A stretch of DNA of 64,000 nt, taken from contig CAVWSF010000001.1 in the NCBI GenBank assembly GCA_963757605.1, forward strand, positions 632,349 to 696,348, given 5' to 3'. The notes under the pieces were generated by a model, which saw only the letters and a program-made list of their open reading frames with translations, was not told the origin of the DNA and did not search any database. Below are positions 1 to 64,000 of this stretch, piece after piece. Position 1 is the first letter of the stretch; every line of letters starts with the position of its first letter. A program made the translations under genes and the position numbers. The stretch comes from an uncultured Actinomycetes bacterium. Its GTDB lineage: Bacteria; Actinomycetota; Thermoleophilia; Gaiellales; JAICJC01.

Positions 1-109
1 CGGTCATGGCTCTCCGATCGGGGTCCGCTAAGCGCCCGTCGACAGTCGTTCGGCGAAGTCCGCGGCCGCACCGGGTCGAGTCCCGGCACGAGGCGAGGCC
101 CGCTCACGT

Positions 110-822
110 TCAAAGCGTAGTCCCAGCGTGCTCGCATGAGCCCGCGTGGCGGGCGTCGCCCAAATGGCGCCGAATCCGGGTGCGCCGCTGGAAGACGATC
201 AGGCCGGCAAGCAGAAATGCGGCGGCCCGGGCGAGGCCGAGTGCGAGCTCGCCCCACAGAGCGGAGTGTCCGAAGGCGCCGCCGACGGCGAATTGGGTTG
301 GTCCGAAGGAGGGGAAGTACTCGAGCACCGGCCGGTTGGCGATGGGATTTCCGACCGGGTTCTGGAGGAAGGTGTCGGTGAGGCTTCCCATGATGATGAC
401 GAAGAAGCCCTCGAGGTCACCCTTGACCAGCACGCCGAGCAGGAGGCCGAGAGCGCCGTACTCGGCCGCGATGACCATGAACCCGGCCAGGACGGCGGCC
501 CAGCCGCTGACGCCTGGTCGCCAGAACGTGAGGAGCAGGACTGCGGCGTAGGCGGCAACACAGGTGGCGACGAGCATGGTCGCCAGGGCTTTGGCGGCGA
601 CCAGGAGCGCTTGGCGGTAACCGGCGAAGACCAGCCGCCGGTCGAACGGCAACGCTCGTGCCGTGTGGCCGCAAAGACGGCGAACCCGACGATCAGGGTC
701 AGAGAGTTCATGCCCGCCGTGATCAGGGAGAGCTCGCGGCCGTCGGCGTGCAGCATGACGCCGGTGGAGAAGAGCTTGAACTCGAGCACGACGTTATCAG
801 CAGATCGGACGAGACGTCGCAT
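110..822 (-). pseudogene. ABC-2-type permease-like membrane protein, frameshifted and probably N-terminally truncated
   Basis: The hydrophobic N-part (ORF 199..822, ...LTLIVGFAVFAATR) joins ORF 110..652 (RALPFDRRLVFAGYR...) by a single-base shift near 658; multiple TM segments. Confidence 0.55.
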
Positions 823-825
823 AGA

Positions 826-841
826 AACCGACCGGTCGGTT
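826..841. promoter_or_regulatory. Perfect 16-bp palindrome AACCGACCGGTCGGTT, putative TetR operator
   Basis: Perfect inverted repeat between divergent ORFs; 15/16 identical to the site at 2088-2103 next to the tetR start. Confidence 0.7.
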
Positions 842-845
842 AGAC

Positions 846-1037
846 TTGGCGAATGGACTACGGGATGACGATGTGACGGTCGACGCGGCCTCAGTGATCG
901 TCGGGCTGGTGATCATGGCGGGTGTCGCGTCGTACCTGGGAGCGCTGGTTGCGATCGTGCGTCCCGATCATCGAAACCCGGTCACCCGGCCGTTGATGGA
1001 CTGGATCGAGCACCACGCTGTAAGTGGGCCGCGTTAG
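846..1037 (+). CDS. Small single-TM membrane protein
   Basis: 63-aa ORF with a hydrophobic stretch (SVIVGLVIMAGVASYLGALVAIV); start uncertain. Confidence 0.5.
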   Translation: MANGLRDDDVTVDAASVIVGLVIMAGVASYLGALVAIVRPDHRNPVTRPLMDWIEHHAVSGPR

Positions 1038-1042
1038 CCGGC

Positions 1043-1459
1043 CTATCCGGCGAGCGCGAGCTGCGCCGCGAGCAGCCCCAGGTAGAGCACGGTGGCGGTG
1101 AACCCGCCGAGGGGCCAGGCGGCGGCGTTCGCGACTCGGTCGGCGATCACCGTCACGCCCAGGATGGAGGCGCTGACCGAGATGACATGCAGGCCGCCCC
1201 AGACGGCCGGCGGCTCAGAATCGATTCGGATTCGAGCGCGGAGGTCGCCGAATGCGACGATCCCGACCAACGCGAATCCGCCGACGCCACCGAGCATGAA
1301 GAGGAGGGCGTCGGCGCCTGTCGGCACGCCTCGTGCGTGGGTGAGGACGGCGCCGGACGTCCACACGGTCAGCGTGTAGCCGTAGGGGCCGATGCTCATG
1401 CTGGCGGCATGCCGTGCCGCGGCTCGGTACCGCGTCACCGGGTCGCCGCGGCTACGCAT
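1043..1459 (-). CDS. Hypothetical membrane protein (about 4 TM)
   Basis: ATG at 1459 just after the tetR stop; hydrophobic helices (PYGYTLTVWTSGAVL, LLFMLGGVGGFALVG, WPLGGFTATVLYL). Confidence 0.7.
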   Translation of the reverse strand: MRSRGDPVTRYRAAARHAASMSIGPYGYTLTVWTSGAVLTHARGVPTGADALLFMLGGVGGFALVGIVAFGDLRARIRIDSEPPAVWGGLHVISVSASILGVTVIADRVANAAAWPLGGFTATVLYLGLLAAQLALAG

Positions 1460-1464
1460 CGGGA

Positions 1465-2076
1465 TCAACCCGTATGCGACCGGTCGATGCCGGCCAGAAG
1501 GGAGTCCAACACGGAGCGGATGTTCGACCACCGGAACCCGGTCGGGTCGAGGGCGCGGTGGAGCATCAGACCGTCCGTCAGCGCGATCAGGATGGAGGCA
1601 AGCGCGTTGGCGCGGCGTTCCTCGATGGCGAGATCACCTGTGCGGATGCTGCGCACGATCCAGTCGCGCAAGACCGCTCGGCGGCGCTCTACGGTGTCGG
1701 CGAATTGATCGCGGACGACTGGGTCTGCGGCCAGCGCCGACCAGAGGTCGGCGCGAAGCTGCACTCTGCCGGGGTCGTCACCGACGCGGAGCATGGCCTG
1801 GGTGAATCGGCGCACCCGCTCCGCGCCCGAGAGCTCCTGCTCGACAAGCTCACCGCCTACCCGGTTCAGCGCGACGGTCTCCTCCTCGACAAGAGCCAGG
1901 AACAGGTCCTGCTTGCTGGCGAAGTAGCCGTAGAACGCGCCCTTGCTGACGCCGGCCTCGTCGCAGAGATCATCGACGCTGGTCGTGTGGTAGCCGTTGA
2001 GCGCCATTCGCCGCCAGGCCGCGTCGACCAGACGCTTCCGGCGGACGGAACGGGCCTGCTCGCTGATCCGTGGCAC
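1465..2076 (-). CDS. TetR/AcrR family transcriptional regulator
   Basis: GTG start; HTH motif GYHTTSVDDLCDEAGVSKGAFYGYFASKQDL. Confidence 0.92.
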   Translation of the reverse strand: MPRISEQARSVRRKRLVDAAWRRMALNGYHTTSVDDLCDEAGVSKGAFYGYFASKQDLFLALVEEETVALNRVGGELVEQELSGAERVRRFTQAMLRVGDDPGRVQLRADLWSALAADPVVRDQFADTVERRRAVLRDWIVRSIRTGDLAIEERRANALASILIALTDGLMLHRALDPTGFRWSNIRSVLDSLLAGIDRSHTG

Positions 2077-2087
2077 GCGCCTAGAAT

Positions 2088-2103
2088 AACCGACCAGTCG
2101 GTT
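2088..2103. promoter_or_regulatory. Palindrome AACCGACCAGTCGGTT, putative TetR operator in the divergent tetR/ctaG promoter
   Basis: Near-perfect inverted repeat 12 bp upstream of the tetR start, abutting a TATTCT -10-like hexamer. Confidence 0.72.
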
Positions 2104-2127
2104 TTTGTGTACGAGGGCGTTGCAACG

Positions 2128-3030
2128 ATGTGGGTGTGGACCTTCGATCCAGCTGAGCTGACGCCGGTCGTCCTGGCGGCGGCGCTCTATGCCCGTCGGG
2201 TCGCCACCCTTCGGCGCAGAGGCCATCCGCCCGCCTGGTGGAAGCCGGCATGCTTCGTCGGCGGTCTCACGGTCGCGACGCTCGCCGTCGTCTCGCCGAT
2301 CGACACGCTTGGCGAGGAGCGCTCGTTCACCGTTCACATGATCCAGCACCTCATGCTGGGCGACCTCGCACCGCTCCTCTGCGTGGCCGGGCTCTCCGGG
2401 CCGATTCTCCGCCCGGTGCTCGCGCTGCCGCTGATCGGGAGGCTGCGCGTCCTCACCCACCCGTTGCGTGCCCTCCCGATCTGGGCGTGCAATCTCGCCC
2501 TTTGGCACCTCCCCGGCGCGTACCAGCTCGCACTCAGAAACGACACCGTCCACGCTGTCGAGCACATGTGCTTTTTCGTCGGCGGCGCCTTGCTGTGGGC
2601 GGCGATCCTGGAACCGCTCCCAGGCCCGGCCTGGTTCGGATCCGGCGCGAAGGCGCTTTACATCCTCGCCGTCCGCGGCTTCGACACCCTGCTCGCCTTC
2701 GCGTTCGTGTGGTCGCAGACCGTCTTCTACCCCTACTACTCGCATGTGGCCCCACTGTGGGGGATGAGCCCGATCGAAGACCAGAATCTGGGCGGCATCG
2801 CGATGCTCGCCGAAGGCAGCATCGTCACCATCACCGCCTTTCTGTGGCTCCTGTGGCGATGGCTCTCAGACGGTGAGCTGACGACGGAGCTCGTCGAGGC
2901 GGGCATCCCCGAGCATCGCGCGCAACGCGCCGTCCGCTACGGGCGCGGGCCCGCACTCGCGAAGACGGTGCGCCGCTCCCAGGTCGGAGCGCCCGCCAGC
3001 GCGGTCCACCAGCCGGCGGGCCGGCGATGA
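2128..3030 (+). CDS. ctaG: Cytochrome c oxidase (caa3-type) assembly protein CtaG family
   Basis: Motifs SPIDTLG..FTVHMIQHLML, WHLP, HAVEH and DQNLGG; multi-TM. Confidence 0.85.
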   Translation: MWVWTFDPAELTPVVLAAALYARRVATLRRRGHPPAWWKPACFVGGLTVATLAVVSPIDTLGEERSFTVHMIQHLMLGDLAPLLCVAGLSGPILRPVLALPLIGRLRVLTHPLRALPIWACNLALWHLPGAYQLALRNDTVHAVEHMCFFVGGALLWAAILEPLPGPAWFGSGAKALYILAVRGFDTLLAFAFVWSQTVFYPYYSHVAPLWGMSPIEDQNLGGIAMLAEGSIVTITAFLWLLWRWLSDGELTTELVEAGIPEHRAQRAVRYGRGPALAKTVRRSQVGAPASAVHQPAGRR

Positions 3031-3815
3031 GTCGTGCCCCCGGACGGCCGCGGCCGCGAGTCCGGCCCCGGGCCGGGTGGCTCTTGATGGCGCTCGGGAT
3101 CGCGGTGAGCGCGGTCGGGATCGGGGTCGCCGCAACCCGACCGCCGTCGCGTGCCAGGCTTGCGATTGGCGCCGAGGTCTCGCCGCCGAGGCCCGTTCCG
3201 CGGATCCCGCTCGTCGGAGCCACGGGCGAACCGACGAGCCTCGCGCACTACCGGGGCCGTGTCGTCGTCTTGGCGCCGTTCCTCTCGCTGTGCTCGGAGC
3301 ACTGCCCGATCACCACCGGCGCATTCATGCAGGCGGCCCGCCGTGTCAGCGCCGCGGGTCGTGCTTCGCGGGTCGCCTTCATCGAGACGACCGTCGACCC
3401 GTGGCGCGACACCCCTCGGCGTCTTCGCGCATTTCAACGCCGGATCGGCGACCGAGGCGTGGTCATGCTCACGGGCACCGCGGCTCACCTGGAGGCGTTC
3501 TGGCGGTTCTTCGGCATCTGGTACAGGCGCGTCCCGGAGGGCAGGCCTGCCGCCATCGACTGGTGGACGCAGAGGCCGGAGCGCTTCGACGTCGAGCACA
3601 CCGACGCCGTGTTGATCATCGATCCCGCCGGCGCTTGGCGGATCGCCGTCCTCGGAATGGCACATCCGGACGGGCGCCTCGCACCCGAATTGCGGAAGCT
3701 GCTCGACGCCCGGGGCCTCCAGAACCTCCACCGGCCAAGCGAGCCGTGGACGGTGCCCGAGCTTCTTCAAGATATCGGCCACGTGCTCGGGCAGCCGATC
3801 GGACAGACGGACTAG
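3027..3815 (+). CDS. SCO1/SenC family copper chaperone
   Basis: N-terminal TM; CxxxC (CSEHCP), TVDPWRDTP, distal His (VEHTD); ATGA overlap with ctaG. Confidence 0.88.
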   Translation: MSRAPGRPRPRVRPRAGWLLMALGIAVSAVGIGVAATRPPSRARLAIGAEVSPPRPVPRIPLVGATGEPTSLAHYRGRVVVLAPFLSLCSEHCPITTGAFMQAARRVSAAGRASRVAFIETTVDPWRDTPRRLRAFQRRIGDRGVVMLTGTAAHLEAFWRFFGIWYRRVPEGRPAAIDWWTQRPERFDVEHTDAVLIIDPAGAWRIAVLGMAHPDGRLAPELRKLLDARGLQNLHRPSEPWTVPELLQDIGHVLGQPIGQTD

Positions 3816-3844
3816 CGATCCGTCCGAGAGGCGGCGGCAGTACC

Positions 3845-4303
3845 ATGGCCGCACCCCGACGGGCCGTCATGTCCCTTCGCGAGATGGATGCCGCAATCCG
3901 GCTTTCTGAGCAAGCGTTCCTCGACCAGGTTAGAGACGCGGCCGTGCTGCGAGCCGCACTGCAACAGTTCGACGCCGACACGGCGCGGGTGGTACGCCGA
4001 TGCCAGCTCACGCCGCAGCGCTACGTGCTGCTGCTCATGATCAAAGGTGCTCCTGACGACGGGCAGAACTCGACAGTCTCTGCGATCTCCCAGCGGTTGC
4101 GAATGCCCCACAACACGATCTCGGAGCTCGCTACGCGAGCCGTCGTCGCCGGCCTCGTCGAGCGCGAGCCGACACCAGAAGACCGTCGATCCACTCGCCT
4201 GTCGCTGACCGCTGAAGGGGATGAGCGCCTTCGCTGCGCCGTCTCGCAGCTCGAAGATCAGCGAGCCGCCTTACGCCGATCGCTTCAGCGAACGAGGCGG
4301 TAG
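3845..4303 (+). CDS. MarR family transcriptional regulator
   Basis: LTPQRYVLLL, wHTH and GLVEREPTPEDRRSTRLSLTAEG signature; alternative start at 3869. Confidence 0.85.
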   Translation: MAAPRRAVMSLREMDAAIRLSEQAFLDQVRDAAVLRAALQQFDADTARVVRRCQLTPQRYVLLLMIKGAPDDGQNSTVSAISQRLRMPHNTISELATRAVVAGLVEREPTPEDRRSTRLSLTAEGDERLRCAVSQLEDQRAALRRSLQRTRR

Positions 4304-4388
4304 AGGGCTCAATCCCGACACGTCCGGCGCGGAACACCATCCCGTGGGCGATCCCGCGGAAGGGCACACCTCGTCGCTGGCTGCTTCC

Positions 4389-4664
4389 CTACGACGGGTG
4401 GCGGCTGCGTTCGCCCACCGAAGCGATCGATGCCGCTTCGCCGGTGATCTCGCCCGCCCACCGGGACTTGGGATCGCTCACGTCGGCAGCGTCGATCCGT
4501 ATCGCCTTCGACCCGAAACGACCCTGGCGCAGAGCCATCGCCGAGCCGCACCGGCAGCACTTGAACGCTGGCTGTCCTTCCCATTCACCGAGACCGGCGT
4601 AGGCCTCGCTCCCAGGCTCCGTCGCGCCACGCTGGCCGCATGATGGGCATTTGACGACTGGCAT
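4389..4664 (-). CDS. Small putative zinc-ribbon protein
   Basis: Strong RBS (GAGGGAGG) before ATG 4664; CPSCG and CCRCG knuckles. Confidence 0.6.
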   Translation of the reverse strand: MPVVKCPSCGQRGATEPGSEAYAGLGEWEGQPAFKCCRCGSAMALRQGRFGSKAIRIDAADVSDPKSRWAGEITGEAASIASVGERSRHPS

Positions 4665-4959
4665 CCAACCTCCCTCGTTCCGGGTCGCAAAGGCGGAGAA
4701 CACGCGCCCTGCTGGCGTCCTGCCGGACAGATTCCGACGGACATCACGTCGGAGTCCGACAGGCACCGTATGTCGCAATCCGACGCGCATCAAGGACTCG
4801 GATTGGGATTGGGTATTAACGGACACCAGCCGGTGCGGCTCTTGCCAGCGACTTCGGAACGGTCGACGACGACGGATAAGGCCGGCGTCGAAGGCACTTG
4901 TGATCGCGTAGTGACCCAAGCGGCCTCCTCTCACGACTCGCCGAGCTGAAGCCTCTGGG

Positions 4960-5292
4960 TCAGCCACCCTTGGGCGGAAGCGTGCGAGCGTACGTCACCG
5001 CTTGACCGACCCACCGCTCGAGCGCCGCCCCGCGCAGTCCCGCCTGCTCGACATACACCATCGAATGCATCGGGCGACCGGTGAAGTCCATCGCAGCAAC
5101 ATGCGGCTTGGCGAGCGCCGCCGCGGCTCCCTCATCACCAAGCCGCAGCATCAAGCGGCCGCCAACGATGCCGGCGCACATGTTGCCGTGCAGGAGAAAG
5201 CAGAGCCCGCCGAACATCTTCTGCTCGCGGTAGGCCGGATCAGCTTGCAGCAGCTCGCGCACACGCTCGGCCAGAAGCTCGTCGTAGGCCAT
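4960..5292 (-). CDS. TfoX/Sxy N-terminal domain protein
   Basis: MAYDELLAERVR...KMFGGLCFLLHGNM...MDFTGRPM...LPPK pattern. Confidence 0.88.
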   Translation of the reverse strand: MAYDELLAERVRELLQADPAYREQKMFGGLCFLLHGNMCAGIVGGRLMLRLGDEGAAAALAKPHVAAMDFTGRPMHSMVYVEQAGLRGAALERWVGQAVTYARTLPPKGG

Positions 5293-5439
5293 GCCGAAAC
5301 CTTACGCTCTCCCCGACCATGTGCGGCTCGCGCTTGGCGGAGATCGCCCCTCCCAACGCATGGTCAACCGAATTTGGCTGCGGTCGCCCGCCGAAAACCA
5401 CAATCGGTTGAACGTCTTCTTGAACGGCGCGGGCCGTTG

Positions 5440-5541
5440 CTACTCGACTGTGACGGTCTTCGCCAGATTGCGCGGCTTGTCGACGTCGAGCCCGCGCCGC
5501 GTCGCGATCGCGTAGGCCAGCTGCTGGAGCGAGAGGACGGC
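5440..5541 (-). repeat. Displaced copy of the glmS 3' end (33 codons plus stop), att-like direct repeat
   Basis: 95/102 nt identical to 14136-14237; encodes [33 protein letters not shown]. Confidence 0.92.
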
Positions 5542-5599
5542 CGGCACCGTATCGGAGCACCCGCAGGAATCCGTCCGGGACTGCCGCCCGCGCGACGCT

Positions 5600-6073
5600 T
5601 CAGGCCTGACTCAAGCGAAGTCGCGTTCGACCGTTCGAGAGGGTTCGCGCGCACGCCTCCGCGAAGGGCGGCAGGCCCGTGGTGATTCGACCGACGAGCG
5701 ATCCGTGGAACCCGTCCTCCCAGAAGTGGCGCAGATCGACCTCGCCGTACATGAACGCCAGCTCGTGGACGGCGTCCGCTCCGCCGGTCAGGCGGTCGCT
5801 CGCCAGACTGGCGAACTCGTTCGGCCCGGCGTAGAAGAACATCAGCTCGCCTGGCTCCGGGCGCATCGTGCGGTTCTCGATCGGCGGTGGCTCGGGGAAC
5901 GGCGGCAGGAAGCAGAAGACCTCATGGCCGTCGAAGCAGGCGTGCGACGTGTGGGTTTCGAGTGGCGTGGAGAGCGCGGCGTAGATCGACGCGCACACCC
6001 GCGGGGCAGCGCGTTCATACAGCGTCGCTTCGGCCGTCACGTCCGCGTCGGGGAGCTCGATGCGAAGTCTCAT
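5600..6073 (-). CDS. DUF3830-like (cyclophilin-like fold) protein
   Basis: APRVC...[10 protein letters not shown]...[17 protein letters not shown] pattern; ATGA overlap with the upstream peptidase. Confidence 0.7.
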
Positions 6074-7209
6074 AGCCGGTCCCACATGTCGGTCGGCAGG
6101 CCATTCAGCACCTCAGCGCCGGACGCGCTGACCGCGATCATCTGCTCGATGATCACCGCACCTTCGTCGGCAAACGTGACGCCGGGCTCGATACAGAGCA
6201 CCATGCCCTCAAGCAGCGGCTGATCGGGGTGTTCCTTGGCGTTCGGCGCTTCGTGCTGCCCGGCGCCGTTCCCGTGGGGCATGAAGGCGTCCCACCAGTT
6301 GTCGCCGTACCCGGCGCGGGCGATGGCGCCCGCAGCGACGTCGCGGATCGCACCGACAGTGACCCCGGGCTGGACGGCGGCGATCGTCTCGTTCACCGCG
6401 GCCTGAACGGCCTCGAGCTTGTCCGCCTGGGCGGCGCTCGCGCCGCCCACGACGACGGTGCGGCACATGTCGCCGTGATACCCGTGCACCCGGGCACCGC
6501 AGTCCAGCACGGCGAACTCCCCGGCGGTGAGCGTGCGCGCGCCCGGCAAGAACGTTCCGAGTGCCGTGCGGGGGCCGCTGCCCATCTCGGTCACGAACGA
6601 CGGCTCGGCACCCGCGCGGCGGATGACCTCCTCGGCCGCAGCCGCCACGTCGATCTCCGCGGCGCCGTCACGCACCTCGGCGAGACCCGCCGCCATCGCC
6701 CGGTCCGAGATCTCGGAGGCGGCCCGCATCAGGTCGAGCTCGGCCGGGCTCTTCACCATCCGCAGGGCGGCGGTGACCTCGCCGGCGTCGGTGAGCGTCG
6801 CGTCGGGGAGGCGCTCGGCGAGCGTCAGGTAGACGGGGGCCGGGAAGTACCCGTAGCCGGCGATCCCCACCCGCGCCCCCGAGCCGCCGTGCTCGCGGAC
6901 CAGGTCGGCCAGGTCGGCCCCCATGTCCGGTGTGAGGCGCATGTCGTCCGCGTAGGCCTCCGCCTGCGCGCGCTCGACATCCCAGCCCGCGGTGGTCATC
7001 AGGACGACCGGACCCTCCCGTGAGACGAAGAGCGCCGCGGTCTCCTCCTCGACGCAGTACCAGCGGGCGAAGTAGCGCAGGTCCGCGGGCTGATAGTCGC
7101 GATGGGCGCCGTAGAGGACCACTGCGTCCAGGCCGTGGCGATCGAGCGCGTCGCGGAGCGCCGCGATCCGGCCGGCGTGCTCGGCGTCGGTGATGGGATT
7201 GGTGATCAT
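6070..7209 (-). CDS. M24 family Xaa-Pro peptidase/creatinase-like hydrolase
   Basis: RMVKSPAEL; metal ligands LDCG, YHGDMCRT, PHGNG, IEPG and IIEQ. Confidence 0.9.
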   Translation of the reverse strand: MITNPITDAEHAGRIAALRDALDRHGLDAVVLYGAHRDYQPADLRYFARWYCVEEETAALFVSREGPVVLMTTAGWDVERAQAEAYADDMRLTPDMGADLADLVREHGGSGARVGIAGYGYFPAPVYLTLAERLPDATLTDAGEVTAALRMVKSPAELDLMRAASEISDRAMAAGLAEVRDGAAEIDVAAAAEEVIRRAGAEPSFVTEMGSGPRTALGTFLPGARTLTAGEFAVLDCGARVHGYHGDMCRTVVVGGASAAQADKLEAVQAAVNETIAAVQPGVTVGAIRDVAAGAIARAGYGDNWWDAFMPHGNGAGQHEAPNAKEHPDQPLLEGMVLCIEPGVTFADEGAVIIEQMIAVSASGAEVLNGLPTDMWDRL

Positions 7210-7967
7210 GGCGCGGCAACCTCCGTCCGTGCGAGGTAGCGGTCGGCCAACTCGACCGCCTGGTCATGGGAGACGCTCGGCCCGTGCCCGCCGTGCAGCC
7301 GGCGGATGGGCAGGTCGCGGATCCGGGTGACGGACGCCGCGAAGTCGGCGCGGTTCGATTCCGGCAGGCCGTCCACGAGCGGGCCGTCGTAGAGCATGTC
7401 TCCGCTGAAGAAGATCCCGGTCGTCTCCTCGATGAGGCCGATGCCGCCGGGCGTGTGGCCGGGAAGATGCAGGACGGTGAACTCGCGGCTACCGATCGCG
7501 AGCCGATCGCCCTCCTCGACGAGGGCTGTCGCCGGCGCGGGCTCCAGCCAGTAGTCGTCAGGGTCGAACCCCGGGAACGGAGACCGCGCGAGCATGTAGG
7601 GCGGGAACGTGTAGCCGGAGGCCTCGGCCGCGCGCAGGTTCTCGGCCGGCCAGTCGCCGGGGCGGGTGCGGCCATGCACCCTCGCGCTGAGCACGTCCTG
7701 CTCGAGCCGGTGTGCGAGCCGTGTGTCGAACTCCCGGGCGCCGCCGCGATGGTCGTTGTGCGCGTGGGTCAGGACGAGCCTGACCGGCTGCCGCATCTCA
7801 GCTCCGAGCTCCGCCGCGATGCTGGCCAGGCCGAGCCCGCTGTCGACGAGGAGCGTCGCCTCCGAGCAGTCGACGATGAAGAAGTTCCCGCGGATGAACT
7901 CGGCGGCGTGCGGCTCCGTCGCGAGCGTCACGCCGTCGCCGACGTCCTCGGTCGCAAACCACGTCAC
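7206..7967 (-). CDS. MBL-fold metallo-hydrolase
   Basis: THAHNDH, GHTPG, SGDMLY and GGHG; GTG start overlapping the upstream stop. Confidence 0.88.
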   Translation of the reverse strand: MTWFATEDVGDGVTLATEPHAAEFIRGNFFIVDCSEATLLVDSGLGLASIAAELGAEMRQPVRLVLTHAHNDHRGGAREFDTRLAHRLEQDVLSARVHGRTRPGDWPAENLRAAEASGYTFPPYMLARSPFPGFDPDDYWLEPAPATALVEEGDRLAIGSREFTVLHLPGHTPGGIGLIEETTGIFFSGDMLYDGPLVDGLPESNRADFAASVTRIRDLPIRRLHGGHGPSVSHDQAVELADRYLARTEVAAP

Positions 7968-8731
7968 TCGTACCACTCGCTCGGAGCCCACCTCACCCGC
8001 TCGACGTCGGGGTCGTGGGTCGCGAGCAGGATCGCCGAGTGCTCGCGCTCGAGCGCCTCGATCTTCTCCCAGCTCGCCACCAGGTCGTCCGGGCTCCAGA
8101 GGATGCCCGGCAACAGCCGCTCGCGCATCTTCTCGATCGAGTACGTGGCATCGAACATGATGATCACGGTGTCGCGGTCGAGCGTCACCCGCACCGACTG
8201 ATGGCCGGCCGTGTGGCCGGGGGTCGGGAAGAGCACGATCCGCCCGTCACCGAACAGGTCGTGCTCGCCGCTCAGCGGCTGCCAGCTGTAGGCGCCCTCG
8301 AACTGATCCGGCATGTAGGCGTTGGCCTGATAGACCGGCGGATTGCGGGCGAACGCCAGCTCCCGCTCCTGGACGTAGATCTCGGCATGCCGGAAGAGCG
8401 GAAGCGCGGCGGCGTGATCGTGGTGGAGGTGCGACATGACGACCTTCGGGATCGCCGCCGGCTCGAGGCCGATCGTCGAGAGCAACGCCGCGATCGTGTC
8501 GCTCTCGTCCATCCGGAGATCGAACATGTCGCCCCACGGCCCGAGCACACCCATCGGGTCCGTCAGGATCTCGGGCGGGATCCCGGTGTCGAACAGGACC
8601 GGGCCCTGCGGGTGATCGACCACGTAGGCCGTCCACGGCTCGTACAGCTTGGTGCCGACGTCGGCATCGAGCGGATCCTGCAGAGCCCGGTCGGCGTAGT
8701 CGCCGCCGCACTTGAACGAGTACAGCTTCAC
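7964..8731 (-). CDS. N-acyl-homoserine lactonase (AiiA/AttM)-like MBL hydrolase
   Basis: SHLHHDH, TPGHTAGHQS, FDATY (cf. AiiA DASY) and ATHD. Confidence 0.82.
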   Translation of the reverse strand: MKLYSFKCGGDYADRALQDPLDADVGTKLYEPWTAYVVDHPQGPVLFDTGIPPEILTDPMGVLGPWGDMFDLRMDESDTIAALLSTIGLEPAAIPKVVMSHLHHDHAAALPLFRHAEIYVQERELAFARNPPVYQANAYMPDQFEGAYSWQPLSGEHDLFGDGRIVLFPTPGHTAGHQSVRVTLDRDTVIIMFDATYSIEKMRERLLPGILWSPDDLVASWEKIEALEREHSAILLATHDPDVERVRWAPSEWYE

Positions 8732-8783
8732 GTGAGTGCGTCCTTCCGTGGTGTGCGCGGTGGCTCGACGACAGCGCCGGCCG

Positions 8784-9731
8784 TCAGCCGTTCGACATCG
8801 TCCAGCCCTTGACCTTGCCGTTCTTGATGCTGAGGATCACCCCCCGGAGGATTCCGTGCGGATAGTCGCTCCCGGGGTTGATGCAGAGCGTCCGGCCGAG
8901 CTTGCACGCGCCGCGCGAGTCGTGGACGTGCCCGTGCAGGCCGACCAGGGGTTGCACGTGCTCGATGACGTTGCGGACGGCCGTGCTGCCGACCGGGATC
9001 GTCATCGGGGTGCCGCCGCGGGTGCGCACCCTGAAGTCGTCGGTGACGGCCGGGGCGATGTCGAGGCCGCTGTTGTACGGCGGGCAGTGGAGGTTGAACA
9101 GCGCGTGCTCGGGATCGCGGGCCTTCGCCGCGGCCGCCATGATCGACGCCTCGAGCGCGTCCTCGTTCTGTTCCCGGGGAGAGTTCCAGGGCGTCCGGTT
9201 CGACCATCCCCAGCTCACCACCTCGACGCCGTTCAGGTCGTAGACGTCGTCCTCGGCGAACCGCACCCATGACGACTCCCGCAGCGCCCGGGCGACCTCC
9301 GGGTCGTCGTCGTTTCCGAGGTTGATCACGCACTCGATGCCGAGCGGCTGAAGGCGCTCGGCCGCCAGGTCGACCCAGGCCCGCATCACGTCCAGGATCG
9401 CCTCGAGGAACCGAGCCTCGCGGTAGTCCTTGTCGGCGACCAGCCGCTCGCGCTCCTCGACCGTGAAGAACGCCGGGTACCCGCCGCTGGCCCGCGCTCT
9501 CCGGGCGGCTTCGTCGCGCGCCTCCTCGGTCTTCATGACGCGGGCCACGCCACCCTCGCTCATCTCCCACCCGTCGGGGTGGCGGACGATCGGCACGAGC
9601 TGCTTCCCGGTGATGTCGCCGCCCAGGATGATGGCGCGGCAGTCGTACGCGACGGCGGCATTCAGGAACTTGCGAAAGCAGGTCTCAGACCCATGGATAT
9701 CGGTGGCAAAGAAGATCCGCTGCTGTGCCAA
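8784..9731 (-). CDS. Icc-like metallophosphoesterase
   Basis: TDIHG, GGD, LGNDD, HCPP and HGHVH motifs. Confidence 0.88.
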   Translation of the reverse strand: MAQQRIFFATDIHGSETCFRKFLNAAVAYDCRAIILGGDITGKQLVPIVRHPDGWEMSEGGVARVMKTEEARDEAARRARASGGYPAFFTVEERERLVADKDYREARFLEAILDVMRAWVDLAAERLQPLGIECVINLGNDDDPEVARALRESSWVRFAEDDVYDLNGVEVVSWGWSNRTPWNSPREQNEDALEASIMAAAAKARDPEHALFNLHCPPYNSGLDIAPAVTDDFRVRTRGGTPMTIPVGSTAVRNVIEHVQPLVGLHGHVHDSRGACKLGRTLCINPGSDYPHGILRGVILSIKNGKVKGWTMSNG

Positions 9732-9734
9732 GCG

Positions 9735-11360
9735 TTACTCCGGTGGCAGCGCCTGCTGCGCGAGTGTCAGGCTGATCCCGCGGCGCTTGCTCACCGCGAA
9801 CGCCGCGAGCCAGATCGCCGTCAGCCCGGCGATCTCGATCGCCATCACCTCCACGGCGGTGCTCGTCTTCAGGCCCGCGAGCTCGCCCCAGTGCGTGAAC
9901 ATCGTGATGTAGATGAAGTAGGCCATGATGGCCGCGTCGATCGCGCCGACGATGCTGAGGAGCGGGATGCCTCCGACCCGCCGGTTGACCGGTGAGTCCT
10001 CGAACATCTTCCGGGCCGTGTAGGGAAACAGCACGGCCGCGATCCCGGTGCACATCCACACGAAGATCGCCATCAGCGCCACGATCGCGAACAGCAGCAC
10101 GATGTCGCTCGCCCAGTGATACACGGCGAGCAGCAGGTAGCCGACCGAGACGACGATCATGAACAGCGTCGAGAAGAGCGGCGTGTGCGTGCGCGGGCTG
10201 ACCTCGCCGAAGATCGGCGGCACGACCCGGTCGATCGCCCAGGCGAGGCTGTTCCGCGTCAGCATGAGATAGCTGGGAAGGATCGTCCCCGTGATCCCGG
10301 CCACGAATGACACACCCAGCAAGACCGCGAGCCACGAGTGCGGGTGCGAGATCGTGATCAGCGCGTAGAGCGCCGGCTGCGACGGGAACGGCCACACCTC
10401 GGGGTGGGCGAAGGTCACGTAGCCCGCGGCGCCGAGGAAGTCCGCGCCCATCACGTGCACCGCGAGGATGGCGATCAGCACGAGCAGTCCCGTCGCCAGG
10501 GCGGCGCCCGCCAGCATGGCCGGGAGCATCTTGCTTCTGGCCTGCCTGACCTCGCCGCCCCAATAGGTCGGGATGTAGCCGTAGCCGATCGCGACGCTCA
10601 GGATGATGAACGATGCGAAGAGCGCTCCGGTGTCCGCGTGGTTCGGGAAGACGCCGTCGCCATGGGCGGCGGCGACGATCTTGTGCACCGACCCGACTCG
10701 GTGGAAGTCGCGCACGAAGCCGCTCGGGCTCACCGTGAGCAGGCTGATGAGCGCCGCGACGGCTCCCACCAGGCCGACGATGAAGAGGCCGATCGCCCAG
10801 CGGGCGACGGCGCGGACGCTGAAGAGGCTGATCACGCCGGTGATCACGATCAGCGCGCCGGCGATCCACACCTGGCCCGCCTGCGACGTCACGTCGGACG
10901 TGTAGTTGTCCCAGCGAGAGTTGCCCGTGATGAACGCGAGCGACTCGAACATCGCCGGAAGCCCGAACTGCGGCACGGTCAGGGCGACGTTGCCCAGGCC
11001 GGCGATGAAGACGAGCGAGATGATCCCGTTGACGACGAACCCCGCGAGCGGATGCACGACGCGGCTCAGGAACAGGTAGTCGCCGCCCGACCGGGGCATC
11101 GCGCTCGAAAGCCAGCCGTAGGTGACGTAGTGCGGTACGCACAGCGCGAAGGTGAGGGCGAACGCAAGCGCGATGTTGGCGCCGGTGAACGTGCTCGGCA
11201 CCAGCGTCAGATACGTCACGCCGAGAAAGACCGAGATGTAACTCGCCGAGAGGACGACGTTGTCGGTGAGCGAGAGCTCACGTACCAGCCCGGTGGCCTG
11301 GCGGACGAAGAGGTGGTCGCCGCCGCCTGGGCTCGCTTCGATGGGCGGATCAAGACTCAC
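9735..11360 (-). CDS. APC family amino acid/amine permease
   Basis: FVRQATGLVRE, MPRSGGDY and AWAIDRVVP; about 12 TM. Confidence 0.9.
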   Translation of the reverse strand: MSLDPPIEASPGGGDHLFVRQATGLVRELSLTDNVVLSASYISVFLGVTYLTLVPSTFTGANIALAFALTFALCVPHYVTYGWLSSAMPRSGGDYLFLSRVVHPLAGFVVNGIISLVFIAGLGNVALTVPQFGLPAMFESLAFITGNSRWDNYTSDVTSQAGQVWIAGALIVITGVISLFSVRAVARWAIGLFIVGLVGAVAALISLLTVSPSGFVRDFHRVGSVHKIVAAAHGDGVFPNHADTGALFASFIILSVAIGYGYIPTYWGGEVRQARSKMLPAMLAGAALATGLLVLIAILAVHVMGADFLGAAGYVTFAHPEVWPFPSQPALYALITISHPHSWLAVLLGVSFVAGITGTILPSYLMLTRNSLAWAIDRVVPPIFGEVSPRTHTPLFSTLFMIVVSVGYLLLAVYHWASDIVLLFAIVALMAIFVWMCTGIAAVLFPYTARKMFEDSPVNRRVGGIPLLSIVGAIDAAIMAYFIYITMFTHWGELAGLKTSTAVEVMAIEIAGLTAIWLAAFAVSKRRGISLTLAQQALPPE

Positions 11361-11446
11361 CGTTGATCACTCCGGTTCGGTGACATCTACGGCTCCGATC
11401 GGCTCGGGGTGCGGGGCGCCGACCGTACCACCTGCCGGTGAGCACG

Positions 11447-11477
11447 TCAACAACAGGGTTGCGGAACAATTCAACAG
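11447..11477. promoter_or_regulatory. Candidate GntR-binding region (repeated CAACA/GAACA half-sites)
   Basis: TCAACAACAGGGTTGCGGAACAATTCAACAG, an AT-rich patch between the divergent permease and gntR. Confidence 0.35.
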
Positions 11478-11496
11478 GCGATATCCTCGACGCTGG

Positions 11497-12177
11497 ATGG
11501 CGGAGCCGACGATCCACCTTGCAAGCGTCAACGAGCAGGTGGTGTCGGTGCTCCGCGAGCGAATCCTCACGGGCCAGCTGCCACCGGGGGCGCCGCTTCC
11601 GGAGGTGGGCCTGTCACGCCAGTTCGGCGTCTCGCGCAACACGATCCGTGAGGCCGTGCGGGCGGTTGCCCGCGAGGGGCTCGTGAACGTCGACCGCAAC
11701 AAGACCGCGACGGTCGCCGAGCTGACCGACGCGGACGTCGCCGATCTCTACAAGGTGCGCAGGCTGCTCGAGCTGTCGGCGGTCGAGGATCTCAAGGCTG
11801 TTGCGGACAGCGACCTGGCCCACCTGAACGCGACCTGCGACCAGCTGGTCAGCGTCGTTCCCGCTGCCGCCGCGGTGGACGACTGGGCGGCGATCTGCGA
11901 CGTCGACCTCGAGTTCCACAAGAGCATCGTCGCCCTGCGCACGAGCCCGCGACTGGTGCGCACGTTCCAGAGCATCCGCTCGGAGCTGACGTTCTGCCTC
12001 ACGCTCATCACCGCCGAGGAGCGCCGCATGGGCCGAACGGATCGCCTCGTGAACGAGCACCGGGAGATCCGCGACGCCATCGTCGCGCGCGACTCGGCAT
12101 CGGCCGGCCGGCTGATCGGCGAGCACCTCGACCTGTACGAGGCGGAGACGCGCCGCTCGCTGGCGAACCGGCCGTGA
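11497..12177 (+). CDS. GntR family regulator (FadR/FCD type)
   Basis: LRERILTGQLPPG..LPE..LSRQFGVSRNTIREA; FCD motifs FH and EH. Confidence 0.92.
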   Translation: MAEPTIHLASVNEQVVSVLRERILTGQLPPGAPLPEVGLSRQFGVSRNTIREAVRAVAREGLVNVDRNKTATVAELTDADVADLYKVRRLLELSAVEDLKAVADSDLAHLNATCDQLVSVVPAAAAVDDWAAICDVDLEFHKSIVALRTSPRLVRTFQSIRSELTFCLTLITAEERRMGRTDRLVNEHREIRDAIVARDSASAGRLIGEHLDLYEAETRRSLANRP

Positions 12178-12228
12178 CGCGGTCAGGCCGCGGCGGCGCA
12201 GCTCGGACGCTCTGAGCCGTTCGAGGGA

Positions 12229-12611
12229 TCACGCGGCCGCGCGCATGAGCCGCCTGAGCTCACGCGGCATCCGGTCGTGGCCCTTGCGGATGAGCACGAG
12301 GTTCTTCTGCCCGACCGCGACGACTGCAACCGACGGAGGACGCCTCGGAGCTCGGCGAGCCGGATCGGCCCGCCGCCTTCTGCGGGGAGCTGCCCGCCCG
12401 TGTCGTCGCACGGCGGCATGAACGCCTTGCCAAGCATCCGCCCCGGCACCGGCGAGACCTTCACTGACGTGCCGAGGTAGATGTGACCATGGAAGCGCAC
12501 GAAGTAGGCGCACGATGCCGACCCGCCGGCCTGCATGCCGACATGGGAGGCGGAGCAGCCGGTCGCGGCGAGCACGGTGGTGAGGAGGAGGATCAGAAGG
12601 GCTCGTTGCAT
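12229..12611 (-). CDS. Lipoprotein, DUF6281-like (one -1 indel near 12339)
   Basis: Lipobox LAATGC; SASCAY...PPCDDT; the C-terminus continues in the 12229 frame (PPSVAVVAVG...). Confidence 0.55.
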
Positions 12612-12618
12612 AGCCCTC

Positions 12619-12645
12619 AGACGGCGCCGTTACCGGTTGGGTCCC
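12619..12645 (-). promoter_or_regulatory. Candidate ECF-sigma promoter GGGAC-N17-CGTCT
   Basis: The -10 CGTCT lies 7 nt before ATG 12611; resembles actinobacterial SigE-type promoters. Confidence 0.35.
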
Positions 12646-12700
12646 CTGACCTTGACACTCCGTCTGGCTCGGATGTCGCCGCTTGGTAGGGATTCCCCGC

Positions 12701-13022
12701 ATGTGGGTCTGGCTCAGCGTCATCGGCGCCCTTGGCATGGTCGCCGCTTCGTCATCATCGCCACGTACCCGATCCCTGACATCCCAGCGGCTGGTGCTCG
12801 TCCGGCGAACGCCCGGGGCACTACACCGTCCGGTCCGTCACCGAGACCGTGCTGTATCTGGACATCGCCGCCGCCGCGGCCGTGGTCGTGGCCGCCGGTG
12901 CGCTCACCGGCCGGCTCGGGTGGGGCGTTGTCGTGTCGGTGCCGACGGCGCTTCCGGTCGGCGCGTTCTTCCTGATCACCGCGTTCTTCTACGCGGGCGG
13001 GATCGACTGCGCCGTCTACTAG
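12701..13022 (+). CDS. Small membrane protein (two apparent -1 indels near 12748 and 12788)
   Basis: Reconstructed MWVWLSVIGALGMVA/FVIIATYPIPDIP/GWCSS...TVLYLDIAAAAAVVVAAGALTGRLGWGVVVSVPTALPVGAFFLITAFFYAGGIDCAVY*. Confidence 0.45.
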
Positions 13023-13039
13023 ACATACGCTTCCCGGCG

Positions 13040-13517
13040 ATGGGCCGCATCATCACGGCGGTGACGCTGGTCTCGCTCGCCGTGGCGGGCTGCCTCGGGT
13101 CGCAGAGCGAGCCGAGCGGGAAGCTGCGCGTGGTCGTGACGTTCGGGACCGAGCGGGTGTCCGACGGCTCACGCCAGTACACGCTGACGTGCGGCCCGGC
13201 CGGCGGGACGATGCCCGACCGGGAGGCGGCGTGCGGCGCGCTTGCCGACTATCTGAAGCACCGGAACGACCCCGGCCGGTTTCTGCAGCGGATTCTCGGC
13301 CACCGTCCCCAGGACGCTCGTCGACGGATCCTTTGACCGCCACCGGCTGCAGCTCACCCTCTCGAGCATCTCATGGTGCGGCGTTTCCGACGACCTGATG
13401 CGCGACTTCTGGGTGCTCTCGACGTTCCCGTGCTCCACGCCCGTCACGCACTACCCGAACCAGCATCCGTATTCGAAGGGCATCGCGCCGGAGCGGTGCC
13501 TGCGCGGACGTGGATAG
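13040..13517 (+). CDS. Lipoprotein with subtilisin-inhibitor (SSI)-like domain (one +1 indel near 13280)
   Basis: Lipobox VAGC; YTLTCGPAGGTMPDREAACGAL matches the SSI LTCxPxGGTHPxxxxAC pattern; open frame from 13281 to TAG 13517. Confidence 0.6.
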
Positions 13518-13541
13518 CTCGGTACTGTAGCCGAGCACGGG

Positions 13542-14117
13542 ATGCGCGAGATCGTGATGGAGCCCGCCCCGCGGACGGCCCGGATGGTCTACGGAATGAT
13601 CGCGGTGGTGACGATCCTGCTGACGGCGGGCGGTGCGCAGGAGAACGGCGGATGGCAGCGCGCCGCGATCGTGTTGTTCGGCGGCTTGGTGAGCGCGGTG
13701 TCGGCCACGGCCTCCACTCGCGGCCGCCGCGTCGCACTGCGGATCGACGATCACGACCTGCACTACTCCGGGTGGTTCCGCACACTGCAGGTTCCGTTGT
13801 CGGCCCTGACCATGATCGGCTGGATGGTCGTCCCACCCATGGGCTACCACATCGGAACCGGCTACATGCTCGTGTTCCGCGTCCGTGGCCGCCGACTGCC
13901 ATACCTGAGCGGCTCGGCGAGGTCGGTCGCCGATCGGCTGGGCACGTCTCAGCATGTCGTCATGCGACAGGTGGAGCTGGCAGCGACCGACCACGAGGTG
14001 CGGTACCGCGGACCAATCCCGGATATCTCGCCGAGCCTGTACGGCTGGATCCTGGTGTTTGCGGCTGCGGGGCTCCCCATCGGCGCAGTGGTGATCTACT
14101 ACGCGGTCGCCCGATGA
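13542..14117 (+). CDS. Hypothetical membrane protein
   Basis: 191 aa; two N-terminal TMs, a beta-rich middle and a C-terminal TM. Confidence 0.65.
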   Translation: MREIVMEPAPRTARMVYGMIAVVTILLTAGGAQENGGWQRAAIVLFGGLVSAVSATASTRGRRVALRIDDHDLHYSGWFRTLQVPLSALTMIGWMVVPPMGYHIGTGYMLVFRVRGRRLPYLSGSARSVADRLGTSQHVVMRQVELAATDHEVRYRGPIPDISPSLYGWILVFAAAGLPIGAVVIYYAVAR

Positions 14118-14135
14118 CGCAGCGAACGCGCGCCG

Positions 14136-15959
14136 CTACTCGACCGTGACGGTCTTGGCGAGGTTGCGCGGCTTGTCGACGTCGAGCCCGCGCCGCGTCG
14201 CGATCGCGTAGGCGAGCTGCTGGAGCGGGAGGACCGCGAGCGCCGCCTGGAGCTCCGGCTCCGTCCGCGGCAGGTAGAGGACGTGCTCGGCCAGCTCTTT
14301 GATCGCCTCGTTGCCTTCGGTGGCGACGGCGATCACGTGGGCGCCGCGTGCACGCACCTCCGCAACGTTCGAGAGCACCTTCTCGTAGACGTGCGAGTCG
14401 GTTGCGATGACGACCACCGGGGTCGCCTCGTCGAGGAGCGCGATCGGGCCGTGCTTCATCTCGCCGGCCGCATAGGCGTCGGTCGCGATGTAGGAGATCT
14501 CCTTCAGCTTGAGCGCGCCCTCGAGCGCGATCGGAAGGCCCATGTTGCGGCCCAGGTAGAGGAAGAACTCGTTCTGGAAGTAGCGGTCGGCGATCGGCTC
14601 GACCACGTCGCGGCGATCGAGCGTCCGCCGGGCCAGATCGGGCAGGTCGCGCACCTGCTCGAGGAGCGCGTCCGCCCGGGTGGCGTCGATCGTGCCGCGG
14701 ATCAGGCCCAGCTTGAGCGCGAGTAGGTACATGAGCGTGACCTGGGCCGTGAATGTCTTGGTCGCCGCCACGCCGATCTCGAGCCCCGCGCGCGTGTAGA
14801 GGACCGAGTCGCACTCGCGCGTCATCTGCGAGCCCATCACGTTCGTCACCGCGAGGACGTGGGCGCCGCGCGCCCGCGCCTCCTTCATGGCCGCCAGCGT
14901 GTCGATGGTCTCGCCCGACTGGGCGACGGCGATCACGAGCGTCCGCTCGTCGATGACCGCGTGCCGGTAGCGCCACTCGCTCGCGATGTCCGACTCCGAC
15001 GGGATCCGGGCCCACTCCTCGAGCAGGTACCGCCCGATCAGGCCGGCGTGGTAGGACGTGCCGCAGGCCAGGAACACGACCCGGGAGAGGTCGCGGATCT
15101 CGTGCTCGGAGAGCTCGAGGCCGTCGAGCTGGAGCTCGCCGTGGTAGAGCCGCTCGCCGATCGTCTCGGCGATGGCGTCGGGCTGCTCCTCGATCTCCTT
15201 CAGCATGAACGTCTCGTAGCCCTGCTTCTCGGCCGCCTCCTCGTCCCAGTCGACCTCGTCCACGCCGCGCTCGATCACGGCGCCGTCGCCGGAGAGGAAC
15301 GTGGCGCCGCCCGGCCGCGCGACCACGATCTCGTCGTCGTGGACGTACTGCACCTTGCGCGTCGAGCTCAGGAACGCGGGGATCGCCGACGCCATGAACA
15401 TCTCGCCGTCGCCCACCCCGACCACGAGCGGGCAGCCGCGGCGCGCGGCGACCAGCACGCCCGGGCTGTCGCGATGGGCGGCGGCGAACGCGAAGTGGCC
15501 GTCGAGGCGCGTGTACGCCGCCCGCACCGCCTCGACCAGGTCGCCGGAGTAGCAGTCCTCGATCAGGTGGGCGATGACCTCCGAGTCGGTGTCGGAGTGG
15601 TACTCGTGGCCGGCGTCCGAGAGCTCCCGCCGCAGCGTCGCGTAGTTCTCGATGATGCCGTTGTGGACGACGGTGACGCCCGAGCCCTCGCACGCCTCGA
15701 TCGGGTGCGCGTTGGACTCGATCACGCCGCCGTGGGTGGCCCAGCGCGTGTGCGCGAGCCCCATCGTGGCCGGGTGGGCCGACGTGCCCACCGCCTCGCG
15801 CAGCGCCGCCACCTTGCCGACCCGGCGGACGATGTCGACCTGGCCGTTCATGAGGCAGATCCCGGCCGAGTCGTAGCCGCGGTACTCGAGCCGCTCGAGG
15901 CCGTGGAGGAGGAGCTCCTTGCAGGGCCGCGACCCCACGTATCCGACGATCCCGCACAT
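14136..15959 (-). CDS. glmS: Glutamine--fructose-6-phosphate transaminase
   Basis: MCGIVG, LEYRGYDSAG, HTRWATHG, QSGET and [11 protein letters not shown]. Confidence 0.99.
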   Translation of the reverse strand: MCGIVGYVGSRPCKELLLHGLERLEYRGYDSAGICLMNGQVDIVRRVGKVAALREAVGTSAHPATMGLAHTRWATHGGVIESNAHPIEACEGSGVTVVHNGIIENYATLRRELSDAGHEYHSDTDSEVIAHLIEDCYSGDLVEAVRAAYTRLDGHFAFAAAHRDSPGVLVAARRGCPLVVGVGDGEMFMASAIPAFLSSTRKVQYVHDDEIVVARPGGATFLSGDGAVIERGVDEVDWDEEAAEKQGYETFMLKEIEEQPDAIAETIGERLYHGELQLDGLELSEHEIRDLSRVVFLACGTSYHAGLIGRYLLEEWARIPSESDIASEWRYRHAVIDERTLVIAVAQSGETIDTLAAMKEARARGAHVLAVTNVMGSQMTRECDSVLYTRAGLEIGVAATKTFTAQVTLMYLLALKLGLIRGTIDATRADALLEQVRDLPDLARRTLDRRDVVEPIADRYFQNEFFLYLGRNMGLPIALEGALKLKEISYIATDAYAAGEMKHGPIALLDEATPVVVIATDSHVYEKVLSNVAEVRARGAHVIAVATEGNEAIKELAEHVLYLPRTEPELQAALAVLPLQQLAYAIATRRGLDVDKPRNLAKTVTVE

Positions 15960-17266
15960 CAGGCTGTCCCTCCGAGCTCGGCGGCAACGACGTCAGCAAG
16001 ATGGTCGCACAGCCGTTCGCATTCGGTCGCATCGGCCGCCTCGACCATCACCCGCACGACGGGCTCGGTGCCCGACGCGCGCAGCACCACCCGGCCGTCC
16101 TCCCCCAGCTTCGCCTCGGCGGCCCGCACCTCCTGCCACACGCGGTCGGCGCCGTCGAGCGCAGAGCGGTCGGCCGTGACGGCCGCGAGCTTCTGCGGGA
16201 ACGGCCGCACGAGATCGGCCGCGTCCCGCATCGAGATCCCCAGCCGGTCGATCGCCGCGAGCAGCATGAGCGCCGTGGCGATCCCGTCGCCGGTCGTGTG
16301 GTGGGCGAGGTCGACGACGTGGCCGGACTGCTCGCCGCCCAGCGCCGCGCCCGTCTCCAACATGCGCTCGAGCACGTAGCGGTCGCCCACGTCGGTCACC
16401 TCGACCTCCACGCCGTGCTCGCGCATGAGGCGATGGAAGCCCAGGTTCGTCATGGAGGTGACGACGATGCGCTCCACGCCGCGGGCGAGCGCGATGGCCG
16501 CGATGATGCCGTCGCCGTTCACGGGCCGGCCGTCCGGGTCGACGGCCAGGCAGCGGTCGGCGTCGCCGTCGAACGCGAAGCCGGCGACGGCGCCGGAGCC
16601 GCGCACGGCCCCCGAGACGGCGTCGAGGTGCATGGAGCCGACTCCGGCGTTGATGTTCCGCCCGTCGGGCTCGGCGCCGATCGTGCCGACGACCGTGCCG
16701 CTCGTCGCGAAGACGGCGGGCGCGACGGCATGGGCGGCGCCGTTCGCGCAGTCCAGCACCACGGCCACGTCGGGCGCCTCCGCCGCGTAGGTGAGCGAGA
16801 GCCAGCTCGCGTAGGTGGCGGCGGCGTCCGCGAGCTCGCTGTCCGTCCCGCCGTCGACGGCCACGGGCGATCCCAGCGCAGCCTCGATCTCGGCCTCAGC
16901 CGCGTTGGCCAGCTTGCGCCCGTCGGGGCCGAGGAACTTGATGCCGTTGTCCTGGTAGGGGTTGTGCGAGGCGGAGATGACGCAGCCCCGCTCGGCGCCC
17001 TCGAGCCGCGTGAGGACGGCGACCCCCGGCGTCGGGAGCACCCCGGCCCGAAGCGCCCGCCCGCCGGCCGAGACGACGCCCTCGACGAGCGCATCCTCCA
17101 GCATCGGCCCCGACTCGCGCGTGTCCCGCCCGATCACGACGCAGGCCCCGGGACCGGCCGAGGCCGCCGCAGCCGCGCCGAGATCGCGCGCCAGGTCCTC
17201 GGTCAGTTCGACGCCCGCCACGCCCCGGACGCCGTCCGTCCCGAACAGCTTGCGAAGGGCTGTCAA
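15959..17266 (-). CDS. glmM: Phosphoglucosamine mutase
   Basis: LFGTDGVRG, SASHNP, DGDADR, GGEQSGH and RASGTEP. Confidence 0.97.
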   Translation of the reverse strand: MTALRKLFGTDGVRGVAGVELTEDLARDLGAAAAASAGPGACVVIGRDTRESGPMLEDALVEGVVSAGGRALRAGVLPTPGVAVLTRLEGAERGCVISASHNPYQDNGIKFLGPDGRKLANAAEAEIEAALGSPVAVDGGTDSELADAAATYASWLSLTYAAEAPDVAVVLDCANGAAHAVAPAVFATSGTVVGTIGAEPDGRNINAGVGSMHLDAVSGAVRGSGAVAGFAFDGDADRCLAVDPDGRPVNGDGIIAAIALARGVERIVVTSMTNLGFHRLMREHGVEVEVTDVGDRYVLERMLETGAALGGEQSGHVVDLAHHTTGDGIATALMLLAAIDRLGISMRDAADLVRPFPQKLAAVTADRSALDGADRVWQEVRAAEAKLGEDGRVVLRASGTEPVVRVMVEAADATECERLCDHLADVVAAELGGTA

Positions 17267-17276
17267 GGGAGGAGTT

Positions 17277-17672
17277 CTACCGCTTGGAGAACTGCGGCCG
17301 CTTGCGCGCCTTCTTGAGGCCGGCCTTCTTGCGCTCGACCTGGCGGGCGTCGCGGGTCAGGAACCCCTGCCGCTTCAGGTCGCCGCGCAGGTTGGCGTCG
17401 GCCTCGATCAGCGCCTTCGAGATCCCGTGGCGGAGGGCGCCGGCCTGGCCTGTGATGCCGCCGCCGTCGATGCGGGCGCGGACGTCGTAGGTCGCCTCCG
17501 TGCCGGTCAGCGCGAGCGGCGAGGTCGCGAGCGCCCGCAGCGTCCGGCGCGGGAAGTACTCCTCGACCGGCCGGCCGTTCACGGTGACGGTGCCGCCACC
17601 CGGCACCAGGACGACGCGCGCCACCGACGTCTTTCGCTTGCCCGTGCCGCGGTAGGCGACGGCGTCGGCCAT
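17277..17672 (-). CDS. rpsI: 30S ribosomal protein S9
   Basis: [21 protein letters not shown] and [19 protein letters not shown]. Confidence 0.99.
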
Positions 17673-18106
17673 CAGGACGCCACCTCCATCGGCACCGGGC
17701 TCTGGGCCGCGTGCGGGTGCTCGGGCCCGGCGTAGATCTTGAGCTTTCGCAGCTGGGCCGAGGCGAGCTTGTTCTTGGGCAGCATTCCCTTGACCGCCTT
17801 CCGGAGCACCTCCTCCGGGCGCCGATCGAGCTGCTCGCGGAGCGTCCGCTCGCGCAGCCCGCCCGGGTAGCCGGAGTGGCGGTAATAGATCTTCTGGTCG
17901 AGCTTGTTGCCGGTGACGTGGATCTTCTCGGCGTTCACGACGATCACGAAATCGCCCGTGTCGACGTGCGGCGTGTAGGCCGGCTTGCCCTTGCCGCGCA
18001 GGACGCCCGCGATCTGCGTGGCGAGCCGGCCGAGCGTCTTGGCCTCGGCATCGACCACGTACCAGGCGCGCTCGAGCTCGTGCGGCTTTGCGGTGTACGT
18101 CCTCAT
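17672..18106 (-). CDS. rplM: 50S ribosomal protein L13
   Basis: [29 protein letters not shown] and GMLPKN. Confidence 0.99.
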
Positions 18107-18164
18107 CGGCGCTCCGCACTGTACTTGCGGGCCGAGGAGGCGGGCAAATGACAACCCCGCTCTT

Positions 18165-18443
18165 TCACACAGGCGTGAGGATCCTGTCGACGCCCTGCTC
18201 TTCGATCTCGGGCATCGGAAGCCCGAGCTCGGCGGCGATCGGGCCGACCTTCTCCTGGGCCAGCCGGTCGGCGGCGGCGCGCGACTCGTAGACGTCGACG
18301 GCCACGATTCCGTCGGTCGTCTCGCCCGCCCAATGGAAGAGCACGCCCGGCGCCGTGTGCCCGCCGAGATCCATCCGGGCGATCAGCTCGTCGTACTGCC
18401 CAAGCGTCCAACCGTGGCCCCTGAACGTGCGTGCGATTGCCAT
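18165..18443 (-). CDS. Small hypothetical protein, probable ABM-like ferredoxin fold
   Basis: [17 protein letters not shown]...DVYES pattern; divergent from padR. Confidence 0.7.
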
Positions 18444-18521
18444 GACGCAACCTCCATAGTCCTAGTCGGAGTGTACCCAGGAACTGCAGTAAACACTCCT
18501 ACTTGGGGTATTGTCAAGAGC

Positions 18522-19172
18522 ATGCGCCGGACGGCCACGACGTCGAACGCGATCCTCGGCCTGCTGGCGCTCCGGCCCGTGTGGTCGACGTGGGAGCTCG
18601 CGACCCAACTGGGCCGCAACATGCGGTTCTTCTGGCCGCGGGCCGAGAGCCGGATCTACGACGAGGCGCGCGTGCTCGACCGCAAGGGGCTGGCCCGGGC
18701 CACCCGAACGATGCACGGCCGCCGGCCGCGGACCACCTACTCGATCACGGCGCGAGGACGCCGCCAGCTCCGCACGTGGATGGCGACCCCGCCGCGGGCC
18801 ACGACCCTCGAGTGCGAGCCGATCCTGCGGGTGCTGCTCGCCGACCTCGGCACAACCGAGGAGCTCCTGACGGCGATCGCCCAGGTCCGCAGCGACGGCG
18901 AGGCCGTGCTCGCGGTCGGGCGGGTGGTGGGAGCCGAGTATCTCGCGGGGACCGCCCCGTTCCAGGACGACGTTCACGCCCGAGCGCTCGTCCTCGACTT
19001 CCTGAGCCACCACGCGATGGCGCTCATCGACTGGGCCGACCGGGCGGAGGAAGCGGTCGCGGGGTGGGCCGGGGCGACGGACGCCGAGCGCGCAACCGCA
19101 GCCGTCGAGACCGTGCGCCGGTGCCTGGCCGAATATCCGGCCGACCCCGGCGGGCGTGGCCCCAGCCCGTGA
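18522..19172 (+). CDS. PadR family transcriptional regulator
   Basis: AILGLLA, FFWPRAESRIY and YSITARGR. Confidence 0.88.
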   Translation: MRRTATTSNAILGLLALRPVWSTWELATQLGRNMRFFWPRAESRIYDEARVLDRKGLARATRTMHGRRPRTTYSITARGRRQLRTWMATPPRATTLECEPILRVLLADLGTTEELLTAIAQVRSDGEAVLAVGRVVGAEYLAGTAPFQDDVHARALVLDFLSHHAMALIDWADRAEEAVAGWAGATDAERATAAVETVRRCLAEYPADPGGRGPSP

Positions 19173-19197
19173 ACGGCTCCGATGCTACGTTTCTCGC

Positions 19198-20184
19198 ATG
19201 CGAGACGTGATGGAGGACGTTCGCAGGATGGTCGCCCGCGGCGATCGCGTCGCCATCGCGACGGTCGTCGACACGAAGCGGTCCGCCCCGCGCCCGCTGG
19301 GTTCGCGGCTGGCGGTCTCGTCGTCGGGCGAGATGGCCGGATCGGTGTCGGGCGGGTGCGTCGAGTCGGACGTCTACCTGCGCGCCGAGGAGGTGCTGGC
19401 CGGGGGCCCGCCGCAGCTCCTCCAGTACGGGATCTCCGACGACGACGCCTTCGACGTCGGCCTGCCGTGCGGCGGCGAGATCGAGGTCTTCGTCCAGATG
19501 CTCGACCCCGACGAGATGGAGCGGATCGCGTCGGCTGACACAGGCGGCAGCCGGCTCTCGGTCACGACGACGCTGAACGGCGACTCCGCCGGCGCCAAGG
19601 CCTACGGCGAGGGCGAGGGCCATTCGAGCGCCGTCCGCACCGACGAGACGACCTTCGTCGAGCACTTCGCGCCGCCGCCCGTCGTCATGATCTTCGGCGC
19701 GGTCGACACGGGCCAGGCGCTCTGCCGGATGGCCAAGCAGGTCGGCTTCACCACGATCGTCTCGGACGCGCGCGCCAAGTTCGCGACACCGGACCGGCTG
19801 CCCGACGCCGACGAGCTGATCATCGGCTGGCCGGCCATGGCCTACGACGCCCACGCGATCGACGACGCCACCTACGTCGTCGTCCTCACCCACGACCCCC
19901 GCTTCGACGAGCCGGCGCTCGGCCCCGCGCTTCGCTCGGATGCGCCCTACATCGGCGCGCTCGGGAGCCGGCGGGCACAGACCACGCGGCGCGAGCGGCT
20001 CCTGAACGCCGGCTACACCGACGACGAGATCTCCCGCATCCGCGGCCCGCTCGGGCTCGACATCGGCGCGGTGACGCCGGCCGAGACGGCAGTCTCGATC
20101 CTCGCCGAGATCCTGGCCGTGCGCTCCGGCCGCGAGGGCGGCCCGCTCTCGCTGAAGAACGGGCGTATCACCGTTCCGGGCTAG
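19198..20184 (+). CDS. xdhC: XdhC/CoxI family molybdenum-hydroxylase accessory protein
   Basis: SAPRPLG, GSVSGGCVE, GLPCGG, THD, YIGALGSRR and GLDIGA.TPAE. Confidence 0.92.
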   Translation: MRDVMEDVRRMVARGDRVAIATVVDTKRSAPRPLGSRLAVSSSGEMAGSVSGGCVESDVYLRAEEVLAGGPPQLLQYGISDDDAFDVGLPCGGEIEVFVQMLDPDEMERIASADTGGSRLSVTTTLNGDSAGAKAYGEGEGHSSAVRTDETTFVEHFAPPPVVMIFGAVDTGQALCRMAKQVGFTTIVSDARAKFATPDRLPDADELIIGWPAMAYDAHAIDDATYVVVLTHDPRFDEPALGPALRSDAPYIGALGSRRAQTTRRERLLNAGYTDDEISRIRGPLGLDIGAVTPAETAVSILAEILAVRSGREGGPLSLKNGRITVPG

Positions 20185-20187
20185 CCG

Positions 20188-23100
20188 CTACGGCGCGGCG
20201 CCGGTCGGCGCGGCCGCGGCGTCGCGCAGCCGCGCGAGCGCGAGCACATTGCCCTTCTGCTCGTGCATGTCCATGGCGCGCTCCAGGTATCGCCCGGCCT
20301 CGGCAGGGCGGCCGAGCAGCTCGTGGACGTGCGCCGCATCCTCGAAGGCCCGCGCGGTCTGGACGAACGACTCCGTGGCAGCCGCAATCTCCACCGCCCT
20401 TTGAACCATGTGCTCGGCGCGATCGGGATTCCCCGTCGCCGCCGCGACCTTCGCCGCAACGAGCCGCCACTCGACCTCCGTGGCGTAGTCATCGTCTGCG
20501 CATGAAAGCTGCGCCGTGTGACGGGCCAGCCTGTCCGCCTCCGTCAGGTGCCCACGCGAGTACTCGATCTGGGCCATGTAGGCGATCCTCGTCGAGGCGA
20601 CGCCCTCGTCGTTCGCCTTCTCCAGAGCGCTGATCGCGTCGCGTTGGGCAGCCTCGGCGTCCTCTGGGCGGCCCGCAGCGCTGGCGATGACGTACGCCGC
20701 TTCGCTGTGGAAGCCGATCCCCAGGAGGCCCCCACCCAGGCTCTTTGCGATGTCAGCGCTCTCGGCGAGCTGCGCATATCCCAGATCGGGTCGGCCGGCA
20801 AACGCCTCGAGGCACGCGCCGACAGCCAGCAGCCGGAGTTCCGTGAGGGGATCGTTGGACGCCGCCCGACGCTTCCGCACCTGTTCGAGCGCGTCCACCA
20901 CGGCTGTGGGGCCCTCGAGCAGCGCCGCCGTGAACCCGGCGGTCGCATTCGCAACGATCCTGGGCGCCTGTGCCCGTCTGCCTGCCTCGATCGCATGGGC
21001 GTACGCGGTCTCGGCCGCACCGAACCGGCCCAGCCAGTACCGGGCTTCACCGAGCGTGAACCACGCCTCGGCGACGCCTATCCGGTCGTCCAGGCGCTCG
21101 AGGACCCGGCATGCGCGTTCGGCGTCTTCGCCGAGCTCCTCGATGGTCGCCGCTCCGCGGTGGACGACGAGGAGCAGCTTGCGCCGCAGGCCCGCGCGAA
21201 CCTGTATCGCCGTCAGGCCGCTGACCGTCGCCGCCTCGATCGCCTCGGCCAGCGTCTCGGCGGCACCGTCGAGATCGCCGTCCCGCTCCTGGCAGGTGCC
21301 GAGGACGCAGAGGAGTCCACGCCCGCTCGGGATCCGCCGACTCCGCCAGCTCGAGGCCCGTCGCGGCCAGTGTGCGTCCTCGTTCGGTGTCGACGCCGAT
21401 CGCGTGCTCGGCGGCAAGTGCGGTGAACCGCAGCGCGGCACGGCGGAGGGGCTCCGGCTCGCCCACGCGCGTCGCCTGTGTCAGCGAGAAGGCGGCTCCG
21501 TAGTGATACGCGACGAGCTCGGCGCGGTCGCCGATCCGCTCGCCCGCCGTTCGCTCGATCGACTCCGCGACGCCGCGGTGCCTGTCCGCACGTTTGCGGC
21601 GGGGAAGCTGTGCATACGCAACATCACGGATGAGGTCGTGCGAGAAGGCGTACTCCTCGTCGCCCTTCACAGAAGACGTGGGTGCGCGGAGGATGAGCTG
21701 CCGCCGTGCGAGCTCAGGCAGGCTGACCGCGACGTCGGCGGGAGGCCGGCCCGCCACGGTTGCCAGGGCGTCCAACCAGAACACGCGCCCGATCACCGAC
21801 GCGTCGTGGAGGAGCTGCTTCTGCTCCGGTACGAGCGCGTCCAGCCGCGCGGCGATCAGGGAGTGCACGGACTCCGGCAGGGATGCTTCGCCTCCGGCTG
21901 GGCGGTCTTGCTCGCCCAGCAACCGGCCGTACTCCTCCGCATAGAGCGGATTTCCGCCGGCACGTTCGATCAGCGTACCGCTGGTGCTCTCGGGCGCTTC
22001 CGTGTCAATCAGGAGCCCCGCGAGCTGGGCCATCTCGCCGTCCGTGAGTGGCGGCAGAGCCCGGCTCGTCGACCTCGCGGAACCGGCCTCCCACTCAGGT
22101 CGCTTGTCGAGGAGCTCCGGCCGGGCGGTGCATACAACGGCCATCGGCACGCCGGCTGAGTGCTTCGGGAGCTGCTCGACGAAATCGAGCATTCCGTCGT
22201 CTGCCCACTGCAGATCCTCCAGCACGACGACGAGGGGCTGCGGCGTGGCGATCGCCTCGAGAAAGCCACGCCAGGCCGTGAAGACCTCGTCGCGCTCTCC
22301 CGGGTGGTCGCCGAGTCCGACGAGCGGCGCGAGGCACGCCCGCAGCCACCGCTCGTCGCGCATGCCCGCGACCACATCGTCGAGCTTGGCGCCAGCCTCG
22401 CTCGGCGTGTCGGTCGCCAGGATCCCGGCCCGCGCCTTCACGACATCGCCGAGGGCCCAGAACCGGGTTCCGTCGCCGTACGCGACGCAGCGTCCACGTA
22501 GAGCGACCACGTCGCGACTCCGCGCAACCGACTGCACAAACTCCGCAACCAGGCGCGACTTGCCGATTCCCGGCTCGCCCACGATCGTGACGAGCCGCGG
22601 GCCCCCTTCTGCGACCGCGCGGTCAAATGTGTCCGACAGCAGCGCGAGATCCGCGGCGCGGCCGACGAACGGCGTGGGCTCACCATCATCGTCACCCGGG
22701 ATCGCGGCGGCGATCCGCCAGACCACCACGGGGTCGCTCTTGCCCTTGAGGAGAACCGGGGGGACGTGCTCGTACGCGATCGACTGCCGGGTCATTCTGG
22801 CGGTGCGGTCGCCCACCAGGATCCCACCGACCGGCGCGGCTCCCTGGATCCGCGCGGCGGTGTTCACCACATCGCCGGCGACGAATGCCTCTCCGAGCTC
22901 GGGCCGGGCGTGGATCTTGACGAGGGCCTCGCCGGTGTTGATGCCGATTCGAACGTCCGCCCGACGGCGTTCACGATCCCGAGTGCCGCGAGCGCCGCTC
23001 GCCTCGGGTCGTCCTCGCGGCCGACCGGAGCTCCCCACACTCCGACGACCGCATCGCCCACGAACTTCTCGACGACGCCGCCAAATCGTTCGATCTGCCG

Positions 23101-23313
23101 CCTCGCTTCGGCGTAGTACACGTCGAGATCGCGGCTCACGTCCTCAGGATCCCTGTGCTCGGAGGCGGCCGTGAACCCGACGAGGTCGCAGAAGAGCACC
23201 GTGATGACCTTCCGTTCCTCGTACTCGATGCGCTCCGCGAGCTCAGATCCGCAACCGCCGCAATACCGGAACTCAGGCGGGCTGGCCCAACCACACCTCG
23301 CGCAAATCGTCAC
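20188..23313 (-). CDS. Zinc-ribbon / class III adenylate cyclase / AAA (STAND) ATPase / TPR protein, split by two indels (~22960, ~21322)
   Basis: CARCG..CGGCG; LFCDLVGFT, EKFVGD, GDVVNTAARIQ; Walker A GEPGIGKS, LEDLQWAD, GGNPLY; helical repeats in ORF 20188..21441. Confidence 0.85.
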
Positions 23314-23337
23314 AAGCTGACTCTATCGGACTTGTTC

Positions 23338-25050
23338 CTACTGCTTGAGCCAGAGCTGGTCGTACAGGAGGTACCACTGCGGGTTCCACCGGTACCCCTG
23401 AACCCGCTTCGATAGGAAGTCGATCAGCTTCGGGTTGTAAAGGTCGACCCACGGAGCCTGGTCGGTCATCTCGTGGTCGGCCTCGGCCCAGAGCTGGTTT
23501 GCGCCCTCGGGGTCGGTCAGGCCCGTGAAGAGGGCCCGATCCATCTTGGCCTGGATGCCCTTGTCGCAGAACTCGGCGATGTTCGGGCTCGCGTCGCTGT
23601 TCGGGTGTATCGAGCCGCACCCGAGGAGCACGTTCAGGAAGTCGGACGGGGCCGGGTAGTCCTGCGCCCAGGCCGACCACGCGATGTTCCAGGTCTTGTT
23701 GTTCTTGGAGTTCTGGACGTACGAGGACTGGATGCTGCCGTTCAGGTACTCGCCGACGGCCTTGTAGCCGATCCTGTTCAGGTCGCTCACCATCTGCTCG
23801 CCGAGCGCCTTCGAGGTCTCGTCCGTCGCGCTGTTCACGACGACCTTCATCCCGGCGGTGCCCGACTCCTGGACGAGCTGCTTGGCTTTCGCGAGGTCAG
23901 GAGCCGTCCACGGGCCGGCGCCGTTGGCCGCCGGGTTGGCGGTGTACGGGCAGTACTGCTGGTAGCCGGGGAAGTTCGGCGGGAGGACCTGGCACGTTGG
24001 CACCGCCAGCGACGATCCGCCGGCGATCTTGACGTACGCGTCCCGGTCGGCGGCGTAGTTGATCGCGAGGCGGGCGGTCTGGTTGTTGAACGGCGGCTTG
24101 GCCGTGTTGAGCGCGAAGTACCAGTCGGCGGTCAGCGCGTTCACGTGCGTCTGGTCGGCGTACTGGGTGCCCAGCTCGTTCAGGCGGTCGGACGGGATCG
24201 TCTCGCCCGCGAACACCACGTCGGCCTGGCCGTTCTCGACCGCCGTCACCTCGTCGGAGACCTGGAGGCCGTACTTCTCCACGATCTTGTCCGGGTAGCC
24301 CTCCGGCTGCGCGTCCGGGTTCCACATCTTGAAGTTCGGGTTGCGGACGAGCACCGCTTCCTTGTTCGGGTCATACGACTGCCACATGTACGGGCCCGTG
24401 CCCGGCGGCACGTTGTTGCCGGTCAGCTTCGGGCTGGTGTTCCCGGGAACCACATACGCGAACGGCAGCGCCAGCTTGTCCAGGAACTCCGGATCGGCCG
24501 CCGTCAGGTGGATCGTGAGCGTGGAGGCGTTGTCGTCGGCCACCACGCCCTGGGAGAGGTCGCAGCTCTTGGCCGTGCACTTGTCGGCGCCGACGATGCC
24601 CGAGTAGAACGACGTCGGGCCCGGCACCGTGAACTGGCGCTCGAACGTGGTCACGAAATCGCTCGGCTTCATCGTGGAGCCGTCCGAGAACTTGATGCCC
24701 TTCCGGATCTGGAAGGTGTAGGTCTTGCCGCCGTCGGTCGGCTGCGGGATCTCCTCGGCCAGGTCCGACACGATCTGCGTGCCCTCCGTCCCGCCCACCC
24801 GCTTGAACTGCACCAGGCCGTCGTGCGTGTCGATCAGAAACGCCCACTGCTGCACCGTGTAGTTCTGAGCCGGATCGGCAACACCAAACGCTGCGCTCGC
24901 GAGGATGGTCAGGGTGCCGCCCTTCTGCGGCGTGCTGCCGCCGCCAGACGACGGCGACGAGCTCGAGCCGCCGCCACTGCAGCCGGCCGCGAGAGCGATC
25001 GCCGCGATCGGAATCGAGAGCTTGAATACCCTTCTCAAGGGTTCGCGCAT
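23338..25050 (-). CDS. Family 5 ABC solute-binding lipoprotein (peptide/nickel type)
   Basis: Lipobox AAGC, Ser/Gly linker, DGGKTYTFQIRKGIKFSDG and GTGPY. Confidence 0.92.
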   Translation of the reverse strand: MREPLRRVFKLSIPIAAIALAAGCSGGGSSSSPSSGGGSTPQKGGTLTILASAAFGVADPAQNYTVQQWAFLIDTHDGLVQFKRVGGTEGTQIVSDLAEEIPQPTDGGKTYTFQIRKGIKFSDGSTMKPSDFVTTFERQFTVPGPTSFYSGIVGADKCTAKSCDLSQGVVADDNASTLTIHLTAADPEFLDKLALPFAYVVPGNTSPKLTGNNVPPGTGPYMWQSYDPNKEAVLVRNPNFKMWNPDAQPEGYPDKIVEKYGLQVSDEVTAVENGQADVVFAGETIPSDRLNELGTQYADQTHVNALTADWYFALNTAKPPFNNQTARLAINYAADRDAYVKIAGGSSLAVPTCQVLPPNFPGYQQYCPYTANPAANGAGPWTAPDLAKAKQLVQESGTAGMKVVVNSATDETSKALGEQMVSDLNRIGYKAVGEYLNGSIQSSYVQNSKNNKTWNIAWSAWAQDYPAPSDFLNVLLGCGSIHPNSDASPNIAEFCDKGIQAKMDRALFTGLTDPEGANQLWAEADHEMTDQAPWVDLYNPKLIDFLSKRVQGYRWNPQWYLLYDQLWLKQ

Positions 25051-25153
25051 ACCCCTCCTCGGGAGGACGAGTTCCGAACGACGAGGAGTATGACGCCCTG
25101 CGCCGGAGGCGATGTGATCCTTGTGGTGGGTTTGCGCAGTGGGCTGGCACGCG

Positions 25154-26284
25154 CTAGCCGTCCAGGCGACCCGGTTCGCTGCTCGCGACTCGAGGCCGGA
25201 TCAGCTTCCCGAGGTTGGTGAGAGTGGTTTGCGCCGTGACTCGTACGCGAGGCAAGGTGAACGCGGCCGCGGGGGTGGCCAGGCCCGGCTGGGTCGTCGT
25301 GGCGAGCAGGTAGCCGGCGCGCTTGACGGCCGCGACGACGGAAGCGTCATAGGCACCGAAGGGGTAGCAGAGGGAGTGGATCGGAACGTGGAACGCGGCG
25401 TGCAGGTAGGCGCGCGAACCGGCGACCTCATGCCACAGCGCGGCCGGCCCGAGGCTCGGCAGGTTGGCATGGCTCATGGTGTGCGAATCGATCTCCCACC
25501 CTGCGTTGACCATCGCCGCGACCTCGCCCGGGCGGAGCCCATAGGAGCCCTCGTGGAGGTGGCTGACGGCGAGGTTGAGTGTCCCGGCCCAGCCGTAGGC
25601 GCTCAGGATGGGAAGGGCGTGCGTGTACTGATTGCGGAAGCCGTCGTCGAACGAGACGACGACCGGCTTGCGGGGCAGGGGCGCACCATGCCAATGGTCG
25701 TAGACCTCTTGCAGGGTGACGACGTGATAGCCGCGGCCGGCGAGTGTTCGCATCTGCGCGGCGAAGACCGCCCGTGGGACGTAGAGCTCCGGGAACGGGG
25801 CTCCCGCCGGCCGGCGCCGGATCACGTGGTACATCAGGATCGGCACGGCGGTCGCGTCGGCGGGTACGAGTACGTGGTCGCAGCCCGTGCGCTCGTCCTC
25901 TGCATCTGCCACACACATGTTCCGGCCGTTGCCGCCGTCGATGACGTCAAGGGGGCCGTCGTCGCGCGCGTCGAGGTAATCCCAGCCCGAGCCGCCGCGG
26001 AGGAGGTCGCCTCTGCCACGTCCCGCAACGAGATGATCCGCCCCGCCCTTCCCATGCAGAGCATCCCGGCCGCTGCCCCCACGCAGGACGTCGGCGCCGG
26101 GTCCCCCGTCGATGACGTCTCTGCCGCCCATGCCGCAGATGACGTCGTTACCGGACGTGCCGTGGAGTACGTCAGGTCCGGGAGTTCCAACAATCGTGCA
26201 TGCCACCGCAGCTGTTGCGCGATCGGGCAACACTGCGAGCAACGTCGAGACGAGCGCCAACAGGATGATCAAGAGCCGATGCAT
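25154..26284 (-). CDS. Secreted RTX-type Ca-binding repeat / polysaccharide deacetylase fusion
   Basis: Signal peptide, GGxGxD nonapeptide repeats, PILMYH, SFDDG, HTMSH, YPFG and LPR. Confidence 0.88.
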   Translation of the reverse strand: MHRLLIILLALVSTLLAVLPDRATAAVACTIVGTPGPDVLHGTSGNDVICGMGGRDVIDGGPGADVLRGGSGRDALHGKGGADHLVAGRGRGDLLRGGSGWDYLDARDDGPLDVIDGGNGRNMCVADAEDERTGCDHVLVPADATAVPILMYHVIRRRPAGAPFPELYVPRAVFAAQMRTLAGRGYHVVTLQEVYDHWHGAPLPRKPVVVSFDDGFRNQYTHALPILSAYGWAGTLNLAVSHLHEGSYGLRPGEVAAMVNAGWEIDSHTMSHANLPSLGPAALWHEVAGSRAYLHAAFHVPIHSLCYPFGAYDASVVAAVKRAGYLLATTTQPGLATPAAAFTLPRVRVTAQTTLTNLGKLIRPRVASSEPGRLDG

Positions 26285-26450
26285 GTGAGTCCTCCCCGGC
26301 CGCCCCGCCGGTGAGATCTGCGGTGGGATGCGGCGCCCTGGTGTCGGTGTTTTCAGGTCCGCACACAGGACGCGGGTGCTCGGCGTGCGTCTGTCGGCTC
26401 GGTGACAGACGCAGGGTCACGGTCACGACACAGCGGAGTACGCTTGACCG

Positions 26451-27107
26451 ATGCCGTGGCGGCTACTGGGCAGCGCTTCCGACGCAGACCTCAGGCGCCT
26501 GATCGCCGCTGCCCGCCGCCGCCGGTTCCGTCAGGGCGAGGTCGTCTTCCACGAGGGGGACCCGGCCGATTCGCTGCACCTGATCGAGGCCGGGCGCTTC
26601 CTCATCAGCGTCATCGCCCCACGCGGCAATACGACCGCTCTTGCGGTGCACGGGCCCGGCGACACCTTCGGTGAGATGGCGCTCGTCAGCGACGACACGG
26701 TCCGATCTGCGACCGTCGCCGCTCTCGAGGCCTCCGAGACGTGGGCCGTCTACCGGACCGACTTCCACCAGCTCCGCACGAGCGATCCGGCCATCGACGA
26801 TGTGCTCGTTCGGCTTCTGGCAGACCGCGTTCGGATCATGAACGACCGGCTTGTCGAGGCGCTCTATCACGACGCGGATACGCGTGTCAGGCGGCGACTG
26901 CGCGATCTCGCGGTCGTTTACGGCCACGGTGGCGAATCCGAGACCGTCATCCCACTCACCCAGGAACGCCTCGCCGAGCTCGCCGGCACGTCCCGCGCAA
27001 CCGTCAACCGGGTGCTACGCCACGACGCCGCCCGAGGAGACCTCCGACTCCGTCGCGGTCGCATCGTGATCCCGTTGACAAGTCGCGCCGCACGGCAGCA
27101 GCCGTAG
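26451..27107 (+). CDS. Crp/Fnr family transcriptional regulator
   Basis: FHEGD, FGEMAL...RSAT cNMP pocket; LTQERLAELAGTSRATVNR HTH. Confidence 0.92.
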   Translation: MPWRLLGSASDADLRRLIAAARRRRFRQGEVVFHEGDPADSLHLIEAGRFLISVIAPRGNTTALAVHGPGDTFGEMALVSDDTVRSATVAALEASETWAVYRTDFHQLRTSDPAIDDVLVRLLADRVRIMNDRLVEALYHDADTRVRRRLRDLAVVYGHGGESETVIPLTQERLAELAGTSRATVNRVLRHDAARGDLRLRRGRIVIPLTSRAARQQP

Positions 27108-27121
27108 AGCGCGGCCCGCGC

Positions 27122-27147
27122 AAAATTGGGGTCTGACCCCGTTTTTT
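27122..27147. repeat. REP-like palindromic element, copy 1
   Basis: AAAATTGGGGTCTGACCCCGTTTTTT, intergenic. Confidence 0.7.
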
Positions 27148-27194
27148 CACGGGTGATAAAGGGGACGGGGCGCAATTCCGATAGAGCATGCAGG

Positions 27195-28584
27195 ATGTTT
27201 CGCCGCCTCGTGCCCCTGCTTGCGCTCGCGATCCTGGCCGCCTCGCCGGCCGGCTCCGCGCTGGCCGCGCCGGGCTGCACCGCCGACATCTCGACGCTCC
27301 GGTACCGGCCGCACTACACGGTGAGCTGCGCCGGTCAGACGATCGACAGCGTCGTGCTCGTGAAGACGTCCAACGGCGCCGAGCGTCGGGATCACGACCA
27401 ACGGGCTCACGACGAGCGACGTCACGGTCGACGGCAACGGCACGCTCGCGTCGAACATGCAGTACCGGCTGAAGCTTCAGGTCGACGACGGCCTCGGCGG
27501 CGGCGCCGTGCTGTGGACGCAGACCTTCCGCACGCTGAAGCCGCCCGCGCACGCCAACCTGCACGTCAAGTACATCACCGCCATCCCGGCCGACGCCGTG
27601 CTCGACATGGCCCACCGGATCGACAAGGCCAACGTCGTCGCGGTGCCGACCAACGCGGACTTCATCGACGCCTCGACCCGGAGCCTCTCCTCGTCGGCCT
27701 ACACGGCCGCGCTCAAGCACCACCAGTCGGCGCTCGTCGTCACCGACCTGCCCATCCTGAACGGCGCCGGCCTCGGCGCCGCGCTCAACCAGTTCTGCAA
27801 CAACGGCCACGGCGTCGTCCTCGCCGGCCAGACGCACTGGCGGGCCGACGCGGCCACCCCCTGGAACGTGACGAGCGCCATCGGCGCCGAGGGCGGCCCG
27901 TGGGCCACGCACTGGAGCCTCTTCGGCTACGACCTCGTCACGAACGACCGCGTGATCGGCGGCGACCTGGCGACGAGCTCGATCAAGCAGCACTTCCTGA
28001 CGCAGGGGCTCAAGACCTTCCACGTCTACGACTACGGCTCGGGGTCGGTCGAGCTGCGCGACTACGCCCAGGCCAAGATCGTCGCGGCGCTCAGGAAGAA
28101 CACGCCGTACTTCACCCAGTGGGGCGGGCAGTCGCTGATCGCCGAGGACCAGTACAAGGGCGGCCGCGTCGTCGACCTCGGCTACCGGCCGTGGGCGAAG
28201 GACGTCTCGAACGGCGGGTTCGACCCGGCCGACGGCTCGCCCGGCGGCTCCCTCCTGGCCCGCGCGCTGTGGTGGGCGACCAACCGCATCCCGCCGACCA
28301 ACACGCACTTCACCTCGAAGCCGCCCGGCGTCTCCACCCGCGCGACCGTCATCATCGGCATGGCGGCCAAGGACGCCGACAAGGAGAACCCGTTCGACCT
28401 GAGCTACCGCTACCGGGTCGACGGCGGCGCCTGGAAGAAGGCGGTCGGCGCCAGCTTCGCGCTCTTCCACCTCGCCACGGGCCGCCACCACACGATCTAC
28501 GCCCGCGCGTACGACGACGGCGGAAACCGCGACCCGCACGTCGCCAAGTACACGTTCTACGTGACGCCCGGCGCGATCGGCTAG
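27195..28584 (+). CDS. Secreted protein with a C-terminal Ig/FN3-like domain (one +1 indel near 27380)
   Basis: Signal peptide MFRRLVPLLALAILAASPAGSALA joins ORF 27457..28584; C-terminal YRYRVDGGAW...HTIYARAYDDGGNRD. Confidence 0.7.
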
Positions 28585-28630
28585 AGATCCCCCTTTCAAG
28601 CCTTGCGCGCCGTCCGGGGCCTGCGGTAGC

Positions 28631-30727
28631 GTGCATGGCTTAGTGAGGTCGGGCCTTCTCCTACGGACAGCCGCATTGGCGGCGGTGGCTGTTGCGGCGT
28701 CGGCTGCTCCGGCCGCCCATGCCTCCGCGGGCCGCACCGCCGCGCCGCGCGTCGAGCTGCGCGGGACGGTCAGCCCGCTCGTCGCGAAGGGCCTGGCCCA
28801 CGTGGTCGGGACGCCCAGCGCCGCCGCGCCGGTGACCGCCGTCGTGGCGTTCAAGCCGCGTAACGCGATCCTGCTTCACTGGCTGGCCGAGCACTCGACC
28901 GGACGGCCGGGCATGACGAACGCCCAGATCCACCAGCTCTTCACGCCGCGGCCGGCGACGATCGCCGCGGTGCGCTCGTACGTGAGCTCGTACGGCCTGT
29001 CGGTCGTTGACTCGTCCGACATGTCGCTCGTCGTCTCGGGCACAGCCGCCGCGGCGAACGCGGCCTTCGGCGTGAACCTGCGCCTCTACCAGGACGCGCG
29101 CGGGACGACCTACCGGGCGCCGTCGCAGAACGCGCGGCTGCCGGCGGGGATCGCGTCGGTCGTACGGTCGGTGGACGGGCTCGACTCGTCGCTCAAGGCG
29201 CACCCGCACTACAAGATCGCGAGGCCTGTGCACGCGGCGGCAGCTCAGAAGACCAGGGTCGTGCCGCACGATGTCACGGGGTGCAACGGCGCGAAGCACA
29301 AGCAGACCAACACCGGCGCCGGGTTCCTGCCGGGCGACCTCGCATCCGCCTACAACTATGCCAACCTCATTACGGGCAGCAGCGACGGCACGGGCCAGAC
29401 GATCGGCTTCGTCGAGTTCTCGAACTACAACCGCAACGACCCGGTCTTCTTCAGGCACTGCTTCACGGGCATCGGCGGCCACTTCCCGGCCGACGAGACG
29501 ATCGGCGGCGGCCCCACCGACCACTTCGGCCAGGTCGAGGTGAACCTCGACCTCGAGGTCGCGATGGGCGCGGCGCCCGACGCGACCTGGAAGGTCTACA
29601 AGGCCGCCAACAACCTGGCGCTCCTGCCGACGATGCTCGCCCATATGCGCACCGATCACGTCAGCATCGTGTCCGACAGCTGGGGCCTGTGCGAGCTCTT
29701 CGTACCGATCAAGCTGACGGCGAACGAGAACACGGCACTCGAGATGCTCGCCGTGAGTGGCGCCTCGTTCTACGTGGCTTCCGGCGACGATGGCTCCGCT
29801 GACTGCCGCTCGGCGAACCCCGGCGCCAGGTTCCTGGCAATCGACGATCCGTCCGGCCAGCCCTTCGCGACCGCCGTCGGCGGGACGAACCTGCGCGCCC
29901 CTCCGCACGGCGGTCGCCAGGAGAAGGCATGGAAGGGCTCAGGCGGCGGCGTCTCGATCAACTGGCCCAAGCCGGAATACCAGGGTGGCCCCGCTAACGT
30001 CCCGGACGAGCCGGGCGGGTTCTGCTCCAGCGGCCCGGATCACTGCCGGGTGACGCCCGACATCGCGATGGACGCCGCCCCGCAGACCGGCTACATTATC
30101 CGCAGCCGCGGGCTTGGCGCCGGCTCGACGCCCGTGTGGGACATCGTCGGCGGCACCAGCGGCGCCGCACCGCTCGCCGCCGCGATCACCGCTGATGCCA
30201 ACGAGTCCGCTGGCGGTGGTGCAGCGAATCTGGGCTTCGCCAACCCGTTCCTCTACGGGACCTGGCTCCCGCCGACTTCCACGACATCACCCAGGGCAAC
30301 AACTCGAACGGGACCGGCTCCAACTGGCCGGCCGACCAGTTCTTCGACCTGGTCACCGGCCGCGGATCGCTCAAGGGCAGCAACTTCGCGACCACGCTCG
30401 CCGACCTACGTCGCCACCGCGCCGACGTTCGACCACACCAAGCTGACCGGCACGCATCCGCTGAACCGCAAGCGGGTGAACAAGGGCAAGCTCGTCGACT
30501 TCACCGGCCGGCTTACGAACAAGGACACGCCCGGCCCGATCGCCAACCGCCAAATCATCGTGATCGGGAACGGCAACATCATCGGTGTCGACCGCACCGA
30601 CGCAAACGGCGTGTGGGACATCAAGTTCAAGGTGAAGAGGCGCACGTCGTGGCACGCCGTCTTCATGGGCTCGGACATCGAGCGGCCGTCGTTCTCGCCC
30701 ACGCACCTCGTCCGCATCCTGCATTAG
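28631..30727 (+). CDS. S53 (sedolisin/kumamolisin) serine-carboxyl protease with prodomain and C-terminal beta domain
   Basis: EVNLD, ASGDDG, AVGGT and GGTS; the Ca-site motif lies in an alternative frame at 30260-30403; exact start uncertain. Confidence 0.88.
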   Translation: MHGLVRSGLLLRTAALAAVAVAASAAPAAHASAGRTAAPRVELRGTVSPLVAKGLAHVVGTPSAAAPVTAVVAFKPRNAILLHWLAEHSTGRPGMTNAQIHQLFTPRPATIAAVRSYVSSYGLSVVDSSDMSLVVSGTAAAANAAFGVNLRLYQDARGTTYRAPSQNARLPAGIASVVRSVDGLDSSLKAHPHYKIARPVHAAAAQKTRVVPHDVTGCNGAKHKQTNTGAGFLPGDLASAYNYANLITGSSDGTGQTIGFVEFSNYNRNDPVFFRHCFTGIGGHFPADETIGGGPTDHFGQVEVNLDLEVAMGAAPDATWKVYKAANNLALLPTMLAHMRTDHVSIVSDSWGLCELFVPIKLTANENTALEMLAVSGASFYVASGDDGSADCRSANPGARFLAIDDPSGQPFATAVGGTNLRAPPHGGRQEKAWKGSGGGVSINWPKPEYQGGPANVPDEPGGFCSSGPDHCRVTPDIAMDAAPQTGYIIRSRGLGAGSTPVWDIVGGTSGAAPLAAAITADANESAGGGAANLGFANPFLYGTWLPPTSTTSPRATTRTGPAPTGRPTSSSTWSPAADRSRAATSRPRSPTYVATAPTFDHTKLTGTHPLNRKRVNKGKLVDFTGRLTNKDTPGPIANRQIIVIGNGNIIGVDRTDANGVWDIKFKVKRRTSWHAVFMGSDIERPSFSPTHLVRILH

Positions 30728-30805
30728 CGGGTGGGGCTAGCCCCACGCCCGTTCGCGGGCAGGCACCACGGCGGCGGGCTAGACCGGTTCCTAGGCTGCT
30801 CCGAC

Positions 30806-30988
30806 ATGGATCACGGAGCACTCAACTCGAAGAACGGCATCCCGCGCTGCGCCCGCTGCGGCGGCCCGGTGCATCCGCTGCCGCTCGGCTACTTCCAGCT
30901 GTGCACGGCATGCCGGCAGTTCACACGCCGAGAGGCCGCGGTCGGGATCGTCGCGATCGAGGCCTGGCTCGCCGCCGGGCACCCGTAG
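30806..30988 (+). CDS. Small zinc-ribbon protein
   Basis: CARCG...CTAC; TAGGCT -10-like hexamer 8 nt before the ATG. Confidence 0.55.
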
Positions 30989-30991
30989 CGG

Positions 30992-32582
30992 CTACTCCCA
31001 CTCGATCGTGCCGGGCGGCTTCGACGAGATGTCGAGCGCGACCCGGTTGACGCCCGGGACCTCGTTGATGATCCGGCTCGAGATGCGCTCGAGCAGGTCG
31101 TAGGGCAGCCGCGCCCAGTCGGCCGTCATCGCGTCCTCCGACGACACGGCCCGGATCACGATCGGGTAGTCGTAGGTGCGCGCGTCGCCCTTGACGCCGA
31201 CCGAGCGGATCGGCCGGCAGCACCGCGAAGGTCTGCCAGATCTCGCCGTAGAGGCCGGCCCGGCGCACCTCCTCGAGCATCACGGCGTCGGCGTCGCGCA
31301 GGATGTCGAGCCGCTCCTGCGTGACCTCGCCGACGATCCGGATCGCAAGGCCGGGGCCCGGGAACGGCTGGCGCCAGACCATCCGCTCGGGCAGGCCCAG
31401 CTCCTCGCCGACGCGGCGGGCCTCGTCCTTGAAGACGAGCCGCAGCGGCTCGACGAGCTCGAGGTCCATGTCCTCGGGGAGGCCGCCGACGTTGTGGTGC
31501 GACTTGATCTTGGCCGCGGTGCGGCTGCCCGACTCGATCACGTCGGAGTAGAGCGTGCCCTGGACCAGGAACTTGACGTCGCCGAGCGCGCGCGCCTCGT
31601 GCTCGAAGATGCGGATGAACTTCTCGCCGATGATGCGCCGCTTCTGCTCGGGGTCGGTCACGCCGGCCAGCGCGTCGAGGAAGCGCTCGGCGGCGTCGAC
31701 GTGCACGAGCGGCACGTGGAAGTGGTTCCCGAACGTCTCGACGACCTGCTCGGCCTCGGACTTCCGCAGGAGGCCGTGGTCGACGAAGACGCAGGTCAGC
31801 TGGTCGCCGATGGCGCGGTGGACGAGGAGCGCGGCGACCGCGGAGTCGACGCCGCCGGAGAGGGCGCAGATGACCTGCTCGTCGCCCACCTGCTCGCGGA
31901 TCAGCTCGACCTGCTCCTCGATGAACTGGAGCGCCGTCCACGTGGGCGGCGCCTGGCAGGCGTCGAGCAGGAAGTTGCCGAGGATGTCGGTGCCGCGCGG
32001 CGTGTGGGCCACCTCGGGGTGGAACTGGACGCCGAAGAGGCCGCGGTCGCGATCCTCCATGCCGGCCACCAGGCGTGGTGTCGACGAGGCCGTGACGCTG
32101 AACCCGGCCGGCGCGCGGACGACGCTGTCGCGGTGGCTCATCCAGGCCGTCTGCTCGGGCGGCAGGTCGCCGAAGAGCAGGCTCCCCTCCCCCAGCATGA
32201 CCGGCGTCTTGCCGAACTCGCCGATGCCGGTGTTCGAGACCTCGCCGCCGAGGGCGGCCGCCATGGCCTGCATCCCGTAGCAGATGCCGAGCACCGGGAC
32301 GCCGAGCTCGAAGATGCCCGGGTCGACCGCCGGCGCGCCCGGCTCGTAGATCGACGCCGGCCCGCCCGAGAGGATGATGCCGATCGGGTCGCGGGCGGCC
32401 AGCTCGGCCGCGGGCGCGTCGTGCGGCACGATCTCGGAGTAGACCCGGCACTCGCGCACGCGCCGGGCGATCAGCTGGGCGTACTGGGCCCCGAAGTCGA
32501 CGACCAGCACCGGCCTGTGCCCCGCGCCCGCCTCGTCGGCGACCATCGCGCCGTCGTGGCCGGGACGCGGGTGGGAGCTCAC
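30992..32582 (-). CDS. guaA: GMP synthase (glutamine-hydrolysing), one +1 indel near 31212
   Basis: [31 protein letters not shown]; the shifted frame gives [13 protein letters not shown]...KPPGTIEWE*; start may be 32546. Confidence 0.96.
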
Positions 32583-33739
32583 CGGCTCATCCCGATCGCC
32601 TGCTCTCGCTGGAGCTTCTTGCCCTCGGTCTGGAGGGCCGGCGCGAACATGATCTCGGCCTTCTGGAAGGCGTGGATGGAGTCGTAGCCGGTGGTCGCCA
32701 TCGACGTGCGGAGCGCCCCCATCAGGTTGAGGGTGCCGTCGTTCTCGGTGGCCGGGCCGGTGACGATCTGCTCGAGCGTCGCCACCTGGTCGGTCTTGAC
32801 CCGGGCGCCGCGCGGGAGGCTGGGATGGAACGTCGCCATGCCCCAGTGGTAGCCGTGGCCGGGCGCCTCCTTGGCGCGCGCGAGCGGCGAGCCGACCATC
32901 ACGGCGTCGGCGCCGCAGGCGATCGCCTTGGAGATGTCGCCGCCGGTGCGCATGCCGCCGTCGGCGATCACGTTCACGTACTGGCCGGTCTCGAGCAGGT
33001 GCTGGGTGCGGGCCGCCGACGCGTCGGCGATCGCCGTCGCCTGGGGCACGCCGACGCCGAGCACGCCCCGGGTGGTGCAGGCCGCGCCCGGCCCGACGCC
33101 GACCAGGACGCCGGCGGCGCCGGTGCGCATCAGGTGGAGGGCGGCCTGGTAGGAGGCGCAGCCGCCGACGATGACCGGCACCGGGAGCTCGGCGCAGAAC
33201 TCCTTCAGGTTGAGCGGCTCGACGACCGTCGAGACGTGCTCGGCCGAGACGACGGTGCCCTGGATCACGAGCACGTCGAGGCCCGCGTCGAGCGCCGCCT
33301 GGTAGTGCTCGCGCACCCGCTGGGGCGTGAGCGACGCCGCCGCCAGGACGCCCTCGGCCTTGATCTCCTTGACCCGCTGGGCGATCAGCTCGGGCTTGAC
33401 CGGCTCGGCGTAGATCTCCTGCATCGCGTGGGTCGCCTCGCCCTTGTCGTACGACGCGATCCGCACGAGCTCCGCGTCGGCGTCCTCGTAGCGCGTCCAG
33501 ATGCCCTCGAGGTTCAGGACGCCCAGTCCGCCGAGGCGGCCGAGGATGACGGCCGTCTCGGGCGAGACCACCCCGTCCATCGCCGACGCAAGCAGCGGCA
33601 GCTCCATGAGGTGCGGCCCCAGCCGCCAGGCGATGTCGACGTCCTCCGCATCGCGCGTCCGCCTGCTGGGGACGATCGCGATGTCGTCAAATCCGTATGC
33701 GCGTCGCGCCTTCTTGCCCCGCCCGATCTCGATCTCCAC
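32579..33739 (-). CDS. guaB3: IMP dehydrogenase-related protein, GuaB3 type (no CBS domains)
   Basis: [38 protein letters not shown] and WGMA. Confidence 0.9.
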
Positions 33740-33848
33740 CGCTCACTGCCTCCTGGATAGCACACGACCCAGGTGGCGAGAGGCCGGCCTGGGTCGTGAG
33801 AATGCACGCTTGGAACTGCGACGAACTTTCAAGGTTCGCGCCAGTCTA
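33740..33848 (-). promoter_or_regulatory. guaB3-guaA promoter and structured 5' leader
   Basis: TAGACT -10 (33843-33848); CGAAC/GTTCG stem; 11-bp stem 33763-33773/33788-33798 just before the GGAGG RBS. Confidence 0.45.
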
Positions 33849-33856
33849 GCAGCGGG

Positions 33857-34822
33857 TCAGGACGCCTTCGCACGGCGCGGCGCGATCTCCTGAACCTCCA
33901 CCCCGGCGGCGAACCGGGCCACGTCGCGCGGGTCGAAGACGCCGGCTCCGACCTCCTTCGTGTTGGCCGCCGCGCACCCGAGCGCGAGCTTGAGAACGTC
34001 CTCGTTTTCGCGCTCTGCCTCGAGCCCGCTCAGGAAGCCGGCCAGGAGCGCATCGGCCGACCCGACCGTCGCCACCGACTCGACCTGCGGGATCCAGGCC
34101 CGGTAGAGGCGGTCGCGGCTGCGGCTCGAGCGCAGGAGCGCGTAGCAGCCGGTCTTGAGCGTGATGACGACGTTCGCGGCGCCCATCCCGGCGATCTGCG
34201 TGAGGCCGAGCTGGAAGTCCTCGTCGGTCTGGAACTCGTGGCCGACCAGGGCCTCGGCCTCCCGCTGGCTCGGCGAGACCAGGGTCGGCCCCATCGCGAG
34301 CGCCTTTCGCAGCGGCTCGCCGTCGCAGTCGACCACGGTGCGCACCTTGCGCTTTCCCATGTCGCGCACGACGTCGGCGTAGAACGAGGTCGGCACCTTG
34401 CGCGGCAGGCTCCCGCCGAGGACCACCGTGGTGATCGCGCCGGACAGGTAGCGCAGCTTCTCGACGAGGAGCGAGAGCTCGTCCTCGACGATCTCGGGGC
34501 CGTACTCGTAGATCTCGGTCTGGACGCTCGAGGTCGGGTCGACCACGACGGTCGACGTGCGCGACTCGCCGCGGATGCGGACGAAGTCGTTCAGGATGCC
34601 CTCGGCGGTCATCTCGTCGAGGATGCGGGCGCCGTTGTGGCCGCCGACGAGCCCGGTCGCGATCACGGGCTCGCCCAGGCGCTTCAGCGCCCGCGCGACG
34701 TTCACTCCCTTACCTCCCGCCATCACCAGCCCCTGCTGGGCGCGGTGGCGATGGCCCAGCTGCAGGTTGGCGACGGTGAGGGTCTTGTCGACCGCCGCAT
34801 TGACGGTCACGGTGAGGATCAT
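33857..34822 (-). CDS. 1-phosphofructokinase family (PfkB) hexose kinase
   Basis: MILTVTVNAAVD, AGGKGVNVAR, GGSLP and TVGSADA. Confidence 0.9.
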   Translation of the reverse strand: MILTVTVNAAVDKTLTVANLQLGHRHRAQQGLVMAGGKGVNVARALKRLGEPVIATGLVGGHNGARILDEMTAEGILNDFVRIRGESRTSTVVVDPTSSVQTEIYEYGPEIVEDELSLLVEKLRYLSGAITTVVLGGSLPRKVPTSFYADVVRDMGKRKVRTVVDCDGEPLRKALAMGPTLVSPSQREAEALVGHEFQTDEDFQLGLTQIAGMGAANVVITLKTGCYALLRSSRSRDRLYRAWIPQVESVATVGSADALLAGFLSGLEAERENEDVLKLALGCAAANTKEVGAGVFDPRDVARFAAGVEVQEIAPRRAKAS

Positions 34823-34911
34823 CGAGGTGCCCCCCTCATCGGCGGCAGGCATTGTATACGCGAGGCAGAGTGCCGCTTTCCCGGGGAGTTTCTTGCCCGT
34901 ACATTGGAGGG

Positions 34912-35229
34912 GTGTTCGGGTCTAGGAGCCGCGCCGCGGTCACGACCGCCGTGGTGCTCGAGGTGGGGATCGCCGGCTGGGCGCTCGGCTACGGCCCGCT
35001 GTGGCTGCTCGTCATGACGGTCGCGGTGACGATCGCCGACACCGTCTGGGGCGTCTTCCTGCGCCGGGTGCCGGCTGACATCGCCGGCCTCGAGGTCGCG
35101 CTGGCCCTGGCCGTCATGGTCGTGTTCGGCGCCGGCACGTTCCCGGAGGCGGTCACCGCCGCCGCCTGCTTCGCGTGGCTCATCCGCGACGGGCGCACGG
35201 GAACCACTCGGCGCTCGCAGCCGTCCTAG
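34912..35229 (+). CDS. Small membrane protein
   Basis: GGAGG then GTG; 3-4 hydrophobic segments. Confidence 0.6.
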   Translation: MFGSRSRAAVTTAVVLEVGIAGWALGYGPLWLLVMTVAVTIADTVWGVFLRRVPADIAGLEVALALAVMVVFGAGTFPEAVTAAACFAWLIRDGRTGTTRRSQPS

Positions 35230-35234
35230 CGAGC

Positions 35235-35651
35235 ATGGAACGCCTGATACCGGCCGCGAGCATCGCGTGCCTGGCCATGCTCGCCGGCGGCTGTCTCGGC
35301 GGTCCGTCGGCATCGCCGGCGACGGGCGGCGGGTCGACGCTCACTCACGACTCCTCCGAGGGGACGATCCAGGGTCGGGTCTGGACGACAGCATGCGGCG
35401 TAACGGCCTGTCATCCGACGCCCTATCGCGGCTCGTTGGTGTTCTGCCGGACGATGAACCAGATCGGTCTGTGCCCGTCGGCCCGTGTCGACGCCGACGG
35501 CCGCTACCGCATCGCGTTGCCGGGCGGCCGTTACGCCCTCCTCCCCGCCCCGGGTGCCGGCAACGAGGTCGAGGTCACGCCGCGCTGGGTCTCGGTCGGC
35601 TCGGGCCGGACGACCACGCTCGACATCGACGGCGGCAGCCTGACCGACTGA
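35235..35651 (+). CDS. Lipoprotein with a carboxypeptidase-regulatory-like beta sandwich
   Basis: Lipobox LAGGC; GTIQGRV...DADGRYRIALPGGRY. Confidence 0.65.
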   Translation: MERLIPAASIACLAMLAGGCLGGPSASPATGGGSTLTHDSSEGTIQGRVWTTACGVTACHPTPYRGSLVFCRTMNQIGLCPSARVDADGRYRIALPGGRYALLPAPGAGNEVEVTPRWVSVGSGRTTTLDIDGGSLTD

Positions 35652-35667
35652 TCGCCTCCCGCCGGGT

Positions 35668-36453
35668 CTAGCAGGCCAGCTCCATCACGGCCTCGTGCAT
35701 CGCGCCGCCGCACGTCGTGAGGCAGGAGCCGTCGTGGACGAGCGGCGAGCCGTCGAGCTGCGTCATCGTCCCGCCGGCCTCGCGCACGATCGGCTCGAGG
35801 GGCAGGTAGTCCCAGGCGGCGACGATCGGGTCGACCATCACTTGGGCGGCGCCGCGGGCGACCAGCATGTGGCCCCAGAAGTCGCCCAGGCTGCGCTCGC
35901 GCCAGCAGGCCTCCGCCAGCCGCCGGTAGAGCTCGAAGCGGCCGCGGCGGGTCATGCTGCGAAGGCCCGACGAGGTGACGACAGCCTCGTCGATCGGCGT
36001 CTCGCGCACCGCGATCGGCTCGCCGTTCATGCGGGCGCCCATCCCGTCGGCGCCCTCGTAGGTCTCCCCCAGCGCCGGCACGTGGCACACGCCGAGCACG
36101 GCCCGGCCGTCGACCTGGAGGCCGACGAGGGTCGCCCAGAGCGGGATGCCGACCATGTAGCTGTGGGTCGAGTCGATCGGGTCGATCACCCAGGTGCGGG
36201 CGCCGGGGCGAGCCGGGCCGCCGGTGGTCGCGGTGTGGCCGCCCTCCTCGCCGAGCACGTCGTCGTCGGGCCGGGCCTCGGCCAGGCGTGCGCGGATTGC
36301 GGCCTCGGAGGCGAGGTCGGCCTCGGTCACCCAGCTCCCGTCGCGCTTCTGGGTGGGCGGCGGGATGCGGCGGAAGCGCTGGAGCGCCTCGGCGCCGCCC
36401 AGCGCGGCCAGCTCGTCTGCGAGGGCGAGGTCGGCCGCCCAGTCGCCGGTCAC
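35668..36453 (-). CDS. Inositol monophosphatase family, histidinol-phosphatase (HisN)-like
   Basis: VTEAD, GEE, WVIDPIDST, GDFWGHMLVARG and WD; GTGA overlap with pyrF. Confidence 0.85.
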   Translation of the reverse strand: MTGDWAADLALADELAALGGAEALQRFRRIPPPTQKRDGSWVTEADLASEAAIRARLAEARPDDDVLGEEGGHTATTGGPARPGARTWVIDPIDSTHSYMVGIPLWATLVGLQVDGRAVLGVCHVPALGETYEGADGMGARMNGEPIAVRETPIDEAVVTSSGLRSMTRRGRFELYRRLAEACWRERSLGDFWGHMLVARGAAQVMVDPIVAAWDYLPLEPIVREAGGTMTQLDGSPLVHDGSCLTTCGGAMHEAVMELAC

Positions 36454-37328
36454 ACCGTGACCGCGGCGCGGCGGAGCTCGGCCGCGGCGGTGCGGACGCC
36501 CTGCTGCCAGTCGCCTCCGCGCTCGCGCCAGGCGTAGATCACCGAGCGGGCGGCCACGACGAGGCCGCCGGCGGGGTGGTCGCGGAAGGCGGCGTGCAGG
36601 TCGGCGGCCGCGCCGCCCTGGGCGCCGACGCCGGGCAGGAGCAGCGGCTGGTGCGGCATCAGGTCGCGGGCCCGGGCCACGGCCTCGGGCCAGGTGGCGC
36701 CGACCACCGCGCCCACCGCCGAGAGGCCGGACTCGCCGACGAACGGCTCGCCCCAGCCGGCGATCAGCTCGGCGGTGCGCTCCCAGACGGGCCGGCCGTC
36801 GGCCAGCATCGCCTCCTGGAGCTCGGTCGAGCCCGGGTTCGACGTGCGAGCCAGGACGAAGACCCCGGCGCCGTCGTGGCATGCGGCCAGGAACGGCTCG
36901 AGCGAGTCGCCGCCCAGGTACGGGTTCACCGTCACCGCGTCGGCGATCGGTGGGCCGCCCTCGCGGCGATAGACCCAGGCCTGGGCGTAGGCCTCGGCGG
37001 TCGAGCCGATGTCGCCCCGTTTGGCATCGGCGATCACGAGCAGTTCGGCGGCGCGGGCGTGGGCGCACACCCGCTCGAGGGCGGTCATACCCGGCCCGCC
37101 CAGCGCCTCGAAGAAGGCGACCTGCGGCTTCACCGCCGCGACGTTCTCGGCCACTGCGTCGATCACGCCCGTGCAGAAGCGCTCGTAGGCCCGCGCCCGC
37201 CCGGCCGGGCCGGCATGAAGGCCTGTGATGAGGGCCGGCGGCAGGAGCTCGATCCGCGGGTCGAGGCCGACGCAGATCGTGCTGCCGGTCCGCTCGACCT
37301 GGGCCGCGAGGCGGTCGCCGAAGTTCAC
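36450..37328 (-). CDS. pyrF: Orotidine-5'-phosphate decarboxylase
   Basis: CVGLDP, KPQVAFFE, DAKRGDIGST, RTSNPG and LPGVGAQG. Confidence 0.95.
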   Translation of the reverse strand: MNFGDRLAAQVERTGSTICVGLDPRIELLPPALITGLHAGPAGRARAYERFCTGVIDAVAENVAAVKPQVAFFEALGGPGMTALERVCAHARAAELLVIADAKRGDIGSTAEAYAQAWVYRREGGPPIADAVTVNPYLGGDSLEPFLAACHDGAGVFVLARTSNPGSTELQEAMLADGRPVWERTAELIAGWGEPFVGESGLSAVGAVVGATWPEAVARARDLMPHQPLLLPGVGAQGGAAADLHAAFRDHPAGGLVVAARSVIYAWRERGGDWQQGVRTAAAELRRAAVTV

Positions 37329-39220
37329 GATCGTAAGGGTACCGCCCCCCGCAGCCGGACCACCCGGGTTGCGGCCGCCATCGCTCCGGCGGCGTCGACG
37401 GCGACAGCCCGCAGCGAGCGGCCGGGCCGAACGAGCGCCGTCGAGACGATGCGGGCCTGCTCGGCGGCGGTCGGCGAGAACGGCGCGGGCCGCTCGGCCA
37501 GCCCGTGCGCGAGCGCCGCCAGGAGCGGCTCCGCCTCGAGCCGGCCGTCGCCGGCCCGCGGCAACCGCCGCCGAGCGACCACCCGCCCGCCCGCGCACGC
37601 GAACGCCTGCACGAAGCGGTCGTCGGTGTCGGGGGCCAGGATGACGCCGCTTCGGCTGCGCGCTCGGCGCAGTCGCTCGACCGCGCGGCCGGCCGTGCGC
37701 AGCGCCGCGAGCTGGTCGCGCACCGCGGCGGCGTCCTCGAAGCGGTGCTCGGCCGAGAGCCGGCGCATCCGCTCGTCGAGGTGCCTGGCCGGCGCGCCTC
37801 CGGCCGGAGCCTCCAGCCAGAGGCGCGCCTCCTCGACCGCGTCCGCGTAGCGGTCGAGATGCTCGCCGCCCCGGCACGGGGCGTGGCACGAGCCGATGAT
37901 CCCGGCCAGGCACGTGCCGTCGTCGACCGGCAGGCGCGGCCGGCACACACGCAGCCCGAAGGCGGCCCGGGCGGCGCCGGCCGCCGCCTCGGCCTGGGCC
38001 CGCGACCGCAGCGGCCCCGCCGTGATCGTGCCGGGCGGACCGGGGCCGGACGTGACGCGCAGCCGCGGCACCTGCTCCTCGAGCGTCAGCGTGAGATAGA
38101 CGCCGGGCCCGGCCCGCGGCGCCCGGGCGTTGGCGGGCGGGCGCAGGCCGGCGATCAGCTCGAGCTCGAGCAGCGCGGCCTCGAACTCGGAGCCCAGAGG
38201 CCTGGTCTCGATCCGGGCCGCCGCCTCGACGGCCCGCTCGACGGGCGCCCGCAGCGACCCGCCCGAGAAGTACGAGCGGACCCGGGCGCGCAGGTCGGTC
38301 GCCTTGCCGACGTAGAGCACCGCGTCGTTGGCGTCGCGGAAGAGGTAGACGCCCGGGCCGGTCGGCACCCCCTTCGCCAGGCCGCGCCGGGTGCGCACCC
38401 GGCGCCGCTCCGGCGCGCACAGCCCGATGACATCGGCCACCGTTGCCGCGCCGCGCTCCTGGGCCAGTCCGAGCAGGCGCACCAGCACCTCGGCCGTGGC
38501 CAGCGCGTCGGGGAGCGCGCGGTGGCAGGGCCGCACTTCGGTGTCGAACCGCTCGGCGAGCGTGCCCAGGTTCATGCGCTCGAGCCGGTCGCCGAGGAGC
38601 CGCCGGGCGAGCGCGACCGTGTCGATCACCGGCGCCGCCAGCCGGGCGCTGCGTAGGCGGCCCAGGTCGGCGTCGACGAACCCGATGTCGAAGCGGGCGT
38701 TGTGGGCCACGAGCACCGCGCCCGAGCTGAAGCGCAGGAACTCGTCGAGCACCGGCCCCACTCTCGGACGGCCGCGGACGTGATGGGTGGCGATGCCGGT
38801 GATCTGCGTGATCTGGGCCGGCACCAGGCAGCCCGGATCGACCAGCCGCTGCATCCGGGCCGCCTCGGAGAACCCGCTCATGCGGACGGCTCCCAGCTCG
38901 ACGATGCGCGACACCCCGGCGCGCGTGCCGGTGGTCTCGAGATCGAAGACGACGTACTCTGCCTGCTCGAGCGGGACGTCGAGGAGCGGCGCGACCTCGT
39001 CCCACTCGGCCAGCGCGACCTCGCCCGCGGAGCGCCAGACCAGGCGCGGGTCAGCCCGCACCACCTCGTCGACGAGCTGGTGGACGAGGGCTGTGGGCGC
39101 GCTGCGAAGCGCGAAGAGGCAGGCGGCCGCCTCGCTCAGCCCGACGGGTGCGCGGCGCGTGCACAGGAGCTCGTGCAGGCGGTCCGCGCCGTCGAGCGTG
39201 AGCTGCGCGACCGCGGCCAT
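37325..39220 (-). CDS. DEDDh 3'-5' exonuclease fused to UvrC-like GIY-YIG and UVR domains
   Basis: FDLETTG, HNARFD, HRALPDA; GVYLF..YVGKA; four-Cys cluster; FEDAAAVRD. Confidence 0.9.
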   Translation of the reverse strand: MAAVAQLTLDGADRLHELLCTRRAPVGLSEAAACLFALRSAPTALVHQLVDEVVRADPRLVWRSAGEVALAEWDEVAPLLDVPLEQAEYVVFDLETTGTRAGVSRIVELGAVRMSGFSEAARMQRLVDPGCLVPAQITQITGIATHHVRGRPRVGPVLDEFLRFSSGAVLVAHNARFDIGFVDADLGRLRSARLAAPVIDTVALARRLLGDRLERMNLGTLAERFDTEVRPCHRALPDALATAEVLVRLLGLAQERGAATVADVIGLCAPERRRVRTRRGLAKGVPTGPGVYLFRDANDAVLYVGKATDLRARVRSYFSGGSLRAPVERAVEAAARIETRPLGSEFEAALLELELIAGLRPPANARAPRAGPGVYLTLTLEEQVPRLRVTSGPGPPGTITAGPLRSRAQAEAAAGAARAAFGLRVCRPRLPVDDGTCLAGIIGSCHAPCRGGEHLDRYADAVEEARLWLEAPAGGAPARHLDERMRRLSAEHRFEDAAAVRDQLAALRTAGRAVERLRRARSRSGVILAPDTDDRFVQAFACAGGRVVARRRLPRAGDGRLEAEPLLAALAHGLAERPAPFSPTAAEQARIVSTALVRPGRSLRAVAVDAAGAMAAATRVVRLRGAVPLRS

Positions 39221-39234
39221 CGAACAGATGTTCG
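39221..39234. promoter_or_regulatory. LexA (SOS) box CGAACAGATGTTCG
   Basis: Exact CGAAC-N4-GTTCG Gram-positive consensus abutting the ATG of a DNA-repair nuclease. Confidence 0.85.
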
Positions 39235-39279
39235 CACGTGGCGCGGACGGCGGGCTGAAAGAGGCGCCCTTAAACGACG

Positions 39280-39314
39280 CGAGCGCCCCCGCGAGCCCGG
39301 CGCGGGGACGCTCG
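39280..39314 (-). terminator. Probable terminator hairpin downstream of hup
   Basis: CGAGCGTCCCCGCG...CGCGGGGGCGCTCG stem followed by CGTCGTTTA. Confidence 0.55.
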
Positions 39315-39326
39315 AGCGTCACACCT

Positions 39327-39605
39327 CTACTGTTTGACAGCCGCCTTGAGCTGGCTGCCTGCCGAGAACTTCGGCACCTTGCTCGCAGGGATGGTGACCT
39401 TCTGCGACGGATTGCGCGGGTTCACGCCGGTCCGGGCCTTGCGCGCCTGCACGCTGAACTTGCCGAAACCGGTGAAGGCGACCTCGTCGCCCTTCTGAAG
39501 TGCGTCCTTCACGGAATCGAGCACCGCATCCAGCGCCACGCCCGCGTCCTTCTTGCTGAGGCCCGAGCGGGTTGCCACGGCGTCGATAAAATCGCTCTTC
39601 GTCAC
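39327..39605 (-). CDS. hup: HU family DNA-binding protein
   Basis: GFGKF, RKARTGVNPRNP and VPKFSAG. Confidence 0.96.
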   Translation of the reverse strand: MTKSDFIDAVATRSGLSKKDAGVALDAVLDSVKDALQKGDEVAFTGFGKFSVQARKARTGVNPRNPSQKVTIPASKVPKFSAGSQLKAAVKQ

Positions 39606-39698
39606 GCCTCTCCTCCTGGTCGTGGGTCCTGAAACGTGTGAAGCGGTGGCACCCTACCACCGGCATCGGACGGCCACAATTCGAATCCCCAAGCGGGA

Positions 39699-40256
39699 TC
39701 AGACAGATTGCGTCACAGATGTGACGCCGAGGTCCGAGGTCGTGAACAAGGGGTGGAACGGCACGCCGGCAGCGGCGATGGCCGCGGCGCCGCCCTCCTC
39801 ACGGTCAACCACGCAAATTGCAGCACAAACGTCGAGGTCCGCCTCGCGCAGGGCGGCGACCGCGGCAAGGAGCGCGCCGCCAGAGGTGACAACATCCTCG
39901 ACCACGCACACCCGCTGCCCCGCCTGGTAGACGCCCTCGAGCCGATTGGCCGTCCCGTAGTCCTTGGCGGCCTTGCGCACGATCACGAAGGGCAGCCGCG
40001 CCTCGATCGCCGTGGCCGCGGCGAGCGGCACGGCACCCAGCTCCGGGCCCGCGAGGAGCTCCGCATCGGGTGCGTGCTCGCGCTGGAGCGCGGCGATCTC
40101 GCGGCCCAGTCCGGCCAGGAGCTCGGGCTCGGTCTCGAAGCGGTACTTGTCGAGGTAGTAGCGGCTGCGGCGCCCCGAGCGGAGCACGAAGTCGCCCTCC
40201 AGATAGGCGCGCTCGAGGAGCCGGCGGCCCAGCTCCGCGCGATCCGGCCCCGTCAC
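39699..40256 (-). CDS. pyrE: Orotate phosphoribosyltransferase
   Basis: GDFVLRSGRRSRYYLD, RKAAKDYG and VEDVVTSGG. Confidence 0.93.
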   Translation of the reverse strand: MTGPDRAELGRRLLERAYLEGDFVLRSGRRSRYYLDKYRFETEPELLAGLGREIAALQREHAPDAELLAGPELGAVPLAAATAIEARLPFVIVRKAAKDYGTANRLEGVYQAGQRVCVVEDVVTSGGALLAAVAALREADLDVCAAICVVDREEGGAAAIAAAGVPFHPLFTTSDLGVTSVTQSV

Positions 40257-40459
40257 CCCGCCTCGGCGAGGAGCTCGCTGGCGATGGGGAGCAGCGCGTC
40301 GGCGTCGGGCGAGCCGGTCCCGAGCGACATCATCGATCCGTCGTCGAAGTAGAGGTCGACCCGCGTACGGGCGCGCGCGCTGCGGCGGCGGTAGAGGAGC
40401 GTGCCGGCGAAGGAGCCGGCGCCCACGAGGACGCCGAGGACGAGGCGGCGCTTAGCCAT
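40253..40459 (-). CDS. Small membrane-anchored hypothetical protein
   Basis: N-terminal TM, RVDLYFDDGS; overlaps both neighbours. Confidence 0.7.
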   Translation of the reverse strand: MAKRRLVLGVLVGAGSFAGTLLYRRRSARARTRVDLYFDDGSMMSLGTGSPDADALLPIASELLAEAG

Positions 40460-40823
40460 CGGCCGCCTCCTCCTTCCCCGCGCCGTTCTCGACCTGGCGC
40501 AAGAGCGTCTTCAGGTCGTAGAAGACGAGCCCGACGGTGGGGTCGGGCCCCGTGGTGGCGACCGCCAGACGGCCGGAGTCGAGGACCACGAAAACGCTCC
40601 CGTCCGGCGTCGCCGCCTGGAGCTGGGCGAGCGCCTCGCGGCCGAGGTCGCTGCGCACCCCGTCGGCGCGCGTCACGAGGTCGGCGGCCAGCCGGGCCAC
40701 CCGCGTAGAGCGCTCGTCGGGGAGCGTCGAGGCGATCGGCGCACCGTCGGCAGCGGCCAGGACCACGGCCTCGATCTGGGTCGAGAGGTCCTTCAGCTCG
40801 CGGATCGCCGAATTCGGATCCAT
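40452..40823 (-). CDS. Roadblock/LC7 domain protein
   Basis: ELKDLSTQIEAVVL..ADG..IASTL and GLVFYDLK pattern. Confidence 0.75.
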   Translation of the reverse strand: MDPNSAIRELKDLSTQIEAVVLAAADGAPIASTLPDERSTRVARLAADLVTRADGVRSDLGREALAQLQAATPDGSVFVVLDSGRLAVATTGPDPTVGLVFYDLKTLLRQVENGAGKEEAADG

Positions 40824-40840
40824 CGAGATGACGCTAGCAC

Positions 40841-41728
40841 ATGCCGATATCCTCACCTGCAGTGGCAACGCCCGGCCACACAGTCCTGCGACCGTTTCGC
40901 AACGCGGCCCGCCAGGGAAGCCCCGTACTTGCGAAGTTCGTGCAGGACCGGGGCCCGCACCTGGCAGCCATGGTTGCGTATTACGCGCTGCTCTCGCTCG
41001 TCCCGTTCATGTTCCTGGCGGTGTCGCTCCTGGGCCTGGTCGGCCAGCTCTCCGCCAGCTCGTACATGATCCGCGAGCTGGGCTACATCCTCCCCGGCCA
41101 GTCGACCCACGACCTCCTGCAACCCGTCCGCAGCGTCCAGCGAAACGCCGGCACCCTGGGGATCATCGGCCTGCTCGGCATCGTGTGGGCGTCGCTCGGC
41201 TTCTACTCCGCGCTCGAGTCGGCGCTGAACATCGTCTTCCGCGTGCAGAACCGGGCGTTCCTGCACCAGAAGTGGGTCACCTTCTCCCTGGTCGTCTCGT
41301 CGGTCGTGGTGCTGTTCGCGTCGCTCCTCACCACGATCGCGGCGACCGGCTGGGTCGACCGGCACGCGCCGCACCTGATCCAGCTCAACGTGGCGGCGTA
41401 CCTGGCGACGATGGCGGCCTCGTCGATCGGGTCGTTCATCTTCCTAATGGCGATCTACCGCTACCTGACCAACGTGGAGCTGCACCGCGGCGACGTGTGG
41501 CCGGGGGCGCTGGTGGGCGCCGCGCTCTTCCAGGTCTCGTTCCAGGCGCTGCCGCTCTACCTGCGCTTCTCCGACCAGCTGCTCGCCCTGCGGGCGTTCG
41601 GCGGCCTGGTCATCCTGCTCGTCTGGCTCTACCTGATGGCGAACATCATCGTGCTGGGCGCCGAGATCAACTGGTTTCACTGGTCCCGCCGGCAGCCCAC
41701 CGACGAGGAGCTGGCGGGCCTCGCCTGA
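40841..41728 (+). CDS. YihY/BrkB family membrane protein
   Basis: LAAMVAYYALLSLVP, WPGA, FGGLVILLVWLY and GAEIN; start uncertain. Confidence 0.9.
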   Translation: MPISSPAVATPGHTVLRPFRNAARQGSPVLAKFVQDRGPHLAAMVAYYALLSLVPFMFLAVSLLGLVGQLSASSYMIRELGYILPGQSTHDLLQPVRSVQRNAGTLGIIGLLGIVWASLGFYSALESALNIVFRVQNRAFLHQKWVTFSLVVSSVVVLFASLLTTIAATGWVDRHAPHLIQLNVAAYLATMAASSIGSFIFLMAIYRYLTNVELHRGDVWPGALVGAALFQVSFQALPLYLRFSDQLLALRAFGGLVILLVWLYLMANIIVLGAEINWFHWSRRQPTDEELAGLA

Positions 41729-41754
41729 AAAATTGGTGCCTGGCACCGTTTTTT
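41729..41754. repeat. REP-like palindromic element, copy 2 (may serve as bidirectional terminator)
   Basis: AAAATTGGTGCCTGGCACCGTTTTTT fills the gap between the convergent yihY and rdgB stops. Confidence 0.7.
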
Positions 41755-42323
41755 CACCCTCGTTGCAGGAGGGGACGGAGAGTGCGGGCCGCGCGGGCGC
41801 GGTGGGAGATCGCGTCCTTCTCCTCGGCCGACATCTCGGCCACCGTGCGGATCTCGCCGTCCGGGACGAACGCCGGATCGTAGCCGAAGCCGCCCGTGCC
41901 GCGCGGGGCCGCGGCGAGCGTGCCTGTCAGCTCGCCGCGGGCGGTCACCTCGCCGCCGTCCGGGCCGATCGCGACCAGCTCGGCCACGTACCGCACCCGG
42001 CGGTCGTCCGATTCCGCGAGCGCGCCGATCAGCTTGGCCAGGTTCTGCTCGTCGGTCGCGTCCTCACCGGCGTAGCGGGCCGAGCGGACGCCCGGCGCGC
42101 CCTGAAGCGCCGCCGCCTCGATCCCGGAGTCGTCGGCCAGCACCCACTCGGCGCCGCCCAGGGCGTCGTGCACGTGGCGGGCCTTGAGTCGGGCGTTCTC
42201 GACGAACGTCTCGCCCGTCTCCTCGGGCAGCCCGCCGGCGAACGTCTCGACCTCCCAGCCCTCGAGCAGCCGGCCCAGCTCGCGGGCCTTGTGCGCGTTC
42301 CCGGACGCGAGGACGATCCTCAC
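41754..42323 (-). CDS. rdgB: RdgB/HAM1 non-canonical purine NTP pyrophosphatase
   Basis: ASGNAHK, ENARLKA, ADDSG, GFGYDP and SHR. Confidence 0.95.
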   Translation of the reverse strand: MRIVLASGNAHKARELGRLLEGWEVETFAGGLPEETGETFVENARLKARHVHDALGGAEWVLADDSGIEAAALQGAPGVRSARYAGEDATDEQNLAKLIGALAESDDRRVRYVAELVAIGPDGGEVTARGELTGTLAAAPRGTGGFGYDPAFVPDGEIRTVAEMSAEEKDAISHRARAARTLRPLLQRG

Positions 42324-43045
42324 GCCGGAGGGGCGAGCACCCGCTCCTGCTCGCGCGAGATCTCGCCGATGCCGCCCGCCGCGAGCTCGAGCATCCGGTC
42401 GAGCGATGCCCGCCCGAACGGCGTCTTCTCGGCCGTCGCCTGCACCTCGATCAGCTCGCCCGACCCGGTCATGACGACGTTCATGTCGACCTCCGCCCGG
42501 CTGTCCTCGGCGTAGGGCAGGTCGAGCACCGGCTCGCCGTCGACGATCCCGACCGAGATCGCCGCCACCGAGTCGCTGAGCGGCGTCCGCTGCAGCGCGC
42601 CGCTCCCGACCAGCCGCCAGAGCGCACGTGCAAGCGCCACGTAGCCTCCGCAGATGGCCGCGCAGCGGGTGCCGCCGTCGGCCTGGATCACGTCGCAGTC
42701 GATCCAGACGGTGCGCTCGCCGAGCTGGCGGAAGTCGACCACCGACCGCAGCGACCGGCCCACGAGCCGCTGGATCTCGACCGTGCGGCCGTCCTGCTTT
42801 CCGCGGGTCGCGTCGCGCGGCTTGCGGTCGCCGGTCGAGCCCGGCAGCATGCCGTACTCGGACGTGACCCAGCCGGTCCCGCGGCCGCGCATCCACGGCG
42901 GCACCGACTCCTCGACCATCGCCGTGCAGATGAGCCGCGTGGAGCCGATCTCGAAGAGGACGGAGCCGGTCGCCGACGGGATGAAGTCGAGGTCCATCGC
43001 CACCGGCCGCATCTCGTCGGCCGCCCGGCCGTCGGCGCGCGTCAC
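42320..43045 (-). CDS. rph: Ribonuclease PH
   Basis: GWVTSEYGMLP, GRTVEIQRLVGRSLR, ADGGTR and DMNVV. Confidence 0.97.
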   Translation of the reverse strand: MTRADGRAADEMRPVAMDLDFIPSATGSVLFEIGSTRLICTAMVEESVPPWMRGRGTGWVTSEYGMLPGSTGDRKPRDATRGKQDGRTVEIQRLVGRSLRSVVDFRQLGERTVWIDCDVIQADGGTRCAAICGGYVALARALWRLVGSGALQRTPLSDSVAAISVGIVDGEPVLDLPYAEDSRAEVDMNVVMTGSGELIEVQATAEKTPFGRASLDRMLELAAGGIGEISREQERVLAPPA

Positions 43046-43866
43046 GCCGCCACCGCCAGCGCCGCCGGGTCGACCCGCTCCACCTCGGTCAGCGGAAGCT
43101 GCAGGAACCGCCCGGCCACCTCGCGGAACGCAGCCGGGTCGCCCGTGCACATGAAGCGGTAGGCGCCCTCCCGGTCGCGCTCGTTCGAGACGCCGCGCCG
43201 GGTGACGGTGTCGGCCGCCTCGCGCGCGATCTCCTCGGCGGAGGTGATGAGCGTGACGCCGCGGCCGAAGATGCGCTGGAGCATCGGCCGGATGAGCGGG
43301 TAGTGGGTGCAGCCCAGGATGACCGTGTCGACGTCCGCCTCCTTCAGCTCCGCCGCGTAGCTGCGGGCGGCGTCGTGGAGCTCCTCGCCGTGGACGTCGC
43401 CCGACTGGATGAGCGGGACGAGGAGCGGGCAGGCGACCTGGGTGACGTCGATGCCCGCATCCAGCAGCTGCACCGCCTGCGGGTAGCGCCCGCTGGCGAC
43501 CGTGGCCTCGGTCGCCATCACGCCGACGCGGCGCGTCCGCGTGGCCTGCACCGCCGCGTGCGCCTCGGGCGTGATCACGCCGATCAGGGGCACCGAGAAC
43601 TCCCGCTGGAGGCCCGGAAGCGCCGACGCCGTGGCCGCGTTGCAGGCAACCACGATCAGCTTCACGTCGAGGGCCGCCAGGTGCGCTGCCACCTCGTGCG
43701 CGAAGCGGGCGATGACGTCGGCCGGCTTGGGCCCGTACGGGAAGCGGTCGGCGTGCGAGTCGCCGAAGTAGACGAAGTCCTCGTGGGGCAGCGTGACCAG
43801 GCATTCGTGGAGCACCGTGAGCCCGCCGACGCCGGAGTCGAACATGCCGATCGGCCGCGAATCCAT
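43042..43866 (-). CDS. murI: Glutamate racemase
   Basis: FDSGVGG, PYG, ACNAAT and LGCTHYP. Confidence 0.96.
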   Translation of the reverse strand: MDSRPIGMFDSGVGGLTVLHECLVTLPHEDFVYFGDSHADRFPYGPKPADVIARFAHEVAAHLAALDVKLIVVACNAATASALPGLQREFSVPLIGVITPEAHAAVQATRTRRVGVMATEATVASGRYPQAVQLLDAGIDVTQVACPLLVPLIQSGDVHGEELHDAARSYAAELKEADVDTVILGCTHYPLIRPMLQRIFGRGVTLITSAEEIAREAADTVTRRGVSNERDREGAYRFMCTGDPAAFREVAGRFLQLPLTEVERVDPAALAVAA

Positions 43867-43918
43867 CCGCGGGAGTGTACGGCCGCCGCCGAACGGCGCG
43901 CCCGGTACGGTTCCTGGG

Positions 43919-45724
43919 ATGGCCGAGCTGATCCCGCGCAGGATCCTCTTCGGGAACCCCGACAAGGGCTCCCCGGAGGTCGCCCCGGACGGCCGCCGGC
44001 TGGCCCACCTGGCGCCGGTCGACGACGTCCTGAACGTCTGGGTCGGCGACCTCTCGGGCGACGGCGCCCGGCCCGTCACGTCCGACACCGACCGCGGCGT
44101 CCGCACCTACCGCTGGGCCGAGGACGGCCGCCACCTCATCTACCTCCAGGACTCAGGCGGCGACGAGAACTGGCGCGTGCACGTGGTCGACCCCGAGACC
44201 GGCGAGGACCGCGACACGACGCCGTTCGAAGGCGTCCAGGCCCGCGTGCTGGGCGTCTCGCGGCGCCGGCCCGGGCACGTCCTGCTCGGCCTGAACAAGG
44301 ACGACCCCGAGCTCCACGACGCCTACCTCCTCGAGCTCGCCACCGGGAAGCTCGAGCGGGTGGCCGAGAACCCCGGCTTCTACGACTGGCTGGTCGACAA
44401 CGAGCTTCGCCCGCGCGGTGGGATGCGCATGCGCGAGGACGGGTCGGGCACCTTCGAGCTGGACGGCACGACCCTCCTCGAGCTCGACGCCGACGACACG
44501 ATCTCGAGCCAGGCGATCGGCTTCGCGGCCGACGACGCCTCCCTCTACGTCATCACGCCCGCCGGGGCCAACGCCGCCGGCCTCGTCAAGCTCACGCCGG
44601 GCTCGGCTCCCGAGACGCTCGTGGACGACCCCACCTACGACGTCGCCTCGGCGGAGCTCCACCCCGTCACCCGCGCCGTCGAGATCGTGAGCTTCCTGCG
44701 CGCCCGGCTCGAGCATCAGGTGCTCGACCCGGCCCTCGTCCCGGACGTCGAGGCGATCGCCGCCCTCAACCCGGGCGACGCCGTCTTCATCTCGCGCGAC
44801 CACGCCGACCGCACCTGGACGGTCGGCTTCACCGCCGACGACGGGCCGGTCGCCTACTACGCCTTCGACCGCGAAGCCCGGGCCGGCCGGTTCCTCTTCA
44901 CCCAGCACGACGACCTGGCCGGCTACCGGCTCTCGGCGATGGAGCCGTTCTCGTTCGCGGCCCGCGACGGCCTGCAGATCAACGGGTACCTGACCTTCCC
45001 GCCGGACGCGCCCCGGACCGGCCTGCCGGCCGTCCTCTTCGTGCACGGCGGACCGTGGGCCCGAGACACGTGGGGCTACGACGCCACCGCCCAGTGGCTC
45101 GCCAACCGCGGCTACCTGTGCGTGCAGGTGAACTACCGCGGCTCGACGGGCTACGGCAAGGCGTTTCTCAACGCCGGCGACCGCGAGTGGGGCCGGAAGA
45201 TGCACGACGACCTGATCGACGCCGTCGAGCACGTCGTCTCGCAGGGCTACGCCGAGCGCTCGCGGGTCGGGATCTACGGCGGCTCGTACGGCGGCTACGC
45301 GGCCCTGGCGGGAGCGACGTTCACGCCCGACACCTTCCGCTGCGCCGTCGACATCGTCGGCCCGTCGAACCTGCGCACGCTGCTCGAGACGATCCCGCCG
45401 TACTGGAAGCCGCTCATCACCCAGTTCTACCGCCGGGTCGGCCACCCCGAGGATGACGGCGAGCTCTTGTGGGAGCGCTCGCCGCTCTCCCGCGCCGGCG
45501 ACATCCGCATCCCGCTCCTGATCGCCCAGGGCGCGAACGACCCGCGGGTGAAGATGAGCGAGTCCGACCAGATCGTCGAGGCGCTGCGCGAGCGCGGCAT
45601 CCCGCACACGTACCTCGTCTACCCCGACGAGGGTCACGGCTTCAAGAAGCCCGAGAACGCGATGGCGTTCCAAGCCGAGGCGGAGCGCTTCCTGGCCGAG
45701 CACCTTGGCGGCCGGTGCGAATGA
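43919..45724 (+). CDS. S9 family peptidase (acylaminoacyl/prolyl oligopeptidase)
   Basis: HGGP, NYRGSTGYG, GGSYGG, NDPRV and EGHG. Confidence 0.93.
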   Translation: MAELIPRRILFGNPDKGSPEVAPDGRRLAHLAPVDDVLNVWVGDLSGDGARPVTSDTDRGVRTYRWAEDGRHLIYLQDSGGDENWRVHVVDPETGEDRDTTPFEGVQARVLGVSRRRPGHVLLGLNKDDPELHDAYLLELATGKLERVAENPGFYDWLVDNELRPRGGMRMREDGSGTFELDGTTLLELDADDTISSQAIGFAADDASLYVITPAGANAAGLVKLTPGSAPETLVDDPTYDVASAELHPVTRAVEIVSFLRARLEHQVLDPALVPDVEAIAALNPGDAVFISRDHADRTWTVGFTADDGPVAYYAFDREARAGRFLFTQHDDLAGYRLSAMEPFSFAARDGLQINGYLTFPPDAPRTGLPAVLFVHGGPWARDTWGYDATAQWLANRGYLCVQVNYRGSTGYGKAFLNAGDREWGRKMHDDLIDAVEHVVSQGYAERSRVGIYGGSYGGYAALAGATFTPDTFRCAVDIVGPSNLRTLLETIPPYWKPLITQFYRRVGHPEDDGELLWERSPLSRAGDIRIPLLIAQGANDPRVKMSESDQIVEALRERGIPHTYLVYPDEGHGFKKPENAMAFQAEAERFLAEHLGGRCE

Positions 45725-46437
45725 CGCCCCGCGCGCTCCACATCATGAACGAGTCGAGCGGCCCGGCCCGGGCCTTCGTCGACGCGCTCGAGGCGCGCGG
45801 CTTCGAGATCCTCACCGTGAGCCCGCATGCCGGCGAGCTGCCGGAGTCGCCGGAGGGCTTCGCCGCGATCCTCTCCGGCGGGGGGACGGCCGACACGCAC
45901 CAGACCGACCAGCACCCGTGGCTGATCCACGAGGTCGCGCTCCTGCGCGAGGCGATCGCCCAGGGCGTGCCGACGATGGGCCTGTGCCTGGGCGCCCAGC
46001 TCCTGACCGAGGCAGCGGGCGGCACCGTCTACCTCTCGGAGCCGGCCGAGGTGGGCTGGTTCGACGTCGAGGCCGCGCCCGAGGCGGCCGCCGACCCGGT
46101 CATGGGCTCGCTCCCGTCCAGCTTCCGGGCCATGCAGTGGCACCTGTACGCCTGCGGGCTCCCGCCGGCGGCGGTCGAGCTGGCGCGGAGCCCGGCCTGC
46201 GTCCAGGCGTTCCGGATCGGCGAGGCGGCCTGGGGCACGCAATTCCATATCGAGACGACCCGCGACATCCTCGTCTCGTGGGCCGACATGGCGCCCGACG
46301 AGCTCGCGAGGTACGGCTACGACCGGTCCCGCTACGACGCCGAGCTCGACCGCTACGGCCCCGCCCACGAGGCGATCGGCCGCGACATGGCCGGGCGGTT
46401 CGCCGAAGCTGCGCTGCGCGAGCTCCAGACGGTCTAG
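45721..46437 (+). CDS. Type 1 glutamine amidotransferase-like protein
   Basis: GLCLGAQ nucleophile elbow, QWH and QFHIE; ATGA overlap. Confidence 0.88.
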   Translation: MTPRALHIMNESSGPARAFVDALEARGFEILTVSPHAGELPESPEGFAAILSGGGTADTHQTDQHPWLIHEVALLREAIAQGVPTMGLCLGAQLLTEAAGGTVYLSEPAEVGWFDVEAAPEAAADPVMGSLPSSFRAMQWHLYACGLPPAAVELARSPACVQAFRIGEAAWGTQFHIETTRDILVSWADMAPDELARYGYDRSRYDAELDRYGPAHEAIGRDMAGRFAEAALRELQTV

Positions 46438-46520
46438 ACCGGTTCCCGGGCCGGCCGCTTTACTCCGACCGACCGAGGCTCTAATGTCGGCCGCATCGGC
46501 AACCTTCGAAGGGAGAGTTC

Positions 46521-48188
46521 ATGAGCACCGATCCCGGCCCCCCCGGCGGACCGACACCGCCAGGCGGCGGCCAATCCACGGGCGGCGGCACACCTCCGCC
46601 CGCGGACGGTGTCGCACACCTGTCCGAGGACGAGCGGACGCTCCATCGCCTCGGCTACGCCCAGGAGCTCCTGCGCGGCTGGGGTGGTTTCTCGAACTTC
46701 GCCATCTCGTTCACCATCATCTCCATCCTGGCCGGCTGTCTCACGTCGTACTACATCGCCATCGGCTGGGGCGGCCCGATCGCCGTCACCTGGGGCTGGC
46801 TGCTCGTCGGCGGCTTCTGCATCCTGGTGTCGCTGGCGATGGGCGAGATCGCCTCGACGTACCCCACGGCGGGCGGCCTGTACTACTGGTCGTCGCGACT
46901 GGGGAGCCCGGGATGGGGGTGGTTCACGGGGTGGTTCAACCTCGTGGGCCAGGTCGCCGTGACCGCGGCGATCGACTTCGGGGCCGCGACCTTCATCTCG
47001 TCGCTCCTGAACCTGTGGTTCGACTACTCGCTGTCGAAGGAGCACGTCTTCCTGACGTACACGGTCATCGTGGCGCTGCACGGCCTGATCAACACCTTCG
47101 GCCCCCGCCTGCTGCCGATGATCAACAACATCTCCGCCTGGTGGCACATGGGCGGTGTGCTCGTCATCGTGGTTGCGCTCATCGTCGTGCCCGAGCACCA
47201 CAAGTCGGTGAGCTTCGTGTTCACCGATACCGAGAACTTCTCGGGCTTCCAGGGCTCGAGCTTCTCGAATCCGATGTTCTGGGTCGTCTTCGGGATCGGG
47301 CTCCTCATGGCGCAGTACACGATCACCGGCTACGACGCCTCGGCCCACATGAGCGAGGAAACGCGAAACGCCTCGCGCTCGGCAGCAATAGGCATGGTGA
47401 TGTCGGTCGTCGTGTCGGTGATCTTCGGGTTCATCCTGCTCGTCGCCGTCACGTTTGCCATCCCCGGCCCGGTCAAGAACACGGCGCTCCAGTACGGGTT
47501 CGCCGTGCAGTACATCTGGCAGAACGCGCTCAGCACGAAATGGGCGGAGTTCCTGCTCGTGATCGCATGCAGCGCGCAGTTCTTCTGCGGCCTGGCCTCT
47601 GTGACGTCGGCTTCCCGGATGATGTTCGCGTTCTCGCGCGACCGAGCCGTCCCGGGCCACCAGCTGTGGCGGCAGGTGTCCAAGAAGGAGCGGGTGCCCG
47701 TGAACTCCATCTGGGCGATCTGCGTGCTGGCATGGGCGCTGATGCTGCCGACGCTCAAGAACCCCATCGTGGGGTACGCGGTGGGAACCTCGGTCGCCGT
47801 GATCGGGCTCTACATCGCGTTCGTGCTTCCGATCATCCTGCGCTACCGCGCGAAGGAGAACTTCGAGCGCGGTGCCTGGCACCTCGGGAACCACTACAAG
47901 TGGATCGATCCCTTGGCGATCGCGTGGATCGTCCTGATCTGCATCCTGTTCATGCTGCCGCTCTTCCCGGACGGCATCCCCGGGAACGGGGCAGTGGTCG
48001 GCGACCACTTCCTGTTCAACGTCAACTGGATCGACGTCAACTACGCACCGCTCACGGTCGGCGGCGCCTTCCTCTTCTTCGGCGGCTGGTGGGTACTGTC
48101 GGCCAAGAACTGGTTCAAGGGCCCCGTCCGCATGGGCACCGAGGAGGAGCTGGAGCGCATCGAGGCCGGCTTCGCCTCAGGCGACTGA
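46521..48188 (+). CDS. Amino acid/polyamine permease (APC, GABA/choline-like)
   Basis: LGYAQEL, FSNFAISF, PTAGGLY, GYDASAHMSEE and FSRD. Confidence 0.92.
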   Translation: MSTDPGPPGGPTPPGGGQSTGGGTPPPADGVAHLSEDERTLHRLGYAQELLRGWGGFSNFAISFTIISILAGCLTSYYIAIGWGGPIAVTWGWLLVGGFCILVSLAMGEIASTYPTAGGLYYWSSRLGSPGWGWFTGWFNLVGQVAVTAAIDFGAATFISSLLNLWFDYSLSKEHVFLTYTVIVALHGLINTFGPRLLPMINNISAWWHMGGVLVIVVALIVVPEHHKSVSFVFTDTENFSGFQGSSFSNPMFWVVFGIGLLMAQYTITGYDASAHMSEETRNASRSAAIGMVMSVVVSVIFGFILLVAVTFAIPGPVKNTALQYGFAVQYIWQNALSTKWAEFLLVIACSAQFFCGLASVTSASRMMFAFSRDRAVPGHQLWRQVSKKERVPVNSIWAICVLAWALMLPTLKNPIVGYAVGTSVAVIGLYIAFVLPIILRYRAKENFERGAWHLGNHYKWIDPLAIAWIVLICILFMLPLFPDGIPGNGAVVGDHFLFNVNWIDVNYAPLTVGGAFLFFGGWWVLSAKNWFKGPVRMGTEEELERIEAGFASGD

Positions 48189-48209
48189 GCGATCCGCTGG
48201 GGTCGGGCC

Positions 48210-48854
48210 CTACGCCGGGCTCGGCCCCAGCAGCTCTTCGCGGACCGTCGTGAAGTCGTCGAACCAGGTGTAGCCGACTCCCTCGCGGTCGAGGTAGGAG
48301 GCCAGCGAGCGGCGCGCGAAGCGGATGTCGGCCGCCTGGACGGCGCAGCGGTCCGAGTAGCCGTCGCCGATGTAGGCCACCTCGCGCCCGTCTCGCATCG
48401 AGTCGACCACGGAGCGCTTGCACTCCTCGCCGCACACCGGGCACGGCTCGCCGTGGCGGAAGTCGACGATGCCGCCGTCGGGGGTGAAGCGAACGTCGTG
48501 GGCGACCACCTCGAGGTGGTCGACGCCCTCCCGCTCGAGGATCGGCCGGATCACCGACTCGAAGCCGCTCGAGACGACGACGATGCGGTCGCCCGCATCC
48601 TCGGCCGCGCGCGCGAACTCCTTGAAGCCGGCCCGCACCCGCGCCCGGTCGACCGTCTCGGAGACGATCGTGTCGTGGTCGCCCCTGATCGGTGCGAACT
48701 CGGCGGCGATCACCTCGCGCAGGGTCATCGTGCGCCGCTGGAGGTCGTTCTCGGCAGCGGCCCACTCCTCGGGCGCGTAGATCCGGCACATCTCGTCGAG
48801 GGTGTCGCGCTCGGTGATCGTGCCGTCGAAGTCGACGACGATCAGCCGGCTCAC
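48210..48854 (-). CDS. HAD-IB phosphatase, MtnX-like
   Basis: DFDGT, SSG, CPVCGEECK and GDGYSD. Confidence 0.85.
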   Translation of the reverse strand: MSRLIVVDFDGTITERDTLDEMCRIYAPEEWAAAENDLQRRTMTLREVIAAEFAPIRGDHDTIVSETVDRARVRAGFKEFARAAEDAGDRIVVVSSGFESVIRPILEREGVDHLEVVAHDVRFTPDGGIVDFRHGEPCPVCGEECKRSVVDSMRDGREVAYIGDGYSDRCAVQAADIRFARRSLASYLDREGVGYTWFDDFTTVREELLGPSPA

Positions 48855-49135
48855 CCGCGCCGGACCCACTTGGCCACGGTGTCCGCGTCGTGGCCGGCCG
48901 CGATCAGCTGGAACAGGGGCTTCGGGCTCTTCAGCGTCTTCATCGTCTCCATCCGACCGACCGAGATCCCCTGCCGCTGGCAGAACCGAAGCAGCGACTG
49001 GCGGTCGGAGGAGAGCAGCCGCCAGACGGTCTCCTGGCGGTGGCGGTCGAAGTCGGGATAGGCCCCCACCTCGCCGGCCACTGCCCTGCTCACGGCCTGG
49101 TTGTACTGCTCGCGATAATCGTGCTCCTCAGCCAT
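48851..49135 (-). CDS. Hypothetical protein
   Basis: TAGACT -10 7 nt before the ATG; its stop overlaps the phosphatase GTG start. Confidence 0.6.
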   Translation of the reverse strand: MAEEHDYREQYNQAVSRAVAGEVGAYPDFDRHRQETVWRLLSSDRQSLLRFCQRQGISVGRMETMKTLKSPKPLFQLIAAGHDADTVAKWVRRG

Positions 49136-49156
49136 CCCGGCTAGTCTAGTGAGCGG

Positions 49157-49492
49157 TGCGGGCACATCGTCACGTCTCAGTGCTGCTCGCGGCCGCGTTC
49201 CTCGCCGCCGCCGCGCTCCCGCCGCGCATGCAGCGGCGTGGTCGGCGGTGGCGAGCCCGAACCCCAGCGGCGGGCAGGACGTGCTGAACGAGGTCGGCCG
49301 GCTGCCCAGCACGCAGGTGGTCTACGCCGTCGGGCCGCACGAACCAGGGGACGCTCGTCGTGCGGTCCACCAACCGACGGCGCCGGATGCAAGGCCACGA
49401 ACCAGCTCGCGGCCATCGCGGTGATCCCGGGGACGAAGCAGCTGTGGGGGTTGGCTACCGGACGCCCGCCGGATTCCGTACCATTGCGCTGA
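49157..49492 (+). pseudogene. Fragment of a secreted beta-propeller-repeat protein
   Basis: Signal-like VLLAAAFLAAAALP, then AWSAVASPNPS..DVLNEV...YAVG and NQLAAIAVIPG..LWG in different frames. Confidence 0.35.
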
Positions 49493-49507
49493 TCCGCCAC
49501 TGACCGC

Positions 49508-50383
49508 ATGAGCCAGACGACGCCCGCCGCCCGCCTCTTCGGCGCCCAGAGCATGACCGCACCCCTCCACGACGTCGTCGTGAAGCGGCCGGGGCCTGCC
49601 TTCGGGGCCGCGTACGACAACCCGGTGCATGGGTTCCTGCACCCGGTCGACCTGGCCGCGGCGCAGCGCCAGCACGACGCCTTCTGCGAGGTGCTCGCCG
49701 ACCTGGGCGTGCGTGTCCACCAGCTGGACGCCGAGACCGAGAGCCCCGACCTCACCTACACCTTCGACCCGGCCCTCGTCACCGACCGCGGCATGATCGG
49801 CCTGCGGTCCGGAAAGCCCACCCGGCAGGGCGAGGCGGCGCCGCTCCTCGAGTGGGCAGCCGGGCACGACATCCCCGTCATCGGCGCGCTGGGCGAGGGC
49901 GAGACGGCCGACGGCGGCGACACGTTCTGGCTGCGGCCCGACGTCTTCTGCATCGGCCGGTCGCTTCGCACCAACCGGGCCGGCGCGGCCCGCCTGACCG
50001 AGCTCGTGGGCGGCGAGGTGCACGTCTTCGACGTCCCCTACGGGAACGGCCCGGCCGAGTGCCTGCACCTGCTCTCGGTCATCTCGCCGATCGCCGACGA
50101 TCTGGCCGTCGTCTTCCTCCCACAGCTCCCCGTCGGCCTCTACGAGCTGCTCGGCGAGCGCTGCGTGGCGCTCGTCCCGGTGCCCGAGGAGGAGATCGTG
50201 AGCCAGGGCTGCAACATCCTGGCCGTGCGGCCCGGCGTGGTCGTCATGGTCGAGGGCAACCCGGTCACTCAGCGCGGGCTCCTCGACCGCGGCTGCGAGG
50301 TGCACACGTTCCCCGGCACCGAGGTGTGCGTGAACGGCTCAGGCGGCCCGACCTGCATCACCCGCCCGATCCTTCGGGGATGA
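49508..50383 (+). CDS. Amidinotransferase/DDAH/arginine-deiminase superfamily hydrolase
   Basis: QHDAF, TFDP, DGGD, LHL and C-terminal GGPTC. Confidence 0.88.
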   Translation: MSQTTPAARLFGAQSMTAPLHDVVVKRPGPAFGAAYDNPVHGFLHPVDLAAAQRQHDAFCEVLADLGVRVHQLDAETESPDLTYTFDPALVTDRGMIGLRSGKPTRQGEAAPLLEWAAGHDIPVIGALGEGETADGGDTFWLRPDVFCIGRSLRTNRAGAARLTELVGGEVHVFDVPYGNGPAECLHLLSVISPIADDLAVVFLPQLPVGLYELLGERCVALVPVPEEEIVSQGCNILAVRPGVVVMVEGNPVTQRGLLDRGCEVHTFPGTEVCVNGSGGPTCITRPILRG

Positions 50384-51642
50384 AGAATCTGACCCCGGCC
50401 GAGCTGGCCGCCGTCGGGGCCGTGGATCGCGACCGCATCGCCGCCGATCTGGCGGCCGTCGTGGCGCACCCCAGCCTGACCGGCTCGGAGGGCGAGGTGC
50501 AGACCGAGATGGCCCTGCGGATGACGACGGCCGGCCTGGAGGTCGAGCGGGTCGACGTGGCGGCGGCCGATCTGGCCTCCGACCCCGACTTCCCCGGCGT
50601 CGAGGTGGCGCGCGACTCGCACCCGGTCGTGGCCGGCCGGATCGGCGATGGCGGCAGCGGCCGGCGGGCGATCGTCGCCGGCCACGTGGACGTCGTCGGC
50701 GGAGGAGACGAGCTGCAGTGGACGTCGCCGCCGTTCGAGCCGCGGATCGCCGACGGCCTGCTCTTCGGCCGCGGGGCGTGCGACATGAAGGCGGGCGTCG
50801 TCGCGGGCCTGGCGGCGATGCGGGCGCTCGTCGAGTCGGAGGCCGAGCTGGGCGGCGAGGCGATCCTGCTCACCGTTCCGGGCGAGGAGGACGGCGGCGC
50901 CGGGATGCTCGCGGCGATCCGGGCGGGGTACGCGGGCGGCTTGGCGGTCATCACCGAGCCGACCGACCTCCAGATCGTGACCGCCCAGGCCGGCGCGATC
51001 ACGTTCACGCTCACGATCGAGGGCCGAAGCGCGCACGCCGCGTTCCGGCGCGAGGGCGTCTCGGCCGTCGAGAAGCTGTGGCCGGTCATGCGCGCGCTCG
51101 AGGCGAACGAGCGCGAGCGAAACGAGGCCGAGACCATGCGCGCGATGCGCGAGACGGGGCTTCCCTACCCGACGTCGATCGGCCGCGTGAGCGCCGGCGA
51201 GTGGTCGTCGACCGTCCCCGACCGGCTCGTCGCCGAGGGCCGCTACGGCGTGCGGGTCGGCCAGACGGTGGCGGAGGCCGAGGCCGAGCTGCGCGCGGTC
51301 GTCTCGGAGGGGTGCGCGGCCGACGAGTGGCTGCGCGACCACCCGGCGACCGTCGAGATCACGGGCGGCCGGTTCGCCTCGGCGTCCGTCGCGAACGACC
51401 ACCCGCTCTCGTGGGGCCTCGCCGAGACGGCCCGCGATGTCCTCGGCAAGCTGCCCGACTTCCTGGGCGTCCCCTATGGGGCCGACGCGCGCCTCCTGAT
51501 CGACCACGGCGCGACGCCGACCGTGCTCTACGGCCCGGGCGACCCCAACCTGGCACACGCTCCGGACGAGCACGTCGCGCTCGAGGACGTCGCCCGCTGC
51601 GCCCGCGTGCTGGCGGTGTGGCTCATGCGCGCGCTCGCCTGA
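50380..51642 (+). CDS. ArgE/DapE family M20 deacylase
   Basis: GHVD, GRGACDMK, EEDGG, EP and AHAPDEH; ATGA overlap. Confidence 0.92.
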   Translation: MKNLTPAELAAVGAVDRDRIAADLAAVVAHPSLTGSEGEVQTEMALRMTTAGLEVERVDVAAADLASDPDFPGVEVARDSHPVVAGRIGDGGSGRRAIVAGHVDVVGGGDELQWTSPPFEPRIADGLLFGRGACDMKAGVVAGLAAMRALVESEAELGGEAILLTVPGEEDGGAGMLAAIRAGYAGGLAVITEPTDLQIVTAQAGAITFTLTIEGRSAHAAFRREGVSAVEKLWPVMRALEANERERNEAETMRAMRETGLPYPTSIGRVSAGEWSSTVPDRLVAEGRYGVRVGQTVAEAEAELRAVVSEGCAADEWLRDHPATVEITGGRFASASVANDHPLSWGLAETARDVLGKLPDFLGVPYGADARLLIDHGATPTVLYGPGDPNLAHAPDEHVALEDVARCARVLAVWLMRALA

Positions 51643-51653
51643 TGGCGGGCCAC

Positions 51654-51666
51654 CGGGGTCAGACCC
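51654..51666. repeat. Core of the REP-like element in reverse orientation
   Basis: CGGGGTCAGACCC is the reverse complement of GGGTCTGACCCCG in copy 1. Confidence 0.45.
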
Positions 51667-51787
51667 GCCTCGGCGGGCGTTGCACCTCCGCGACGGTTTC
51701 GATGCGATACCTGGTATCGACCTGGCCGGCGGGACCACGCACTTCGGCCTGGCTCCATGGGGTTCGGCTCTGTGCGAGCATTGCCAA

Positions 51788-52759
51788 ATGGCAGAGTCAC
51801 CGACGCTGAATGACGTCCAGGCCGCCGCGGAGGCGATCGCCGGCCACGTGCACCGCACGCCGATGCTCACGTCGGCCACGCTCGCGGAGCGCTGCGGCGC
51901 GCCGGTGTGGCTCAAGGCGGAGCTCTTCCAGCGGATCGGGGCGTTCAAGCCGCGCGGGGCGTTCAACCGCCTGCGCGCGCTCACCCCCGAGGAGCGCGCG
52001 CTCGGCACCATCACGATCTCGGCCGGGAACCACGCCCAGGCGCTGGCACTCGCCGCTCGTGACGAGGGAGTCGACGCGCTCGTCCTCATGCCGGCAGACG
52101 CCAGCCCCGCCAAAGTCGCGGCCGCCCGCGGCTACGGCGCGACGGTCGACCTGGAGTCGGCCGACAGCATGGAGGCGCTCGAGCGCATGGGCGCCATCGC
52201 GGCCGAGACGGGGCGCGTGATCGTGCATCCCTACGACGACCCGCTGATCGTCGCCGGCCAGGGCACGGTCGGGCTCGAGATCGTCGAGGACGCGCCGGAC
52301 GCCGACACGGTGATCGTGCCGATCGGCGGCGGCGGGTTGATCGCAGGGATCGCGACGGCGGTGAAGGGCCTGCGCCCCGGCGCCCGCGTGATCGGCGTGG
52401 AGCCGGAGCTCTCGTGCGCGATGCGAACCGCGCTCGATGCCGGCCATCCGGTCCCAGCCGTCCCGGGCCCGACGATCGCAGACGCCCTGCGTTCGCCGGT
52501 CGCGGGGACGATCGCGCTGGAGGTGTGCTCGCGGCTGGTGGACGACGTCGTCCTGGTCTCCGACGAGGAGATCCGCGAGGGCATGCGCTTCCTCTACGAG
52601 CGGGCCAAGCTGGCGTGCGAGCCCGGTGCGGCGGTCGGCGTCGCTGCCCTCCTGTCCGGGAAGCTCGATGTACGTGGCTCGTCCGGGGTCGTGCTCGTCA
52701 TCTCGGGCGGCAACGTCTCGCCGCAGCTGGCCGCCGAGATCCTCAGCGGCGCTCCGTAG
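51788..52759 (+). CDS. PLP-dependent threonine/serine dehydratase family protein
   Basis: AFKPRG, SAGNHAQ, GQGTVGLE, GGGGLI and SGGN. Confidence 0.92.
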   Translation: MAESPTLNDVQAAAEAIAGHVHRTPMLTSATLAERCGAPVWLKAELFQRIGAFKPRGAFNRLRALTPEERALGTITISAGNHAQALALAARDEGVDALVLMPADASPAKVAAARGYGATVDLESADSMEALERMGAIAAETGRVIVHPYDDPLIVAGQGTVGLEIVEDAPDADTVIVPIGGGGLIAGIATAVKGLRPGARVIGVEPELSCAMRTALDAGHPVPAVPGPTIADALRSPVAGTIALEVCSRLVDDVVLVSDEEIREGMRFLYERAKLACEPGAAVGVAALLSGKLDVRGSSGVVLVISGGNVSPQLAAEILSGAP

Positions 52760-53357
52760 CCAGCCGCAGACCGAACGCGATCAGCACGCACCCGGTGACG
52801 CGCTCCAGGGCGGCCCTCACCCGAGGGCGGCGGAGCGCGTCGCCGACGCGGCTCGTGAGGACGGCGCAGCCGAGGAGCCAGGCCAGCCCGAGCAGGTTGA
52901 AGAGGAAGCCGAGCAGGAGGAGCTGCCCGAGCACCGGGCCGCCGGGCGAGACGAACTGCGGCAGGAAGCTCGTGAAGAAGACGGCGATCTTGGGGTTCAG
53001 GAGGTTGCTCAGGATGCCCTGGACGAACGGCGAGCGGCGGCTGGGTGCGATCTCGGGAGCGACCGGGTGCCCGCGCCGCCACGACCACCACACGGCCTGG
53101 GCGCCGAGCACGACGAGGTAGGCGGCGCCGACCAGCCTGACCGCCGTGAAAAGCGCCTCGGAGCGGTGAAGGAGCGCGCCGAGGCCGAACGCCGAGGCCG
53201 TCGTCCACACCGCGATCCCCGCGTTCACTCCGAGCGCGGTCAGGATCGCGGCCCGGCGGCCGTGGAGCAGCGCGTTCTTCGTCACGAGCGCGGTGTCGAC
53301 GCCGGGCGTGACGACCACGAAGACGGCGATCGCGAGGAACGGCAGCACCTCCGGCAA
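52743..53357 (-). CDS. LysE/RhtB family exporter
   Basis: TPGVD, GAAYL and NLLNPKIAVFFTSFLPQF. Confidence 0.92.
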   Translation of the reverse strand: MPEVLPFLAIAVFVVVTPGVDTALVTKNALLHGRRAAILTALGVNAGIAVWTTASAFGLGALLHRSEALFTAVRLVGAAYLVVLGAQAVWWSWRRGHPVAPEIAPSRRSPFVQGILSNLLNPKIAVFFTSFLPQFVSPGGPVLGQLLLLGFLFNLLGLAWLLGCAVLTSRVGDALRRPRVRAALERVTGCVLIAFGLRLATERR

Positions 53358-53361
53358 GCGC

Positions 53362-54435
53362 TCACGCCCTTGCGCTCGGCCCGTATGTCAGATGCAGCAG
53401 ATCGCCCTCGGCGAACCGCGAGAACCGCAGCGGATGCAGGTCGATCGGCGGCTCGCGCCCGGCCAGCTCCGCCGCGACGCACTCCGCGATCGCGGGCGCC
53501 AGCTTCAGCCCGTGGCCGGACATGCCGGCAATCGCGTAGACGCCGTCGCGGACGACCCCGACGACCGGGTTCCAGTCGGGCGTGGAGTCGTACGCGCCGG
53601 TCCAGCCGTCGACCCACGCCGCCTCGCCACCACGCAGGTAGCGCGCGGCGAGCGCCTGGGCGACCGACGCGCGATAGGAATCCTCGGGGAGATCGGGCGC
53701 CTCGTCGCGGTCGGCGTAGCCCTCCGGCTCGCGGTAGGCGACCGCCCACGCCATGTCCCCCACATGCGGCCGCACGACCACGTTCGTGACCGTGTCCGAG
53801 ACGACGACAGATACCCGAAGCGGCCGCACGCGGGCCACGTCGATCCGCTTGAGCGCGATCGGGAGGTCGGGGAGCAGGCGCGACGTCCACCCGCCCGCAG
53901 CGACGACGACCGTGTCGGCGTCGAGCGCATCCAGGTCGGTTACCTCCGCGCCGAGCCGGGGCTGGACGCCGAGCGAGAGCGCCTCGGCGAACCAGGCGAG
54001 CGTCATACGGCCGGGGTCGACGAGGCCGCCGTCCGGCTCGTGCGCCGCGGCCGCGATCCCGTCGGTGCGAAGCGCGGGCTCGACGGTGGCGACCTGCTCC
54101 GGGTCGAGCAGGCGCGAGTCGACGCCGAGCGAGCGGCCCAGCTCGACGTTCCGAGCGCAGGCGTCCCGGTCACGCTCGGCCACCGACAGCATGTACCCGG
54201 TGCGGACGTACCCCGAGCGCCGGTCGCCGGCGAGCAGCTCGATCCCCCGCTTCGCCAGCCGTACGGTCACCTCGTTGGAGTAGTGCGCCCGCACCATCCC
54301 GAAGGAGCGCCCGGTATCGCCCGCCCCGGGCGTCGCCTTCTCGTAGAGCGCGACGCTCATCCCCTCCCGTGCCAGCGCGACGGCCAGCGACGAGCCGAAG
54401 AGCCCCGCCCCGACGATCGCGACGTCCGCCCTCAT
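53362..54435 (-). CDS. FAD-dependent oxidoreductase, DAO/sarcosine-oxidase family
   Basis: VAIVGAG, TGRSFG, TPDWNPVVG and SGHGLKLAP. Confidence 0.9.
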   Translation of the reverse strand: MRADVAIVGAGLFGSSLAVALAREGMSVALYEKATPGAGDTGRSFGMVRAHYSNEVTVRLAKRGIELLAGDRRSGYVRTGYMLSVAERDRDACARNVELGRSLGVDSRLLDPEQVATVEPALRTDGIAAAAHEPDGGLVDPGRMTLAWFAEALSLGVQPRLGAEVTDLDALDADTVVVAAGGWTSRLLPDLPIALKRIDVARVRPLRVSVVVSDTVTNVVVRPHVGDMAWAVAYREPEGYADRDEAPDLPEDSYRASVAQALAARYLRGGEAAWVDGWTGAYDSTPDWNPVVGVVRDGVYAIAGMSGHGLKLAPAIAECVAAELAGREPPIDLHPLRFSRFAEGDLLHLTYGPSARA

Positions 54436-55205
54436 GCGGGCGTCGTGTAGGCCGCGGTGATCCCGCCGTCGACGACGAGCGCCTGCCCGGTCGTCCAGGC
54501 CGACTCGTCGCTCGCCAGGTAGAGGACGGCGCCCGCGATGTCCTCGAACGCGCCCAGCCGCCCCATCGGGATGTGCACCATCCGCCGCTCCAGGCCACCC
54601 TCGTCGCCGGCGAGCGCGTTTCGGAAGAGCGGTGTGTCGACCGGCCCCGGGCAGAGCGCGTTGCAGCGGATGCCGCTCCGCGCGTACGTGATCGCGACCT
54701 CGCGCGTCATCGCGAGGACGCCGCCCTTGGCCGCGGCATAGGCGGTCTGCGGCGTCGCCGACCCGATCAGCGCCACCATCGAGCTCATGTTGACGATCGA
54801 GCCGCCGCCCGTCTCGAGCATGTGCGGCAGCTGGTACTTCATGCAGAGGAAGACGCCCGTCAGGTCGACGGCGAGGATCCGGTGCCAGACGTCGAGCTCG
54901 GTCGCGGGCGGATCGGTGTCGTCGGGGAGCAGGATGCCCGCGTTGTTGTGGCAGACGTCGACCGACCCGAACCGGTCGCGCACCGCGGCGTAGAGCGCCT
55001 CGACCGACCGCGGGTCGGTCACGTCGACCGCGAACGGCGCCGACCCGGGGATCTCGGCCGCCGCCCGCTCGGCGCCCGCGGCGTCGATGTCGGCCAGGGC
55101 GACCCGGCCGCCCTCCTCGGCCAGCCTGCCGGCGACCGCCCGGCCGATGCCCGCGGCGGCGCCCGTCACGACGCACACCCTGTCCTGCACTCGACCCTGC
55201 ATCAC
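54432..55205 (-). CDS. Short-chain dehydrogenase/reductase
   Basis: TGAAAGIG, NNAG, YAAAK and PG. Confidence 0.93.
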   Translation of the reverse strand: MMQGRVQDRVCVVTGAAAGIGRAVAGRLAEEGGRVALADIDAAGAERAAAEIPGSAPFAVDVTDPRSVEALYAAVRDRFGSVDVCHNNAGILLPDDTDPPATELDVWHRILAVDLTGVFLCMKYQLPHMLETGGGSIVNMSSMVALIGSATPQTAYAAAKGGVLAMTREVAITYARSGIRCNALCPGPVDTPLFRNALAGDEGGLERRMVHIPMGRLGAFEDIAGAVLYLASDESAWTTGQALVVDGGITAAYTTPA

Positions 55206-55222
55206 GCGCCATTAAACGCGAG

Positions 55223-55251
55223 AGGGGCGCCCGCGTGCTGCGGACGCCCCT
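55223..55251 (-). terminator. GC-rich hairpin between the permease and the SDR
   Basis: AGGGGCGTCCGC-AGCAC-GCGGGCGCCCCT, followed on the minus strand by CTCGCGTTTAAT. Confidence 0.5.
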
Positions 55252-55264
55252 CAGGCAGGTGCTG

Positions 55265-56839
55265 CTAGAGACCCTCGTTGATCATGCGCCCGATGGTCTC
55301 GTACTTGGCCCGATCCGCGCCCTTCAGGTAGACCGCGTATGCGTAGCCACCGACGAAGACGATGACGTCGATCGCCACCAGATACCACGCGTACGTGTAT
55401 CCCGCGCCGAGGAAGTCGATCTTGTCGATGGCCACGAACAGCACCGCCAGCTGGCCGATCACCGAGATGAGCGGTGCGATCGTGTGGTTCCAGAGCCGGT
55501 GCTCGGTCGGGTGGTGCGTCCGGAAGTAGTTCCAGATCGCCACCGAGACGAGCGCCTGGATGAACAGGATCAGGACGACGCCCATGAACGCCATCAGGCC
55601 GTAGAGCTGCGTGTAGGCGATCGACGTCGCGGCGTCCGACTTCGCGGCGACGGTCGCGAACAGCGCGAACGCGATGACGATCAGCGCCGCGATGACCGAC
55701 TGGGTCGTCGAGGCGATGTGCGGGCTCTTGTGCCGCTCGTGTGTGCGGCCGAGCTGGTGCGGCAGCACCTTCTCACGGCCCAGCGAGTAGAAGTAGCGGG
55801 CCGCGGTGTTGTGGAAGGCCATGCCGCACGCGAACGCGCCCGTGATGATCAGATAGCTCATCACGTCGCTCAGGAACTGATTCCCGAACTCCTTCGCCGG
55901 GGTCAGGTAGAACTGGGCGGGAGTTCCGACCGCCACGACGGCCGCAGCCGCAGTCGAGGAGTACGCCGAGAGCGCCGCCCACGAGGTGATCGTGTAGAAG
56001 ATCCCGAGGCCGACGACCGAGATGTACATCGCCCGCGGCACGATCCGCTTGGGATCCTTCGACTCCTCGCCGTAGTTCGGCGCCATCTCGAAGCCGACCC
56101 ACGACCAGAACGCAAAGAACACTCCGACCGCCCACGCGCCCGCGGCCACCGCCGAGCTGCCGTGTCCGGAGGCCGGGAGATCCGAGAACGCGTTCAGCGG
56201 GTTGATGGCGCCGGCCTGGATGTTCTCCCCGCCCTGGGCGAAGACGACCAGGTCGAAGATCAGGAGCGCGAGGACCTCGGTGATGAGGGCGAGGCCCAGG
56301 ACGCGGGCCGAGATGTGGACGTCGAAGTACGCCAGCACGGAGATCAGCACGACCATGAACAGCGCCGGCCAGTACCACGCCACATGGTGGCCGTACTGGT
56401 CGAGCTTGGCCGTCGCGAAGAACGCGAAGCCTCCGCACAGCGACGCCTCGAACACCGAGTACGCGACCACCATGGCGAACCCCGCCGCCATGCCCAGCTC
56501 GCGGCTGAGGCCGTGGCTGATGAAGCTGTAGAACCCGCCGACCGCGGTGACCTTGCGGGCCATCGCGACGAACCCGACGGAGAAGATTGTGAGGATGACG
56601 GTGGCGAAGGCGAAGCCGGCCGGGGTGCCGAGACCGTTGCCGTAGCCGACCGAGAGCGGGGTATTGAAGAGCATCGCCGAGATTGGCGCTGACCCCGTCA
56701 CGGTGAGGAACAGGACTCCGAGGAGCCCGACCGCGCCCCCGTGCAGCTTGTGCACGTCTGTGCGCTGGGAAACGTCGACACTCTCCACAGGGATCATCCC
56801 CTCGTGGCGGGTGCTCATGCCCCCGTGCTCACTGTCCAC
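55265..56839 (-). CDS. APC family amine/amino acid permease
   Basis: GSAPIS, GGFYSFI, GFEMAPNYGEE and HNTAARY; about 12 TM; GGAGG RBS. Confidence 0.92.
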   Translation of the reverse strand: MDSEHGGMSTRHEGMIPVESVDVSQRTDVHKLHGGAVGLLGVLFLTVTGSAPISAMLFNTPLSVGYGNGLGTPAGFAFATVILTIFSVGFVAMARKVTAVGGFYSFISHGLSRELGMAAGFAMVVAYSVFEASLCGGFAFFATAKLDQYGHHVAWYWPALFMVVLISVLAYFDVHISARVLGLALITEVLALLIFDLVVFAQGGENIQAGAINPLNAFSDLPASGHGSSAVAAGAWAVGVFFAFWSWVGFEMAPNYGEESKDPKRIVPRAMYISVVGLGIFYTITSWAALSAYSSTAAAAVVAVGTPAQFYLTPAKEFGNQFLSDVMSYLIITGAFACGMAFHNTAARYFYSLGREKVLPHQLGRTHERHKSPHIASTTQSVIAALIVIAFALFATVAAKSDAATSIAYTQLYGLMAFMGVVLILFIQALVSVAIWNYFRTHHPTEHRLWNHTIAPLISVIGQLAVLFVAIDKIDFLGAGYTYAWYLVAIDVIVFVGGYAYAVYLKGADRAKYETIGRMINEGL

Positions 56840-56941
56840 GTGACCTCCTTCGGGAAGAGAAACAGGAAGAGACCATCGTTTTTACAGCATTGCGGCAGCT
56901 TTGGCAACGGCTCCCGCGCATGTTGTGGAATGCGAGACGGC

Positions 56942-57397
56942 TCAGGCCGGGACGGGATTGCGCGCGGGAGTCGCAGCCTGCGAATCGGCGAGCGCCTCGA
57001 CGAGCATCCGCTCGACGACCTGCCGCCACTCACCGGTGCGGATTTCGACCTTGTCGGGCAGGATCCTGCGCGGCGTGCGGTCGGCGTGATGCCGCTTGGC
57101 GAGCCGGTCGAAGGCGCCGATCGCGTTCAGGACCGTCGCGTGCCCGCGCGAGCCGACGAGCGATCCGATCCAGTCTCCCGGCCGGCCCTCGTCGCGGAAG
57201 ACGCCCTCGCGGACACCCTGCCAGTAGGCATGCTGGAAGAGACAGCCCGCGACGCCGTGGTCCGTCCAGCAGCCGGCCGTGACCTCGGCCTCGCCGCGGT
57301 CGATCCCGCGCAGCGCCAGCTGCAGCAGGCGGCGCCCTCTGTCGTTCCCGGCGAGCTCATGCAGCTCGCCCCGCAGCTCACGTTCCTCGGCGGTCAT
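56942..57397 (-). CDS. Hypothetical protein with a Cys/His motif
   Basis: GGAGG RBS; GCW...GCLFQHAYW; 12 nt downstream of the ligase stop. Confidence 0.7.
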   Translation of the reverse strand: MTAEERELRGELHELAGNDRGRRLLQLALRGIDRGEAEVTAGCWTDHGVAGCLFQHAYWQGVREGVFRDEGRPGDWIGSLVGSRGHATVLNAIGAFDRLAKRHHADRTPRRILPDKVEIRTGEWRQVVERMLVEALADSQAATPARNPVPA

Positions 57398-57409
57398 GCG
57401 CAACCTCCC

Positions 57410-58744
57410 TCAGAAGACCTCGGTGTACTCCTGCCGCTCCCAGTCGGTGACGTGGTCGTCGAATCGTTGCAGTTCGTACCTGCGCATCGTGGTGTACGCG
57501 GTTACGAAGTCCTGGCCGAGCGCGTCGACCAGCTTCGGGTCGGTCTCGAGCGCGTCGAGTCCCTCGCGCACCGACGTGGGGAGCGGCTCCTTCGACGGGT
57601 CCTCCTCGGCCGGCGCGTTCGCCGCGGGCTCGAGCTCGAGCTCCTCCTCGATCCCGTTCAGCCCGGCTGCCAGCATCGCCGCGCCGACCAGATACGGGTT
57701 CGAGAGCGCGGTCGGCGCCCGGTTCTCGATGTGGCGATTCGACGCCGAGCCGCTCTTGATCCGCAGGAACGCGGTGCGGTCCTCGGTGCCCCACGAGATG
57801 TTCGTGGGGCTGAACGTGTGCGTCCGGCGTCGCTTCAGGCAGTTCACCGTCGGCGCAAGCAGCGTGTAGATCCCGCGCGCGTGCCGGATCTGGCCCGCCA
57901 TGAACTGGCGGCAGAGGCCGGACGTGCCCTCCGGGTCGGAGTCGTCGCCGAACACGTTCTCGCCGCCGTCCAGGCTCGTCAGGCTGACGTGCGCGTGGCA
58001 GCCAGAGCCGGCGCCGTCGGCGAACGGCTTCGACATGAACGTCGCGTTCAGGCCGTGCGCATGGGCGATCTCCTTCGTCGCGTTCTTGAACGAGAAGGCA
58101 TTGTCGGGGCCCGCCAGCCCGGCCCCGGGCCGGAAGTTGATCTCCCACTGCGAGCCGGCGTACTCGCAGTTGGCGGTGATGATCTCGATCCCGAACGCGT
58201 TCATGTGGTCGATCAGCTCGGTGATCATGGGGACGAACGTGTTCCGGACGGGGTTGAAGATCTGGTAGCCCGTGAAGAGCGGCGTCCCGTCGAGGTGCAG
58301 GACGTAGAACTCGGGCTCGAAGCCGAGTACCGGCTCGAAGCCCATCTCGCGGCAGCGCTCGAGCTGACGGCGGAAGACGTAGCGCGGCAGCGCCCTGAGC
58401 GGCTCGCCGCCGACGAACTGCGAGTCGCAGATGAAGCGGGCGGTGGCCTCGGCCCACGGCACCACCGCGGCCGTCTCGGGATCCGGCATCAGCCGCTGAT
58501 CGCCGTAGCCGATCTCCTCGTGGTAGAGCGTGCCGGGGACGACGTCCGAGCGCGAGTCCAGCACCGCCGCCCCGCCGTACATGTTGAGCCCCTCCTCGCA
58601 GTAGCCGGCGGCCTGCGCGATCGGCACGATCTTGGTGCGGCTCGTGCCGTGCATGTCGGGGAGCTCGAAGCGGACGTAGCGGATGCCGTCGCCGCGCCAG
58701 ATCTCGATGGTGTCCAGCGTCGAGGCGGTGGCGGTCTTTGCCAT
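57410..58744 (-). CDS. Glutamine synthetase family, probable gamma-glutamyl-amine ligase
   Basis: FEPEFY, EYAGSQWEIN, ATFMSKP, GSGCHAH, ENR and NPYL; lacks DGSS and has TFSP in place of the GYEAP flap. Confidence 0.88.
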   Translation of the reverse strand: MAKTATASTLDTIEIWRGDGIRYVRFELPDMHGTSRTKIVPIAQAAGYCEEGLNMYGGAAVLDSRSDVVPGTLYHEEIGYGDQRLMPDPETAAVVPWAEATARFICDSQFVGGEPLRALPRYVFRRQLERCREMGFEPVLGFEPEFYVLHLDGTPLFTGYQIFNPVRNTFVPMITELIDHMNAFGIEIITANCEYAGSQWEINFRPGAGLAGPDNAFSFKNATKEIAHAHGLNATFMSKPFADGAGSGCHAHVSLTSLDGGENVFGDDSDPEGTSGLCRQFMAGQIRHARGIYTLLAPTVNCLKRRRTHTFSPTNISWGTEDRTAFLRIKSGSASNRHIENRAPTALSNPYLVGAAMLAAGLNGIEEELELEPAANAPAEEDPSKEPLPTSVREGLDALETDPKLVDALGQDFVTAYTTMRRYELQRFDDHVTDWERQEYTEVF

Positions 58745-59535
58745 CAGGTGGTTCCCTCCGGATCCGGTGTGCCGTTGTGCCAATGACGAAGCTCGAAGCC
58801 GTCGCCCTCCAGCCGCTCGCGCAGGGCGGCCCCCCGGGCCGAGCCGATCACGGCGAGCACGCCGCCCTCGTGGCCGTCGTCGCGGCGAAGCGACGCGGCG
58901 ACCCGGTCGGGCGGCTGGAGGTGGTGGCCGGCGATGCCGAGCTCCTGGTAGGTGTCGCGGACGACGACCAGGTCGGCCGCCGGCCCGCGCACGAGCGCCG
59001 CGAAGTTCACGAAGTGGCCGACGTCCCAGTCGGCCGGCGGCGGCTCCACGGCCTCGCCGCGCAGGTGGGCGAGGACGATGGCCGGGCCGGGGCGCGAGCC
59101 CCAGAACAGCCCGGTGCGGACGTTGGCGACGAGGGTCGCGTCGGCCGCAGCGTCCATGAGGGCCGTCACGGTCTCGGCCGTCCACGGGCCGGCGACCGGG
59201 ATCGCGGCGAGCCGGCCGCCAGCCAGCCGCTCGATCGCCCGCGCGACCCCCGGCGCCGAGGTGCCGCCCACGCCCGGGGTCGGGTCGACCGCGAGCTCGA
59301 CGCGATAGTCGTTTCGGGGCGTCGCGCCGGGCGCGACGTGGGTCTGCGGGTCGCCACCGGGGAGGATGGCGCCGGCCGCGGCCGCGACCTCGTCCTGGTC
59401 GACGTCGACGCCGGCGGCGCGCAGGACGAGCGAGCCCCAGAAGCAGCCGCAGAGGTTGTCCTTCTGCTGCCGTTCGGCGGCGTACAGGTCGGCAAGCCCC
59501 TGCTGGCGGGCGGCGGTGACGCTGGCTCCGGCCAC
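58744..59535 (-). CDS. Uncharacterised protein with a papain/phytochelatin-synthase-like Cys-His-Asp arrangement
   Basis: QQKDNLCG, VGHFV and LVVVRD; its stop overlaps the ligase ATG; TATGCT -10 6 nt upstream. Confidence 0.7.
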   Translation of the reverse strand: MAGASVTAARQQGLADLYAAERQQKDNLCGCFWGSLVLRAAGVDVDQDEVAAAAGAILPGGDPQTHVAPGATPRNDYRVELAVDPTPGVGGTSAPGVARAIERLAGGRLAAIPVAGPWTAETVTALMDAAADATLVANVRTGLFWGSRPGPAIVLAHLRGEAVEPPPADWDVGHFVNFAALVRGPAADLVVVRDTYQELGIAGHHLQPPDRVAASLRRDDGHEGGVLAVIGSARGAALRERLEGDGFELRHWHNGTPDPEGTT

Positions 59536-59550
59536 AGCGTGAGCATATGC

Positions 59551-59575
59551 AAAATTGGTGCCTGACCCCGTTCTT
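59551..59575. repeat. REP-like palindromic element, copy 3
   Basis: AAAATTGGTGCCTGACCCCGTTCTT, a hybrid of copies 1 and 2. Confidence 0.65.
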
Positions 59576-59702
59576 GCACTACCCTGCTGGCATGCGCGGG
59601 GTCTTGCGGCTTCTCCGGGTCGTCGACGCGGCGGTGTGCCGCGTCGGCCGCAGCTGCTGCGTCGGGCGCACCCAGGCGCGCGGTCGGTAAGATCGCGCCG
59701 CG

Positions 59703-60749
59703 ATGCGAGCGGCGATCTGGAATGGGCCGGGCGAGATGGAGCTCGGTGTGGTGCCCGACGCGACCTGCCCGGCCGACGGCGCGCTGCTTCGCGTCGTCGC
59801 CTGCGGCATCTGCGGCACCGACGTCCGCACCTTCTACAACGGCGACCGCCGCATCGAGCCCGGCGCAGTGCTCGGCCACGAGATCTGCGGCGAGGTGCTC
59901 GAGGTCGGGCCCGACGCCGACGGCGACCTGCGCGCGACGACCGGCGACCTCGTCCACGTGATCTCGACGCTCTACTGCGGAGCCTGCACGCTCTGCCGCA
60001 CGGGAAACGAGCACCTGTGCCAGCACGGCGGGCTCATGGGGTTCGACTACCAGGGCGCCTACGCGGAGCTGGTCGCCATCCCCCACGTCGCGCTCAAGAA
60101 CATCTTCGTCATCCCCGAGGGCCTCGACGCCGTCCACGCCACGTTCGCCGACCCGCTCTCGGACGCGATCTGCGGGCACAAGGACCTCGAGGTGGGCCTC
60201 GACCTGCGGGCGGTGGTGATCGGGGCCGGCCCCGTCGGCACGGCCCACGTCGCGCTCGCCCTGGCCCAGGGCGCCGGCACCGTCTACCTGCTCGAGACCG
60301 AGGCCCGCCGGCTCGAGCTCGCCCACACCGTGCTCCAGGACGACCGCGTCCGCTACGTCGACACGTCCGCCGTCGACCCGGTCGAGCACATCCGCTCCGA
60401 CACCGGCGACGGCGCCGAGCGGGTCATCGTCGCGTGCTCGAACGCCCGCGCCCAGGAGCAGGCCATGGAGATGGCGGCGCCGCGCGGGCGCGTCCTCTTC
60501 TTCGGCGGGCTCCCCAAGGGCACGACCACGATCGACTTCCCGTCGAACGTCCTGCACTACCGCGAGGTGGCCGTGCTGGGAAGCTACGCCTCGCGCTACC
60601 GCGACCAGGTGCAGGCGCTCGACATGCTCGAGCAGAACACCGCGAACATCCGCGGCGTCGTGACCGACGTCGTCTCGCTCGACGAGACGCCCGAGGCGTT
60701 CCCGCGCATCCGAAGCGGCGCCGCGCTGAAGGTCGTCGTTACGCCGTAG
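59703..60749 (+). CDS. Zinc-dependent polyol/alcohol dehydrogenase (sorbitol DH-like)
   Basis: CGTD, GHE, CGACTLC...C and GAGPVG. Confidence 0.92.
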   Translation: MRAAIWNGPGEMELGVVPDATCPADGALLRVVACGICGTDVRTFYNGDRRIEPGAVLGHEICGEVLEVGPDADGDLRATTGDLVHVISTLYCGACTLCRTGNEHLCQHGGLMGFDYQGAYAELVAIPHVALKNIFVIPEGLDAVHATFADPLSDAICGHKDLEVGLDLRAVVIGAGPVGTAHVALALAQGAGTVYLLETEARRLELAHTVLQDDRVRYVDTSAVDPVEHIRSDTGDGAERVIVACSNARAQEQAMEMAAPRGRVLFFGGLPKGTTTIDFPSNVLHYREVAVLGSYASRYRDQVQALDMLEQNTANIRGVVTDVVSLDETPEAFPRIRSGAALKVVVTP

Positions 60750-60784
60750 TGCCGCGGGAGGCGGTCCAGCCCGTCTCCCAGTCC

Positions 60785-60805
60785 GACGGGGCAAACGCCC
60801 GTCTT
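60785..60805 (+). terminator. Short hairpin between convergent genes
   Basis: GACGGG-GCAAACG-CCCGTC-TT. Confidence 0.4.
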
Positions 60806-60817
60806 GCCGGCATCCCT

Positions 60818-61468
60818 TCAGGGGCCATCGTCCACGTCCAGGTCGCTTCGCCGCACCGTAGCTTCGCGGTCGACCGCTGCGACCCAGAGCGGATGATGGT
60901 GCTCCGCCCAGCCGCGGTCGACGTCGCCGAGCGTCATGCCGCGCAGCGCATGCCGCGTGGCGGGGTTGAGCACGGCCATGAAGACGTGCCCCGACAGGAG
61001 GCCGCAGAGCGCGACCGTCGTCAGGGTGTGCAGCGGACCCTGCGGCAGGCCGCGGCCGGCGAGGAGGAGCGCAAGACCGGTGGCGTAGAGCACGGCGAGG
61101 CCGAGCGCCGAGAGCCGGGCATTCAGCTTCTGCCCGGCGTTGAAGCGCCCGACGGGCGGCGGGGGCGCTCCGGTGCGGAGCCGCTCGGGCACGCCGCGCA
61201 GCCAGTCAGCGTCGCCGGGCTCGGTGGTGGCAAGCTGGATCCCGGTCCGGGTGAGCGCCGCGCCGTCGGCCCGCCAGAGCAGCAGCACGAGCCCCGCGAC
61301 GAGGATCGCCGCGGAGCCGACGTGGAGGTCGACCACCGGCTGGTCGGCATCCCATGTGTGCGGCATCTGCGTCCCGCTGAGCAGGATCGCCGCGAACGCG
61401 ACGACCACGAGCCAGTGTGCGGCACGCTCGGTGCGGGTGAACCGTAGGAGGCGCTCCGCTGTCACCAT
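60818..61468 (-). CDS. Cytochrome b, formate dehydrogenase gamma/FdnI-like
   Basis: RFTRTERAAHW, LH, GRFNAGQK, LH, GHVFMA and WAEHHHPLW. Confidence 0.85.
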   Translation of the reverse strand: MVTAERLLRFTRTERAAHWLVVVAFAAILLSGTQMPHTWDADQPVVDLHVGSAAILVAGLVLLLWRADGAALTRTGIQLATTEPGDADWLRGVPERLRTGAPPPPVGRFNAGQKLNARLSALGLAVLYATGLALLLAGRGLPQGPLHTLTTVALCGLLSGHVFMAVLNPATRHALRGMTLGDVDRGWAEHHHPLWVAAVDREATVRRSDLDVDDGP

Positions 61469-61569
61469 CCCCAGTATGCGCGAGCGCAGATGAGAGGCTC
61501 GTGAAAACTGCCTGAGAGCCGGGCGGCTCTGATCTGGTTGAATTGCGCCGACCACCGCGAGGAGGACAC

Positions 61570-62388
61570 ATGAGCCTGGGCAAGACCATCCGGTTGAAGC
61601 GGGTCCTGAACGACCCGACGAACACGTCCGTCATCTGCGCGCTCGACCATGGGATGACGTCGCCCGTGTTCCTCGACCCGCTCGCCGACATCCGCGCGCG
61701 CGTCACCGAGGCGGTGGCCGGCGGCGCGAACGTGCTCATGCTGTCCCGGGGCATGGCCCGGATCGCCGCCGCCGAGCTGAGCCAGACGACCGCCGTCGCG
61801 TACATGCTGTCGGCGTCGGCCCATCCCGGCGAGAACCCGAGCATCGCGGCCGTGGCCGAGGTCGAGGAGGCCCTGCGCTCCGGCGCGGACGCGGTCGTCC
61901 TCTACGTGGCGCTCGGCACCGACACCGAGCAGGACATGATCGAGCGCCTGGCAGAGGTCGGCTCGGCGTGCGACGAGCTCGGCATGCCGTTCATCGCCGA
62001 GGCGGAGTGGCCGAGCGCCTACTCGGGCACGACCGCCGAGCTGGGGACCGACTACCTGCTGCGAAACGTGCGCCTGTGCGCGGAGTTGGGCGCCGACATC
62101 ATCAAGACGAACTGGCCGGGGTCGGGCGAGGAGTACGCGCGCCTCGTCGCCGCCGCGGCCGGGCTTCCGACGGTGCTCGCCGGCGGCTCGCGCATCACCG
62201 AGGCCGAGCTCCTGACGCGGCAGCAGCACGCCATGGAGGCCGGCGCCGTCGGGTGCAGCGTCGGGCGCAACATCTTCATGCACGAGAGCCCCGAGGCGAT
62301 GGCCCGCGCCCTGAAGCGCGTCATCGTCGACCGATGGACGGCAGAGCGGGCGCTGGAGGAGCTGGGGGCGGCCGCCGCCGCCCGATGA
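61570..62388 (+). CDS. Class I aldolase, DhnA/LsrF family
   Basis: ALDHG, ELGADIIKT (Schiff-base Lys), AGG and GRNIF; GGAGG RBS. Confidence 0.88.
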   Translation: MSLGKTIRLKRVLNDPTNTSVICALDHGMTSPVFLDPLADIRARVTEAVAGGANVLMLSRGMARIAAAELSQTTAVAYMLSASAHPGENPSIAAVAEVEEALRSGADAVVLYVALGTDTEQDMIERLAEVGSACDELGMPFIAEAEWPSAYSGTTAELGTDYLLRNVRLCAELGADIIKTNWPGSGEEYARLVAAAAGLPTVLAGGSRITEAELLTRQQHAMEAGAVGCSVGRNIFMHESPEAMARALKRVIVDRWTAERALEELGAAAAAR

Positions 62389-63878
62389 CCGACCCGGATC
62401 TCATCTGCGGGATCGACGTCGGCTCGCAGGGCTCGTGCCTGGCCGTCTTCGACCCGGGCGGCGAGCGGCTGGCGACCTCCTACCAGCCGCACACGCTCTC
62501 CTACCCGCGACCGGGATGGGCCGAGCAGGACCCGCGCGACTGGCGGGCGGCGGTCGTGAACGGCTTCCGCGACCTCTCGGCCCGCGTCAACCTGCGCCGG
62601 GTGCGGGCGATCTCGTTCGGGTCGCAGCTCGACGGCCTGGTCTGCGTCGACCGAAACGGCCAGCCGGCCGGGCCGGCGATCATCTGGATGGACCGCCGCG
62701 CCGACCCGCTCTGCCGGGCGGCCGAGGAGCGGATCGGGCCAGACGAGTGGTACGCCCGCTCGGGGTGCAACCTCGACGGCTCGCACGTCGCGGCCAAGAT
62801 CGCCTGGGTGGCGCGCGAGCGCCCGGACCAGGACGCGCGCACCGACCGCTACCTCCTCCCCGGCGCCTACATGGTGCGGGTGGCCTGCGACGCCGACGCC
62901 GTCGACCGCTCGAACGCGTCGTCGACCATGGCGCTCGACCCGGACTCGGGCGAGTGGGACGAGCGCCTTCTGGCGGCGTTCGGGATCGATGCAGGGCGGC
63001 TGCCGCCGGTCATCGGTGCGGACGAGCCGGTCGGCGAGATCACGGCCGGGTTCGCGGCCAACACCGGCCTTCCGCCCGACACGACCGTCGTGTGCGGCTG
63101 CGGCGACGAGATGGCCGCGACGCTCGGGGCGGGGCTCGTGGAGCCGGGCATGGTCTGCGACGTCCTGGGGACGGCCGAGCCGGTGTGCGCGGTGGCCGAC
63201 CGGCCCCTTCGCGACGCCACCCGGATCGCGGAGTGCCATCCCCACGCCGCCCCCGGCCGCTGGCTGCTCGAGAACCCGGGCTGGGCCTCCGGCGCGTCCT
63301 ACCGCTGGTTCCGCGACCAGCTCGGCGGCGGGCTCGACTACGAGGGCCTGAACGCGCTGGCCGCCGAGGCGCCGGCGGGGGCGGACGGCCTGGTCTTCCT
63401 GCCCTGGATGGGCGGCGCGATGGCGCCGCGCTGGGAGGCGGAGGCGCGCGGCGGCTGGTACGGGCTCACCCCCGCCCACGGCCTGGCGCACTTGGCGCGG
63501 GCGCTGCTCGAGGGCTCGGCCTACGCGCTTCGCGACGTGGTCGAGGCGATCGCGGACGCCGGCCTGGAGCCGTCGCAGATCGTGTGCGTCGCCGGCGGGG
63601 CGCGCTCGCCGCTCGTGCGCCAGATGCGAGCCGACGCGACCGGCGTACCCGTCACCTGGTCTGAGGACGTCGAGACCACCGCTCGCGGCGCGGCGATGCT
63701 TGCCGCCTCCGGGTCGGGGCTCCATCCCTCGACGGCCGCGGCGGCGGAAGCCATGTCGCGGATCGCGACCCAGACGCACCAGCCGGACCCGGCCGGCGCC
63801 GAGGCGTCTGCGGACGGCCACCGCCGCTACCGGCTGATCTTCGAAGCGCTCGCCGACCGGTTCGGGGAGCTGGCGTGA
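62385..63878 (+). CDS. FGGY family carbohydrate kinase (xylulokinase-like)
   Basis: GIDVGS, GWAEQDP, WMDRR, CGD, LEG and GGARS; ATGA overlap. Confidence 0.92.
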   Translation: MTDPDLICGIDVGSQGSCLAVFDPGGERLATSYQPHTLSYPRPGWAEQDPRDWRAAVVNGFRDLSARVNLRRVRAISFGSQLDGLVCVDRNGQPAGPAIIWMDRRADPLCRAAEERIGPDEWYARSGCNLDGSHVAAKIAWVARERPDQDARTDRYLLPGAYMVRVACDADAVDRSNASSTMALDPDSGEWDERLLAAFGIDAGRLPPVIGADEPVGEITAGFAANTGLPPDTTVVCGCGDEMAATLGAGLVEPGMVCDVLGTAEPVCAVADRPLRDATRIAECHPHAAPGRWLLENPGWASGASYRWFRDQLGGGLDYEGLNALAAEAPAGADGLVFLPWMGGAMAPRWEAEARGGWYGLTPAHGLAHLARALLEGSAYALRDVVEAIADAGLEPSQIVCVAGGARSPLVRQMRADATGVPVTWSEDVETTARGAAMLAASGSGLHPSTAAAAEAMSRIATQTHQPDPAGAEASADGHRRYRLIFEALADRFGELA

Positions 63879-64000
63879 GGGCCGTCCTGCTCACGGCCCA
63901 CGGCGGGCCGGAGGTGCTCGAGCCCGCGACGGTGCCGGATCCCGCGCCGGGGCCCGGGCAGGTGGCGGTCGACCTCGTCCGGGCGGCGCTCAACCATCGC
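63875..64000 (+). CDS. Zinc-binding dehydrogenase/quinone reductase family, 5' part only
   Basis: GTG overlapping the kinase stop; VRAVLLTAHGGPEVL...PDPAPGPGQV...AALNHR, running off the window. Confidence 0.75.
   Translation, partial: MRAVLLTAHGGPEVLEPATVPDPAPGPGQVAVDLVRAALNHR

Follow-up and report, generated by a model that had tools for sequence, protein, structure and literature searches.

An orphan glmS tail as the probable seam of a single-crossover capture at the hypervariable glmS–fmnR interval

The 64,000-nt stretch of a soil actinobacterium analysed here (the window) carries a dead spare copy of the end of glmS, 8.7 kb behind the live, essential gene. We propose, with a probability of roughly 0.65 and on comparative sequence grounds, that this repeat marks where DNA from a relative was captured, through a single crossover, in the hypervariable interval between glmS and fmnR. 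The interval in the window is made up of the following features.

1..4875, no strand assigned: module X, comprising a Zn-ribbon ORF, marR, sco, ctaG, tetR and membrane ORFs (87-90% nucleotide identity to L039)
4960..5292, minus strand: tfoX-N gene behind the orphan tail (PF04993)
5404..5436, minus strand: a 5-mer (+4..+8), then from +9 the decayed left end, with a doubled 9-mer, of the GG-ended element family
5440..5541, minus strand: copy A, the orphan glmS tail of 33 codons and a TAG stop, its edge possibly reaching 5549-5577
5468..5517, minus strand: 50-nt run identical in copies A and B, a weak candidate crossover interval suggested by the mismatch positions
5542..5599, minus strand: seam from the DUF3830 stop to the orphan tail, containing two 8-nt matches; a related strain diverges at 5587
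5600..6073, minus strand: DUF3830 gene, last of cluster C (PF12903)
6070..7209, minus strand: M24 (Xaa-Pro/creatinase-like) peptidase (PF00557, PF01321)
7206..7991, minus strand: metallo-beta-lactamase-fold hydrolase (PF00753)
7964..8731, minus strand: lactonase-like metallo-hydrolase, AttM/AiiA-like (below family cut-offs)
8784..9731, minus strand: metallophosphoesterase-like protein (weak PF12850/PF14582, below cut-off)
9735..11360, minus strand: APC-family amino-acid permease (PF13520)
11497..12177, plus strand: GntR/FCD regulator, first gene of cluster C (PF00392, PF07729)
12183..14117, no strand assigned: segment Y, with DUF6281, an SSI-like small protein and a 191-aa membrane ORF (family matches and relatives)
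14136..15959, minus strand: live glmS, 607 aa (TIGR01135, 771 bits, above cut-off), the last 102 nt being copy B

Copy A (5440-5541) and copy B (14136-14237) form a direct repeat in the same orientation, and alignment confirms the earlier note's description of 102 nt with 7 mismatches, six of them synonymous third-position changes and one a CCG to TCG change (Pro to Ser). The pair is the top repeat in positions 1-25000 (111 nt, 91%), and a blastn search of the repeat against the genome gives an E value of ~1e-38, with the next best match at 1.5e-5. The 5' edge of copy A is fuzzy; a gapped extension to 5577 yields 139 nt at 86%, which taken alone does not reach significance (shuffle p 0.29). 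Three of the seven differences (the Pro to Ser change, AAC>AAT and ACG>ACA) are present in none of 33 live tails of relatives, whereas the remaining four are common alleles among them. Because three changes are private and four are common, the difference between the copies reflects part allele divergence and part decay. The earlier suggestion that both copies once encoded selected GlmS C-termini thus holds as far as functional descent goes, but three of the seven differences look like decay of copy A. Tail B, compared with the live tails of relatives as the earlier note had advised, is near-identical to that of G008 (2 of 102 nt differ). The 50-nt identical run was not relied on as a crossover mark, its chance probability being ~0.07 by a rough hand estimate.

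Relatives, here species of one genus rather than conspecific strains, differ widely behind glmS: the stretch from glmS to fmnR-arsP ranges from 18 nt to 17.3 kb. It is fmnR-arsP, 17.3 kb from the glmS stop in the window genome, that forms the conserved neighbour, and not the tfoX side, where an empty site had been expected to end. The two anchors are shared, with the 3' 1 kb of glmS 90-93% identical among the nine closest loci and fmnR 79-89%. The window holds two versions of the interval head to tail (segment Y plus cluster C, then module X) with the glmS fragment between them. Pieces of segment Y recur behind glmS in G008, G026, G023 and G002, and module X, which extends left beyond the window to fmnR, also occurs in G016, 1.76 kb from the end of its live glmS. 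The earlier note would have given up an insertion if relatives carried the same genes after glmS and no empty site existed; the genes are indeed present in relatives, but near-empty sites of 18 and 109 nt exist as well.

Cluster C, running from gntR to the DUF3830 gene, makes up the 6.6-kb core of the 8.6 kb between the repeats, and its surroundings change from strain to strain. Specifically, it lies directly behind glmS in G013 (91.8% nucleotide identity), with no repeat and with fmnR lost, whereas in G012 (88.7%) a copy of fmnR flanks it on either side, the two being 89% alike over 622 nt. In contig L084, the cluster end is followed by a 35-nt piece of fmnR, glmS from -190, a deletion and the last 42 nt, that is, an orphan tail of 190 nt with an internal deletion; counting strict matches, its joints have overlaps of 4 nt and 1 nt. 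Homology-facilitated illegitimate recombination (HFIR) usually shows 3-10 bp of microhomology at such a joint, which ligated circles do not require. In run X1, the cluster (96-97% alike) breaks off at 5587, and the loose end that follows reads, by eye, as ~22 nt of glmS tail; runs X7, X8 and X9 do not cover the seam. Orphan-tail length therefore varies between strains (102, 190 and ~22 nt). At four-fold sites, the distance of cluster C genes to G012 and G013 is 0.15-0.36, compared with 0.27 for glmS and 0.29-0.47 for right-side core genes, and the GC content of the cargo (67-73%) is like that of the flanks. Cluster C thus appears to have diverged no more than core genes, and the 8.6 kb between the repeats does not form a separate island of foreign origin. 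Taken together, the same cargo in G013 and G012, its core-like divergence and the varying tail lengths count against the discrete element, entering by site-specific 3'-end replacement, that the earlier note had put forward; homology-driven capture, one of the three routes it offered, fits best.

Under such a capture, the incoming piece would be a stretch of a close relative's chromosome with a glmS end and the genes behind it. The linear donor fragment may have formed a circle after trimming, or one of its ends may have been joined illegitimately; a RecA-type crossover in the shared glmS end would leave glmS intact and displace the resident tail and its flank by 8.7 kb, after which the orphan tail would decay. 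No dedicated integrase would be needed, and either half (Y+C or X) could be the incoming one. The presence of comEC and dprA in the genome counts weakly, as these are common genes. In E. coli, a partly duplicated end of the homologous gene was present in 56 of 60 recombinants, and duplications of 109-950 bp in the 14 sequenced cases are attributed to a single crossover with a trimmed, recircularised donor (PMC3240628). Single-crossover and HFIR events share with the window one homologous arm in a gene end, a variable partial duplication and the absence of an integrase, as well as junctions with little or no homology (PMC3240628; PMC6382021). Both the shared homologous anchor and the variable duplication length and junction are found here. 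The window differs in being a natural, fixed state with diverged copies, and classical HFIR usually deletes recipient DNA. Half of hotspots are without evidence of mobile elements, and their flanking core genes recombine often; these resemble the window in high turnover between conserved neighbours with no integrase or transposase (PMC5635113). Unlike them, the window stacks two haplotypes additively and retains leftover anchors, rather than showing a clean double-crossover replacement. That cluster C occurs in other strains with no repeat, with a whole-fmnR repeat or with glmS fragments of other lengths counts for capture.

Several observations count against capture. A single old event at a fixed site, later eroded, could account for the differing tail lengths, and the 102-nt copy is slightly below the experimental range of 109-950 bp. 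The window seam is without significant microhomology: one of its 8-nt matches is to the fmnR upstream region and one to glmS, neither significant (p 0.19-0.30), and an fmnR-promoter origin of the seam was dropped on the same ground. None of 30 other genus genomes (28 with a match) has a tail repeat near glmS, and the tail remnant in L096 is weak (16/17 nt, E 0.16). When 685,552 downstream bases from 40 relative loci and the genome's own were scanned with a 24-nt profile, only tail A rose above background. Second glmS matches in genus genomes are 72-80% paralog-like and located elsewhere, and G024 has two full glmS copies on separate contigs. Sliding identity reveals no clear breakpoint of chimerism in glmS. 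Finally, the sister family does have fixed-site replacement-tail inserts at glmS.

This last observation bears on the main alternative, which we regard as unlikely, namely that the repeat is the relic of a site-specific integrative element whose tyrosine or serine integrase was lost or acted in trans. A crossover at a fixed point of glmS would have supplied tail B and displaced tail A, and later deletions would have changed the lengths. Phage 21 and e14 are such replacement-tail elements in a protein gene, icd. With these and with tRNA islands (PMC12540744, on elements carrying a duplicate of the displaced gene part), the window shares an intact gene, cargo and a displaced, diverged 3' fragment in direct orientation. 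In keeping with this, a direct repeat of the target 3' end surrounds the cargo, three or four strains have their orphan tail at one and the same end of the cluster, and 5 of 326 sister-family genomes carry 54–95-nt recoded glmS-tail inserts at one fixed glmS site. The window differs from replacement-tail elements in that no integrase lies in or beside the cargo, no fixed crossover recurs across insertions (erosion could mimic this), the cargo is resident in the clade by GC and four-fold distances, and the anchor in G012 is fmnR, with nothing bracketing the same cargo in G013. Tail B, moreover, is not recoded, and the seam shows no arm-like repeats, palindrome or stable hairpin (fold z -0.73 and 1.21). 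As the earlier note had observed between the copies, integrase, resolvase and transposase families are absent from the 30 ORFs of window 110-20184; the 6 tyrosine-recombinase matches and 1 weak resolvase match in the genome all lie far from the window, and none of 125 proteins from the glmS intervals of 35 relatives is a recombinase. The window also has no tRNA, tmRNA or Rfam family, and no excision circle or empty-attB joint occurs among the assembled-contig matches listed. In 5 of 9 viral contigs glmS is followed by recombinase genes, but the viral contigs show no tail duplication, and the short matches they have are at the edges of the contigs; their use as evidence for attP sites in a glmS tail was rejected. 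Variable anchors and variable lengths thus fit single-crossover capture better than a lost integrase.

Less probable still is a larger tandem merodiploid (glmM-glmS-C-fmnR-arsP twice) that was later collapsed by deletions, leaving scraps of glmS or fmnR and making glmS no special anchor. L084 does retain scraps of both flanking core genes together with an internal deletion, G012 shows the mirror order, and transformation creates merodiploids in pneumococcus (PMC3784515); extra steps are required, though, and self-comparison detects no larger duplicated core remnants at the window locus. Its end state would be nearly the same as that of single-crossover capture. A strain-chimeric assembly join, which the earlier note had feared, is largely refuted already: although the assembly is metagenome-derived and both halves occur separately in relatives, a 331-nt contig from a public run (depth 4.4, possibly from the source sample and so not independent biology) covers 5357-5687, including tail A and both junctions, with 0 differences, tail A has changes found in no live allele, and run X1 has a related junction.

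The glmS end is also reached by small mobile elements that were assigned to no known family. Relatives carry a family whose ends begin GG, not TGT. Its members sit 3 nt past the glmS stop and are accompanied by a 5-bp duplication at +4..+8, which is exact in all 3 copies that have both ends intact and in 0 of 5 where one end has decayed. These elements have inverted ends of only ~16 nt, 9-mer repeats, a 14-8-14 palindrome and tandem stacking. The window retains a left end with 3 mismatches in 16 nt to that of G016 (background 3.5e-5), and no right end was found at the locus. This decayed end lies directly behind tail A, but an origin of the repeat from such elements, for example by aberrant insertion, is highly improbable: their 5-bp duplication falls outside coding sequence, element ends are absent both behind tail B (11 mismatches) and at the seam, and the end motif sits on the 8.6-kb block in no strain so far.

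The termini of Tn7 are TGT...ACA, and the Tn3 family has GGGG-starting 38-bp inverted repeats and a Tn3 transposase. The GG-ended elements do not fit Tn3 in their ~16-nt inverted ends and in the lack of Tn3 transposase in the genus (PF01526 in 0 of 31 genus genomes, with 1 fragment in 65 family genomes). Like Tn7 at attTn7 (PMC2918618), they have a fixed position and orientation behind the glmS stop, a 5-bp duplication and tandem stacking; they differ in a duplication at +4..+8 rather than ~20 bp after the stop, in their GG ends, 9-mer repeats and palindrome, and in that no tns genes were found. Tn7 itself duplicates no coding sequence and therefore does not explain the 102-nt repeat. No enzyme was found in the GG-ended elements and no tns genes in their cargo; TniQ matches number 0 in 65 genomes, where the control was also silent, and TnsD matches 0 of 5. 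No autonomous element appears among viral contigs or plasmids, the 16-mer end searched class-wide matches in 26 of 301 genomes but never beside glmS, and no GG ends flank 26 tyrosine-recombinase loci, the 5 matches there being coding or single. Reading the post-stop motif as integrase arm sites was abandoned once matching right ends and 5-bp duplications appeared. Listings of openly accessible literature showed no paper that describes duplicates of a glmS tail or glmS elements with GG ends. Tentatively, and at somewhat less than even odds as a whole, the glmS 3' end in this genus may be targeted by an undescribed, non-TGT transposon family with a trans-acting enzyme that reads the glmS tail and places GG-ended cargo elements, in tandem stacks, 3 nt beyond the stop while duplicating 5 bp; orphan tails like that of the window would be extra landing pads, and a second system in the sister family would exchange the glmS tail for a recoded one at a single fixed site with a hairpin.

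On the capture reading, the orphan tail would be a natural example of additive, integrase-free gene gain, its leftover anchor showing how a hotspot grows, and a diverged gene-tail repeat alone does not mark an integrative element. Tn7 tools use glmS as their standard safe-harbour site; two enzyme-less element sets that reach it with non-Tn7 geometry would, if true, each represent a Tn7-independent route to the attTn7 safe harbour, and the enzymes of either set, if found, could yield a site-specific insertion system for actinobacteria.

The window's host genome (4.05 Mb in 5 contigs, with the window on contig C1) carries, besides the 3' end of its live glmS, an orphan repeat of the last 102 nt of that gene. 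The repeat contains seven mismatches, six synonymous and one Pro to Ser, confirming the diverged glmS 3'-end duplicate described in the earlier note. The two copies bracket the following features:

5440–5541, minus strand: orphan glmS tail (tail A)
between the copies, segment Y: 191-aa membrane ORF, SSI-like protein, DUF6281
between the copies, cluster C: GntR regulator, APC permease, metallophosphoesterase-like protein, two metallo-hydrolases (one lactonase-like), M24 peptidase, DUF3830
14136–14237, minus strand: end of the live glmS (tail B)

A 331-nt contig from public sequencing run X6 (depth 4.4), which may come from the source sample itself, covers 5357–5687, spanning all of tail A and both junctions with zero differences, and this argues against an assembly join. 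Four of the seven differences in tail A are alleles common among the 33 live tails of the family, and the remaining three, each of them C>T or G>A and one being the Pro to Ser change, occur in none of them. On these shared alleles and private changes, tail A is a once-functional glmS allele that has since decayed. Its ACA codon, though found in none of the 33 live tails, is also present in the orphan tail of another extracted locus, L084. Tail B is ordinary, with two mismatches relative to a relative's glmS (G008).

Cluster C is likely an uptake and catabolism unit. The GC content between the copies is the same as in the flanks, and tRNA, tmRNA and Rfam searches found no RNA families in the window. 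Family searches of window ORFs and the host genome found no recombinase between the copies, in agreement with the earlier note, which had read this DNA as an integrase-less island. Cluster C is not foreign: four-fold-site distances of its genes (0.15–0.36) equal those of glmS (0.27) and the right-side core genes (0.29–0.47), so the cluster is resident in the clade.

Up to 20 kb downstream of glmS was compared across 40 relatives' loci. Within the closest clade, fmnR-arsP-arsR (fmnR, FMN reductase) is conserved as the neighbour of glmS, at distances from the glmS stop of 18 nt (G009), 109 (G024), 1722 (G008), 3290 (G026), 5712 (G002), 5785 (G023), 6459 and 13749 (G012) and 17322 (window genome). 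G013 carries cluster C directly 3' of glmS (91.8%), with no repeat and with fmnR lost, and in G012 the cluster (88.7%) is bracketed by two fmnR copies of 622 nt that are 89% alike (L033:7408–8029 and 14702–15323). In G023, the last 20 nt or so of the DUF3830 gene remain ahead of fmnR, and module X, the genes behind tail A in the window, lies behind the live glmS in G016 (87–90%). Six of 19 metagenome DUF3830 loci are close (at least 91% aa) and reach beyond the stop. The DUF3830 end runs straight into fmnR in L081 and L093, reaches it after a short gap in L080 and is followed by other DNA in L082; L096 has a weak glmS-tail match (16/17 nt, E 0.16). L084 has a mosaic seam (430–630): the cluster end is joined to a 35-nt piece of fmnR, which is followed by glmS sequence beginning at −190 and interrupted by a deletion before the gene's last 42 nt. 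The cluster also occurs in run X1, where it diverges from the window at 5587 into a loose end that, read by eye, resembles some 22 nt of the glmS tail but for one mismatch. None of 30 genus genomes, on the other hand, has a glmS-tail repeat. Pfam searches found no integrase, resolvase or transposase among 125 proteins from 35 loci (57 of 103 family representatives and 68 of 73 singletons within 8 kb), called by a gene finder that is biased towards host codon use and could overlook atypical genes.

The 5' end of the host's own fmnR (C1:628599–629162), a short way left of the window, forms the hotspot's right edge and is eroded: neither an obvious start codon nor a −10-like element ahead of it is recognisable here or in G009 and G026, and other relatives keep TACGGT and a start codon. 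Recurrent cargo behind glmS in the genus includes arsenic and chromate resistance and HipA or AbiEii toxin–antitoxin genes (L043, L047, L049, L044, L039).

We propose, with a probability of roughly 0.65, that single-crossover capture at a hypervariable site left the repeat as a recombination seam, a reading that bears out the earlier note in part. Donor DNA would have been trimmed and recircularised and then captured by one crossover; we infer both the crossover and its direction. Differing anchors (glmS, fmnR), lengths of about 22, 102, 190 and 622 nt and right-to-left core-gene fusion joints are all expected from such capture. In an E. coli study, 56 of 60 recombinants had partial gene-end duplications, measuring 109–950 bp in the 14 sequenced (PMC3240628), and another study describes hotspots without mobile-element genes as frequent and links them to recombination within the core genes on either side (PMC5635113). 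An integrase since lost or acting in trans is a less likely source, with a low probability that it keeps because erosion could mask one fixed site. Merodiploid collapse (transformation produces merodiploids in pneumococcus, PMC3784515) would reach an end state nearly identical to that of single-crossover capture and seems improbable.

Fixed-site replacement of the kind the earlier note proposed is found in the sister family f3, in which 5 of 326 genomes, from four genera, carry a 54–95-nt insert, always at the same position roughly 38 nt short of the glmS stop (L102, L103, L104, L108 at about 1420–1545, and L109). Each insert consists of a recoded, AT-richer replacement tail, a palindrome or hairpin in three cases (DNA fold z −8.5 in L108) and the displaced native tail; no enzyme was found adjoining the five loci. 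These inserts differ from the window repeat in length, recoding and constancy.

Behind tail A, at 5404–5436, lies a decayed element end, a motif that in relatives comes after the stop of the live glmS; its presence indicates that tail A once was, or acted as, the targeted glmS end. After the glmS stop come 3 nt and a 5-mer, and these are followed by GGCGCGG and a doubled 9-mer that resembles TTCAAGAAC. Among 35 family loci, five (G016 counted) have a left end within three mismatches of the G016 end at +9/+10, and tail A has one too (background 3.5e-5). A 14-8-14 palindrome precedes the inverted right end, which 4 of 401 order genomes carry, always behind glmS.

GG-ended elements behind glmS (positions from the glmS stop)
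L039, +9 to +1727: element with exact 5-bp duplication
L045, +10 to +1673: element with exact 5-bp duplication
L065, +9 to +862: element with exact 5-bp duplication
L044, L053, L064: left ends
L049, L050: right ends

The three elements with two intact ends have identical 5-mers on both sides (CTGCC, TCTCG, GAGCG; with an additional G on the left side in G028), and in the five with one decayed end the flanking 5-mers do not match exactly. Two elements have a second left end in tandem, and the cargo includes an AbiEi/AbiEii pair. No transposase or recombinase for them was found in cargo proteins, genomes, viral contigs or plasmids. Tn7 has TGT ends, which these elements lack. Both make 5-bp duplications behind glmS, Tn7 about 20 bp after the stop (PMC2918618) but the elements 3 nt after it. 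A GG-ended element does not account for the 102-nt repeat.

Several other loci were also recorded. Five viral contigs carry a tyrosine integrase (three) or a large serine recombinase (two) directly behind glmS (L071, L078, L079, L072, L073). Window 23338–25000, probably an ABC substrate-binding protein gene, has an 87% nucleotide paralog on the host's contig C3 (431757–433431), flanked by rplM-side genes and an adenylate-cyclase-like ATPase gene. A 32-nt inverted repeat pair (820–851 and 2078–2109) around tetR and a membrane gene likely represents TetR operators, and the host's comEC match (C1:411372–412049) contains one TAG stop, possibly a broken gene or a sequencing error.

The literature searched, with subscription journals outside it, contained no description of glmS-tail duplicates, GG-ended elements or f3 inserts. 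The two enzyme-less types of glmS-targeting element add to the interest of this locus beyond the seam alone.

Follow-up and report, generated by a model that had tools for sequence, protein, structure and literature searches.

The window, a 64,000-nucleotide stretch of DNA from an uncultured Gaiellales soil bacterium, carries a gene of the unnamed family DUF6885 that overlaps a gene for a GS-like protein. The evidence leans towards DUF6885 being a gamma-glutamyl-amide hydrolase, predicted to take a PuuD-like role with a different fold. We read it as the likely remover of a glutamyl tag because the family adjoins several different ligases in bacteria and archaea. The features of the locus are as follows, in window coordinates.

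58744..59535, minus strand: first gene of the run, for a 263-aa DUF6885 (PF21819) protein predicted to be a cysteine enzyme of papain fold; GTG start (Pfam E 1.8e-74; predicted model pLDDT 94.3)
59449..59451, minus strand: Cys29, predicted nucleophile at the N-terminal end of helix 29-40 of the predicted secondary structure (74/78 distant relatives)
59464..59466, minus strand: Gln24, predicted oxyanion-hole residue (77/78 distant relatives)
59014..59016, minus strand: His174, predicted catalytic base, in WDVGHF (75/78 distant relatives)
58954..58956, minus strand: Asp194, predicted third triad residue, in RDTY (Asp in 73/78 distant relatives, Glu in 4/78)
59542..59547, minus strand: TATGCT hexamer 6 nt 5' of the DUF6885 GTG, likely a -10 element of a leaderless transcript (16/17 related loci)
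57410..58744, minus strand: gene for a 444-aa GS-like protein of an unnamed subfamily, likely a gamma-glutamyl-amine ligase (PF00120; residue map; tree)
57812..57814, minus strand: Phe311 of the ligase, at the Glu327 flap position (alignment; invariant in 24 subfamily members)
56942..57397, minus strand: 151-aa hypothetical protein, mostly helical, with invariant C43, C52 and H56; travels with the permease
55265..56839, minus strand: APC-family amino acid/amine permease (PF00324, PF13520)
54432..55205, minus strand: SDR dehydrogenase, on the same strand as the pair and syntenic in close relatives
53362..54435, minus strand: FAD-dependent oxidoreductase of the DAO family; its gene overlaps the stop of the SDR gene; candidate for an amine oxidation step
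59703..60749, plus strand: Zn-dependent alcohol dehydrogenase, divergent from the DUF6885 run
61570..63878, plus strand: DhnA/DeoC-type aldolase and FGGY kinase

An earlier, sequence-only reading had proposed a gamma-glutamylation pathway from the motifs and layout of this locus. The translated ORF carries those motifs where it had put them (QQKDNLCG at 23-30, LVAN at 135, GHFV at 173 and DLVVVRD at 188); RRDDGHEGGVL is also present, at 217, but is not terminal as supposed, since 36 residues follow it. The claimed overlap is real as well, the DUF6885 stop TGA (58746-58744) having one base in common with the ligase ATG (TGATG), and the Cys/His hypothetical and the APC permease follow downstream on the same strand in the order described. 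On the other side, an aldehyde dehydrogenase and microcompartment shell genes come after the aldolase and kinase, beyond the window, and the ligase subfamily is linked to a microcompartment cluster. Among the 17 related loci examined, the TATGCT hexamer is kept in three of the four without the ligase; it was missed by the consensus promoter/terminator scan, which gave no signal exceeding shuffles. Only 5-10% of the words were present in the RNA runs, and the DUF-GS junction was bridged in three of four RNA-library runs by short contigs, which reveal neither strand nor a single transcript.

The 263-residue protein matches PF21819 over model positions 5-250 of 251 with 250.5 bits against a gathering cut-off of 27, at an E value that leaves no room for chance. 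The family comprises 395 clusters at 50% identity, and no paper naming it was found in the literature searched. By hydropathy, the protein has no signal-peptide-like or membrane-like stretch. PF21819 was its only Pfam match, with none at E up to 0.01 to phytochelatin synthase (PCS; PF05023) or to Peptidase C39 (PF03412/PF13529), and none to PuuD-type Peptidase C26 (PF07722). A PDB sequence search with the protein or the family profile likewise returned nothing significant, the profile having no match at E up to 10. Residue conservation was assessed in 78 full-length DUF6885 representatives sharing 24-56% identity, in which the proposed Cys, His and Asp proved conserved (73 to 75 of 78 each). 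The Q23-x5-C29 spacing on which the sequence-only reading had relied is literally there, but Q23 is kept in only 10 of these distant relatives, whereas Q24 is nearly invariant; the family spacing is therefore Q-x4-C.

Structure prediction points in the same direction as the earlier assignment to a papain-like fold, placing the protein near Alr0975 and C39 enzymes. Cys29 opens helix 29-40, His174 lies within strand 173-183 and Asp194 follows strand 188-193, an arrangement that corresponds to clan CA (Cys where a helix begins, His where a strand begins, Asp or Asn after the next strand and Gln ahead of the Cys). The best VIA matches of the model were the P210 CD lyase (Z 15.1), Alr0975 (Z 14.9; rmsd 2.7 over 168 aligned residues), PeiR (Z 13.8) and C39 domains (Z 12.6); these top scores amount to a tie, and the matches share 14-15% identity with DUF6885. 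Foldseek was consistent with VIA, its top rows being papain-like, and the language-model neighbours of the protein were phytochelatin-synthase and C39 clusters; outside DUF6885 itself, the nearest Atlas clusters were those of PCS (0.94). DUF6885 is thus predicted to have a papain-like fold, from which co-location of the triad would follow.

The adjoining 444-residue protein is likely, judging from its sequence, a gamma-glutamyl-amine ligase of an unnamed subfamily. As had been noted, it lacks DGSS, with MYGGA at 55-59 in its place, and has Phe at the Glu flap (TFSP at 310): F311 aligns with E327 of E. coli GlnA, and the D50 position is a Gly. The Tyr179 position is ambiguous, falling on Y160 in one alignment and on Q161 in another. 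E143, E145, E194, E201, H250, R305, R323, R328 and E340 are kept in all ten aligned GS-family sequences, this one included. Glutamate, metal and ATP residues are kept and ammonium-site residues lost, which is the pattern used to recognize GS-like gamma-glutamyl-amine ligases (PMC6529630); GlnA4, a gamma-glutamylethanolamide synthetase, also has Phe (F331) at the E327 position (PMC6529630). The ligase scores under every NCBIfam cut-off, including canonical GlnA (TIGR00653, 236.5 vs 429.15), GmaS (TIGR03105, 270.2 vs 469.6) and gamma-glutamylputrescine synthetase (NF045547, 235 vs 650). It is 29% identical to PuuA and forms a separate clade in a GS-like tree, and the genome encodes its DGSS-bearing GlnA elsewhere. 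A complex prediction of the ligase with DUF6885 scored 0.00, which counts neither way.

The co-occurrence of DUF6885 homologues with GS-like ligases, on which the proposed pathway depended, is widespread: of the 130 informative loci, 100 have a GS-like gene within 300 bp of DUF6885, as do 20 of the 21 informative clusters (65% identity). These loci are not independent, as most come from two lineages. DUF6885 lies directly upstream of 21 of 29 orthologues of this particular ligase and is absent from the other eight. Of the 95 loci where a ligase follows, 47 show a 1- or 4-nt overlap of stop and start codons when the nearest in-frame start codon is taken as the start. The adjoining ligases fall into 7 of 20 clusters at 50% identity, haloarchaeal glnA2 among them, and lie on either side of the DUF6885 gene, which is often placed between two different ligases. 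On the ligase tree, a quick tree from which no order of events is claimed, the DUF6885-adjacency label needs nine changes, at least seven of them forced. In Haladaptatus, two plasmids carry a DUF6885 gene that overlaps one annotated as gamma-glutamylputrescine synthetase; the one checked exceeds the NF045547 cut-off, set for the activity of the Haloferax mediterranei GlnA-2 glutamate-putrescine ligase. The characterized H. mediterranei gene is flanked by transporter genes (PMC8394153), and the ligase of the window, by its NF045547 score, belongs to a different subfamily. One DUF6885 family thus stands beside many different ligases, and the glutamyl half common to their products is therefore its likely substrate.

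No GS-like gene was found nearby at 29 of the 130 informative loci, mostly from one sister clade in which the triad is retained under purifying selection (dN/dS median 0.33 against 0.23); orphan-clade proteins carry a QMD motif. Five genomes of this orphan clade are without this ligase (best match 37-39% identity), and orphan-clade genomes hold 8-10 other GS-like genes each. Four ligase loci without DUF6885 have an amidase-like gene nearby, confirmed as PF01425 for one; this would suit a hydrolase or an upstream role alike.

The sequence-only reading had DUF6885 standing in place of PuuD, which holds at the locus but not genome-wide. No PuuD-type gene was present within 5 kb at any of 28 wide DUF-GS loci (with a held-out control). 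The source genome, however, has three PuuD-type genes, and a PuuD-type gene is present in each of the 23 family-f20 genomes that carry DUF6885, so we rejected a genome-wide replacement of PuuD by DUF6885. Nor are GS-like ligases always paired with PuuD: amidohydrolases and other enzymes also take the slot (PMC9397018), and the other GS paralogues of the source genome adjoin PuuD, an Ntn amidotransferase-like gene or amidohydrolases. Other amide hydrolases also occur near the pairs at the 28 loci (amidohydrolase at 9, M20 peptidase at 8 and GMP-synthase-like GATase at 3). In several relatives, the same wider cluster includes an MgsABC-like trio, which could itself consume a gamma-glutamyl amide.

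In the proposed route, an organic amine would enter via the APC permease and be joined to glutamate by the ligase. The carbon chain of the tagged amine might then be oxidized by the SDR, DAO and aldehyde dehydrogenase, after which DUF6885 would cut the gamma-glutamyl amide through a gamma-glutamyl thioester on Cys29, freeing glutamate as PuuD does in E. coli. Our best guess for the amine, judged from neighbor genes, is an amino-alcohol or amino-polyol. The arrangement resembles PuuA/PuuD of E. coli in that a GS-like ligase lacking D50 and E327 adjoins a candidate amide hydrolase, a permease and oxidoreductases; the ligase/hydrolase pairs PauA/PauD, GlnA3/SCO6961 and GlnA4/SCO1615 are alike in the same way (PMC9397018, PMC6529630). 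In those pairs the hydrolase is a class I GATase, an amidohydrolase or a formylglutamate amidohydrolase, whereas DUF6885 is predicted to be papain-fold, and the analogy with PuuD concerns role only, not fold. The trypanothione/glutathionylspermidine synthetase-amidases (PMC2427367) offer a precedent, pairing an ATP-dependent C-N ligase with a papain-like amidase that undoes its amide. There, a CHAP-type amidase is fused to an ATP-grasp ligase and acts on a glycyl-spermidine bond, whereas here two genes encode a GS-fold ligase and an enzyme with a likely gamma-glutamyl bond as its target.

A broader version of this reading is doubtful but worth stating. DUF6885 would be a general papain-fold gamma-glutamyl amidase/transamidase that amine ligases of unrelated kinds, both bacterial and archaeal, have recruited repeatedly. 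In Gaiellales, its part would be to complete an undescribed route linked to a microcompartment: an amino-alcohol would be glutamylated, oxidized and cleaved, the tagged amino-aldehyde being handled within a protein shell before the tag is removed.

The position of DUF6885 as first gene, before the ligase, also fits a different and unlikely role, that of an amidase or isopeptidase acting upstream or alongside, which would free the amine from some other amide (an N-acyl amine, small peptide or isopeptide) for the ligase. DUF6885 survives, its upstream element included, where the ligase has been lost, its best fold matches include the PeiR isopeptidase and a lysin domain, and a glutamyl tag could be removed by other hydrolases, either PuuD-type or the nearby amide hydrolases. 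Such an enzyme should nevertheless track one amine, yet DUF6885 adjoins seven ligase clusters on either side, and the orphan genomes retain their other GS-like genes.

The frequent placement between two different ligases would suit a glutamyl relay, in which DUF6885 acts mainly as a gamma-glutamyl transferase that passes a glutamyl thioester, formed from glutamine or the ligase product, to another amine in the manner of papain-fold transglutaminases and BtrH-type acyltransferases. Papain-fold acyl transferases do exist, among them phytochelatin synthase, BtrH and Tgl (PMC10318531), and residues conserved outside the triad in the 78-relative set (N138, W170, Y196, Q207, R218 and W252) could make a second site. 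We hold this to be quite improbable, given that the catabolic neighbors (permease, oxidases and dehydrogenases) call for tag removal, that no acceptor or biosynthetic cluster is evident and that Alr0975, a prokaryotic PCS, acts mainly as a hydrolase (PMC3855540).

Likeness to PCS had been taken as a pointer to gamma-glutamyl chemistry. The fold is indeed near that of Alr0975 (NsPCS; MEROPS C83, PF05023; PDB 2bu3, 6th5), which has the same order of Gln, Cys, His and Asp, but the phage lysin domain and PeiR score about equally, and PCS removes Gly from glutathione, cutting the Cys-Gly and not the gamma-glutamyl bond (PMC10318531, PMC3855540). A papain/PCS fold is therefore by itself no predictor of gamma-glutamyl cleavage. 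With Alr0975 tied as top structural match and PCS clusters nearest in the Atlas, DUF6885 might instead recognize a gamma-glutamyl dipeptide and cut the peptide bond that follows it (gamma-Glu-X|Y), glutathione-like thiols being one example. DUF6885 is, however, 15% identical to Alr0975, has about 60 extra residues and lacks a PF05023 match. AtPCS1 has Gln50/Cys56 (Gln-x5-Cys) and, from Asp180, Arg183, Phe184, Lys185 and Tyr186, of which PCS needs Arg183-Phe184-Lys185 (PMC3855540); DUF6885 has Q24-x4-C29 and D194-T-Y-Q-E, without Arg-Phe-Lys-Tyr after the triad Asp. No glutathione genes were seen adjoining it, and this activity is most improbable.

Equally hard to credit is a DUF6885 that acts not on small molecules but on proteins as a peptidase, or that regulates the ligase or partners its assembly. 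The 1- or 4-nt overlaps and the match to C39 peptidase domains would suit this, but the partner ligases are less than 50% identical to one another and lie on either side, and the orphan clade has no partner ligase. C39-like enzymes of common fold (the PCAT/ComA peptidase domains, the PeiR pseudomurein endoisopeptidase and the P210 CD lyase 22oc) act on leader peptides or cell walls, whereas DUF6885 is stand-alone, without export signals, and sits in amine-catabolic loci.

Gamma-glutamylation is a widespread route of amine catabolism. If DUF6885 is a gamma-glutamyl-amide hydrolase, it offers a candidate for the tag-removing step, which many GS-like ligases, including those of the haloarchaeal pathway, have without assignment, and it gives a function to an entire unnamed family. 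The papain fold would likewise gain a small-molecule gamma-glutamyl amidase, and amine breakdown a new enzyme fold. The pathway logic is already known, so that DUF6885 would be a new part in a known scheme rather than a new scheme.

The 151-residue hypothetical protein tracks the permease and not the DUF6885-ligase pair, and we set it aside as a third member of that pair. Searches linked it to no known family or fold, the best Z being 4.9 and Foldseek giving no match at E 0.001, and an Atlas search with a stored homologue returned unnamed clusters only. Apparent fusions of DUF6885 with EamA (P0354) and nitrilase (P0187) were also discarded, the same genes being separate neighbors in the orphan clade and P0354 appearing frameshifted. 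In other genera, and in another class too, this ligase subfamily again has the Zn-dependent alcohol dehydrogenase nearby.

The 263-aa ORF, the GS-like ligase gene (P0002), the 151-aa ORF and the permease gene all lie on the minus strand, at the positions given by the sequence-only reading, and the overlap it claimed between the first two amounts to one common base (TGATG, 58742-58746). All of the motifs it cited were found in these two ORFs. The G+C content of the region (67-75%) is similar to that of the flanking DNA. The 263-aa protein belongs to DUF6885 (PF21819, E 1.8e-74 in Pfam); NCBIfam gives it no name, and a PDB sequence search returned no relative. It has no export or membrane stretch. 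A TATGCT hexamer, likely its leaderless promoter, precedes the GTG start by 6-7 nt in 16 of 17 loci, in clades with and without an adjacent ligase (linked and orphan clades):

59542-59547, minus strand, TATGCT hexamer, 6 nt before the GTG start of the DUF6885 gene

A DDAH/amidinotransferase-like gene and an M20 deacylase gene (49508-51642, plus strand) are syntenic with DUF6885 in both clades.

The papain-like fold proposed earlier was borne out at the level of prediction: Foldseek matches to the AlphaFold2 model (68 sequences; pLDDT 94.3, pTM 0.92) are papain-like enzymes. With VIA-align, P210 CD lyase (Z 15.1) and Alr0975 phytochelatin synthase (Z 14.4-14.9) tied at the top, followed by PeiR endoisopeptidase (Z 13.7-13.8) and C39 domains (Z 12.6), the top matches being 13-21% identical to DUF6885. 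Sequence tests placed the protein in neither the phytochelatin synthases nor C39. Searching 1.84 billion representatives with a profile recovered 395 proteins at E 0.001; 4 of the 20 clusters looked up carried organism names, with Prauserella, Actinocorallia and Salinarchaeum among them. Across the 78 near full-length sequences (24-56% identical) among the 150 matches listed, 72 partial ones being excluded, the proposed triad is conserved (C29 in 74, H174 in 75, D194 in 73 with Glu in 4). The Gln cited alongside it, Q23, is present, but only 10/78 sequences share it whereas 77/78 keep Q24, which is therefore the likely oxyanion residue judging from the alignment.

P0002 matches PF00120 yet falls under every NCBIfam cut-off. 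In alignment with E. coli GlnA and PuuA, the glutamate, metal and ATP residues are retained; the ammonium site is absent (Asp50 to Gly, Glu327 to Phe311, Asn264 to Ala245), residue roles being taken in part from PMC6529630. According to the same source, the ethanolamine-glutamylating GlnA4 likewise has Phe at the flap. In a tree, P0002 groups with its orthologues, with good support, in a clade separate from PuuA, GmaS-like and GlnA3-like sequences. The window's own genome also encodes a DGSS-bearing GlnA and at least 8 further GS-like genes.

We assembled 148 DUF6885 loci (36 named genome contigs, a weak 37th lacking a DUF6885 match being left out; 30 from genome searches; the best 80 of 528 metagenome contigs; 2 plasmids), 18 of which were too short to judge. 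A GS-like gene lies within 300 bp of DUF6885 in 100 of the 130 informative loci, within 1.5 kb in one more, and is missing from 29. Since some genomes are counted twice and two lineages dominate, we grouped the loci at 65% identity; GS-adjacent members occur in 20 of 21 informative groups. Ligases next to DUF6885, found upstream or downstream, do not make up one family: they spread over 7 of 20 single-linkage clusters (50%), and in a quick tree built from 43 GS-like proteins adjacency changes 9 times, at least 7 of these forced by strong branches. In Haladaptatus halobius and H. caseinilyticus, the DUF6885 gene overlaps the stop codon of a gene annotated as gamma-glutamylputrescine synthetase, and an M20 peptidase gene comes next. 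DUF6885 is patchy (8/401 genomes of the phylum, 5/301 of the class, 23/104 in f20, a family in another class) and in f20 is often sandwiched by two different ligases. P0002 orthologues were matched in 34/301 genomes of the order, the window's included; DUF6885 lies directly upstream in 21 of the 29 loci retrieved and is absent from 8. One island (L052, G287:C4:343000-361000) holds DUF6885, four GS-like genes, two class I GATases, two class III aminotransferases, an amidohydrolase, an acetamidase and an aldolase/dehydrogenase/kinase trio.

The idea that DUF6885 stands in for PuuD holds locally: no PuuD-type gene occurs within 5 kb of the 28 DUF6885-ligase loci flanked by 3 kb or more on each side, and a control profile built without four PuuD-type genes next to another ligase recovered those four. 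It fails genome-wide, as the window's genome has three strong PF07722 matches, one adjoining a different ligase. PuuD-type genes occur in 99/104 f20 genomes (both figures taking in six unpublished ones, G682, G318 and G728-G731), including all 23 DUF6885 carriers (which do not). Ligase neighbours in the window's genome vary between PuuD, Ntn amidotransferase-like, amidohydrolase, MgsABC-like and DUF6885 genes, labels other than PuuD being read off the sequences. Such variety is consistent with each ligase having its own hydrolase, yet it is no proof: within 5 kb of the 28 loci there are also amidohydrolases (9), M20 peptidases (8) and GMP-synthase-like GATases (3). At C5:1642538-1644825 of this genome, a GS-like gene overlaps a class II (Ntn) amidotransferase-like gene (starting MCRLL), followed by an SDR gene, which adds one more kind of hydrolase next to a ligase.

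We narrowly favor a scheme in which the permease would import an amine, the ligase would use ATP to form its gamma-glutamyl amide, oxidoreductases would act on the protected amine, and DUF6885 Cys29 would attack the amide, giving a glutamyl thioester that is then hydrolyzed. The chief reason for this choice is the family's tie to many ligases: it most plausibly recognizes the part common to their products. Trypanothione synthetase-amidase (PMC2427367) offers a known papain-like amidase that reverses a ligase's amide. That DUF6885 is instead an upstream amidase seems unlikely, and a glutamyl transferase more doubtful still. Likeness of its motifs to phytochelatin synthase had been taken to imply gamma-glutamyl action; a likeness of fold is predicted, but the argument is weaker than first claimed because phytochelatin synthase cleaves glycine off glutathione (PMC10318531, PMC3855540). 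A peptidase of that kind is very improbable, as is a protein-directed role. The pair itself is real and conserved, a variant within the known gamma-glutamylation scheme. In the literature searched, which takes in a minority of subscription papers, no paper names DUF6885, and the listings and abstract openings covered gave no description of the pair.

A sister clade (support 99) in the same group has DUF6885 near the same M20/DDAH-like genes, with the ligase missing:

L009-L018, L020-L022, L025, L030, L055: orphan-clade loci, DUF6885 without an adjacent ligase

Five of these genomes have no P0002 orthologue, although each encodes 8-10 other GS-like genes. All 13 orphan proteins (13/13) keep the triad intact, and in all 13 QMDNLCG replaces QKDNLCG. 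With dN/dS at 0.33 (77 pairs) versus 0.23 in the linked clade (45 pairs; pairs non-independent), orphan DUF6885 is, by sequence, still under purifying selection. The intact triad, low dN/dS and kept TATGCT indicate that DUF6885 is of use even where this ligase is missing; it may work with other ligases or on amides taken up from outside, or have a substrate not derived from a ligase.

The P0002 subfamily recurs with Zn-dehydrogenase, FGGY kinase, aldolase, aldehyde dehydrogenase and microcompartment shell genes, and LutABC-like genes and an MgsABC-like trio are often there too. Four genomes have the ligase within a shell-gene operon, DUF6885 being absent and an amidase-like gene close by; in the window's genome, shell genes start about 2.7 kb beyond the window's end:

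L208-L211 (G765, G834, G787, G824): microcompartment loci of P0002 orthologues, GS-like gene directly flanked by a shell gene
L217 (G000:C1:694000-704000): microcompartment locus just right of the window

These ligase-bearing loci possibly represent an uncatalogued amine metabolosome, and the recurring neighbors suggest an amino-alcohol or amino-polyol substrate going via an aldehyde. Such loci also carry EutN/CcmL genes and a DUF3830 protein. A 430-aa protein without a Pfam match at the threshold used (L217:7983-9275; C1:701982-703274) recurs near these clusters (L027, L029, L032, L251, L252).

The 151-aa gene, previously counted with the pair, is instead tied to the permease: it precedes the permease gene in most loci read, occurs in 55/301 genomes of the order, ligase-less ones included, and in three genomes lies 14-24 kb from the ligase. 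It has 836 relatives; C43, C52 and H56, a possible metal site, are invariant. The protein has no Pfam family, and its helical model (pLDDT 83) found no fold match (best Z 4.9). A protein of about 223 aa without a Pfam match, starting with an EFIFMLTRDD motif (L248:4508-5182, L229, L231, L251-L253), is absent from the window's locus; its gene lies repeatedly between the Zn-dehydrogenase and a hypothetical/permease pair. In L251 and L252 the 151-aa gene adjoins a microcompartment locus that includes SDR and APH kinase genes, which we take to resemble the aminoacetone type, and in L028 it is close to diol dehydratase genes.
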